Assembly (NCBI GenBank): GCA_040954595.2
Contig: CM082578.2
Span: 5,252,831-5,316,830 of the forward strand
Reading direction: 5' to 3'
Length of the DNA: 64,000 bases
Source of the DNA: Balanoglossus misakiensis
Taxonomy: Eukaryota; Animalia; Hemichordata
The stretch's first letter is position 1; each line of letters begins with the position of its first letter. The position numbers were made by a program, and so were the translations under genes. The notes beneath the pieces are model-generated. The model was not told the origin of the DNA. It did not search any database and saw only the letters and a program-made list of their open reading frames with translations. This document shows positions 1 through 64,000 of the stretch, one piece after another.

Positions 1-74
1 TTTTCATGCTGAACTTGTCAACAGGTCAGAAATTTGTCCTTTGGCATTAAAAACAATGGGCAAATTTTTCATAA

Positions 75-286
75 TACAGTAAAACACATTATTTTCGCGA
101 GCAATAAATTTTCGCAAAATACGCGAGAGCCAAAATAGCGTGAAAATAAAAAGTCGCGTAATTTTTTTTGAAGATAACGATGCAGTGAATGAAATAAGAA
201 AACGCGAAAATTAATACTCGCGAAACAGTGGCCTCTCTCGATATCGCGAAAATTTCAACTCGCGAAAAATAAAGTGTTTTACAGTA
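75..286. mobile_element. TA-flanked MITE (Tc1/mariner-like ends), TCGCGAAA-rich; copy 1
   Basis: Termini tacagtaaaacac...gtgttttacagta; homologous to 1666-1878. Confidence 0.65.
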
Positions 287-737
287 TGCATGGTGAAGGA
301 AACTTTCATTTTGTGTGTTACACAATTGTGACAATCAATACTGGGTCACTGATATTACAGTGGATTTTGATTTTTTTTTTTTTTGCATCAAATGCTGGCT
401 TACAATATTAAAAAGATCACTTTCATGTAAAAGATGGCCAAAAATTAAACTCTGACATCTTCTCATATAACAGAAGAAATTTAATCACTAATCCAGTTGT
501 ATCCAGAACATCCTTTTCACTGCACATGACAGCCATCAGCAATCTCTGACATTATCCTTCCTATCCTCACAGAATGCCAAACAAGTATTTGACATTTAAT
601 TAATGCTGCAGTAGTTTTCTGTACAATAACAATTTTCATTATTATCCAACTTCTCCCTTAAAGGGACAATTTAAAGTCTCTCTCTCGCTGGCCTTTTCCC
701 GTTAATTATGTTTGATACAAGACACTGTTTATCTTAA

Positions 738-1356
738 AGGGGAAATCCGCTGTAGGTGATTTCTACATAAGTTGGTAGCTTTGATGTCTCTCTTTCAGAA
801 AAAAACATATTCGCCATGTATAGGTCCCGCGATTTTTTATAAAATCTAGGGAAAGTTGGCAGAATTTCCAATATGGCGTTTACTGTAATTTGAATCATGG
901 GAAAAAAAGCGCCAGGACCAACTTCCGCCCACCTTGGTGTGGGTGATACCATTCTCCGATTGGTGTCACTGGGCGACAGACTAGGCGTATTTTCATAGCT
1001 ATTGTTTGTTCTTTGCATCAGTTGATAAACAATCATCAGCAAAGTCGAAAATTTGTCATCTATTGACAGTTTTCATGAGCTATAACCCATGAAAAATATG
1101 CAAATACGCTTAGCTTGTGACACAGTGACACCAATCGGAAAATGGTATCACCCACACCAAGGTGGGCGGAAGTTGGTCCTGGCGCTTTTTTTCCCATGAT
1201 TCAAATTACAGTAAACGCCATATTGGAAATTCTGCCAACTTTCCCTAGATTTTTAAAAAAATCGCGCGACCTATACATGGCGAATATGTTTTTTTCTGAA
1301 AGAGAGATATCAAAGCTACCAAATTATGTAGAAATCAGCTACAGCGGATTTCCCCT
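738..1356. mobile_element. Foldback MITE with ~230 bp TIRs and TTAA TSD (Kolobok-like)
   Basis: TTAA(734-737)-AGGGGAAATCCGCTG...CAGCGGATTTCCCCT-TTAA(1357-1360). The ORF track shows the same spurious peptide on both strands. Confidence 0.85.
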
Positions 1357-1665
1357 TTAATGTACGTCTGGATATATAGTGAATCAACTTTCGATCAAAC
1401 ACAAGTTCCATCCCGTTTGTTGGATATGAGAGTAAAAATCCCGCCAAAATGAATAAATGGTAAACACCAATTATTCATTTTGGCAAGTTTTCCATGTTTT
1501 ATAAATAAGCCCTGCTTGTAGCATCTCACTTGTGAACTGTGTATCGCACATGCAATGTACGCACAGTAAGTTTCCCACACAGGCTCGTACTCAAACGTGT
1601 AGGTGACAGAGGCTTCAACCACTGATTTGAATGCTGGGATCTATTTGGGCAGAGCTTGTTTCAAC

Positions 1666-1878
1666 TACTGTAAAACAGGTTATTTTCATGAGCAATAAAT
1701 TTTGCGCGAAATACGCAAGAGCAAAAAAACGTGAAAATAAAAATTCGCATAAAATGTTTTTCAGAGATAACGATGCAGTTAGTGAAATACGAGAATGCAA
1801 AAATGAATTGTCGCGTAACAGTAGCCTCTTTTGGTATCGTGAACATTTCCTGTCGCGAAAATAACCCGTTTTACAGTA
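1666..1878. mobile_element. TA-flanked MITE, copy 2 of the 75-286 family
   Basis: Termini tactgtaaaac...gttttacagta; internal similarity to 75-286. Confidence 0.65.
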
Positions 1879-3871
1879 TTCCAGGCAGCCAATGAGGGTG
1901 CGAATAATGTGATCAGTTTGTGGGCTTTGGGGGGGATTTCTCAAAACAAGACACAACAAGCAGAAACAGCTGATGCCTACTTGCACGGCATCAAAGACAC
2001 AACATGAATACCAATTGACTGTTGGTAATCATCAGAGGATTACTTATTTTCCTGCGTAATTTCAGATACGAATTCACAGCAAGCTCCTTGTCACGCAAAT
2101 CCAAAATCTGATCTCAAGTGGCCAGAAATGATACAATTATACTGCTGTGTTTACAAAATACTTAAAAGCTCATCAGCGACAATTTCAATTTTCTTCATTT
2201 TTTTTTGTAATTCCCATTTCATCCAAAATCACACAACTGCGGCAAACGTCATCTCCGAGAAGCAATCTATGTTGACATTTGAAAAGGTAAAATGATCAAT
2301 ATCTCATCAGTCCTAGTTTAAGCACTGGCAATTTTCTCTGATACTTGCACTATCCAAAGGCCCACAATCAGATATTGATTATTTGATTTTATTTGGCAAA
2401 TGTTTTCATATCTTAAGAATTTTACTCAATATTGCAATCAATTACTTCAGACGTGAAAATACGCATGTTAGGAACTGATGACGTATGTCAGATCTCCTGA
2501 AATGCCAACAATGATTTTTTGCTTGTCTGGTTTATATTATATATAAAGAGTGCCAGAAATTTTATTTTTACAAAGTCACTACCAGTATACTTAATGTGTT
2601 TCACCAAGGCCAGATTCTTACTGTAAATTAACAGCATGAAATTTAGAAAACGTTTTCAATTTCTTCAATGGCAGTTCTTTATTGACAGAACACTTATAAA
2701 ATCTTGGAGAACTGTGATTTTTACCCGTGAAATCTGCCATCTGATTGGAATAGATCTTTACTGTGACATGTGTACACTTTCGTACTTTTTTTTTAATTTT
2801 TCAAAAAGGAGAAATTCAGTATTACTTTCCATCTTTCCAAAACCTGGTTGGTTGATTTCCTTTAAAAAAAACTTGGTTAAGTTCCCATACAAAACAAAAA
2901 TGAACACAATGATGATAAAAGCAATGCAAAACACGTGCAGCTAGAAAGCTTTGTTTAATAGCAATGTTCCCTTCGGTAACACTAACTACAATGTAGATGA
3001 ACTGTGTGTTTTATGATAAACCTACAACTTACAACTACAGAATGACTATGGCACTTCTAATTAATGCAGTGTACAGACCACGATTGAGTTTGGAGCTACA
3101 GTTGACATTTTCAATACCTACTTACTATTCTGTGCGTATGACACAATTAAGCTGATACAAAAAAGTCAGGTTGTCAAAACATAATAATCCGTAGAACTTT
3201 GTGATTTGCAGTTTGAATAAGATGCGAACACATTGAAACTGAACTCTGAAGATACAACAGCTTTCTACGGTTGCACAGTCTTCTCTGCCGGACTTGGTTG
3301 AACATCGAGAATAACTCGACTCGTCTCTTGAGAACTCTGCGTACGCACACACAATTACAATGCATGGCTGGCTTCTGTTAACATCACTCTTACCTGGCTC
3401 TGATCTCATTGATGAGCGGGTTCAAAGTTCACCACCTGAAATGCAGAGATGTCAACTCAGTCAGTTCATTAGTATTCGGTGAACGTTTTCACGGTATCTG
3501 CAGTGCACTGTCACAAGGTCTTTCTTGCCACAGACAGTCATCAAGCCAGTGAACACAACATAACATGCTGGCTGCTGATAGGGCATATGCATGCAGGTAC
3601 GCACGTGCACACTCACACACAAATCCATACACAGCACTTTCTGCTGTGCAAGCATTATATCCACATCACTCTGACTTTTCGGTTCGTATATAGAACTCAC
3701 ACTTTTGAAAATTTCACATAATGCTGGGGGGGTCATGTCAGGAACTCCCAAATTCTCTCCGCTCAACGATGATGCAATCATTTTTGGAAGACATGGTCAA
3801 TCACTGCTGACATGAAACATTCGTAGCGCTCCTATGAATTGATACTGTCTGGATGCACACATCGCTGCACT

Positions 3872-3897
3872 ATGATGATGATGACGACGACGACGAC

Positions 3898-3967
<70 letters not shown>
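3872..3967. repeat. (GAT)n/(GAC)n microsatellite
   Basis: Direct trinucleotide run. Confidence 0.97.
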
Positions 3968-4565
3968 TACTAACAGTAATCTACATGTATCAGCATCTAT
4001 GCACACCAATAGACTGTACTTCACTAAGTCAATACACACAAAGCAGGATTTACACATATCTACATACACCACAAGAAATTTCAGAGCCCATGCATATAAC
4101 TGGACTACATGAATTTAATTTGGCTTCAGGATGATGGCTTTAGACTAATACCATTTCGGCAGATTAGGGTCCACATTTCAATCCTCTAAAACACTTAGTT
4201 TGTGTGAAACCAACTGAAATTTATCATAACATAGATGAAGGGCTTCATTAACACGAACCTTCTATTTATATTTCATGGAACATTATGGTTAATGATAATC
4301 ACAATAATGTGTGCATAGTAAATACATGAAAACCTATGCATTTAAAAAAGAATCAAGGTTAAGCAGTATTTTCATTTGAGAACATTCGTTAATTTTGGGT
4401 TTCTACATTAGAAAAAAACGATTAAGGCGTGACAATATCTGATGACACAAGAAGGAAAATCCCCAGTAGAATTAATCACTTCAATGAGATCATCAGAAGG
4501 GTGCTAATTATTGCACTATCCTGACAAACACTATACAACCCCCTAACCGATGATGCGTAATAGCA

Positions 4566-4579
4566 CCACTAGGTGGCGC
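4566..4579 (+). promoter_or_regulatory. Candidate CTCF site
   Basis: CCACTAGGTGGCGC matches the CTCF core consensus. Confidence 0.5.
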
Positions 4580-4746
4580 TCTTTCTGATCTCGCAGCTCG
4601 CCTATTTTGACAGAGTCTGCCAACAGTAAACAGTCTACATCAGAGAGAAATTGTATTTCAGTTTGATTCCCTGTTGACCTGGGATATCAGAAAAGTATTT
4701 ATCACTAAACAGAGTCCTTTGTTGGAACAACAGACTGATTCTTTAA

Positions 4747-5058
4747 CCCTAACGCTGCCAAGTCAGTTGAAACTGGTTTGATTTCCAGGGTGCCTAGAAT
4801 CCTGGCTCCCAGGCCTGTTAGACTGCCAAGTGCGTGTTAATCAGTAGGGCCTATACAAGACCCTCAGACCAATACAGTGCAAACCAGTGCGATTTGGTAC
4901 CTTTACAGGGGGCTCAGACTGCCAAGTTTGTATAAGTACATGTACGTATGAGAGCCGTGTCAAGACACTCAAAATACATTTTAGAAGAAAAAGTGGCAAA
5001 TACATATTTTAAGGGGACTTGACATTTTAAACAGGTATGACACCCAGTAGCATTAGGG
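4747..5058. mobile_element. piggyBac-like MITE, copy 1
   Basis: TTAA-CCCTAACGCT...AGCATTAGGG-TTAA; highly similar second copy at 13050-13342. Confidence 0.85.
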
Positions 5059-6497
5059 TTAAACAGAGCAGCTTCAGGATGATTAGAGCCTCTAAGATCA
5101 ATTTCTGAACCATAACATATTTATATTATTTATACTTCCAATCAAATTGAGTGCTTCTTGTATGTGCGTCATATAATTTTTCCAAAATGCATATTAACCT
5201 ATGTTTATCATAAATTATTTCTTAAAATCCATTAACTGCACAGATTATACATGGCGTAACTTGGACTTCAGGAACATGTCAAATATAAATGTCAGATTTA
5301 CCTGCCACTGGAACTGAAACAGATGTATGTCAATTTTTCATCTATTTATAGCCACTTTGTATTTTTTTGATCACACAATTAATATTTCAGTGACTTGGTA
5401 CAGAACGGAGACACTAACATCCTTTCATTCACTCTGAAAAACAACAACTCTTCAATATTTTATTTCTTTTCAACCGTTCTTCAGATAAGAATATTTCTCA
5501 TGTTTTCTTTATGAAACGAGAAGTGGTGGCTCATTCTCTTCAATAAATATCACATTGGTGCATTTTAGGTTATATCAAAAAAAGCAAAATTGCAACATAT
5601 TACAACATTTTGTTTCAGCGCCAAACTGTAAATATCAGAGACATATTAAAGTAACAATTAAAATGACTAAGTATCAGCCACAACTTACTAAAAAAATCTA
5701 ATTCTAAGCAATTTTTCATATTAATTTTACAGTAAAGTGTGTACTTTCTGAAATTTACACTACCATGAAGGTAGACTTTAATTTCACCTGGGTGATCAAT
5801 AAAAGATTGATAGATATTGCATTGAAAGAAACTTTAGTAAGGCTCCAGCGTTTGTTTTCCCTCTGTTTTGATCCAATTTCAACACTCCACACACTGTACA
5901 GATGGTAAACATACAGTTAAAACGCACTTCTATCCTATGCAACCACAAATTGTGCTGATTTCTGCAAACTGATTTCCTACTTGAGCCAACATGGCCATTC
6001 CTCTAGCTGTATGCCAAGAAAGATTTCTTTCTCTGTTAAAACACCAGAGTGAAAAGCAAACATTATTTCAATATAACTGTGCGGTCCCCTTCTTGGACAA
6101 ATTCAGACTTCGGAAAAACAACTCAAACAAATACTGCATATCACTATTTGTTCTTCAGATTATACAAATTACTTTTCAGTCTCACGCACAAGTACAATGT
6201 TTTCTCAGCATCTTAATTTTCTCTGTGTATAAAAATGTACATATTTTTCATTTTCTTTATGTCTGCGACTACGGGATAAGTTTCATACGAATACCACTGA
6301 AACACATTACATTACAAGAATGCTACAAGAAAACCCTAAGAGAACTGTTCAGTGTGTATTGTTTACTGTTGTTATAGAAACAGTCAGAGTCAAGTTCAAA
6401 GTTGGCGAGTGTTGACTGTACATTGCAATAGTGTATTGATACTACCAGTACTACCTACATCAAATTAGAATTCAAAGCAACAACATACCGTTTCGCG

Positions 6498-9400
6498 TTA
6501 TTCTCCCAAACGACAACACACACGTTTCCTGCACTGCAGATTCTGACATCCACTGGCCGACTCCTGGTAGGGACCCTCGGTGATGTTGTCGCAGTAGAAG
6601 AACTGCTCGTGCTTCAGGTTCGGACAAGCCTCGGCCAACTCCTGCAGACCAGCCGCGGTCACATTCAGACACCCAGACAGATCCAGGTGCACCAAGTTTG
6701 GCAACCCACCATTACTGGCTAATGCTCTGCAACAAATTAATATTCAATTGATTTCTTTTTTTTTTTAAAAGTGAATATGCACTCCTACAGTTACACTGTT
6801 TCCATGACGATGCTCTACAGACCAATGTCGTGGACACTGTACTCCAACACATCACAGTATTTTCTGAAGAGTTACGTGTGAAAAGAATGCTGACACCTTT
6901 TCAGTCCTCAAATCAGTGACATTCTTGATTCCAGCTTCACTAGTGTAAAGTAAAACCTAAAGCCCTATTAACACTTGTCATTGTGGATGACACGCCCTCG
7001 CTGTAGAATTGGTAGTGTCTGGGTTTGTGGGTCTGTTTTCGTTCATTCTAAACGCTATATTGCAATATAAGTTTACGGTGAAAGCCATAGTGGGGTATTT
7101 TCGGTGCACTGTGCTTGTTTTGTACACTGTGGTTCAGTTCGTGCTTCTGCAGTACAGTAACAGTATGTTGTTCTGGATATAGCAATGATTTTGGTCATGG
7201 TGATTTTGGATTCAAATTCAGAGATTACTAGTCTGAATACCAGAGATCAAGGGTACTTTTTGGATACACTCGGAGGATGATGTAGCTCTGAATATCCCCA
7301 AAAGAGTAAAAATATTGTTTGATTCAAAATCAAGGTTTAGGAATAGGGTATGGGTAGGCGTCTGGTGGTAAAATGTCCAGGAGGAACCTTAGTTTAGGAA
7401 ATGTTTTGAGCACCACTGGTGTGTGAACTCGCCTGGATTTTCCAATAGAGGACACAATAGAAATCTTTTGGAGTTCTCAAGTTGCAAAATCCAATGAGTT
7501 AATGCAAGGGAAGTAGTTCAGAGATCAAGTTATGAGCCACAACACAAAAACATGGAATATATAAGAACAGGTTGACACTAAAGACATAAGGTCACACCAA
7601 ATTACACAAGCTTACAGTTTAATATTACATTGTAATTGCAGAGGATCATGAATCAACACAAGACAATATAACAGACTCTATATATCTGTGATATTCGCTA
7701 TGAACATATTCAGCATTTGAAGAATTATCAAGCACCGAGCCTAATGTAGATTATGGTCATTATATATAAAGGAAACCCCAATAAAATGTTGAAGACAACA
7801 TGAATATGTGCTGCACACAAACATTACTGTGAATCCGAGTCTAATGCAATCAAAACAAGCCAAGACAAGACACCATCAATGATCATTTGTATTCTGATGG
7901 CACATAACAACTTACATTGGCTTTTAGTTTAAATCTCCCATTTGAAACATGAATATTTCGCTACATTATTGCTTTTAAAGTTAAAGTTGGATACCAGAAA
8001 GTGTCATTAAGATTTAAATCGCATTTTGCTTTTGTCCCAAAAATGAAGTAGAAATCGCCATGGAAATGCATCACTGTCGAGCAGAAACACAAGTACTTAC
8101 CTGACTTGTGACCTCTAAACTTTGACCTACCTCAAACCTTCATCAGTGATCTGATAACAGCTGGAAAGCCCCAGGAACTCCATCGGCCTTGAAATCTGGT
8201 CCGAATCCCCGCGTTGCCGGCAGCTGCCACTTCCCGAGCAGAACGCAGTCTTGGTGTTGTTGTTATCCGGGAGGGCGTTGCAGCAAATCCTGCTGTTTTT
8301 GTCAAAGGCTGATGCAGCTGCGAGGGGCATTGAAGTCCTATTCTTGTCACTTTCCCCGTAGCTGCTGCAGCACGACCGGTTAGAGTCGCCAAAGTACCGA
8401 TCACCGGTACAAGTCCTGGCGTACTCAACAACGCACACGCCCTCAGTGTCCGTATCCCGGCAACAGTTCTTAGTCCTCTTGTTGCCGTCGTCAACACAGC
8501 TGTTGCACCCAGTTGGGGCAACGTTGGAACACTCCGATTTCACATGCTCATCCGCAGATAGCTTCCACTTTGCAAATTTCCACAATGTCTCGTTGCAGCT
8601 TTCGATGGCAATCTCGTCATTGTTGAATGTCCTGGTTGCCATGGAAACTCCTCCATCAGTGGTATTGCGAGCATCGTTATCCTCGGAGCACACACCCTGA
8701 CAGCACATCTCAACTTGCGGTGGGTTCATTCCGAGCGATGTGGCCAGTCGGATCAGAGTGGTGTCGGTGATTTTCAAACATCCCGACAGATCCAGATGCT
8801 TCAACTGGCTTCCCGCACCATTCCTTCCAAGTCTACAAACGAAAACAAGGATTAAGGTCAAGATTCTGACATCTTTGTGTTCATATTATAACTGACACAG
8901 GACGATAGCATAGTCAAACATTAACAGTTCTAGTCCAAAGATCAGGTGTTAAATGTTTAGGCTTCAAAGTAAAGAACATTACATGTACAACCATCGCTCA
9001 GAACACCTCACACAGTCATCGTTCAAATTGTCCAATGCAAAAGTTCAGCCATACATATAGAGACATGCCGCATTTCATAACTCCTCATACTTGTTTCAAA
9101 CAGGCATTTTATCAAAATTATTGAACACATGATCAACATTTGGCTACAGTTATCACATACCACATCATACATCATTAAAACTGGCACATAATTCATCTCT
9201 GCGTACTCTCTCAGACTGACATATTTAAAAAATAATTTATCATGCTCTGATTTCTGTTACGACATTCAATTTTTTTTTCCAAAAGACTCTCACTGAAAAA
9301 CTAGACCTTAATCTATCCAAACTTTGACATGATAACTAGTTCACTTGTTCACTAAGCCATCTTTGACAATTCATAGACAGAACTTTACTCAGAAATCGTG

Positions 9401-12400
9401 ACATGCAGCAAGAAAGGATGAAATCTGAAATAGTCTTACCCTTTGAAAGCCACATCAGAAATGTTGGTCTGTTTCAGATCTAAGTGTTCCAGATTGGGAC
9501 AACTGATGATCATTTTATATACCTGTAAATGACAGCACACATCAATGCAGAATATCCATTTCATGGAGGATAATAATTAATAATTTAATTGAGATAAAAA
9601 CTAAAGGCGTAATTCTCTTTCGAAAAGGAAGAAATACTAGAGTTATGAACTATGTAACATAACAGGAATAACGTCATGTGTCACTATGTCTTTCAATTGA
9701 TCAGGTGCTTTTAAACAATGAAAATTGATTCAGAAACATGTTCTTATTTCATCCGACTGTTTTCCACATTTATTCAGTTTCCTTTGCAAAAGACAACTTA
9801 AAATATCATGATACAGTCTCTGCAGTAAAATGGTTAGTTGGTAATCGCTGACGAAGTTTACTTACCAAATAATAATAATCGAGTTAACTTCAAAAGGTAA
9901 GTTAGTAATAAATACGTTGACTTGAAATGGTACGTTTCAAACTGACTGGGTTGACTTACCAAACCATTGGTAACGCCTTTACTCTTGCTGAGTATCAAGG
10001 TCCGCACAATCGGTCCAATCACCGGTATCAGATACTTGGCCACATCGGTCAACATCTTGGCCTCTTTGCGAATACACATGGCCGCGTAGCTGAGAGTGCT
10101 GGAGACACTGTCGTCGCTCTCCTCAGATTCGTCAAAGTCTGCATCCTCGTCCACCACCACGTACAGCTCATCTTCACTGCCACTGTTTGTTGGACTGCTG
10201 TCCGACTCGGAGGATTCTGTCATGTTACAGTCCACAGAATTGCCAAACTCCCACATGCCTGTGCGTGAAGACCAAATAATCAATATAGTGAATGTGTACA
10301 TCACCAATACTGTACTTCACACAGAACTTTGATAAACAGACTTCATGATGCTCAAAATGGAATTCTCAAAATTGTGTACTCTTCTAAGTTCTAATCCCCT
10401 GCATTGAACATTCATTCCATTTCAATACTCTGTAAAAATCCATTCTATTGTATGCAAGACTACCGCAGTGTTCATGGAAAACAATATACATACATATATA
10501 TTTAATGATTTAGTTTTGTTTTCATCGTGATCCGAATGAATTCCGGGTTTACAAATATAAAATCACCTCTCATTTACATATGCCCATATATGGCTAAAAT
10601 GACGTGTCTGTGTATTCAAAGGAACAAGCGGTGGTGCTCTTTTTTTCGCATGTCTACCCACTGACAATCTGTGATTTGCTACACCTCTGATTTCCAAGGC
10701 AACAATGGCTAAATTTGTATTGGTGACCGTTTACCTTTCTCCCATATTATTACCTGAAAACTTTCATGCACAAACACAGATGAAGAGAGACAAACACACT
10801 TGAAAAAGAGTTCCTTACCTTTTGCCCATCGACAAGGATACAATGTCTGCCAAGTTGACCCAGCATAGGCCAACTTCGACCATCGGGTACACACCTGGGC
10901 ACAACGGCACAAATCTTTGGGACTCAACAGTGAGAAGATCTTCAGAATAATTTCCGTGGGGAGCAACTCAAACTTACTATCTTCTTCTGTCTCATCTTCC
11001 TCATCTTCTGAAACAGGGCAAATTGAAAAATTGTCTCTTTTATAAGAAATTTGCTGGAATGCCACTGTATTCGTTTGTTACTAAAAGGTTACTTTGTAAT
11101 GATACTAAAATAATGTGGTCTCAAACTATAATAGATAGAGTAGTTCTTGAAGCACCAGTACAGAACAGCAATAACAGCGAGTGCTATATAGAGTGAACTG
11201 TACCCAAATCGAGTGTATACCCGCCTGTGGCAGCGGTTATTGCTATTATAATCAATTTTGTTGCGTAACAGTGCTGTTATTAGTGTTAAACACAACAGCG
11301 TCGGAAAAATTTAGCAGTGCTATTATAATCGCGTTTACACAACAAAGATGACAAGACATAGTGTGAATGAACGCACAACCACAGTAACCACAATTTTTGT
11401 GGCAATATAAAACTATCTACTCCTTATAATATTTGAAATTATAAGATAAGCCCATTATGTTCTATCATTATGAACACCAATTGCCTGGCCATGGGGGCCA
11501 TAGCAGCCGTTCATTACCCCTGAGGGGCTGTGCGTTACCAGAATCACATGCTATTTCCCGAGGCCGTAGGTAATTCTGGTAACTCACAGTCACAAGGGGG
11601 TAAAAACGGCTGCTATGGCCCGAATATAGGCCAGGCCATAGGTGTTTTATAATAAACCTCATGCTAACACCGTCACGTAGCCAGTTTATATTTTTTCTGC
11701 TATTTCCCTAGGGATTCATAGTCGATTCTATTTTCATATCACGTGACGGCTTCTGGCGAATCAGGACACAGTATTAGCAAGAGGTATATTATAATTCACA
11801 CTATTTCCCGGCAAACCAAATGAAGGACAGCTTGACAAGTGTTAAGCACTGACCAGTTGGTTTCTCCACAGTGTCCTTCATGTACTTCAGTTTTCTGTGC
11901 AGCTCGCTGTGTCTCTCAATCACAGTTGCTTTGATGTCTTTCAGTTCTTCGTAAGAGAAATAGCGCATCAGGAGCTCCTGGAATACCTGTCAGAGGTGTA
12001 CAAAAACCAACGAGTACATGTAGATATGAGTTGCAAATTTACCGATACAGACAGTCATTCTGTTTTCAGTTCACTCAGACAACTTTCATGATAATCCTTA
12101 TCCAAACCAAGCATGTTTTGCAACATCATGAAATGATTTCTACAGAGTCACATACATGTCACCTTCGTTTTGAGGTTTGACCTAACATCAACCTTTGAAA
12201 ACGTGTCTGAACTTCAGACAAACCCAGTCAAAAGTATGAATTCTTAATTCAGAACAGACATGGGGACAGGTGAAAGTTTATTCTAGGTATTACATGAAAA
12301 GAAATACTGGTAATTACCACATCAAAATATACAGGCAGTACAAAGAACTGTTTGACGGTACTAAGGCAAGCTAATGCTAACTGACATTGTAAAATGGTTA

Positions 12401-15400
12401 TAAAGCAGGAAATATACTTTTTGAATTCCTGAACTATAGACACAGCTGCTGCCACTAATATTATTACAGAGGTGAACGTATGGTAGCAATAATTTACAAG
12501 GGTTAATGCCCATACACTCGAACAGTCCATTTGCAGAAAATAGAATACAATTATGGTTCGCAACACAATGCAACATAAATATTAAAAGGAAATTTACAGC
12601 TACACACATTTATGAAAATCTGCAAACAGACAGAATGATGTCTTTTTCACTTTTTAATCTGAAATATAGTAATTGGGGATCACCAACAGCATGTTGACAT
12701 GTATAATCTTATAGGTTACATATACATCATGTCAACATGCTGTTTTAGTACAATGTACATGTAATTATGTACAGTCTGCTGTACATACATATGCAAACAT
12801 TGGTCTGCTTAAATCAAAGTGAACTGTCCAATCACAGACAACCTTGCAAACCTGCTGCAATTAAACCCAAAGCCATATTGCAAAATGCTTCCTCAAGGCC
12901 CAAAACACATTATATAGCTCACATGTATTTTTCCATACTTGGAACCCGCTACGTCTCAATCTGATTAAAATCTACATCTGATTTCAATCAGATTGACCAT
13001 GTCACAATTTGTGTTTACCAAAAAGGTGAAAAATCCAAGCCTAATTTAACCCTAAAGCTGCCAAGTCGGTTGAAACTGGTTTGATTTCCAGGGTGCCTAG
13101 AATCCTGGCTCCCGGGCCTGTTGGACTGTCAAGTGCGTGTTATACAAGACCCTCAAACCAAACCAGTGCAAACCAGGACGATTTGGTACATTTTTTGGGG
13201 GGTTCAAACTGCCAAGTGTGTCTAAGTACATATGAGAGCCATGTCAAGACAGTAAAAATACATTTTAGAAGAAAAAGCGGCAAATACGTATTTTAAGGGA
13301 CTTGACACTCTAAACAGATATGACACCCAGTAAGCATTAGGGTTAAACCCACCTCCTCTTCTTCTCTCAGATGTGGCAGGAAATCTTTGGTGAACTCTCG
13401 GATGGCTTTTGTGAGCAATTTCCCAAAACTGTTCCTATCCACTGCCGTCTTGTCCCAGTGTCTCTTGATTCCATCATCGACCATCTCCAACATATCCGTC
13501 AGATGATTATCCGAGTGCACGTTGGTCACCGCGGCTATCTCAATTTTCAGTCCTTTCAGTCTGTGTTTCAGTTTCTGCATGATGCACTCGTTTTCGATCT
13601 TCTCGTGGATCTTGAAGTCACGGAATGTGACCTTGATCTTGTCCAGCATTGCCTTCCAGTCCACATGGTCGGAGAAATTAGTCTTCAACAGCTGAAAAGA
13701 CAAGCCAAAAAATGATTTTTAAAGTACCTCTATTATCTGTAACTTTTCGCTATGTGTTCAGTTTTTGTTTTGTGTGTCTACTGCAGTTTCTTGTTCAAAT
13801 TCATAAAGCTTGACAAAATATCCAGTAAGCAGCTTATTAACACAACCTATATGTACATGTATATAGTCACTAAGTCAGCATTGTTATGGTGCAACATTTG
13901 AATTCAAGTCCGGACTAGAATTCATTTGTCAACAATAACAATGGCTGTTACACATATACTGGCTATATGTTGACCACTGGCTTACTGGTTATATAGCATA
14001 TAGCATGATGTTTGGAGTAGGACATGAAATTAGATTTGGTACACAGAATAGAAATGCTAGAAAAAACTGTACAGTATCGGTTAGATTGATATATGTATTA
14101 GTCTACATTTGTCAACTTGTTCTATCACACAGTCACTAGATCTGATCCTCTCCCCTACACAAAGTAACATCGTTCAAGCACAGATTTACATGACAGGTAA
14201 ACGTGTCCAGGCAAATCTTTCCAACATATTTTAGGCCTACACACTCACTGGTGAAGAAGCCTCAAGGACATTTTGGTACGAACAAGAGCAACTGTTGGAA
14301 TGCTACAAGCCTGTGCTACATGCAAAAAACTACATTATACAGACCGAGACGTGGGTGGAATAGAAGTTAAATCACCCCTATCTCCAATGACAGAGCCCTA
14401 ACAATACCAATGCAAACAACAGACTTTGGATCAAACCACTCATCTGAAGGAAAAGCATGCAACATAGTAAATGATGTCATTGCGTTTGTTACCAGAAGTT
14501 CAATAATTTCCACACGCCACAGCTCATAACAATTTTCATCTATTACCCTATTTGCATAAATCAATATTCAATGATAAATTATCACAATTGACCACCAGCA
14601 GAATTCCCACACAGCTATGCTTTTTATGTTAGTCACATTCTCTTCAAAGACTGATAACAGTGTACAGATAGATCAGGCTGCCACTGGGCTGTGTTCGGTG
14701 TGAACCAAAGCAGTCTGTTTAAAATCAGCATCTGGCCCAAAAATACACAAATTGGGGGAAAATTCACAGCAACTTGTTAATATTTTATGAAAATAGCCCA
14801 TAAAAGAAAGAAAATATAATACGCAAGTTTTGATGACTCAAACACATTGATCACTTACTGTATCAAAGAAGTTAAAGGTTTTTTAATTAAAATTATGTTG
14901 CAATAACAGGAGTGACAATCTTGTCAATGTCAACCTCGAACCAGTGTTTTTGTATCCACAAATAACTAAACTATTTTTAATGTGCACTTTTGAACATGAC
15001 ATCAATTTTAATGTTGCAATCATTTTTAATAAAACTTGTTTGTGACTGACTAATAGTTCAATCCCATCCAACTCTATATGTATAACACCAGCAGAAGTGA
15101 GCTTGTCTATTCAATCAGTTTCTGGTCAGTGCAAGACGCAATTCAGCTAATAAAAAGCCATAGCCTATAACTACAAAATCATGCAGAGGAACTTAGTCCA
15201 ACATTTCAACACAGCTAGACAAGCCCTTGAAGCCAGTTACCCAATACTGTAAACCAGGATGTGACCAGCGATCAAACATCTAGATCCGTCATCACATCCT
15301 GAATGAATACATGTACATGTAGTCACTTGCCAGCCATTGAGATTACCCACGCTGTGTCTGCTTAGAAAAGACAGTAGTTTCATTTGATGTGAAAATTACA

Positions 15401-16964
15401 GTACCACTGCCCAGGTCAATCCGAATGTCTTGCTGAAACAGATTGAATGATATTACCAGAACTTGTCTTCAAAACATTCCTATTCAACTGATACACAAGG
15501 TGTGAATGGAGACCCAATGACTTAACACTTTTAGTGAGAGGCACAAAACAAAACAATTCACACATAAAGTAAAACAAAACAGAGCTCAGCTATTTTTTCT
15601 TCTTCTTAAAGACTGATACTGAAATGGACATTTGAGTCCCAAATAAAGTTTATAATACTAACAATTTAATCTAAAGTAGGTAAAGGTTCAAATTTAGTGG
15701 GTTGAACTTGTAGGATGTAGACTTTCATCGACATCACTTTACAAGTATACATTGCAGTTTTCATTTCATAGAATTACAGAACATGATGTAAAAGATATTG
15801 ATTTTAGTATCACATTTGGACGTAAAATAAATTACTGCATTGTGCAATACAATTAACAGTAATATGAAGTAAGATGTATGATGTATGGCCTATCAACACT
15901 CACTTTGCGCTGTAATCTATATGTACCCCCTGCACGAAATGCTGACTCACGAGTATGAATTGATATACATAATAATGTATTAAAATTCTGACATGCACAT
16001 AGGACAGCCTCCAGTTCGAGGATGCCACTGACCAGTTCTGACAAGCATCTTGTAAAATGCTCACACAATAAATCACTCCTGAGGCTATTCCTATGAATAA
16101 TAATATAATGGCTTTTCAATTTCATACATGTATAGTGCTTTACTGTTCGCATGTACTATCAACCTTCCTGTGGCATATGTATTTGGCCTGTGATAGGTTT
16201 TAACCATTATAAAACTATACTTTTAGTTTATTTCTAACGACCACATATGATCAGACTGTGATTGTTCCAATTGTCATACAAGCGCCATACGGTTTACAAA
16301 TTAGTACCTTTGAAGATTCGCACATGACCTATGACATACTTATGTAGCTAAGCTTATAAAAATAATTATCATGTATATATATGATTCTTTAAACTTCATC
16401 TAGGTTTCTGAACTTCCCTCCAGGAGTGAAGTCGTGAAATGATTCAATTACCATAATCATATCCAAGGATTTTGATGCAACTTTTTTCAAGTTCAACAAC
16501 ATTCTGCAAAAGTGTGTGTCATGGAACATCGCGCATCGCCATCGGCCACCTCCAGTAAAGTGCAACCACAGTTGCACGAGGGTTGTTACACGGCGACTGC
16601 TCCAGTGATTTACCCATAGAAGATGGGTAGTTCGTCGTGTAACAACACTCGCCCGACTGTGATGCAACCTAGCTGCAGGTACTGCCTTTTGAGGTAAATC
16701 GGCAGACAACACAGCATCCGATGATCAGGGTTTGAAAGTCCAATATTTACCCAGTGTCGTACATGATCTAGAAATGAGGGTTAAATGCCTAAAATAACCA
16801 TAAAATTGAACAAACTTTACAAAATAAACTATCCTCATTTGATAAGACCTTAATTAACAAAGAAGTGCGCTAAGTGTTACCTTGTCGGTCAATTCATGTA
16901 ACTGTTCAACTATGTTTGAGTGTGGTATCGAGAAGACATCGATCTCCTCTGGTGCAGGCGCCAT
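6498..16964 (-). CDS. FBXL5: F-box/LRR-repeat protein 5 (iron/oxygen-sensing SCF substrate receptor for IRP2); 8 coding exons, ~685 aa
   Basis: Phase-consistent GT-AG exons: 16964-16881, 13691-13353, 11986-11854, 11007-10819, 10258-9960, 9522-9440, 8832-8131, 6726-6498 (total 2058 nt). N-terminus [15 protein letters not shown]; hemerythrin ligand motifs [26 protein letters not shown]; F-box [26 protein letters not shown]; LRRs LxHLDLSGC; C-terminal FYCDNI...[13 protein letters not shown] 2Fe-2S Cys pattern. Confidence 0.96.
13050..13342. mobile_element. piggyBac-like MITE, copy 2, in FBXL5 intron 2
   Basis: TTAA(13046-13049)-CCCTAAAGCT...AGCATTAGGG-TTAA(13343-13346). Confidence 0.85.
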
Positions 16965-18262
16965 TTTGGATTCACAGATTTGCTTATTATATTGTAGGGG
17001 ACATCGAATCCCTTTTAGAGGGGAGATTTCAATATCGTTTCTGAAGAGATTAAAATGGCACATATATAAAAATAGCAATTAAATAAACGTTCTTTTTAAG
17101 TCGCCCCATACCTGCTGAGCTGTTTAATGTATTTAGTGTCGTGAAATTGGTAGGGCAGTTCATAAAAAGGTGCAAAATGTCGTTTCTCCATAGAAATTGA
17201 CAATTTCTAATACTTTTGTTCTGTTCTACGTATCATCTAAACTGTTGTCTTTTATCTGTACATTTATTTCATGTACACGTGATGTACAGTTCAGTTTTGC
17301 GGCGAGATTCCGTTCTAATTTACCCCCCCCCCCCGTCTTCCGTCTGTGGGCATAATGGAATGTTCGCTATGGCTCGTTCCCGACATGTTCTACTGTTATT
17401 GTTGATTGTAGAATAGTTTGCATAGTTTCCAAAATATTTCCGGTTTGCGCCTTCTAAAACATTATGTATTTTATTTGCTATATCCAAGTTCGGCATCGAA
17501 AAAAGACGCAGTTTATATTTCCATCTCGATAAAGTTTCTTTCGTTTCAACTGGCACAAGCGGCTAGGCACATCATGACATAAGTAGATATTGACGCGGGG
17601 TCAGAGGTCGCGAACAGGTGTTCGTGAGCGATACGTACACAGCAACATCCGAGAGTCTGGGTCACTGTGACTACATCCGAGTGGTAATTGCGCTAGGCAA
17701 CCAATTCTCAGTGTGGAAGAATTTTGCGCTGTTTGGGGCTTCCGTAAGGACCCATTCTTAGTACAGACAGTCCATTGCATTTAATGTCGCGGTGATAATT
17801 GCTGTTATTAGGCCCATATCTGATGACAATGGTAACAATGTAACGCATTCTACAAGACCTATTCTTTATTAGCATGGTTGATACCATTTTAGGTATGGGG
17901 TAGTGCAATAATTAACGTTCAAAATATAAAGATTAGTGATACTCAGAATGCTTTGAATCATATATACGGGCTTTTACTTTATTCGTTTTGTATTCTTGGT
18001 TCTTATTCATAATTTTCACACACTCCTTCACATCATGAGATTGGTAAATAACTTTGACCAAAATGTGACACCACCCCATCCTAATAATGGTGCGTCTCAG
18101 CAGGTGCCACACAGCACAGCCATAGCAACGTTTGAAGCCATAAGAATACAAAACGTGTATAGTAGACACTGTGTTACTGTTCAAGATCTTTCATCAAAAC
18201 ACTGACGGCATCCCTGAGCCCCCAGCCACTCTCCCCCGATTCCTCATCAGAATCCGTCCAAG
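16965..18262. promoter_or_regulatory. Shared divergent promoter/5' UTR region of FBXL5 and SPMIP1
   Basis: Start codons are 1.3 kb apart, head-to-head; the stretch looks relatively CpG-rich; RFX half-sites at 17688-17701 and 18121-18129. Confidence 0.5.
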
Positions 18263-19285
18263 ATGGTTCGGGAATTAATGGACACGCAGCGCCAGAATTT
18301 CTGGAAGGAGTCGATCGAGAAAGAAGCGTACGTTCGTCTTGCCTGGCATGAAAAGTACAGCAAAGAGTTTGCTAAAGAGTCCAGCCAGGCAATACGCCGT
18401 AAGAAGCGACCGGACATGGTACCCAAACCGGTCATGACTTTTAAACTGCCGCAGATTGACAGATCGAAAAAAGACGACAAGGCGAAGAAGGAGGCCGAAG
18501 CCAAGGCCAGTTTCGCCGCTCTGGCGCAGAAAGACCCGAACGCTTTACTGGTAGAAATGAGACCAGCTTCGTCTGGCACAAAAGGACTCCTTTACAAAGG
18601 TGAGTCAATGGGGTCGCGCTTTTATCATTAAAACAGATCAACCTGCCATTGCAGTCTTTTAACATGTTTACTGGGGGAGTAAATAAAACAGTAAATATTT
18701 CAGATAATCTATTGAGATAAGAAAAAACCGTCGAGGCAGTGGTTGGGTATTTCTTTCACTGTGTGTGTCACCACTTCGAGATTCGATAGCCCCACTGCAT
18801 GAACACCACTGTTGCCATAATTTTAGTTTTGTCCGCGTGATTTGTTCCGTGGCATTTTAATTACCCTTTCCTTCAAATGGGAGCGATTTACAGGATAAAA
18901 TTATTAATTGAAAATCACCAGCGGAGTTGAGGTAACTGAGGAACATTGCATCACAGTAGTCTAGTCTGTTGTTGGTATTGGATTTATATGAGCAATCTCT
19001 GGGCAAACCTATTAAATCGAGGAAAGCGTATTATATTACTCAGGCAGGTTTAGTGATGAATTCCATTGTCTCTCTGCAGGTTTCAGTAAACTCGGCGAAG
19101 GGAGATACGCATACCTGCAGCAGAGGAAACTGCGAAAGCCCGAGGAAAAATACGAGTTCCCGATCACAAACAGCTGGGAGTATGGCTGGCGACTGGGGGA
19201 CGTGGTCACAGAAATGAGAGCGCCACAGTTCGGTCGCTCACGCATCGTCAGGGACTCGTTTTACAGAACCAACGGAATCCTATAG
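18263..19285 (+). CDS. SPMIP1: Sperm microtubule inner protein 1 / ATP6V1FNB-like protein; 2 exons, 180 aa
   Basis: Exons 18263-18599 and 19080-19285 (phase 1, GT-AG). Motifs MDTQRQNFWKE, EMRP...LLYKGFS...GRYAYL, PEEKYEFPITNSWEYGWRLG and SFYRTNG match the family as I recall it. AATAAA at ~19320 and ~19505. Confidence 0.85.
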
Positions 19286-22200
19286 ACGATCAGCAAATTC
19301 ACCCGCCGAGCTTTTCTTTAATAAATTTACATGGACCTTGGTGGTATTTGGCACGGAGGTATACGGGGTGATATACCTGAATGGATTTGGCGATTAGCGA
19401 AACGGTGCACTGTTACATTATACATGTTATGTGTTCGAAAAGCTGTGAAAAACAAACAAAATGTAGACGATAGTTTACTTACAAGTTACAGAAGTTCGGA
19501 GTAGAATAAAATAAATCGGGATTAGAACTAGATATATTTGTCTTTGATAAAAAACGCACTCTTCCTATAATATTAGCAATAATACACTGTGTGACTGCCA
19601 ACTAGTTTTTTCTTCTGCGCATGATTTTATAATGTAAAGATTCGTTATTAGTAACCTTACACTGACAATGAAAGAAACGTTATGTTTGCAAAGTGAAATG
19701 TGTAATTACACCTGCGTTTGTTTTTCCGGGGTTTAAAACGTCCAACTTGACACTATTGATAATTGGGTTAAACCTGTATGTCTACTTGGTGTGTATATAT
19801 TTGAGTTTCTACCAAGGCATGTTTTGGTTAATCATGCTTTCCATGTTATCATGTACATGTATGTTTAATTAACATCAGCATTATACTCTCACCTGTGAGA
19901 GGAACAGATTCTAGTAACCAGAAATTTCTGGTGCAATAATAATGTTACAATGGTGCGTAATTTTGAAATATACAAGCTCTGTGTGATTGTGATTATTCTC
20001 AACTTGCTTCTGTAATCGTTTCCATGCACAAAAGGCTGACGGTGCACCCCAGTATGATCTGTTAAATCTACAAGTCAAAAGCGAGAAGGTGCTAAATCTA
20101 CCCCAGGGACAATGCTGTACTTTTTAATTTAACAAAAATAGCCAATCATGAATGTGGAAGTATTCCTGGCCAATTGTAAATCCTACGCTAGGATTTTACT
20201 CAAATCCAATCCGTCCCCGCCGCTAATATTTACCCGAGACCCGTGGCTACTCCGCTAGATTTGCAAAACATGCGCACATGATGAAGTGTGTTTTTTGAAC
20301 CAGGTAACACTATAATATCTGAGAGAATAAATTAGATGATGTAAATATCCTATCCATTTCAATCTTGAAGTGGCTGACATTTGAAATGTATTTTTTTTCA
20401 CACGTCCTTTTTTTCAAAATCTTGCATTCGATATAAAATGTCAGACAATAAATGGTCGACTTATCACGTCTCTCGAATAATAAACGCTATCATATTGTCT
20501 AAATATTCCCATTGCTCTATCACTACCACCACCCCGTACTATACTCTGGATAGCACCGACCGGCCGCCCATATCCAGACAACTTCCGTGGGCCAGTGTAA
20601 ACAGCGCCCTTTATTATTACACCTCTTATTGCATATTTTGTAAACAATGAACTTATTATAACACCTCACGATCTGTGTCACCAAGGCTTCAACTGACGTC
20701 ACTCAAGCTGTTGACGGACGTTTGTATGGAAATCGATACATGTATGTGTCGTTCATGTTTCAATCGCTTTTTTCTGACCTTTTTTTCCACGTGTCCAAGC
20801 GACAAAATCCGATTTTCTTGCACATTTGTCGGCTGTCCAGGAGGGGAAAATTAATATGACTGTTGGAAATTTGCAAAAAGTAGGAGTTAATTTTCATTTT
20901 TACTTCGACCGGGCTAGGGTCTATGGACCGGTGTATGTTTTCTTATCAGATATCGCGTGGTTCACCCCGAGTGACAAACCAAGACACTAAATCCCCGGGC
21001 TATGAATGTGTACTGGTACCAAAACTAAAGCACACCTACATGAAAGCGTATCCCATTTCAACCTCAATGATGTACAAACTCCGGTCCATATATCATTACC
21101 TATTACCCCGGTAGTATCCTTGGTGACGATTGGCACTGGTATATTTTCTGCAATTTGCGACATGCGTGCACATAAGTTATTTTGCCAGCCTCGTGTCCCC
21201 CGTTCAATTTAATATTAAAGCATTTCCTCTGACCCTGGTCACCACAATATATGTGAGTCGTTCACTCTAGCCAGTGATTTGATAATTACCGTTCATTACA
21301 ACAATTCCAGGGAGTTTCGAAAATTTATCAACTCAGCGAAAAGTATATATGATAACGCCCTCTATAGTCGGTTTCTGAGATGCTGACGATCTGTCGCACT
21401 CGACGTTTGCATGTACATGACATTATCAAGAATCCTATATTGAGAGACCTAGTTGTTTCGCCTTTGTTAAAGGTGCGCGGGGCTTGGGGGCATTGTCATA
21501 ATGGTGTTAACGTAGACACAGAAGTTTCCCTGAATCAACTTAGGACGTCTTTATAAGTATTTAGTGTGATTGCATTTGGGACAGTTCACATGGTTCACTT
21601 AATATTTGGCATAACACAAGCTGCAGAGTAATTGATGCTGAAAGCCTATACCAGAGGTTTAACTTTTAACTATCGCAGACAATGAACATTTTTGTGTTGA
21701 TTGATTGATTGGTTGGTTGCGTGATTGATTGATGCGATTAAGATCCAGCTTTTGCTCTAACATGCCTTGGCGATTAAACTACTATATTTGGAGCAGTTTT
21801 CACACCGACATACTGGTAATTATCAAATGGATATAAAAGTGTTATTTTGGTAATATCCAGCCTTTTATTGCAAAAGACACGACACGCTGACCAATTATTG
21901 TAGTTACAACAAACCCATACAAACCTTCAACACTCTTGAGATAATTCTAATAATTATACCTCATTTCCCTGTATACAGGCCCAAATGGGTATTGTTATAT
22001 TGCTTGGTAGTGTAATATGCAACTGATTCGTTTAGGAACATGTATATTTGGTTTTGTACGTTGAAAGCTTAGCTTGCGTGCATATACATGTATAGGGTAT
22101 TGTTATATCCTATTGCCGAATCATTCTCGATAATAAATAAAAACAAAATAGAGAATTAAGTGGTGCACTGGGAAATTGTGTAACGTGGCAGGTCGTCTGT

Positions 22201-22330
22201 CTCGAAACCAGTTCTATATAAACCCAATATTTTCTGCCAATCAACATTAAAACTATCCAACACCCGACAGCGCACACCACGGCTCTAAATCTAGTTTTTG
22301 CACCTGAAATACTCGCAAGTAACCGGAAAG

Positions 22331-24391
<2,061 letters not shown>

Positions 24392-26465
24392 ATGGAGCTA
24401 GACCATTGTGAAATTCATGAAGTCTTCGTCTGAGGTACGTAGGTGTTCTTTATTGCTTTGGTGTCCGAGTTTCGGAAGATTATTTTATTGATTTACAGCA
24501 GACATGGCAATATTTTTTACTATCATCACCGATATGCTTTTGTTGCCATCGCCATCTTTGTTATTGCATTCTAAACATTTGTTTTAAACATTATTGCATG
24601 CTATTTTCCTGACAAAGTCACTACAAGTAAGGTTACACAGTAGCTTTGGCGACAATTAGGGACCGGTCATTTACCTGACAGGGGGAGGGGGGCTGATATT
24701 GTTTCTGACACAAGCACATTTCTCTCGTTGACCCTACCCACATTTCATGGACCAAAGTGAACTCGTGGAAAAAATTCCCAGTTGTACATTATCTTGGTGT
24801 AACTAAAACCTGCACTGACCCCACTTACACACATCATTTTACATATGTCTATGTATACAATTCCTGACCATGTGATGATACACTGTTATCACGTGGCACC
24901 CATCACAGCTCACTAGGAAATATTGGCCATTGAGCGTAAAGACATTCTTGCACGCTCGTTTAAATTATTCCCACAAATACATGTATGTTTGACAATGTAT
25001 CGACGGACATTTGCCTTTCTGTTATTTGCTGTGCATAAACCCAATTTTCTCGTATTGTTTCAATCAACGGTATGCTACCCCCCCCCCTCCCCCATGCGCA
25101 TCAGTTCTAAGCGCGCATTGTACTTGTTGATAAACGAATTCAAATCCGGACTTTGATGTATCTTAAGGTTGCTTTGACAGTTTTAATAATGTAGGGATTA
25201 TGCATGAAATTACAATTGGTACACGTACCAAACAAATACTGAAAAGCAGTCCAATTTACAGCCACTTGACCTTTAATACATGCAATCTGGTTTCTTTCAG
25301 ACTCCGAAGAAGAATGATAACGTCTGACATCACGTTTACCTGTGACGCATAAGTGTGGCATATCGATATATTGACGTGTAGTTTTTTATTAGTAGTCATT
25401 TGTCAGGTTACGGTAATAAAACAAACATATAGCAAGAAAAAATGACCTCATGTTCCTTCTGTTATTAGTTGATTTGATTTGAATGGCATGTCGACTATGC
25501 TATAAACCCAATACGAAACACATACATGTACCTACACATCCAATACCTATACTTTTTCCATTTTTACAAGAATATGGCTCAGTTTTGGATCAATGGCTAG
25601 GCTACAAAACATTAATAAAAGATTCTCGTCGTTCATCTAAATAACACAAACAACGGAATAACCTTGTATAAGAAGTGGTTGGGACGGAAGTACACTGATA
25701 TCTTGGTGACAGTGTACAATATTGTCAGACGGAATATTGATTTTCTTGGAAGGATTGAACTGTTCTTGTATAAGAACGCATTTGTAAGAAAGGTGTTCTT
25801 TACAAAGACGGCTTTATATCAGCGCTGCACCGACGGGTCCTTTTACAGGCAGATCCGATTAGATACCTTTGGTCTCGACAACAACGGTCTCAACCAAGAC
25901 ATATGTTCTGGAATAACAATCGTGCATGTATGAAGGGAGGAAAATATTGAAGAGCGATGTTTTGGAGAAGTATGAATGACATCATTTAATATGCTGTGTC
26001 ATTGCGATTGTCACCTAATTTTAAATCTATACCCGTTATTGTTATCGGTGTCAATTTCCCTTTAGAATTCAATAAATGCGTTTAAGAGAGATAATGATAT
26101 TACTGGACGGTATTGTGAAGAGAAAATCAATGAATGTAACGTACAATTCATGTTTATAAGTGAATGGTAACTGGTTTAAAATCTGGACAGAAGAATAAAC
26201 CGCTACTTTGTGAAACAAGATCTTGACAATAGCTAGAAAATAGTTTGCATTTCATTGTTCTCCTTAATTATGTTTGTAAAAAACCCTCAAGTCTTATATT
26301 TTACTATAAAAATGCAAAAATAAACAATGCAGTTTCATAGAATCATATGAACTCTTAACACTATAATCACTAAATAGTTCCAATTATACTAGTAGCTATA
26401 TCTTAATCTGGCATGATAATGCCAATGTCGTCTGTAGAAGACTTGTCATCCCATATACTTGTTGT

Positions 26466-27316
26466 CTATTGAGGAGAAAAAGTCACTGTTTGTCGTACGT
26501 TGTCAATATCTTCTGCCTTGGACGGATCAATTTTAGAAACAATATCATGGAGCTCCTGCCATGTGGGAACGCCCACATGCGCATGCTCACTCGTCTTCTT
26601 TAGCCACGCATAAAGAATTTCTTCAGCTTTTCCCTCATCATCCGGGGTACCTTTCCCATCTGCGATGGCAGTCGCGTCCACGGCGATAGCAAATTCTTGC
26701 ACAATGGGTGCGATGGTCTTTGCAATGTTACGGATGTTTTCGGGTTTGAGAGACTCATTCTTGGACGGAGGAGACCCTTTGCATGTTTCCAACCAAGCGC
26801 GATTTTCTGAAAACCGAATACCGAGACCATCATTTCAATTCAAATCTGAAGTAATTATTATAATATTTAAGGATTTCATGTTTTACCGACGACATTCTGA
26901 TAAATAGTATGGAATTATTTGCAGATTTTGTCGCTGACCGTCAAAATTCAAAATTATATTTCTGCACTTGATAATCGTTACGTTCATGTACAAAATGTAT
27001 ATTATGCATTGTGGATATATTTAATCCCATTTATTGCATTTTATCACTGGAGTCTGATTGCTAAGACGATGCAGTGTGCTGATTAGCCATTGGTGTATTC
27101 TGTCCCAAAAGCACAAGTTAGTCGTGAACTTGAAATAATAACCTTTAGGCCTACCTGCAGAAAACTTTGTTTTAATCGAATTCCATAGCCTATCATTTGT
27201 TTCATTTAATTCCGTGACATCTTTCTTTAGTTTGGCAAGATCTGATTTGACACTTTGTATATCTCTGGATGAATGAGTCTGTAATTGGGCAAGAGTCCTT
27301 TCAACATTGTCGTATA
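26466..27316 (-). CDS. Orphan duplicate of the last two exons (coiled-coil + death domain) of the CARD-CC-DD gene; alternative 3' cassette or partial gene
   Basis: Exons 27316-27155 and 26806-26466 are open and in phase, and are paralogous to 35491-35354 and 34990-34650. No CARD exons lie upstream within this duplication unit. Confidence 0.6.
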
Positions 27317-30092
27317 CTTGGTGACACTGGAATATTTTCTGCAATTTTCGACATGCGTGCACATTATTTTATTTTATTCCCCGTTTAATTTTATAAACAT
27401 TTCCTAGTTCCCTGGGCTCCTGATGTACTTGTTCCACAGTATTTGCACGACAACGATTTACCAAAATCCGTCCGATTGCTAGGTTTTATAATTTGAATGG
27501 ATATTCGTTTTAATCGGAAACCGACTAGTGACGAGCAGGTAACCCTTGCGACATGCGTGCACATAATTTATTTTGCCAGCCTCGTGTTCCCCGTTTAATT
27601 TGATAAACATTTCATAGTTCCCTGGGCTCCTGATGCATTTGCGACAACGATTCACCGTCCGATTGCAAGGTTTTATAATTTGAATGGATATTCGTTTTAA
27701 TCGGAAAACTATATATTGTGACTAGTGACGAGCAGGTAACCCTTCAGATCCAGGAAGGTCTATAGAAATGCAATCCCACTCTAGCCAGTGATTCGAACAT
27801 TACCGCACATTTCAACAAGTCCCGGGAGTTTTCATTATTTCTAGTCGAGCGAAAAGTGTATGATAACGCCCTCTATAGTCGGTTTCTGAGATGATGATTA
27901 TGTCGCACTCGAAGTGTGCGTGTACAAGACATTATCAAGAATCCTATATTGAGAGACCTAGATTTAAAGTAGTCAATATCTATACGTATGTTTTTGGTAA
28001 CGTTGATTTGTTGTCTGTGAACATTTTCAAAAGGTAATCAAACCCCAAGGCCAGGCAGAGTATGCGAATTTTTAAACCTACAGGCAGTTGACGATGAATA
28101 TAACTTTCTACATGTGCTTGTATATCCAAAAGATATGGACTTGAGAGCTAAATAGATTTCCGCCTATTACTTTACCCCGCCTGTCATGTACACATTCAGA
28201 TTACATGTATTACAGTATTTTCATGTACAAATAGTGCCACTTGAAAAACATTAATTAAATATATTTTTCTAACAACAAAACGTACGAGAAATCTTATCGT
28301 TGATGCATTAATGGTACCTACTGTATGATCATTTTCCATGACAGTTTGTATATTCTGGCCGGAGGCTGCGCGTACTGAAAAAACCCGAAATACTTATTTC
28401 TGTACCATCCGAGGGCGCTATTTCGTTAAAAGTCGTTCAGTTGTGGCACGGACATGTGTACGGCGAGTATCTGACAAAAATGACCAATTACTGCTTGTAA
28501 TCCTACCCATTTGCGGAAAGTAATCCCCAACACAATACCTCGCCTGTCAAAACACACGCATGAAATTGTTTTACAAAATCAAAGAATGGCCATATAATAG
28601 TTAAAACTACGGTAAATTGTATTAATTGGGTAAACTTATCAATCCTCTCATCAGTCACGGTGTATCCCACAATAACACATGATAATGCGTACAATTTCAA
28701 CTACGATGTAATCTCAGAAAACGCCCCAAAAGACACAGAAGATCGCTACAAATGGGCAAATTGGACAGCAGCATCCATAAAAAAGAATAAAAAATCAAAA
28801 CGTTGCAAAGATTGGACAAATATATGTAAAGTGTACCCAAGGAACACACAAACTAATTTCCAAGGATATTTGCCGAGTACTTTTTGAGTTTTAATATTTG
28901 ACAATTTTCATGAGAAATTCACTTTGTCCAAATATGGGCAAGGTTTTACCCATTGGAACACAGACTGTTTGCACAATTAATTTGTTAAGTTGCCAATGTT
29001 TAGCACAGCTTACAGCAATAGGTATAGTTCAAATAGTGCTTTACTCTATAAGAAGTTGTTTCGCCTTTGTTAAAGGTGCGCGGGGCTTGGGGGCATTGTC
29101 ATAATGGTGTTAGCGTAGACACAGAAGTTTCCCTGAATCAACTTAGGACGTCTTTATAAGTATTTAGTGTGATTGCATTTGGGACAGTTCACATGGTTCA
29201 CTCAATATTTGGCATAACACAAGCTGCAGAGTAATTGATGCTGAAAGCCTATACCAGAGGTTTAGCTTTTAACTATCGCAGACAATGAACATTTTCGTGT
29301 TGATTGATTGGTTGCATGATTGATTGATGCGATTAAGATCCAGCTTTTACTCTAACATGCCTTGGCGATTAAACTACTATATTTGGAGCAGTTTTCACAC
29401 CGACATACTGGTAATTATCAAATGGTGTGTTATTTTGGTAATATCCAGCCTTTTATTGCAAAAAGGCACGACACGCTGACCAATTATTGTAGTTACAACA
29501 AACCCATACAAACCTTCAACACTCTTGAGATAATTCTAATAATTATACCAATATGCGTGCATGCATACATACATACATACATACATACATACATCGATTA
29601 TATAATACACAAAACAGTATTAATGTTATTTCACTGCTCATACAAATGTTAGATTTTATTGTAATCCAGAAATATGAATTGTTGAAGACACTGTATATCG
29701 GTATTGTTTTCCCATATGTTTTTTTGTGAGTCGACTTAACCATTTTACCTCGTTTCCCTGTATGCAGGCCCAAATGGGTATTGTTATATTGCTTGGTAGT
29801 GTAATATGCAACTGATTGGTTTTGGAACATGTATATTTGGTTTTGTTGAAATCTTGTATAGGGCATTGTTATATCTATTACCGAATCATTCTCGACTGTA
29901 AATAAAAAATTAGTGAATTAAGTGGTGCACTGGGAAATTGTGTAACGTGGCAGGTCGTCTGTCTCGAAACCAGTTCCATATAAACCCCATATTTTCTGCC
30001 AATCAACATTAAAACTATCCAACACCCGACAGCGCACACCACGGCTCTAAATCTAGTTTTTGCACCTGAAATACTCGCAAGTAACCGGAAAG

Positions 30093-31725
30093 ATGAAGAC
30101 TAGCGTATGTTTTATGCTCATAATGGTCTGCCTGTGCCAATTCGTTGTCAAGGTACGTTTATACGTATGTACATAGTTTAGAGACTTCCAACATTTGTAT
30201 CAACATATGTTATTTCTATTTTGTCCGGCATGTGTCTAACTTATGAACTGAATGTTAGGCTTCATAGGCGCGACGATAATTCGAGACCAGCATGTAGTTT
30301 CTTATTGAAAAAATGTAAATGATTGCAAGATAAATTAGAAGAGGCGGCAATGTAGAAACCGCTGGCCGTTTAAATCTACCAGCTTCTTTCCAGTGTACTA
30401 GTGTTCAAAAGAAATTCCCGACTTTGGTTTCGAAGTTGTACTTCCTGATTCACGAATAAATTAACTAATCTGCGCAGTATCGGTTATTAAAACAGATCCG
30501 ACATTTCCCAACAGTACCGTTCCGCAACTAAAACTACAACACGACTGGAAATACATTATGATTATTATTAAGTAGTGGTAGGTCAATGAGTATTTCTGTC
30601 TGTCCCAGAGCTGATTGAAAGAAGTTGCTTGTCATACTCATATCTGTTTTAACAGGCAGTTTTTGGTCAAAAACCAGTTTTTCCAGCACTGCTTGTAAAA
30701 TTGCTATGACACATGACACTTGATTGGCACAGTTAGTTTTTTACATTTCCATAACTGTATATAGTTGTGTCATATCTGCTTGCCAAAGTTGCCTGTGATT
30801 TTAATTCTGGTGTATACCTATATTTCTGTGTTATCCCTAAATGGGACCACAGTGTCCTTGACGCTATTTTTTCTTATATTTTAGGTATTGGCCGAGGATG
30901 ATTGCGGTAAGTCAAAGATAATGGACTATGGGTCACTCACTGTCTTATAGGGTATGAGTATCTATTCTCGTTCCACTAAATTTCAAAATATCTCCTTCCG
31001 CCTACTTCTGAACAAAAAGGACATCGGTTTGAAAAAAATGAACCAAAGCACCCCAAACACGCACACCATTTACAAAATCTACGAGACATAATTTCTCGAT
31101 GCTGTTACAATCAGATCAATACTGACTTGATCAGGGGTAACTTCTTCAACATCCCAAGGTGAGACACGGATCCACATTTGGAATACCCTGTATGAACAAG
31201 TTCTAAAACAGAATAACACTTGAGTTTTGTGTCAGCATTTGATATACGTATTCCATATTTAATATTGATATTGTCATAGACCCATGTCAAGTCAATCTAT
31301 GTGGTAATGGAGGCCAGTGTCAGGCTGTGCAGGATTCATGTACTGATTTTGTGTGCATATGCTATTCTTGCTATACGGGTCAGTACTGTGAAACAGGTAT
31401 GTTACTTTTTTAAATTGGTTGTTTATCTAAACGAACTCACTTGTATACTAGTAATGATATCTAAACGGTCCATCAGCAAGTATGTATGTATGTATGTATG
31501 TATGTATGTATGTATGTATGTATGTATGTATGTATGTATGTATGTATGTATGTATGTATGTATGTATGTATGTATGTATGTATGTATGTATGTATGTATG
31601 TATGTATGTATGTATGTATGTATGTATGTATGTATGTATGTATGTATGTATGTATGTATGTATGTATGTATGTATGTATGTATGTATGTATGTATGTATG
31701 TATGTATGTATGTATGTATGTATGT

Positions 31726-31787
<62 letters not shown>

Positions 31788-32246
31788 GTGTATGTACATG
31801 TATGTAATGTAAATTCCCTGAAAGATTGCACAAATTGTGTTCGAAAAGAATTTGACTAAAAGCAACGTGAGTCATGAACGTTAAAGCCTTGTAATTACAT
31901 TGAGTATGTCAATGACTAGTAATGCTGTTAAACTTTCTTCTCACACAGTGTTCGATCCATGCGAAAACAACCCGTGCCAAGATGGAGCTTCTTGTAGTCC
32001 CTTGCCAGGGTCATGCATCCAATACGAATGTAATTGTAAGTATCGAACAAGACTAAAAATGGTGATTTTCACCAGTTACCAATAAACAAGAAGATGTTGA
32101 AAGAAACAGTTGGTTGCACTGCTAAGACTACAATTCTAGTGACTAAATATGATAGGACTCCGTGAGATTGCATGATGGATAAATGTAATGACGACTGCAA
32201 TCCTTGGGTATTTTTCAAATCAATTTGGTCTTGTTTTTCTTCAGAG
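30093..32246 (+). CDS. Small secreted cysteine-rich EGF-like peptide, copy 2
   Basis: Exons 30093-30152, 30885-30906, 31949-32035 and 32245-32289 (T|AG stop). Differs from copy 1 at 3 residues (A/V, I/F, E/Q). TATAAA at 29979-29984. Confidence 0.7.
31480..31806. repeat. Compound (TATG)n(TG)n microsatellite, paralogous to 23704-23954
   Basis: Direct observation. Confidence 0.97.
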
Positions 32247-34133
32247 ATGGAGCTAGACCATTGTGAAATTCATGAAGTCTTCGTCTGAGGTACGTAGGTG
32301 TTCTTTATTGCTTTGGTCTCCGAGTTTCGGAAGATTATTTTATTGATTTACAGCAGACATGGCAATATTTTTTACTATCATCGCCGATATGCTTTTGTTG
32401 CCATCGCCATCTTTGTTATTGCATTCTAAACATTTGTTCTAAACATTATTGCATGCTATTTTCCTGACAAAGTCACTACAAGTAAGGTTACACAGTAGCT
32501 TTGGCGACAATTAGGGACCGGTCATTAACCTGACTGGGGGAGGGGGTTGATATTGTTTCTGACACAAGCACATTTCTCTCGTTGACCCTACCCACATTTC
32601 ATGGACCAAAGTGAACTCGTGAAAAAAAATTCCCAGTTGTACATTATCTTGGTGTAACTAAAACCTCCACCAACCCCACTCACACATATCATGTCTACTA
32701 ATACAATTAAACGGGCATGCCCATTCCTGACCATGTGACGATACACTGTTATCACGTGGCACCCACGCATCACAGCTCACTAGGAAATATTGGCAATTGG
32801 GTGTAAAGAAATTCTTGCACGCTCGTTATTCATACAAATATGTTTGACAATGTATAGACAGACATTTGCCTTTCTGTTATTTGCTGGGCATAAACCCCAT
32901 TTCTCGTACCGTTTCTATTAACGGCATACTACACCCCCATGCGCATCAGATCTAAACGCGCATTGTTATTGTTGTAAATGAATTCAAATCCGGACTTTGA
33001 TGTATCTTAAGGTTGCTTTGACAGTTTTAATAATGTAGGGATTATACATGAAATTGCAATTGGTACACAAAACAAAAATACTGAAAAGCAGTCCAAATTA
33101 CTGCCAGATGACCTTTAATGCATGCAACCCGGTTTCTTTCAGACTCCGAAGAAGAATGATAACGTCTATCTGAGATCACGTTTACCTGAGACGCATATGT
33201 GTGGCATATCGATATATTGACATGTAGTTTCTGATTAGTAGTCATTTGTCAGGTGACGGTAATAAAACGAACATATAACAAGAAAAATGACCTCATGTTC
33301 CTTCTGCTATCAATTGATTTGAATGGCATGTCGACTATGCTATAAACCCAATACCAAACACATACAGATTTTGGACGGAATATTCAAAGATAACGTTGTC
33401 ATATATGTTCTTAATTGTGAAATGTGATTTCTGGCTGGTTTTGGAGCATCGTGCCCCGATTTCCAGAAAACAGTATTGCACACTTAAGATACAACAAATA
33501 TGTTCTCGTGTCTGTTTTTCGACATGTTGATCTGTGATTGTTGGGTGAGACGAGACGTCTTCTGAAATCGTTTCGGTCGTCTCCAGTCTCACATTTCATT
33601 TCTCTATGGCTTTTCTCGTTAATTCGTCTACCTTTCAGAGTAAACAACACTGCTACTTATGATTATTTATTTTGGAAAACCCCCACAAAACAATTCTCCG
33701 AAAACATCAATACCTATATACTTTTTCAATTTATACAAGAATATGGCACAGGTTTGTATGAATGTCTAGGCTACAAAACATTAGTAAAAGATTCCTGTCG
33801 TTCATCTAAATAATACAAACAACGAAATAACATTGTAAGAAATGGTTGGGACGGAATTATATGTATATTTTGGTGACAGTGAGTAGATACCTTTGGTCTC
33901 GACAACAACGGTCTCCTGGTAAGAGTGCTTGGGATGCACCTAAAGGAAGACAGAAAATGTTGTCTTTAAATGTATAACTGTATAAAAACTGTATAAAAGG
34001 TTACTACCCTCAACAAAAATATAAAACAAAAGGGTGGCCTTTCGTCTCTGTATTCTTCAGTAAGATTTGAAATTTCTCTGGGATAATTGTGTTTTTCTTT
34101 CATGATATTAACTATGAGCGAGTATATTGTCTA

Positions 34134-34200
34134 AAACAAACAAACAAACAAACAAACAAACAAACAAACAAACAAACAAACAAACAAACAAACAAACAAA
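34134..34200. repeat. (AAAC)n microsatellite
   Basis: Direct observation. Confidence 0.95.
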
Positions 34201-34649
34201 TGATAACATACATTATGTTAATATTGTTTGGACGGTGTCAATTTCCCTTTAGAATTCAATAAACGCGTTTAAGAGAGATAATGATATTACTGGACGGTAT
34301 TGTGAAGAGAAAATCAATGAATGTAACGTACAATTCATGTTTATAAGTTAATAGTAACTGGTAATCCGGACAGAAGAATAAACCGCTACTTTGCGAAACA
34401 AGATCTTGAAAATAGCTAGAAAATAGTTTGCATTTCATTGTTCTCCTTAATTATGTTTGTAAAAAAAACCTCAAGTCTTATATTTTACTAAAAAGATGCA
34501 AAAATAAAAAATGCAGTTTCATAGAATCATATGAACTCTTAACACTATAATCACTAAATAGTTCCAATTATGCTAGTAGCTATATCTTAATCTGGCATGA
34601 TAATGCCAATGTCGTCTGTAGAAGACTTGTCATCCCATATACTTGTTGT

Positions 34650-35557
34650 CTATTGAGGATAAAAAGTCACGTTTTGTCGTAGGTCGTCAATACCCTTTGC
34701 AATGGTCGGATTAATTTTATAAACAATATCATGGAGCTCCTGCCATGTGGGAACGCCCACATGCGCATGCTCACTCGTTTTCATTAGCCACGCATTAAGA
34801 ATTTCTTCAGCTTTTCCCTCATCATCCGGGGTACCTCTCCCATCAGCGATGGCAGTCTTGTCCACGGCGATAGCAAATTCTTGCACAATGGGTGCGATGA
34901 TCTGTGCAATGTCACGGATGTTTACCTCTTTGAGAGACTCATTCTTGGACGGAGGAGACCCTTTGCATGTTTCCAACCAAGCGCGATTTTCTGAAAACCG
35001 AATACCGAGACCATCATTTCAATTCAAATCTGAAGTAATTATTATAATATTTAAGGATTTCATGTTTTACCGACGACATTCTGATAAATTGTATGGAATT
35101 ATTTGAAGATTTTGTCGCTGACCGTCAAAAATCAAAATTATATTTCTGCACTTGATAATCGTTACGTTCATGTACAAAATGTATATTATGCATTGTGGAT
35201 ATATTTAATCCCATTTATTGCATTTTATCACTGGATTTCCGATACGGAAAGTCTGATTGCTAAGACGATGCAGCGTGCTGATTAGCCATTGGTGTATTAT
35301 GTCCCAAAAGCACAAGTTAGTCGTGAACTTGAAATAATAACCTTTAGGCCTACCTGCAGAAAACTTTGTTTCAATCGAATTCCATATCCGATCATTTGTT
35401 TCTTTTAATTCCGTGAAATCTGTCTTTAGTTTGGCAAGATCTGATGAATTAGGCTGTAATTGGGCAAGAGTCCTTTCAACATTTTCATATACTGCAAGAT
35501 ATAAAATTTGTATGGCATAACAATTTTTAACGTCCAAGAATGAGTCTCTCAAAGAGG

Positions 35558-35596
<39 letters not shown>

Positions 35597-37587
35597 ATAT
35601 TTAGTCGACAGGATGGCTTGTTAAACGTACCGGGGGCGAAAAATACATTGTACTCAGGCGGTTTATCGTTGTCTTTATCAAGCTCAAAACATCGGTTAAC
35701 ATCGCGTCGATTACATAAAAACAAACATAAATTTCTCTGTCATGTGTAGCCAATACTCATAAAAATACAGACAGAAAATCAATTTACCTCTTCTCTCTGT
35801 TTGGTTGGCACTGTCAAGGAGACGGCCGTAATTTTCTTTCAGTGCCTTTAAGTCACGCGTTAGCGATTCAGTGCTGTCCTGCAAAATCTTACGTGCATCA
35901 TGCCCCGATGATATAGCTATGAAGACAAAAATAGGTGAAATTTGGAACAAGAATAGAGAGAATTTGTATGGAGGGTGTCGATACGATGATGCAGTCAAGA
36001 AACAAAATGCCATGGAAGATACATGTATCCGACTTCGTATATTTTTAACACAGTTACAGGAAATATCGAAACATTCTTGAAGAACACGCATCTTCATAGA
36101 CCATATTCTCACAGTGCTGTAGGGTTTTTATCTGTTCCTGAATATTCTTCGTCTTCTTGTCCATGTCGTCTCGAAGCCGAGTGAACTCGGAGCTCAGGGC
36201 ATCGATTCTGGTTAATACTTCCTCTCGATTGGAGTCCATCTTGTCTATCTTAGATGACAAGTTTTGCATTTGTTGTAAAACAGCGGCCATCCCACCTAAC
36301 AATTAAAAAATCATATTTCACGTTTACCTATACATTGTAGTTGTCGTCAGTATCTGAAGAGATGTTCAGAAGCGATAATTTATCCTACATTCAAGGATAC
36401 CTGCTGTGTACAGTACGTAAAAACTATTTCTCTTATATCACTTGTGTTAAATAGATATGTTACTTAATGTTAGTTGAAAAATATACTTTAAAATGACACT
36501 CACTGTTTACCTATTTCCTCGTTACAGACATATGAATGTCAATCTTTTCTTAATAAATTGAAGTCGAAATGGGTTCATTTAAATCCTCTGAAGGGGTAGG
36601 TCAATGTATATTTAAGTATAATAGACACTGACGGGGATTCACAAATGCAGTTGTACAAGATAAACGGTAAAGTGTGGTACCTAGACAAAAACATTGCCTC
36701 GTCCAGGGGTCCGAATCGCAGCTATTGGACAAGTGGATTTTGAGTGGAAGATATCGGCAGATTTTTATCAAAACCAAAATTAGTCCTCCTAAATATATTA
36801 CACATTTTAATCATAATTTGAATAAATCTGACTAAAGTCATCTACAGGGACCTATGTTAAACAAATAAATTCCACAAATAGGGGGTAAAGCAAATAAGCT
36901 TCTGTTGGAACACGGTCGAGAAAAGTTATTTTTAATCCTAGGTAAATATATTTTTCTTTTAAAATGCCGTTTCGTTATTTAGTTATTATTTGATCTCACC
37001 ATGTGGATTTTCTCTTGAAAAGCGTTCTCTGTCCAATGTTTCCAGCATCGCGTTATGGTGACCTGTTGCCTTCAATGCGTCATATAGTATAGTGTAGCCA
37101 TTGACTGTTCTTTTGAAAATCACTAAAAGATGCTCTACTCGCCCAACTTCTCCTCTCAGCTGTGAAAAATATGAGAATCTCAATTAGCACATACAAGTAA
37201 TTAATTGAACATGATAACCTTCATACATCAAGCATGACTCATATTATTGAGTCGGTTGTTACTTCAGATGTCCCTATTAACGTCTTGCAGATTGCTAGGC
37301 TTTTCGTTTGTATTGGTCAAACATAGAGACGGCAAGCATTTACCTATGTCAGGTATACTCATTGAGTATTATGGTTTAATCCTCTCTCAAGACTTTCCAT
37401 CAAACCACCTCGTATACAGTGGACTTCTAAAACCAGCATCATTACTTACTTTTAAAGCTTGATCATCTGTGATTGTTATTACATCTTGATGTTTTCTTCG
37501 GGTGTACTCGATAACCTTCGTCGTTTGTAAATTGGTGATGAAGAATTGTTTATTGGCATCCACGATTTCTTTCTGAACGGTATTCAT
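34650..37587 (-). CDS. CARD / coiled-coil / death-domain adaptor protein (RAIDD/CRADD-like architecture), paralog A
   Basis: Exons 37587-37450 and 37159-37000 (CARD-like: KEIVDANKQFFITNL...LLVIFKRTVNGYTILYDALKATGH); 36295-36113, 35916-35788, 35491-35354 (heptad-rich); 34990-34650 (DD-like: IRDIAQII...KAEEILNAWL...PTWQELHDIV). All phases are compatible. A short linker exon between 37000 and 36295 is unresolved. Confidence 0.75.
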
Positions 37588-37626
37588 ATTGATGGGATGA
37601 TTGACAGCCTCGTGTATCTAGTTATT

Positions 37627-37840
37627 TGGGGAGAGACAAATACACAGAAAGAGAGGGGAGGGAGAATGAGGGCAAGAGAGGGAGTAGGAGAGCAAGGGAG
37701 GGGGAGAGAAGGAAAGAGAGGAGAGAGAGAAAAGAACGACAGGGGAGAGATGAAGTGGAGACAGACAGAAAGACAGACGGACGGACATGCATATATAGAT
37801 GGATAGAGAGAGATACAGACATGTAGACACAGGGAGAGAA
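37627..37840. repeat. GA-rich low-complexity tract
   Basis: Purine-rich run just upstream (on the minus strand) of the acceptor at 37618-37619. Confidence 0.8.
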
Positions 37841-40800
37841 GATAATATTAAGTTTCGGTGTAACAGCGCGGTTGAACGTCTTTCAATATGTTGAACTATT
37901 TCCTCGTTACAGGCCTATGAATATCTTTCTTAATAATTTGAAGTCAAAATGGGTTCATTTTAAAGCTCTGAAGGGATAGATCGATGTGTATTAAACGGGA
38001 CATTAGCTGTAACTTTTGGCTCTATTTCCAGTATCTTTGTTATGTGTATCAAATGCAATTTCTTACTCTATCACAAACAGCATGGTAATATACCCAGTAC
38101 TCCACTTGTTAACATAACCTCAATGTGTGTAACAGCCATTGTTATTGTTGACAAATGTATTCTACTCCGGACATGAATTCAAATTTTGCACATATAACAA
38201 TGCTCACTATATACATTTATGTAGCTACATGCTGGTATATCGCCATGTTTCAGCAATTTGAACAAGAAACTGCAGTGCATACACAAAACAAGCTGGACAA
38301 TTGGACAAGCTGTTTCTGAGCTAGAAGATTTTTATTTTGACCAAAATGAGCAAATATATTGTCCCCAAAATTATAGTTTTGAAAAATACTTAGATCATTT
38401 CCAGGGACCTGCCACACCAATCCCGAAAGTAATATTGCCAGCAGTTTTTTTCATCAGCAGTCAATTGCAGACAAACAGACGGAGAAAAGGAGGACAGATG
38501 ACGAGGGACATACAAGCTATTAAGCTCCGCGTTGCTGACAGATGACTTAACATAGCTCATATGACACGATTGAAATCAAAGTGTACAAAACTTTATGGAG
38601 GCGAACTATTAGACTGTGTGGGTGGTTAAATTTTAGGTATCTATGGCTACCCTGTTGATCGTGCAAATCTGAAGTATGAGTGGGCGAGTTAAACTAACGA
38701 TCCAGCGATTAAATGGTTGTACGCTCAGAGGGTCTGCCGGGTCGTAACCTCTACAAACGAGTCACACGTACACAACCATCGACGAAACCGAAACGTGTCT
38801 TATTATATTAAATAGGTATAAAACAATATATGACATTGCCTAGTTAAACGTCACGGTCTTAAATCTGGAACAGCTACACGGATTTATGGCAAAAGTTGAA
38901 CAGCAGTTTGCTATAAAGGAAAACGTTAAAACTACTAGTGAAGTGTAAAGAATAGCAATTCACGTCACCAAAGTTATCATTTACTAGTATGTCTTTCGCT
39001 GTTACAGCTTTGTAGCATTCGGTGCATTAAAACGTTAAACTATCGCGTTGTACTCACATTTACAGTTTTATCATTTCCTTGTGTCGCCCACTGGTGTAAA
39101 ATGGTGTAGAAATCAGTCTGTCAGGTGCTGCAGTTTCTTGTCCAGGTACTCCTACAAAAATGGCGACTATCTCATAAAGTCACATGACTAAAAGAAGTCC
39201 GTATCAGTGCTCCTCGCTACCTATGCTATATCCTACATATCATTTTGGAATGAAATGATCTCGTTTGTTCCTCCTACATTATCGATTATGTCTGTTTGCC
39301 AGGCGATAAAGATATGTTGTCACCTCTAATTTTCATATACATATATATGGTCGAAACGAGTGTCCAATGAACATATGGTGGCGCACCCACTGGTGCCACT
39401 CACTTGAAAATTGTAATTGGCCATACAAATGTATTTCGATTTTTCATAGTAAAAGTGGTTAGGTTTTTATAGTTGACTGTACACCTTTAACTATAACATA
39501 TTGCCCATCGTGTTAAACGTCACAAAATTTACAATTTTTTAAAAACTTTTTTACCATTCTAATTTTATATAAACGTAACTTGTATTACCTGGCTAGCAAC
39601 CCGTTGCTACGATAATAAATACATTTTCGCGAGATCTCGCAAAATGGGGCAAATCATCTATTCTTGATTATGTATCAGTTGTTTGGCACAAAAAGTTCAT
39701 GGGCAATACTGAAGTTCAAAGATCAGGGTGCAATACAGAGCAACGCGCTCTTGGCCTGACATCGATGCGACCAGTCCTATTGGGCCACTATACGGGTGGC
39801 GCAATACTACATATGAGTTGGATGTCTTGTGACTATACACTATACAAACGTAAAATATGTTATCAGGCTGTGGACCTGGCTATGGCCGGTGACTCTAGGT
39901 CATTCAAACGAATGGATTATATAACCAAATCTCGAATAAATTCGAGAAGTTGACATTCAAATACGCTGGACTTTTGGACATTTTAAATTGCGAAATTCGC
40001 ACACTAAATGTCGATGTTGTTAGGGACACGTAGCCACGATGTAGCATGCTGTTTATTAACAAAAACTACTTCACACTATACATATATCACCGACCAAAGC
40101 CATGTTATTTGGCATCGCTATAGCAACCTATCGATTATAAGTACTGAGTAAGGGCAAGGCAGCATTGTCTGACACGACCCCTTCACCCTTCGTTGCAAAG
40201 CCTCGACACGACCCTATCATGTGAATAGCATAGGACAACAATAAAGTAGAGTGCGCCAAAGAAATGCAATGAGTACATTAGCAACGCCACTCAGTCTGCT
40301 GTGTGTGAGTCATCTCGGGGGCCTTGTTATGCATCCAAAACAGAAAGAGACCGTACAGTGACATGTATGACCTTACGTTTAAGCGTAAACTATCCTCGCG
40401 TAATCTTGCAATAAAGTTGACCAGCGGCACAGCAATTATGTGTGTTTGGCTACTCTTGTTGGCACACAGTTTGGGATTTTTAGAAAATCATTGCTATATG
40501 TAAAATGTTTTGCCATTTGTGACTTTTTAAAAGCAGTAGTAGGTTCGAAAACGAAACCTGCTGTACCACCATAGCAAGAACATCGACGCACAACACTACT
40601 CTACCGACCCCCCCCCCTTTCAAGATAAAATGGTTCAGTCACCGACAGAAGTTATGGAGTTCAGAGCACTACTGCCCAATTTGAAATAGAAATAAATGAC
40701 TCTTGATTGAACTCGGTTCAAGCTAAAGTGTTATTTTGAAGGTTGGTTTTATTTTCAGTTTTCAATAAATGACCTGGAAATATCACCTACATAAATTGTA

Positions 40801-41082
40801 CACAGTTTTTGCTATATATCAGTAATTTCAACTACTTTGTGATCATAAGATCTAGAAAGTACTGTCACAATTGCACTGTAGCAATATATTTTGTAAATAA
40901 AGATTTAATATGGTGCCATTTGCATAATTAATTGTAGTTTCGTAGAATTTAATGTATTTGATTTATAAGACCTTTAATGATATTATAATCAAAAATAGCT
41001 CTAGCCTAATTGTGTTCAGTTTCTATCAGGATTGTGTTATGTCCTTAATATCAGTCTGGTGCATGTGATGTAATCGTATCCG

Positions 41083-44035
41083 TCATCGCATATGATCCAC
41101 ATCATCTGCAATGCTCTGGTCCACCGTAGAAAGCACTTCGTAGAGGTCTTTCCAGGTTTTATCAAAGGTGGTGTCATCTGCCCTTTTTTTCAACCACACA
41201 TTGATGACTTCTCCCGCTTTCTCCTCGCCAAGAACGGCGTGTTTGTCCACCTGGGTTGACTCCAATTCCACTCCCAGTTTTTCGGCAAGAGGAAGCCAAA
41301 TTGGTTTGATTTTCTTCACTATTGCATGTATGTCCTCCTCGGTAATTGGGTCGGTCTGGCTGCGGCGAGTGGCGTGTCTTTCAGCGGCAACTGTGTAAAA
41401 TAATTGCACCAAAATATCAACATTTCATGGAGATTAATTTTAAACATAGAGGTAGATGAATACTGCGAAGAAAATAGTTCATAGTTTTCCAAAGTTGAAA
41501 TTGATCAATATGACATGAAAAAATCCGAGAAGGGACGCACAAAATACGGGCTTCTCTCAAATTTTGACTAACTACAGGGTTTTTACTTTGTGCTGGGGGT
41601 CGGGTGTCAAACCACATTATAATAATTACGTGCGCTGACGGTTGTACTAACTGCAACAGAATCAATGCTGTCCCCAAGAGTTGGTGTTTTCTTCCTGAAT
41701 ACACTTACGGTAAATAAACAGCAAATATAAAATATTCAATCGCTCGAATAACAACGGGAAATACCTGATGATTCTTTTAAGCTGTCTATACCCTTTCGCA
41801 GTTCGTGTATTTCTCGCCAGATGTCGCCCTTGTGATCGGAGGTACCCACCGACAGTTCGTTCAGTTTCTCGAGGACTGCCTGTATTTTTTTATGTTCGAA
41901 AGAATCTGGGAATGGTGCAACAAGATCAAAGAAAGCAAGATTACTGAGCATGCAAATGTAGAATAAATATCACCATTGCTCCTTGTGGCATCTTTGTACT
42001 TTGGCAACGGCTACAATAGTGCTATTAGATATACTAAGTTATTCCCAAGAAAACTCGGTCTGTAAACTCTCAAACGTTAATTTGATATGGAGCAACTGCA
42101 TACCTTTCTATAATGACAACACTTTTAGCTGTGTAATACAGATATCTACCTGTTTGCTGTCTATTTTCATTGAGGCTCTCACAATCCTTTTGGAATTTCT
42201 TGAATTCTTCTGTTAGTGCTTTGATACTTTCCTTTAGGGTGTTTTGTACTTTTTCGTCGGACGACAAGGCTTGAAACATACAGATAGACTCAAATTAGGC
42301 ATAGCATGTTTACTGAATACAGATACAGATGTTACATGTATGTATACGGGTGAACGAGGTTTATTCAAAACGTTTATAGTATGTACATGTACTGTGTATT
42401 ACCTTTCTCCAGGGATGTAAACCGCTCTTGCAACCGATCGATCTTGTCCCTCATGTCACTTCTAAATTCATTGAATTCAAAAGACAGTTTTTCCATTCTT
42501 TGTAACACTTCGCCTTGGTTGTCCATCTTGTCTAGTTTCATTGACATACTTTGAAGTTGTTTCAGAACAAGTTCCATGGGATCTGGAGTCGGAAAATTGT
42601 ACGGTTTGGTTGTCAACACATAAATAATTTATATGAATACCTGGTCGTTCAATCAGACAAGAAAAAAAAGTTGTGTAAATCGCTGTCTTGAATTATTTAC
42701 ACTCCTCTTAGTAAACCTACTTACCAACAGCCTCCTCCGGCATTGCCCTGTTGTGGCCGTTTGGTTTTGATGTCTCCATAGTTGCACCTGTAAAAATAGC
42801 CATTTTGTGTTTGTAGGTCTGGTAAAATAAGTTTGCAGACATGTCAACCCCTACCAGATTTGTACCTGTATTGAAAACCCCAATACTGAGCCATTGTTTA
42901 TGTTTTACAGAATAGAACAAGAAAACATAGTTGATACACAAAACAACAACCGAGAAAGTAGCCAAAGTTGGGAGTTGCTAGGGCTAGTCGACCCATAAAG
43001 ACCTTGAACTTGATGTATATAAAAGCAGTATACACCATTATACGTTGCCTCCTTGTTGTAACACACAAACTGTACATTTTTGTGACAGGATGAGCGAGAA
43101 TGCACAAATTCAATAGAAAAAGTGCCTGTTCCGGTGTTTAAACTCTACAAATGGTAATTTCGTGATTAGTATGTTACAGGATTCGAACCCGGACTTACTG
43201 GCAACAAACCAAGTGACAAGCAAGTTCGCGCACAGACCACCGCGCCAAATCCACATCATAACAAATAAGACCACGACGTAAAGGTCACGCAGGGGTCATG
43301 AGAGTGGCATATAATCAATATGATACTTACGCAAACGTCTATTAATAACATCCCATATCCGGGATACAAGAGGAAGAAAACAATGCAAGAAAAACCATCA
43401 AAGTGTAACGTGGCCCTACATGAGAACATGCCATCGAAAAAAGACTTTCATCATCATGTCATAATTCATGATCAAGGATTATATCTTTGTAAATATGTTT
43501 TTTTTTCACATTAATCTTACCCCGGATGTGCTCTTCTCTTGTCTGACGTTCTTTCTCCAAAACTTTCAACACTGTATGAGAATGGCCTGTTGCTTTCAGC
43601 ACCTCGTACAGCTTGTTATAACCCTCCGGTGTTTTTCTAAACAGGTCTAGCAAATATGATGCCTTCGCTTCTTGTTTTCGTATCTTAAAATTAAAATAAT
43701 ATCAAAGTGAACATGTACATTTTGTATTGGAGGTCTTTATTCACACAAACTGATTATAAAGTACCAGTGGTGTAAATCCTTAATAAGGTTTCAACTTTTT
43801 TACAATTTGATTTGCAACTTTTTGTTTAATTATTTCTATCAGGCCTGCATATGAAGCTGAATATTTTGCCATGTACATGGAAGTGAATTTTACTTACATT
43901 GATCGAAAAGATATCACCGTCTCTTATTACGTTTGGGTGGCGTCTTCTTGTGCACTCGACAATTTCTTTAATACGCAAATGATTGGCAAGAAACTGAAAG
44001 TTTTCGGAAAGGACTTGTTTTTGATACAAATTCAT
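41083..44035 (-). CDS. CARD / coiled-coil / death-domain adaptor protein, paralog B; 7 exons, ~370 aa
   Basis: Exons 44035-43898, 43683-43521, 42787-42725, 42582-42403, 42269-42150, 41905-41765, 41390-41083 (total 1113 nt), all GT-AG and in phase. Same exon layout as paralog A. DD-like end: IHAIVKKIKPIWLPLAEKLGV...KAGEVINVWLKK...TWKDLYEVL. Confidence 0.8.
43170..43252 (-). mobile_element. tRNA-derived SINE head
   Basis: Minus-strand A box TGGCGCGGTGG (43247-43237) and B box GGTTCGAATCC (43189-43179); no convincing cloverleaf. Confidence 0.55.
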
Positions 44036-44109
44036 GTTGACAACGTTGTGGTCTATTCATGGTATTTCAGCCAGCCAGCTACCTGTACCACACAGAAAAT
44101 GACAATTAA

Positions 44110-44801
44110 GGTGGCATTGCATGAAACCGTCGAGACTTTTTCAGAGGCCTATTTCTCATCAAAGACAAAGTTAAAACCCCCATAAACCATATATATTCTG
44201 GAAGCTGAGATTTTAAACTTTTGTTTGAGTTGCAAATATTATTGATCCCCGGAAATGGTGGCGATTTTGGGTGAAAAACCCCATTTTTTGATATTATGTC
44301 ATGAAATTTAAAATAGGTAAAAAAGTTGACCATGCATCATGCATCTTAATATGTCATTCGAAACTAGAGTACACGTGCAAAAAAACGGTAATTTTGTTTT
44401 GCGTTATCTGCTTCCATTGAGGAGTAACAGCGTTTGAAAGTTAGAAATTCACGGTGAGTTGTATTGAATCAGAGTTTATTCCCGCCAGGGACACGTTTTG
44501 TTGGATGGGTCATACACAATGCCCAGTTAAAATTTGAGCAAATTCGGCCAACGCAGAGCGAAGCTATTTTCGTCTGAAGTTGTCAAGAGCAGCGAAAATG
44601 CAAACTGAGAAAAACGGCCATTTGCATTGTTGACACCTATTTGTTAAGCTGTGAACTCATTCAGAAAAGTGCTATTTTGGGGTGATTATGCACCATTTCC
44701 GCCAAGACGTATTAGTCAGGGTGTGGGTCAGTATTAGGCCTACCGATTTATGTAAAAAAGTAAAATTTGGCAAAAACCACAACTTTTCATGCAATGCCAC
44801 T
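44110..44801. mobile_element. Non-autonomous DNA transposon with TTAA TSD (Kolobok-like)
   Basis: TTAA-GGTGGCATTGCATGAAA...TTTCATGCAATGCCACT-TTAA. Confidence 0.8.
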
Positions 44802-45980
44802 TTAAAGAATATTATAATTGCAAAGGAACATTTTTTTAAACTCAAAAGGCATGAAAGAGAGATTTTATACTTTCCCAAGAACGTCCTAATGTAATGCAAA
44901 TTGTGTTTCGGGTACAGTGTTTCAGTGTAGCACCTGCGGAGATTTGTTGATGTGAACACCCCGTTGTGTAAAGAATGGGTGTGTCATCACCACCGTACAA
45001 GTTTTTCTTTGTTCTGAATTAACCAGACATCGAATATGACATCATGACCACAACCGTATTACAGACACAACAACAGAAATCTTAAATCATGCAATTAATG
45101 TTTCCCTTTACCACCGTCAATGAAAAAAAAAAAACAATCATTTCCTGAATGCACGAAGTGTACTTATTGGGACATGGATTTCCTGCACTTGACAGTCACG
45201 GTTGCCATTGTGAGAGCCACAAACATAACTACTAGTATATACATGTACATGTATATATGGTAAACATTCGTCCATGTCTGTGTCTCAAATCACGTTTGAA
45301 TGTTATACTTTGCTTAACTTTGTATGTATGATGCTAAAATCTTTCGAACTCCATGCGACCTTGTGAGGATTCGCGTCGCCAGACAATTGATGGACATTCT
45401 CATATGACAAAGAACATGGCCCATCGTATTAAACGGCACAGTACGTAGTCATAATTTTGTTAAATTCTAGACTGCTCCTATTCTAGTTTCATACAGAGCT
45501 TGACACGTCTTACTTCGGTTAGCAGCCCGTCGATCATACCAGAATGATTTCTACAGTTCTTCTAACACGTAAACACAAATATGCCGATGACTGGTCTCCC
45601 ACTGTAGTGACGAGAAGCTACTGATTCCAACTGACGGCCTGTACACTGTTGAACAATAACCTGTTGTTGCGTTGACAGTTTGGTGAGTAGGGAAATTGGG
45701 CCAAACGTTTAAGAGAGCAAAGTCGAAGGTCGGTCTATTTTCTTAACCGAACGTCAGCAGAATAACCCAATGTGATTATGACCCGGTGAAATGAGGCAAG
45801 TCATGACCCAAGAATGACTCAACTGTTTACACCCGCCGATGTAGTCTCGGTTACCCAGACCCCCCTGCTTCTTCCGTTGGGCACTCCAGAAAGAGGGTCT
45901 GGGGAAACCCCATAGACAAATCTCCAGGCAAAGATGGCCGACTCGGGACAAAAGCGATGCATGATGGTCAACATTTATGA

Positions 45981-46363
45981 TAGTCTGGTTCCCTGCCCCA
46001 ATCCCACCGCTGGCTGCGCTACGCTAAAGGGAAAGGGTCAGGCACGGCCTATTGTAAACATGGCTCTCATTGGTCAATACATACGAACATTAAGTTGTTA
46101 AGTTGATAAGTTGTTGTAACTCATTTCCCGTTCTCTCCTTCACCTCCATGAATGTTTATCATTCGATTTCCAACTTTACAACAAACGAAACAAAATAAAC
46201 AGCCTGGATGAATCTTGACTGGCGTACGGACATTGGAGGCATCCATCTTGTTTATGATCACGTGGTCTTCCCAGGTTTCTGGGTATGCAATCGGGCCGTA
46301 CCTGACCCCTTTCCCTTTAGCATAGCGCAGCCAGCGGTGGGATTGGGGCAGGGAACCAGACTA
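45981..46363. mobile_element. Nested MITE B: TAG...CTA termini, 9-bp TSD
   Basis: TAGTCTGGTTCCCTGCCCCAATCCCACCGCTGG...GGGGCAGGGAACCAGACTA; left TSD CATTTATGA; right TSD split by element C. Confidence 0.85.
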
Positions 46364-46369
46364 CATTTA

Positions 46370-46821
46370 GGGACCGTTCAGTTTTTTACGGCCGGGGGGG
46401 GGGGGCCCGGCAAAATCCAGGGGGGGGGGGTCACTTAAATTTTGAAGTCCTAAAGGGGGGGGGTCATCTGGTTTTTTTAAACGTTAAGGGGGGGGGGGGG
46501 TCACATACTTTTGCCACCAAACTTTTGCTTTTGAGTCCACAAAATTGCAGTTTCGCGCCCTTCATTTTGCAAAATTTTCTAATGTGGGAGGGGGATTATA
46601 ATTGAGGTGTGAGGAGCTTCATTCCCTTTATTGCATACAGTGTACATAGAATCAGGATGGCGAATGTTTTCGGCGGGGGGGGGGGTCATCATATTTTTGG
46701 GTCTGTCAAAGGGGGGGTCATCATTTTTTGGTCCTGGACGAAGGGGGGGTCGGCCTGATTTCGAAAACCGATGACACAAACTTGCCGCCCCCCCCCCCTG
46801 CCGTAAAAACTGAACGGTCCC
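46370..46821. mobile_element. Nested MITE C, PIF/Harbinger-like (TTA TSD), G-run rich
   Basis: TTA-GGGACCGTTCAGTTTTTTACGGC...GCCGTAAAAACTGAACGGTCCC-TTA. Confidence 0.85.
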
Positions 46822-48277
46822 TTATGACATACGATATTATGATATGACGATATTAGAAAACTATTTACCAAACTTCTCTTTCTCTTTTCAATTTGTAGAC
46901 AGTTTCAGCAGGTCTAGCACGTCTCAGCATGTATTTTTAATGTTCGAGTCTGCAACCATCATGCATCGCTTTTGTCCCGAGTCGGCCATCTTTGCCTGGA
47001 GATTTGTCTTTGGGGTTTCCCCACACCCTCTTTCTGGAGTGTCCAACGGAAGAAGCAGGGGGGTCTGGGTAACCGAGACTACCCAGACCCTCTTTCTGGA
47101 GTGCCCAACGGAAGAAGCAGGGGGGTCTGGGTAACCGAGACTACCGCCGATGGACATTCACCCCTGAGGCGACCAGCGGATTGGTAAAAACCAAGCGGAT
47201 TGGTTATAGTAAAATCAACCATCGAAAAATGGCCAATAATTACACCGTGCACCCAAGACGTGGGAATAACACATTGAAACTTGTCCAAAATAGTTCCTGT
47301 AAAGAATCAAATTGGAATAAGGCGTCCCCACAATTCAAACTTCGGAACTCCCCATGCCAGTTACATTGTACCTTCTATTAGTCATCTTGACTGCCTTATT
47401 AATTTTTAACCGCAGTTCAGAATGTATTCTGATGGAGTGGCCAGAAAAGTCTACACAACGTAATTTGATGAATGGAGCTCCAGAAGCAAAAAGCCTGAGA
47501 TGGAATGTTTCAAATTTGTGTGGAAAAATTTAGTTTCGCCTGATTCGATACGGGTGCAGCACCGAAAATCTCTACGAATGTGGACAATTCAATCCCAGAT
47601 ATTATTGTGCTGACATTGGTATCATTTTTCTTTGTTTTATTAATTATTACACCTTGGAGTAATGTAGCTTTAAAAATATAACTGCTCATTTAACAGTGTT
47701 CAGCGCCTGTGGTCATATCCACTGCACAACGGCCACTTCGCCAATGTCTTGATGACTATGACTGCTCACACACACTTCACTGTGGTCAACTTTCCAACGT
47801 GAGGAACGCTATCGTGGTGACCGGAATAATCTCCGCCGACTACCTAACCCCATGAAGAAACGTGCTTCGTTTCCGCATCGCCATGAAACACGCAGTGGTG
47901 GCGCTTTTCATCACTTTTTACAACATGTTAAAAAAGGTATACTGTTGCTACCGCCTGACCATATCTGTCTTATTAATAATACAAGATAGGAGGTCAGATG
48001 GTAGGAAGGGTTCACCAAAAGAGGGCATATTTTATCTCGCATATACATGTACATGTAGTTACATTTCGACCGTGCGGATCATAATCCAGTCAGTCAAGTC
48101 AGCGCCAGTCCGGCGTGGTACACATAATGTAACTTTCTAAATTTATGATCGTGTTTTATTTCTATGATCACATTCTTTTCAAAAACGGTTTTTTCGAGCC
48201 TTTACTGTCAACAAGACGCGCATTTGAGTGAGCTGTTAATTTCCAGAATGCCGCACTCTGATTGGTCGACTTAGTAG

Positions 48278-48291
48278 CCACTAGAGGGCAG
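48278..48291 (+). promoter_or_regulatory. Candidate CTCF site
   Basis: CCACTAGAGGGCAG matches the CTCF core consensus; reverse CCAAT box ~15 bp upstream. Confidence 0.5.
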
Positions 48292-51200
48292 CGTTCATGA
48301 GTCGCCCCCCACCCTGTATCTTAACGAGGTTTTGTGAAATGGATTTAGTCTCTTATATTACGAAGACGAAATGACAGTTTATTACACGCATGACACTCTG
48401 TGTTATTACCAAAACCAAGAGTTGACGACGGACACGTTTTCGATCTCTATTTTGTAAAGTGACAAGCATGCGTTGTCTTGATTATTTCCATATTACATGT
48501 AGGCCTACGTGGAAGGATTCAAATCCACTTGAAGTGTCCCCAGAAGGTGGAAATCCTCAACTAAATTAAGGATTCTGTAATGTAAAGCTATAAAACAAAG
48601 AGATACAGGAAAGGAGAAAATTAACAAAGATATTAATTACAGAAAGGGTCTGTAGGCCTAATAGTGAAAATAACGGGAATGTTATATTTTGACGGATAGT
48701 TGGAATAACGCCGAACAGGTTATTGTGAGATGGCGTTTTAGTCACAGCTGGTTATTTGATGTGCCTCGCATATGAACGTCTGTATTGATTATTATGCACA
48801 CTGTATTACCTTTATTCAATGTCATAAACGGGGAGAGGCTGTAGTTTTTTTGACGAAGCTCAGAAGAAGCGTACAAGTATAAGCGTCCCCAGGAGCTGAA
48901 AATTCTGTGTCACAGTGCCACCAAGGATACATTGAACGTCGAAACAAAAGGGTCTATGGTAGTATGATATGAGATTCAAAACTCGCCCAAAATGAATAAA
49001 TGGTAGAGACCGATTATTCATTTTGGTGAGTTTTTTTTTCACTATCGTGTCTACAAGCGGGATGGAAGGTGTGTGTGGTTGAACGTTCATCCACTATATA
49101 TCCACATGTTATGTACATTAACATAAACGGTGTCTTGTCATCAAACAATAATGGGAAAAGGGCAGCGAGAGAGAGACTTTGTCCCTTTAAGAGATTAGAA
49201 GCGGATAACACTGTCACGACTAGCAAACACGGCACCAGATACATGTATATAGGATTTCGTTTTATCCGAGCAATCACAGTCAAGATCTCACATTCCATAC
49301 AGAAACATGAAGCATCCCGCTGTTCCTGTCGTGCGCTCAATGGACGAGAAGAGTTTCAAGTTCATCTTGAATGTCGGAGTGATTTTGTTGTACTTGTTGG
49401 TAAACCCGGCAGGGGGCGGTGAGTTATGCAACTTTTGCAGAATTATTGCGATTGCCGTAATTATTGAAGCACAATTATAGGCCGCTGTTCAGTGAATGTT
49501 TTCACAGATAACACGATGTGAACTACCATCGTTGAAAGTTAAATAGTTTTACTTCGGAGATATGCCACGGGGGAGCCGGTAGTACCGGCCATAGACAGTA
49601 TGGTAGTGCGGAAAGTACAGAGCCTGGTCTTGCATGTAGACTACCTTGCCAGTCGAAGCGAAAATCGCTGCGATAATGTTTTGATGGGACTGCGGCAATG
49701 TTTGTATACGCAATGCTGGTGAGTTTAATGAGTTACTGAACTTGAGAATCTCCATCAAACGCCAAATGTACGCTGCTATGGACACGGAAAGTAGCAGGAT
49801 TAAACAATTGTGTAAGACATGGAAATGAAAATCTACCATATGCACCTGCCATCAAGACGTGTCACATTTTGGTCATAATGAAAAACACCTGACAGGTGTT
49901 TGGTTGTGTTGATTCAATACCGATCCGACATCCGCATACCAGTCAGCGTTTCTGCAATCCTCGGGATGCAGCGACGTGCGATGTCATCTGTTGTTGTTTT
50001 GTTTGTTTAATTTAAAACATGGAGCAAGATGGCAATGCATATAAAATTCATAGTTTGGGGATACAAACTTGAACAGTGTGAAATAACCTCAAAGTAAGTG
50101 TGTGACATTCCTCTAAAATTCGCTCATGAGTTAGAATGTGGGGCAACCGTGATATGAGAGGCCGCTGTCCCATTGCTTCCCAGTGCAGTGGTAAACCCTG
50201 TGTTGTTTACATTCGCGAACAATGCCAACAGAGGGCGTATGTCACATACTTCAGTTCCCCTGAAGAGAAACACAATGCTAAGCAACTAAACAGAGACAGG
50301 TAATAAATCATGAAAAGAAAATAATCAGACTAGATTTACCTTTGTACTGTCGTGATTCGTGCATCCGTCTACATTGGCATTTATCGTCAAAAGACAATGT
50401 GAAGAACGTCGAGTAAACTTTGAACTCACGCTTCATTCTCATGCGATGGGTGTATTTAGAACTTTGAACTTCAACCCCGGTGCGGAAAGTACCGGGGTTC
50501 GGATTAACGTGTGTTTGAATAGTTGTTTATTTGGGAGTGGTCGTCGTGCATAATGACTGTGTAATTGCTCTCATGTACACAGAAAATAATTCAACACTTT
50601 ACACTTCCACGCGATTGACAACTGTTTGAATGGCGTGGTTATTGTTTCCCAGGGACGCTTCTGAAAAGCACTGAAACCAGATTTCTCCCAAAATCATCGT
50701 TGTTTCAAAAGCTCATGTACTTCTTGGCCGATTTTCATAGAGCCAAGATCGTTGGTGTTGTCTGTTGTCAGTCAAACGGCATTAAGATTCGCCACTGATT
50801 TGGGGGGTCTTTTATACCCCGCACCGGGGTTTAAGGCAGAAATATTGCCAATCGTATTTTTGGGGCAAAGAAATCGATTCGTTGCGCCAAGTTTATGACG
50901 ACGAAATCCTAGTTTATTACAACGTCACAATCAGTACCAAGTGAGCATCAACATTTCTAAGGAATATATTCAGTCTCACAATCGCTATGGAAGCAATCTT
51001 TTCTATAAAAAATTCCCTTATTTTAGTATTTTGTAATGTACCGCGCAGGATCGAATGGGTATAGCCATGATAACTTTGCTGAAGGTCACAGCGTGCGTGT
51101 GTCGGTACGCACGAACAAAACAGACAGATAAACAAGCTTATAGGTCAAGCTCCACTCACAATGGTTAACATCATGTTATGCTTTCCTTAGTTACTGTAGT

Positions 51201-51374
51201 ATTTTATTGAAGTAGAGACAATATTCAAGGAATTCGCGAAAATGTCTGAAAACCGCATATTTTTCAACCTTACATAAGCTTTACATGAAGAATTTTTCAG
51301 TAGTCCTATACGATGTATATTAATTTAAAAATGCAACGTCCTTATTGAAGCAACAAAATTGTCGTTTTGTGCAG

Positions 51375-54300
51375 CACCAACAGTGACACCGCTCCCGATG
51401 CCGTCATTCACCAGTGGATGGTTACCAGTCCAGTCCCAAGCCGGTGACAACTCATTTATGTCCATACCGCACTACTTAAACGAATTGCCAATCTTTGTTC
51501 AGGTAACATTCATATACTTAAGCAATAAAACACCCCCAGCCATGGTATATCACGAGATTTTGACCAGTTCACGACATATACGCACGAGCGATAGCGAGTG
51601 CGTATATGGAGTTGAACTGGTCAAAATCGAGTGGTATACCATGGCTGGGGGTGTTTTATTGCTATTATATTATGCCAGTATATTGAAAATTTGCATAAAA
51701 CATTTTAAAAAGGCATTTTCTTTAACTATGATATATGACTGTGGTATATGGCTAATATATCACGGTCACGTGTCGTGTCTCGACCAATCAAATAGCGCGA
51801 TTTACACCATCAATATACTGGTATAATATAATTATATATAACACACTATGTTGCTTTCTGGAAAAGGATAATTGACACAGATTTATGGTGTTTTTTGTCA
51901 ATTCTCATCGACAAGAATATTTGCCGCGAGAAATACTACTGAGCCAACACTTATAAGCTTGCGAGAGTGACCGGAGTGACCATGGTCAGCTGGTGTGTAT
52001 ATTCAGAGTATATTCAGATCCTGTGTTGCTTTACTCGTATTATTACTCTTTGCGGCAGTAGATGCCAACTGAACAGAGTTAAATACAGTAGGCCTACTCA
52101 TTGACCCTAGGGTCTATGGCCTACTGTATAATGATCTGAATTCGGTGTATTTTCAGGTACTTACCCGCGCCGTTGATGGGCCAAATGTCGGTTTAATATT
52201 TCATGGCGCAGGGTCCGCACAACTTGATGATGACCTCGACGAGGACTATGGGGGCGTAATTTACAGTTACAACGAACATAACGTACGACTATGGCTACCA
52301 ACTCAAAATAACAACTTTGCCCGTGGTTGCGCTATTAACACAGGTAACGTGACTTCCGAAGAGTAGGATTAAACTTTTAATATTGATGAACTTTCAATAT
52401 ATAATCATTTCAGCAACGGATGTCCACGTAGTATTAAAAGTAAACACAACATCGAGCCGTAGTATACTTCCCAATCAACCAGATTGGTATTGTTCGTAAA
52501 ACGGTAGTGCGTCTATGGATGTAACATCCGCGCGCATCTGATTTCATTTTTAACCAATCAGGTGGTCAGCTGTGGGGCACGCCTCATTACCAATGCAGTA
52601 ACAGTGCTGAGGTCAAAGTTGACGCCTGGCTGGGTGACAATTTCCCTGTACCAGAATACACCTCTGATTGGTTTCCATTCAGTGCACGTGATGGCGACAA
52701 ATCGTTCAAAGAAATCAACCATGCTCTCCAAAAGCAGCCGTCGCTGGTACGAGTTCAGTATCAAGACCAGAATCCAGCAGCGGATTTTAACGGATACACA
52801 TATGATGGTTACGGTGAGTTACACATTTCATGATGACATTATCTGGTTAAACATTCTACCGCATAGGCCTACATGTAATTATAGGCGTGGGATTGTCTCC
52901 GTAATTTTGGTTTCAGCCATTATATACACCCTTTTCCTAAGTCTAGCGCCCTCATGCAACTATTATGAATATTAACTAAAAGCGAGGCCAACGGGGCAAA
53001 GCCATTGACCGATCAAGTGGTTTTCCCCGTTGGCCTCGTTTTGAGTTCAAATTCCTGATGGTTGCGTGAGGGCGCTAGATTTATGAAAAGGGTATATTGA
53101 GAAAAGTATTGCCGGTCGATATTTCCTACTTTCTTGACTGTCCAAACTGTAGTTTGTCGGGTAAAATATAGTATGAGCCCGATTTTTTGTTCAACATTTT
53201 TCTGCTTCTGAGGTGGGGGGGGGGGGTGTCGTCAAACATTAATTATTAAATATTACATTGGCATATTGCTGCAGGCGTGAGCAAAATTGCCTAATGTTAT
53301 ACATGTACAAATATAGTTACTTTGAGATTTACATTGTAATACAATGGGTGTTTCCGCGTATGGTTGAGAGATTTCATTATCAGGTGTGGATGTAAATATA
53401 TTATAAGACGCCAGATGTAGACCAAAAAATTAATGTTTTTTTACTTTTTTTCATTTGCTCGACATTATAGGTGCCGCGCAATCCGGAGACGATCTCGATT
53501 GGAGAAGCCACGGTGGAATTGTGTATTCATTTAATGAATATTCTGTGCGAATGTGGGCACCATCGATAAATGATCAGACTGTGGTTGATAAATACGACGG
53601 TTAGTCAATATTATTGTACATATAGGTATAGTGTTTTACGGAACTGCTGTATCCTCAATGGATTTTACTTCTATTTTTGTGTAGAAAATTAAAGGGTACT
53701 TGTAGGCGGAGCACCTTTCTTTGTGTTTGTTTACGATAAATATGAAAATATTTCATTGTCATACATTGCATGTAGTGTGCTGCACTTAATAATATACATT
53801 TTTTTTAAATTCTGCATATTTCCAACAGGCCATCTTTTTGTAGGTGCTGATGGTTGGGGTAATGAAGTTTACGGTAACGCATTCGATGATGGCATGGTTA
53901 AGGTCTTTGTGTGGACTGACAGCTTCCCGACGCCCTATGAAATTAGCGGCGAGATGGGATATGGAAACGGTGTAGAAAATTATTGGGAGATACCGGTACC
54001 TGTGGGTTTGACACCAGAATTTGTGTTTGTTGAGGTAAAGCCTGCTTGCCTGTCCGTCTAACAATATATGGATGTATTTTTGTATGTATGTGTGTGTGTG
54101 TGCTTGTGTGTGTGTCCGTCCGTCCGTCTGTCTGTCCGTCTGTCTGTCTAGCTATCTTGTTATCTGAGTTGGGGTGAACCTCGTCTATAACATCAAACCA
54201 ATAGAATCATATTTCTTCACTGCATTATGGCAACCATCAACACGTTTGTCAACGTCGACAAAATAAGAGAACGTAAATGACTTTGTGACAAGATTGTGGC

Positions 54301-57300
54301 CATTGATGTACTTTTCCAATTTCGCAATATCCACAAATGAGCAAATTCTTATTACAGGTGAAAGCAAAAGACGGACCCAATACAGGTTTTACATTTTATG
54401 GAATGGGAGTACAACAAAGCCGCCTTAACGCAAACTACGGGGGTCTCATCTACGGCTACAATGCCAGCCATATACGCATGTGGTCACCAGACACATCTTA
54501 TGGCGGTATAGTCAATGTCATCGACGGATGGGGAGGAGAGATCTACGCCCAAACTTCCCAAACTGCTGACGTCACTGTCAAGATGTGGCAAACTGAGGCA
54601 ACTGGTCAGTATGAGTGTTACGAAGATTCGTGATGAACGTAAAATGTACCGAAATATGTTTTTGGAAACACGCCAATTCTCTCTCAATTGTTTATGTTTA
54701 GACCCGTGCCATGAAAGCAACCACATAGAAATAGACAACCGATACAGAAGTTCAACGTTCAGCTCGAGCCACTTCTCTGACGTGTCTCAGCTAATATGTG
54801 ACAACGGTACAAGGATAGCGTGGTATCGATTTACAAGTGAAGCTGGGGGCGAAATACCGACATCTTGTGTTGCTGAAGGAATGTGTGGAACTCGGTATCC
54901 CGTATGGATTAATGAAACAATTCCCGAGGACGGTGTCAGTACTGTAACAGCATGCATCAACAAGGGTAGGATTTTTAAAGGATTGTGTCTACCTTTTATG
55001 TGTCAATGTAATACAGCTGAACAAACCGAATTTACGGACCATGCACTACATTTATATTTGGTGCAAAATTGCCCCATAGTCGCTGGTTAATTGCTCAGTC
55101 AAGTGTCAATATTATATTCATAATCTTAATCACTGAATATGTGTTTTATATTATTTTATTCATTTATTAGGTGCATGCTGTGATGACACTGTCTATATCA
55201 AAGTCAAAATTTGTTCAGACTACATAGTGTATGAATTGAAACCATTGTTACCATGTCCAACGGCGTACTGTGCAGGTATTCCCAAAGGAGATTTACTTTT
55301 CAAATATTTTCATGTATTAAGGTAGTATTTGCCTCGGGGAGTTTGAGGAGTTTTGTTGAAAATATTGAAGAAAACAGGGTGTTCTTCGTCATTTTCCCCG
55401 TGAAAATCGCTACTGTACATTTTCTCCACACACTTAACACAGACATTGGCGGCCATTTTGAATTTACGACAATGTTGCTGTCTCATTCAAAATTTCTATG
55501 GGAAGTTAACCACCACGATTAAAGCCCTCTAACTTCCTATTTCTGAACAGGAGATAGAGAACCTTGCCCACCTGGTCAGCGTTCCCCAACAGGGGATTTC
55601 CAACCTGACTGTACAGGTAAGCGCTTCCTTTTCTAAGACATTTTCCCGGTTTTTTTTACCGGTCAGCAGATTTCTCTTGAAACATGCATTTTATTTCACA
55701 ACAAAATTCTCTTCGATTATGAAACACAAACCGTTTTCTTTCAGATGTGTTTCCCCAGTTGGAATCACCGCCTCTGCTAGAACACAAGTTTGATGACAAT
55801 ATCGCCTACTTTGAATGCAGTTTTGAATTTCCCATGTGGCAGAACACTTCGTATTTAGTAGACTGGTATCTCGACGAGAATCGTGTAAACTACAAATACC
55901 TCAGTTATAAAGAGAGAAGCGACAAACTGATGGAAAATGAATATAAACTCGGATCAACCGTAAGTAAATCGCACCAACTTTACAAGGACATGTATCGTCA
56001 TCATATTGTTGTACATTAGCCTATTCCAAATTGGTGGTTTGATTTATAGCTGCTGTAAACCATTACTGCACCGTTATGCCCCAAAAATAATATGTGCTGT
56101 TCCGATTAGATGGTTTTTAAAAATAGGGTGGGTAGGTAGGTAGGGAAATTGTTTTTATTTTCCATTTTTTTTATTTCTCTGGCCGCAATAGTGTAGAGGA
56201 ATGACGTCACAGTTCTTGCGTGATGCGCGCGATATCGTCATAGTTCTCGCGAGATTCGTGCAGTTTTCATAAATTTTGTATATTTGACATCGTTATTTTT
56301 ACTTTTGGGTTTAAAAAGCTCTAAAAAGTTTTAGGGTCGGTGGGCTAAAATTAGGCTAGGTCGGGTAATCGAAACAGCACATATTTTTTATTTTGGCCCT
56401 AAGAACAAATGGTACCATATACAACATGTACATGCAAGGGAAAACTAAGCTTTCTTGTTCCTTCTATCGCTGAGACAGGTAACTTGTGAAGTGTCGGCTA
56501 CATACGTAGGTACTGAGATATATGGTTACCCCCTTCAAAGTAACGCTATCTTCGTAGGCGTACAGGTAATTAACATAATTCATTGTTCTTGTGTGGTATT
56601 TTCAGCGGCTCCTTAACAGAGTGCAAAAAGGTCGGAAATCTTTCTGGCACAGGAAAATGCCACCTTTGATATCGTTTATTTACCATGCGCGACATTAAAT
56701 CATGTAAATTGGTTTACAGAAACTTTTTTCGGCATTTTGATTTCTTCGGTGTGCATTCTGAGAAGCGCTGCCTTTAGTGTACCACGTATATATAATGTCA
56801 GGATATTCTCGCAACATCCGGGAACTTCCGGCCACTGTGCTCATATTGTAAATTCCTTCTCGGTTCAAATGTGACCATGGTACATTCTATGTAAGGTTTC
56901 AGTTCATTTTCTAAGTTTTGGGGTGATGAAATGTGTATGTCACGTACACATATTGAAACGTACCTTGAGAGTGTTGCCAATCATTGCAGCGTGTGAAATA
57001 AATCAATCCTGTCCCAACTTATGAAATATTCAATTTTTCAGGTATTGCCGAATGGTGTCACTGTTTGGGAGGATGAGCTACCCTCTAATGTATCGATTAC
57101 AACGACCGTTGCAATGCAGTGTTCCTTTTATTTGAGGGCAAGAGAAAATAAGTATTTTCACGTTGCGGGCGTTTCATTGCGTGACGTCAGAAATCGCTGT
57201 CAAACTCTCGCAATCCTTTTGATTTCAAAGATTGTAATTTTACTTCTCAGATACACAGAATTTAATCTGAGATAAACAAAACTACATGTACATGCAACAA

Positions 57301-59887
57301 ATATACAAATTCCAGTTCCTATAGTGAATATCTTTACTTTCCTCCATTTCAGATTACTACGGTTTATCACGACCCGATATTGTCTTTGACAAATGTCAAG
57401 TTGATTACGGCTACCAAGATGGCGCCAACATCGTTTCTATTTACGCCGTAAGCGATTGTCAGTCAGAGACCTTTTATGCAAATGTTGTAGATATTATCCC
57501 GACTGGAGATTGTTCCTTGTCCGTAATGGAGGGTTATGCTCAGTCTTTTGATGTAAGTTTTTTTTCTGGAGTTTATCGCTTCCGTTGTGTTGACTAATCA
57601 ATGCAAGCTAAATATGATTGTTTTTTTTTTAATTTATGCTAAAATCCAACTGAATTACTCATTAAACCCAATTTTAAGCAATTATCATAAAGTAGTCGTA
57701 GAAGACTAATGCATTAGATTATAATTATCTCTTTCGTTCTTAAATTTATTTGTAGGTGAACACAGAAGAGCTCGACTGTGGCAACTGTTGTGGGACTGGG
57801 GATCCGCACTACACGACATTTGATGATAGGTACATTTATGCATCTAAGTTCATCCTCATCAAGTTCGACAGTATGATCTAAGGTTTCACAACTATGGCGT
57901 TGACAAAACTAACCAAAACTTTCGATTATTACCGAAGGTGTGTTGGACATACATTAGGACTGTCAAAATATATTTGCTATGCGCATTTGTTGAGAGCTCG
58001 TGTGTGTTTTCTACGAAAATACCAACAGTTTCATTCTACACTCTAGTTACTCTGGGGTCATGGAGCTAACGTCACGCTGAGTCTCGTTTTCATCTTAATC
58101 TGATAAAAAATATGCCTCGTGTGCAAATTTACCATACATAACAAATTCTCGTTCTGTCAATCATTGCTTTAAATGATAAAACCTTTCAAACGAGTAAAAT
58201 GTTATGCCATATTTTTTATCTTAGTTCCTATGACTGGTATGGGCTCGGGGACTTTGTTCTTCATCAGAGTTTATCGCGACAATTTGAGGTAGGCCTAATA
58301 ATTTTACTTAGTTTGTATAGCTTTAGTTTCTAGTAGGAGGTAAGAATGAATAAACGCCGATATTGCGAATATCCATCAACATATCTATTGACACAAGAAG
58401 AGGTCCTGTTTACAATCATACACATATTCACGTTGAAAACAGTTGCCTACCCACGTTTACAACGAGTGTCACGTGGCCGATTGCATTAAAAACTGCAATA
58501 TGTTATTCTGAGCTTGTGGTTTGCCATTGAATATCACCTTTACACAATATTTTCTTAAAGAGATCGTCAACAAGCTTTCCACTAAACCCTTGACTTCACA
58601 TTCTCGTGGCTACCACGACCACCACTTTCGCAGGAATCTGCTGGCTCCAAAGTTTTTTTGGACTCGATGACGTCATGCTATATAAAACATACCTTCTCAG
58701 TGAGCAAATGACGTAGTTCTAATGGACATCATGCGATCTCTATATATTAATTGAAAATGTGAGGGGCCAATATGCAAATTAGTGCAAATGGTTTAAATTT
58801 ATTATATGTCAACATGAATTCAACGTTTGTTGATGCAAGGCTTGTATTTCCACATTCTGCTATTTTATTAATTTCAACAGGTTCATGTTAGGACCTGGGC
58901 ATGTAATGCTGTGACGTGTCACTGCGCCATCGCTGTACGTGAGAATAACGACGTCATAAGTGTCGATATCTGTCACGGGACCTACGGCAAAGCTGCCCCG
59001 AAGATAACCAAGTTGAGTAACGGCAAGATGGCCAGTGGCGTGAGGGTAAAGAAAGATGAAACGGGAAAAGAATTCGTGTAATTACAAATTTATGAAATTT
59101 AGGTCTTTATTACATACCTCGATGTGCGTGCAAAATCAGTGCGCGTTGATTCGAATAGGCAACATCCGGGAATGTAGCCTGCCGGTGAACATTATCTTGA
59201 CCGGTTGCTAAGGCTTCGAGTTCGATGACACCCAGCCTGAACAACAGCTGCCGGAACTATTTTCCCCAAATACTTGCTCTTCTGAAAATATTTTTGGACA
59301 TATTTATTAAAATCAACAGTGGTTTAAACGATGACTATGACAGGAGACCATTTGCATCCTGCGTCGGGCAAATGGCCCCTGCCGCTCGGGCACATACACC
59401 CATGTATTCAGGCAATAATGTATAATAGGCCTACTCACGAAGCCGACTGCTCTAAATGGCATTTTGTCTGCGCTGATACCATTCCAACTATCGTATAAAC
59501 ATAATCTTACATGTACGTCCAATTTCTTGCAAGTCGATGAATTATCATTCAATTGCATAGCTTAGACAACATTATAGCGTGGTCAGTCACAGACTCACTG
59601 TCGTCAGCTTGAGACCTTTTGCCTATTTTCCTCCACGGGTTTCACATACTGATCTCGTTAATCGAACCGTTCTTTCAGATTGACATGCCTTCTATGAGCT
59701 CGGTCCGCGTTGTAACAGCTAGCACTTATATAAATGTGTACCTTGATGTACCTGGCGCCGATTTTGATCTCTCGGACGGTTTGTGTGGAACATTTGACCA
59801 CGATAAGAGCAACGATTACAGGAAAAGCGATGGTACAACTTTGGCGTATACCGGACGTCGACCAGATGAATTCAGTGAAAGTTGGAG
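51375..59887 (+). CDS. VWDE-like extracellular protein (3 uncharacterised repeats + UMOD/OIT3-type D8C + Ig-like + von Willebrand D domain); 5' and 3' ends not found
   Basis: Exons 51375-51502, 52157-52343, 52562-52813, 53471-53599, 53829-54034, 54358-54604, 54702-54965, 55171-55275, 55551-55616, 55745-55959, 56479-56565, 57042-~57146, 57353-57552, 57756-57829, 58225-58288, 58881-~59075, 59679-59887. Motifs WYRFTSEAGGEIPTSC...CGTRYPVW, YIVYELKP...AYCA, CGTGDPHYTTFD, GLCGTFD...FSESWR. Confidence 0.8.
51520..51663. repeat. Inverted repeat / foldback element
   Basis: agcaataaaacacccccagccatggtatatcac is mirrored by gtggtataccatggctgggggtgttttattgct. Confidence 0.75.
52923..53097. repeat. Imperfect long palindrome (MITE-like)
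   Basis: cccttttcctaagtctagcgccctca...gaggccaacgggg is mirrored by ccccgttggcctc...tgagggcgctagatttatgaaaaggg. Confidence 0.7.
56077..56400. mobile_element. MITE with ~30 bp TIRs (Harbinger-like)
   Basis: ccaaaaataatatgtgctgttccgatta ... taatcgaaacagcacatattttttattttgg. Confidence 0.6.
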
Positions 59888-60823
59888 GTACAAATGATAT
59901 ACTACTTTACATATTTAAATCGTTCCAGTGGTACTGCCATGGAAAATGAAATGCCTTGTTGGGAATGGACTGCGTTTAGAAAACAAATTGTATGGTTCAA
60001 TATATTGTGAGAGTTATGCAGTCTTTCTTCCGGGCAGGTAGCATGAGAGATGTGCTGGTGACCTCTTGGAATCCCAAATACATATTGAGGGTCAGTGCCA
60101 TTACTAGTACTTTCATTTGAGAAAGAACTGGTCAGAATCCTACCTGAGTACCCCACCTGTTGCAGTCTGTCACTGTCAAACATTAACTGGATGAGATGCC
60201 CTCTACGGTAGCTTCTTACGTTTATGTGGGTCAGGGTCATTTGGTCCCTGGGACTTGAAGTGGGTCCAATCGAAGCACTCCACTCCTCATTATGAAGAAC
60301 TATTAAAAAGACCTTTGGGTGTACTACCAGCTGGGGCGGGTGTCACTTGAGGGAGGCATGTGCAGTAAAATTCATTTATCATTTCTATATTTTCTTCAAT
60401 TTATTTTACAGGCAGTTTTCATTTGTCCTCAGCAGTAAAAGATAGAGTAAAAGAACAACTTTTAAAATTAAGTTGAAAATGTTTCAATAATTTGAATGAC
60501 TTATACTCCACTGACACAGATCACTTCAGTTTTCACACAGATTTTAATAAAAACCATTTACTAGGAAGGCAACATTACCTTTAAATTCAGCTAACAATTT
60601 GTTTTATGTCAAGAATTCCTCTTCTGGGAATGAAAGCATAAGGTACATGTAGCTGCCAACCATAGATTAAGTGCCATGGGAGTCTTGGCATTTATTTTCA
60701 CAATGACCATTTGTGAGAATTCTGGTATTGCCTTTATCACCGCAACAGTCTGGAGATATGTGGCGAATGTGGCTGTACATCTGTTTTGAATTCCGCTTTC
60801 ATTTTGTGCATATGGTTCTTAAT

Positions 60824-63800
60824 CTACCTCTGAAAATGGCCTTTTTCCCCACATTGATTTTCTGATTGCAGTTTTTTTTCGCACTCCTCCACCAACAAAA
60901 CCAATGTTTGGAGTCCCAGTAACGTCAATAATTCCTTCAGAAGAGTTAAATCATGATTTTTGAAATGGCCCTTCTCCTTCAAATCATCAAATATTTCTGA
61001 GGGAGATCCCAAAGCCTGTAACTCTCGTGCGGGTATTTGCTCATTTCGCAACAGGCCTCTCAGTTTGCGTTCTTTAACTTTGTCTATACCATTTTCAAGT
61101 TCCATGAACAGGATCTTCAGTGGCTTAACTTTAGTCATCTCAAAACCAAGTGAACCTGAAATGATAATATTACTTCGTAAGTAATAAGAGATGTTTTTTT
61201 AGAAGTGTTAACATATTTGGTATGCATTATTTTTGACACTCACCTCCATTTGAAGAACTGTTAGAAATTTGCTGCACTTGACTCTCCTACATGAGAAAAA
61301 GAGACATCTCTTATATATTAAACAGAAACACACCACCACCATAAAATGGAACATAATGTAGTATATGTTTCAAATTTCCTCATCATTTCGTGCTTGAAAA
61401 CTTTAAGGTACTCATTACAGTGACCCCTTTTGTTGACCAACCTGGAAAATTACCCACTGACAGCCAATTTGTAGCAAAGACACATTCAGTTCCAGGTGAA
61501 ACCAAATATATTGGATCTGGCACTCTCTCCATACTCAAACTCATTTTTTTCTTTTCAATGCAGTAATTGAAAATGATACATTTAACCCAAACCCTTGAAA
61601 TTCTAGCACCAGTAATTTGACTTGTATCGTACAAACAAAATAAATTGCTTTCTGCAATTAACACATTTCATACATGGCACAGTCATCTCTTTGTGATACA
61701 AAAATGATAACCGATTTTCATTTCAATTATTCACATGCTAATAAGTTTAGGTAGGTTCTTACATTTGGCATTGAGAATTGGAGCTCAACGTTTGGTTGCT
61801 CATCATTTTTCTGGAACAGCATATGTCCAACTAGATCGCTTGTACTCTTATGCTGCGGTTTCACAGCAACAGTGACATCCCAGTAGTTATCAGAATACGG
61901 GTGGTATGGTTGACTCGTGTTCAGCACGGACTCTAGAACAAAAGCCCCCTTCGTGGGTACAGAATTTTTGACAACATCTCCACTTTTCATATCAATATCA
62001 GGACTGTGTGTTGTTCTTTCATCAGTGTATTTTTTATACTTCTCTGTACTTTGCAATAGATCAGATATGGATACTTGTCTCATGGTCTCTACCAGGTCAC
62101 ATCTTAAGCGTCTTGCATTATCCTTGTGCTGAAGCAGAAGAATCTTTACAATCTGACTTCCAGTCTTCTTGAAGTTTGTGATGGTTGAAAGCATATCAGG
62201 AATTCCTGGCATGGTGTCTTTGATGTATCTTGCCAACGAATATCTGAAAACAATTCCAGACACTTTCAAGGAATGAAAATGGTGAAATGCAATTACATGT
62301 TCTACCGCTGACCCCACATTTAGAATCACAGATTACAGAAAAGGTGTGTTATATCACCATTACTTGTGGATCCAATCAAAGGAAGATTTCTTCAGAGCAA
62401 TATCGACATAACTGCAGTCATTACATTGCATTTCCACTGAAGTCTATGCTGGTGTATTTTTACAGAAGAAAACTTCAACCTACCCACTCAGTATCTGAGT
62501 GTGAAATTCCACCACATCCTGTTGTACAGTAAAAGAACAATCCTTGGTAACATCTTTCCATTCATAATTACCAGCTTCATCTTTTAGTATGCAGAGTTCT
62601 GTTTCATTAGATGAGACATATGGAATGTCTGGTGGCAGTGGGATGGTTAGTTTTACAGGCTTCTTGAACTTTACTCTTTCCCTCTGGCCTCGATTGATGT
62701 ACACTATGGATGCAAAGGACACATCCAGAGATTCTCCACCAGTTGGGAAGACACTATCAACTGTGTTATAGCAACAGCCATGGACCTTCAATACAAACAA
62801 TAAGCCTCATTGAATGTTGTCACTATACCAGTACATACCGGTACATGTATACCTGGCTGAATTATCTCCTGTCTAAGAGTTTAACTGCTTATGGCTGCAG
62901 CCTGTCAAAGTTTTTGGCAAAATTAATCAATCAAACAAGCAATCTATCAGCTGATGCAGTTCCACCTTAATCTCTTAATGTCATGTTAATCTCTAAGTGG
63001 GGTAATAACAGGTATGGGTAAATGTTGGTGGTTGTGATGGTGGTTGTGGTGATGAAGATGATGATGATATTTACCTCTAATATTATAGCCTTTTCATCCT
63101 CTATGGCATCTTCTGGAACTACGATGCTAATCCGTTCGTCTTTTCTTGAGGTAAATTTTCCACCTTCTTTGCCGATATCAAATGTGTCTGTATAAGGTCT
63201 TGAAATTGCGATGAAAAGTGAAAAATGGCAGACTTCTACCTTGATATGATTGTCTTCCTGAATAAAAATCAACATTTAACAATATCATTTTCACTTTAGT
63301 GTATGGTCAGAATCTTTATGAACAAATGATTAGCACTTTTGATTGGTGGTGGTATTAATTGCTCTGGTAGTAAAACAAACATTGTCTCAGAGACTGTGTT
63401 TTGTTTTGCCAAATGGAAGATTAGTAATTGCAATGACATTGATAACTGTAGTACAATTTCACTGTGCAGAACCATGATGTACCAGGCCCATAACAGGGGC
63501 TCTGAGACATATTCGTTATGATGTTTGGGGGGGGGGGGAGGTTGTGTTCCTCGAAAAAAGGGTGAGCTAGTGGGTACTTACTTCAACAGTTTTCAACTCT
63601 TCCCATGTTTCACGATTTTTGCTTGTCAGGATGATCTGTTCTCTCGTAAACGGTTGAACATTTAAACACTTCCTCACAAGGTAGACTGGTTTCTTCAGTG
63701 TAATGTGATCTGCCTCAAAATCAAGGACATCTGACTGATACCATTCAAAGTCTGCAAGAGGGACCTTGGTGACGTTCTTGTTACATGTGACCAACAATGT

Positions 63801-63872
63801 TGTGTCTTCTTCAACACATTCTGGTGGGACCTCGAGCGAAAATCCACATGGTAATTTGTAGGAACATCTTTC
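60824..63872 (-). CDS. PIDD1-like protein, 3' part: ZU5-ZU5-UPA followed by a death effector domain (5' exons outside window)
   Basis: Exons 63872-63582, 63257-63075, 62785-62484, 62243-61763, 61286-61244, 61155-60824, all in phase. ZU5 motifs GFSLEVPPECV, VEVCHFSLF (PIDD HF/S autoproteolysis motif), FKKPVKLTIPLP; a UPA-like exon; DED-like LFMELENGI...LRGLL...IPARELQ...EIFDDLKEKG...DLTLLKELL. Confidence 0.8.
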
Positions 63873-64000
63873 CTTTAGGGAAAAACAACAATCATTACAA
63901 ATCAGAAATGGGGCTGGAAATCTCCACTTTTGAAGGTTCAATGTTAAATAAATTCTGTCATAGAACTAGAAAGCATCCTTGCGACCGAAAACGAAGTTCC

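What the first reader, a model, noticed from the sequence alone, without database searches (positions are those of the whole stretch)
26466..34990. Duplicated death-domain exons are far more diverged than their neighbouring intron and UTR: signature of diversifying selection
Seen: the two DD ORFs (26466-26792 vs 34650-34976) differ at 19 of 108 residues by my count, many of them charge changes (P/E, K/Q, A/K, K/M, E/K, K/I), with no stops or frameshifts. The adjacent intron (26807-27050 vs 34991-35233) and 3' flank (26330-26465 vs 34514-34649) are almost identical. The preceding exon has 8 aa changes plus an in-frame 24-nt indel, whereas the co-duplicated peptide gene has only 3 aa changes. 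Inference: positive selection on DD interaction surfaces, which also implies the orphan copy is translated.
Basis: partly seen in the sequence, partly recalled or inferred. Interest (0 to 1): 0.76.

Follow-up and report, generated by a model that had tools for sequence, protein, structure and literature searches.

The report
Fast-diverging acorn-worm death-adaptor gene duplicate
A tandem duplication, likely in an acorn worm, holds one complete gene for a predicted cell-death signalling adaptor and a headless second copy; their death-domain exons differ far more than the intron beside them, likely because both changed fast while they were working genes, so the headless copy need not be translated today.

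Summary
The two death-domain (DD) exons differ at 27 of 341 bases and 19 residues, with no stop or indel; the adjacent intron differs at 5 of 348. The duplication is real: short-read contigs bridge its junction. The right copy ends a 362-aa gene predicted to be CARD–coiled coil–DD, with uncharacterised Ptychodera relatives. The left copy lacks the first four exons and any methionine.

dN/dS is 1.7–2.0 but not significant (p 0.14–0.21), and 27 random changes give 19 residues on average. Non-coding divergence across the unit is a 0–15% mosaic, so the intron is an unusually low yardstick. The co-duplicated EGF-peptide gene has 12 residue changes, not 3. Still, frameshifts are absent, changes cluster on one face of helix 6, and the same pattern recurs in EGF and CARD exons. 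At least 7 changes arose on the intact gene's lineage. A second, 11%-diverged CARD exon occurs in the sequenced sample.

Best reading: the left copy is a remnant of a once complete, fast-evolving paralogue. Its translation is not implied. Moderate interest.

The parts
21119..27318 (.). Duplicated unit A (left): EGF-peptide gene plus the 3' end of the CARD-CC-DD gene
   Evidence: self-BLAST; global alignment; ends
27317..35493 (.). Duplicated unit B (right); holds insertions absent from A, e.g. about 1.1 kb at 27961-29053
27317..27318 (.). Junction between the units: 2-bp microhomology that is also the acceptor dinucleotide of the orphan coiled-coil exon
   Evidence: bridged by contigs in runs X1 (record 4) and X2 (record 9)
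26466..26806 (-). Orphan DD exon A (last coding exon, phase 1, intact acceptor identical to B's, no Met)
   Evidence: fold of copy B
26807..27154 (-). Intron of copy A, 5 of 348 substitutions plus a 15-nt indel against B
27155..27316 (-). Orphan coiled-coil exon A (24 nt longer than B's; weak AAG acceptor, out-of-frame AGs upstream)
34650..34990 (-). DD exon B, last coding exon of the complete gene
35354..35491 (-). Gene B exon 5 (coiled coil)
35788..35916 (-). Gene B exon 4 (coiled coil), phase 1 donor
36113..36295 (-). Gene B exon 3 (coiled coil)
37000..37159 (-). Gene B exon 2 (predicted CARD, C-terminal half)
37450..37587 (-). Gene B first coding exon (predicted CARD, N-terminal half); a second, 11%-diverged version exists in sample S1
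34922..34951 (.). Arm 1 of a perfect 30-nt inverted repeat, inside DD exon B, covering the 4-base P/E,E/V cluster
35531..35560 (.). Arm 2 of the inverted repeat, in intron 4 of gene B, 40-69 nt before exon 5
22331..24434 (+). Secreted EGF-like peptide gene, copy A (coding exons 22331-22390, 22994-23015, 23528-23644, 24098-24184; last exon end approximate)
30093..32289 (+). Secreted EGF-like peptide gene, copy B (coding exons 30093-30152, 30885-30906, 31280-31396, 31949-32035)
41083..44035 (-). Older tandem paralogue C with the same CARD-CC-DD layout (DD 25% identical to B)

Best explanation
The two death-domain exons belong to a real tandem duplication, and the left one is likely the leftover 3' end of a once complete second copy of a predicted CARD-coiled coil-death-domain adaptor gene, so its differences likely built up under protein-level selection while both copies worked. 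Shown: the duplication, the open 362-aa six-exon model of gene B, a DD fold for copy B, a CARD fold for the Ptychodera homologue's N-terminus, and the loss of four exons and every Met from copy A. Inferred: the protein would link a DD-bearing sensor or receptor to a CARD-bearing effector such as a caspase, as RAIDD does, with the coiled coil oligomerising it. After the EGF-peptide plus adaptor unit was duplicated, both copies changed rapidly on exposed DD, CARD and EGF surfaces, while patchy exchange between copies kept some introns and UTRs near-identical. A later deletion, or an exchange with the same outcome, then removed the 5' part of copy A on this haplotype. The orphan is probably silent now.
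For: Junction bridged by short-read contigs of two runs of one sample. No frameshifting indel in 765 shared coding columns against 32 in 4257 non-coding columns (expected 5.8-9.1 if neutral; P 0.003-0.0001); for DD+CC with only the orphan branch neutral, P=0.04-0.17. Changes on both lineages: 7 derived in B, including D93N, S90Y, D99G and K29Q at family-conserved sites, and 5 derived in A. Charge bias p=0.026 and clustering p=0.007; one-face pattern on helix 6, and helix-1 changes opposite the core. The exon-over-intron pattern recurs in EGF exon 3 (12 of 117 vs 3 of 223, p=0.0003). It recurs in a CARD exon the orphan does not have: a second contig with 21 differences in 191 bases at depth 21.5 beside a window-identical one at 48.8, the 12 listed differences being 10 nonsynonymous and 2 synonymous. 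Contig depths in run X2 fit about 3 CARD copies and 4-5 DD copies, as expected if another haplotype keeps a second full-length gene (rough). Allelic differences in S1 are small (0-3 in 1.7 kb upstream, 3 of 336 in the DD), so the A-B split looks older than ordinary alleles.
Against: dN/dS is not significantly above 1 in any pre-planned test; only the post hoc A vs B' comparison reaches p 0.03-0.056. Changes are not depleted at outgroup-invariant positions (3 of 17 scorable changes at 16 invariant sites, P=0.70) or at hydrophobic positions (P=0.26). Several differences are adjacent-base clusters that may be single events; one matches an inverted repeat. The tool warns that contig depth is no copy number; the second CARD contig could be an allele or lie elsewhere, and nothing links it to copy A. 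The CARD exon vs intron contrast is only p=0.053, and 9 of its 21 differences were not listed. A deletion after a full duplication and a partial duplication give the same junction, so the window alone cannot tell them apart. Partners and function are untested.
Confidence: 0.45

Rival explanations
1. Captured allele: gene B carries old, balanced alleles that differ mainly in death-fold exons. A partial tandem duplication, or later exchange with single-copy haplotypes, froze one allele's 3' end as the orphan. Selection is real but acted on alleles of one gene, and the orphan was never expressed.
For: Accounts for intact frames without orphan translation. A divergent CARD exon 1 with mostly nonsynonymous changes exists in the same sample. 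The breakpoint lies at a 2-bp microhomology. Synonymous sites in the DD (4 of 77) are above the adjacent intron (p=0.06), as expected near balanced sites.
Against: The units differ by 4.5% plus 45 indels outside exons, some of 200-1100 bp, well above the B/B' differences and above the 1.3% heterozygosity reported for P. flava (PMC4729200, passages; another species). The 2:1 depth of the CARD contigs fits an extra copy better than a heterozygote.
Confidence: 0.18
2. Neutral mosaic: the orphan has drifted since the duplication and the intact gene is under relaxed constraint. Gene conversion homogenised the intron and UTR, so the exon only looks accelerated.
For: 27 random substitutions give 19 residue changes on average and no stop in 38% of runs. 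DD synonymous divergence (5.2%) equals the non-coding mean (4.5%). 13% of non-coding windows are as diverged. No avoidance of conserved sites.
Against: No frameshift in any shared exon. Peaks fall on exons in three places in the window and again in the CARD contig. Charge bias and the one-face pattern. Conversion into a silent orphan would be free to erase the exon peak as well.
Confidence: 0.2
3. Alternative last exon (closest to the first reader): transcripts of gene B sometimes run past DD exon B and splice a phase-1 donor to the intact acceptor of DD exon A, 8.5-9 kb downstream. One CARD adaptor would then have two interchangeable DD tails kept different by selection.
For: The DD-A acceptor is identical to DD-B's and in phase with the donors of exons 4 and 5. 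A perfect 30-bp intron-exon stem is predicted to enclose exon 5 and the DD-B acceptor (z=-8.8, to which an AT repeat contributes). No AATAAA or ATTAAA lies within 980 bases of the B stop. A maintained exon peak under conversion is the opsin-type signature (PMC3924837, passages).
Against: It needs read-through across an antisense gene. The orphan's coiled-coil acceptor is poor. A-lineage changes include a proline at the start of helix 1 and a lysine at a position hydrophobic in all four outgroups.
Confidence: 0.13
4. Assembly artefact: A and B are two alleles placed in tandem.
For: No listed contig carries A-type DD letters, and none covers 35494-35550.
Against: The junction is bridged with 31 or more letters on both sides in two runs. 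The window has no gap. Contigs over the DD block are deeper than most single-unit contigs. Contigs drop variants, and both B flanks abut microsatellites.
Confidence: 0.04

Closest known systems
RAIDD/CRADD (CARD-DD adaptor of the PIDDosome)
   Same: N-terminal CARD and C-terminal DD. The DD model matches PDB 2of5_A (oligomeric death domain complex; recalled as the RAIDD chain) at Z 9.6, rmsd 2.8, 87 aligned.
   Different: A coiled-coil spacer of about 150 aa; 15% identity; no Pfam Death or CARD hit; p84 and FADD DDs score as well, so orthology is not shown.
CARD-CC family (CARD9/10/11/14; PMC5978004, passages read)
   Same: CARD followed by a coiled coil.
   Different: Ends in a DD; short (362 aa); link to Bcl10 or MALT1 untested.
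Ptychodera flava XP_070535202.1 (P0005) and P0007; Glandiceps talaboti XP_077999808.1 (P0006)
   Same: 35-38% identity in the DD. P0005 and P0007 also match the CARD and coiled-coil exons, and their longest contigs have the same length, so they may be neighbours too.
   Different: Annotated only as uncharacterised or SMC2-like; the G. talaboti record is DD-only (115 aa).
Peak of divergence in duplicates under gene conversion: primate red/green opsin exon 5 (PMC3924837, passages); mosaic divergence in tandem HMA4 copies (10.1101/2025.10.29.685298, abstract and outline)
   Same: Exons diverged between near-identical introns and UTRs in a tandem pair; mosaic divergence.
   Different: There both copies are complete and expressed; here one lacks its 5' exons, and conversion is inferred, not shown.
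Lineage-specific death-fold domain combinations in invertebrate deuterostomes (amphioxus, PMC2575513, passages)
   Same: Novel CARD/DD/DED combinations in expanded gene sets.
   Different: The CARD-CC-DD layout was not in the passages read.

Membership tests
Death domain (DD) fold | Six-helix death fold closest to DDs | tested here: met
   Model of copy B (pLDDT 71): the top 8 VIA rows are DD structures, Z 8.0-10.9; the top 2 Foldseek rows are DDs, E 0.7-1.0. Helices 1-2 are merged and the helix-3 region is low-confidence in the model. Copy A was not folded on its own.
Death domain (DD) fold | Pfam Death profile match | tested here: not met
   0 families at E<=0.1 for both copies; PDB sequence search with a 3-sequence profile found no DD.
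RAIDD/CRADD-like adaptor | N-terminal CARD | tested here: met
   Shown on homologue P0005: residues 1-99 match Apaf-1 (Z 9.5), CED-4/CED-3 (Z 8.9) and NLRC4 CARD (Z 8.7). Gene B exons 1-2 align to it (39% of 36 and 43% of 23 residues). Gene B's own CARD was not folded.
RAIDD/CRADD-like adaptor | Short linker between CARD and DD (recalled) | tested here: not met
   Three coiled-coil exons lie between them.
RAIDD/CRADD-like adaptor | Binds PIDD and caspase-2 | not tested
   No partner identified.
CARD-CC (CARD9/10/11/14) | CARD plus coiled coil, orthologous to CARD9/11, binding Bcl10 | tested here: inconclusive
   Layout is shared; a search with P0005 returned only 2 P. flava proteins among 7989 scored candidates; binding not tested.
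Gene under diversifying selection | dN/dS significantly above 1 | tested here: inconclusive
   1.74-2.02, p 0.21-0.14; pooled 1.5-1.7, p 0.19-0.085; A vs B' 3.4-3.9, p 0.056-0.030, post hoc.
Gene under diversifying selection | Changes concentrated on interaction surfaces | tested here: inconclusive
   5 of 11 positions in helix 1 and 9 of 20 in residues 93-112, 0 of 11 in helix 2; helix-6 face p 0.003-0.08, at 73-104 degrees from the hydrophobic face. Assignment to type Ia and IIb surfaces is recalled; no coordinates were available for accessibility.
Expressed alternative last exon | Spliced transcripts entering DD exon A | not testable with these tools
   Only DNA contigs were available to lay.

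The most novel reading that the evidence does not exclude
One acorn-worm CARD adaptor gene switches between two death-domain tails. A 30-bp intron-exon RNA stem hides the near DD exon and lets splicing reach the duplicated, surface-diversified DD exon 8.5-9 kb away across an antisense gene, a docking-type choice of signalling partner born from a partial duplication.
Probability: 0.1. Interest if true: 0.78.

Novelty: new variant of a known kind. Interest (0 to 1): 0.38.

Why it matters
It identifies an unannotated CARD-coiled coil-DD adaptor family in acorn worms that Pfam misses. Its death-fold exons appear to change fast and to vary in copy number even within one sample. Adaptor death folds are usually constrained by their partners (general knowledge), so fast change on both CARD and DD faces would point to conflict with pathogen inhibitors or to new sensor-adaptor pairings. 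The evolutionary signature itself, an exon peak between homogenised introns, is well known. The case is also a caution: an intact, diverged orphan exon is not evidence of translation.

Tried and rejected
No whole genome is held for this window, so other copies in the assembly could not be counted. No RNA holder was listed; this says nothing on expression. Run X3 laid nothing. The absence of A-type DD letters from contigs and the lack of cover at 35494-35550 were not used as evidence of absence: contigs drop variants, and record 9 of X2 is probably a collapsed mosaic with A flanks and mostly B-like letters. Depths of X1 were not used for dosage because its loose ends look like GATC ligation joints. 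The word-index search with DD exon B against longer proteins found 0 of 113 candidates. The ESM Atlas gave no usable hit. P0004, the top HMMER row, is a Lactobacillus repeat protein and was dropped as spurious. Alignment A2 mis-placed the exon fragments and was not used. Foldseek gave no E<=0.001 match for either model. 'No stop codon' was rejected as evidence. No CARD or upstream-exon remnant near the orphan was found by blastn of B exons 1-4 against the window. Literature searches listed no paper whose title or abstract start describes a hemichordate CARD-CC-DD family; only open-licence papers are searched and supplements were not read. Earlier-finding look-ups returned nothing. No complex prediction was run because no partner is known.
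Full report
Setting. The window is animal DNA, most likely from an acorn worm: the FBXL5 exon at 13296-13718 matches Ptychodera flava (81%), Glandiceps (72%) and Saccoglossus (69%), the 3 of 188 candidates that passed E<=1e-30. Self-comparison shows a tandem duplication of unit A (21119-27318) and unit B (27317-35493), joined at a 2-bp microhomology. Each unit holds a plus-strand gene for a secreted EGF-like peptide and the last two exons of a minus-strand gene. Only unit B continues into that gene's upstream exons.

Observation. The DD exons differ at 27 of 341 bases with no indel and at 19 residues with no stop. The intron differs at 5 of 348 and the near 3' flank at 1 of 135; exon vs intron p=3.9e-5. 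The preceding exon has 8 residue changes and a 24-nt in-frame indel. Across the unit, non-coding DNA differs at 190 of 4212 sites and is strongly overdispersed (variance 14.8, mean 4.5 per 100); 13% of 341-column windows reach 27 differences. DD synonymous sites (4 of 77) match that background.

What the gene is. Six GT-AG exons (37450-37587, 37000-37159, 36113-36295, 35788-35916, 35354-35491, 34650-34990) give an open 362-aa frame; this is a model without RNA support. Pfam finds no Death or CARD family. The model of DD copy B has DD structures in its top 8 rows, Z 8.0-10.9. HMMER found 3 hits: a spurious repeat protein, a 411-aa P. flava protein and a 115-aa G. talaboti protein; a second P. 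flava protein followed. The N-terminus of the 411-aa protein folds like Apaf-1, CED-4/CED-3 and NLRC4 CARDs (Z 8.7-9.5 for residues 1-99, in a list otherwise led by helical bundles matching its coiled coil) and aligns with exons 1-2 of gene B. An older paralogue with the same layout lies at 41083-44035. The family is thus predicted to be CARD-coiled coil-DD. An adaptor role is inferred from RAIDD-type proteins and is untested.

Is the duplication real? Contigs from two runs of one sample bridge the junction with 31 or more letters on each side. That sample may be the assembly's source, since 1.7 kb upstream is identical in X2, so it gives no population frequency. It does argue against tandem mis-assembly of alleles. 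The contigs also show a third DD haplotype, B', that differs from B at 1 replacement and 2 silent sites, each within a few bases of B-type letters. They show a second version of CARD exon 1 with 21 differences in 191 bases at depth 21.5, beside a window-identical contig at 48.8. Of the 21 differences 12 were listed: 10 nonsynonymous and 2 synonymous, no stop. Its adjoining intron contig differs at 8 of 156 (p=0.053). Taking about 22 as one copy, X2 depths fit roughly 3 CARD copies and 4-5 DD copies; the tool warns that such depths are not copy numbers, so this is a hint.

Is it positive selection? Counting gives 23 nonsynonymous and 4 synonymous differences, dN/dS 1.74-2.02, p 0.21-0.14. All shared exons pooled give 1.5-1.7, p 0.19-0.085. 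Merging adjacent-base clusters gives p 0.09-0.14 for the DD. A vs B' gives 22:2, p 0.056-0.030, post hoc. Random placement of 27 substitutions yields 19.05 residue changes and no stop in 38% of runs, and the real changes do not avoid outgroup-invariant sites (P=0.70). Adjacent-base changes can inflate such tests (10.1101/165969, search listing only), and the 4-base P/E,E/V cluster lies in a perfect 30-nt inverted repeat with intron 4 that carries the B letters, so it may be one templated event. In favour: no frameshifting indel in 765 coding columns against 32 in 4257 non-coding (AT-rich flanks may be more indel-prone); 11 of 19 changes alter charge against 36% expected (p=0.026); 10 of 19 fall in 21 codons (p=0.007); helix-6 changes lie on one face (p 0.003-0.08 over five boundary choices, chosen after seeing the data), flanking rather than opposite the core, and helix-1 changes lie opposite it (p 0.08-0.17). 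From memory, helices 1/4 and the helix 5-6 region form the type Ia and IIb surfaces. An exon-wide ratio of 1.5-2 in an intact gene that must keep its core is hard to get without some favoured changes. I put accelerated adaptive change at about 0.65, not proven.

Is the orphan translated? This does not follow. Four outgroups share A's residue more often at 7 changed sites and B's at 5, with 7 ties (outgroups are only about 35% identical), so much of the change arose on the intact gene's lineage. The orphan has no Met. Its first acceptor is an AAG made by the junction, with two upstream AGs that lead to a stop. Only splicing from gene B or an unknown exon could express it. That route is open in principle, because the DD-A acceptor is intact and in phase, and the inverted repeat is predicted to enclose exon 5 and the DD-B acceptor. 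No RNA was available to test it.

Synthesis. A full duplication followed by a deletion leaves the same junction as a partial duplication. The former best fits intact frames on both lineages, unit-wide divergence above the allelic level, and an extra diverged CARD exon at about single-copy depth (0.45). Rivals are a neutral or converted mosaic (0.20), a captured allele (0.18), an expressed alternative last exon (0.13) and mis-assembly (0.04).

Comparison and novelty. The exon peak between homogenised introns is the known opsin-type pattern (PMC3924837, passages), and mosaic divergence in tandem copies has been modelled (10.1101/2025.10.29.685298, abstract and outline). Novel death-fold combinations are common in invertebrate deuterostomes (PMC2575513, passages). 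The protein works like RAIDD by layout but fails the short-linker feature, and it shares CARD plus coiled coil with the CARD-CC family (PMC5978004, passages) but ends in a DD. Searches listed no description of this family; supplements were not read. Earlier AI notes on this genome report similar exon-focused divergence in ankyrin-ROCO-DD genes; I did not check them. Verdict: a real, modestly interesting fast-evolving adaptor duplication; selection likely, orphan translation unsupported.

Noticed in passing
window 23528-23644 and 31280-31396 (+): First EGF-like exon of the duplicated secreted peptide gene differs at 9 of 38 residues with all cysteines kept (11 nonsynonymous, 1 synonymous); a second fast-evolving product in the same unit.
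   Followed up: partly
window 34922-34951 and 35531-35560: Perfect 30-nt inverted repeat between DD exon B and intron 4, abutting an AT microsatellite; matches copy A at only 23 contiguous bases (duplex -53.7 vs -40.0 kcal/mol). Template switch or splicing element.
   Followed up: partly
window 41083-44035 (-): Older CARD-CC-DD paralogue directly upstream of gene B, with an extra small exon at about 42725-42790.
   Followed up: partly
window 37430-37620: Sample S1 holds a second version of CARD exon 1 with 21 differences in 191 bases at under half the depth: an allele or an extra copy.
   Followed up: partly
window 60824-63965 (-): Exons of another death-fold gene: DED (Pfam E=1e-6, below the gathering score) preceded by exons that look ZU5-like by eye.
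   Followed up: no
window 39058-39151 (-): Exon-like segment with good splice sites and no clear reading frame; possible 5' UTR exon of gene B.
   Followed up: no
window 27346-27744: About 200-bp tandem duplication (75% identical) right after the unit junction.
   Followed up: no
window 24184 and 32035: The second EGF-like repeat ends in a stop formed across the splice junction, leaving the repeat apparently incomplete in both copies.
   Followed up: no
window 45841-45968 and 46955-47082: 128-bp inverted repeat, 98% identical, about 1 kb apart; probably the ends of a small DNA transposon.
   Followed up: no
window 8127-13718 (-), 18218-19290 (+), about 51300-60300 (+): Neighbouring genes: FBXL5, a short conserved-looking ORF gene, and a multi-exon extracellular-protein gene resembling VWDE-type proteins by eye.
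   Followed up: no
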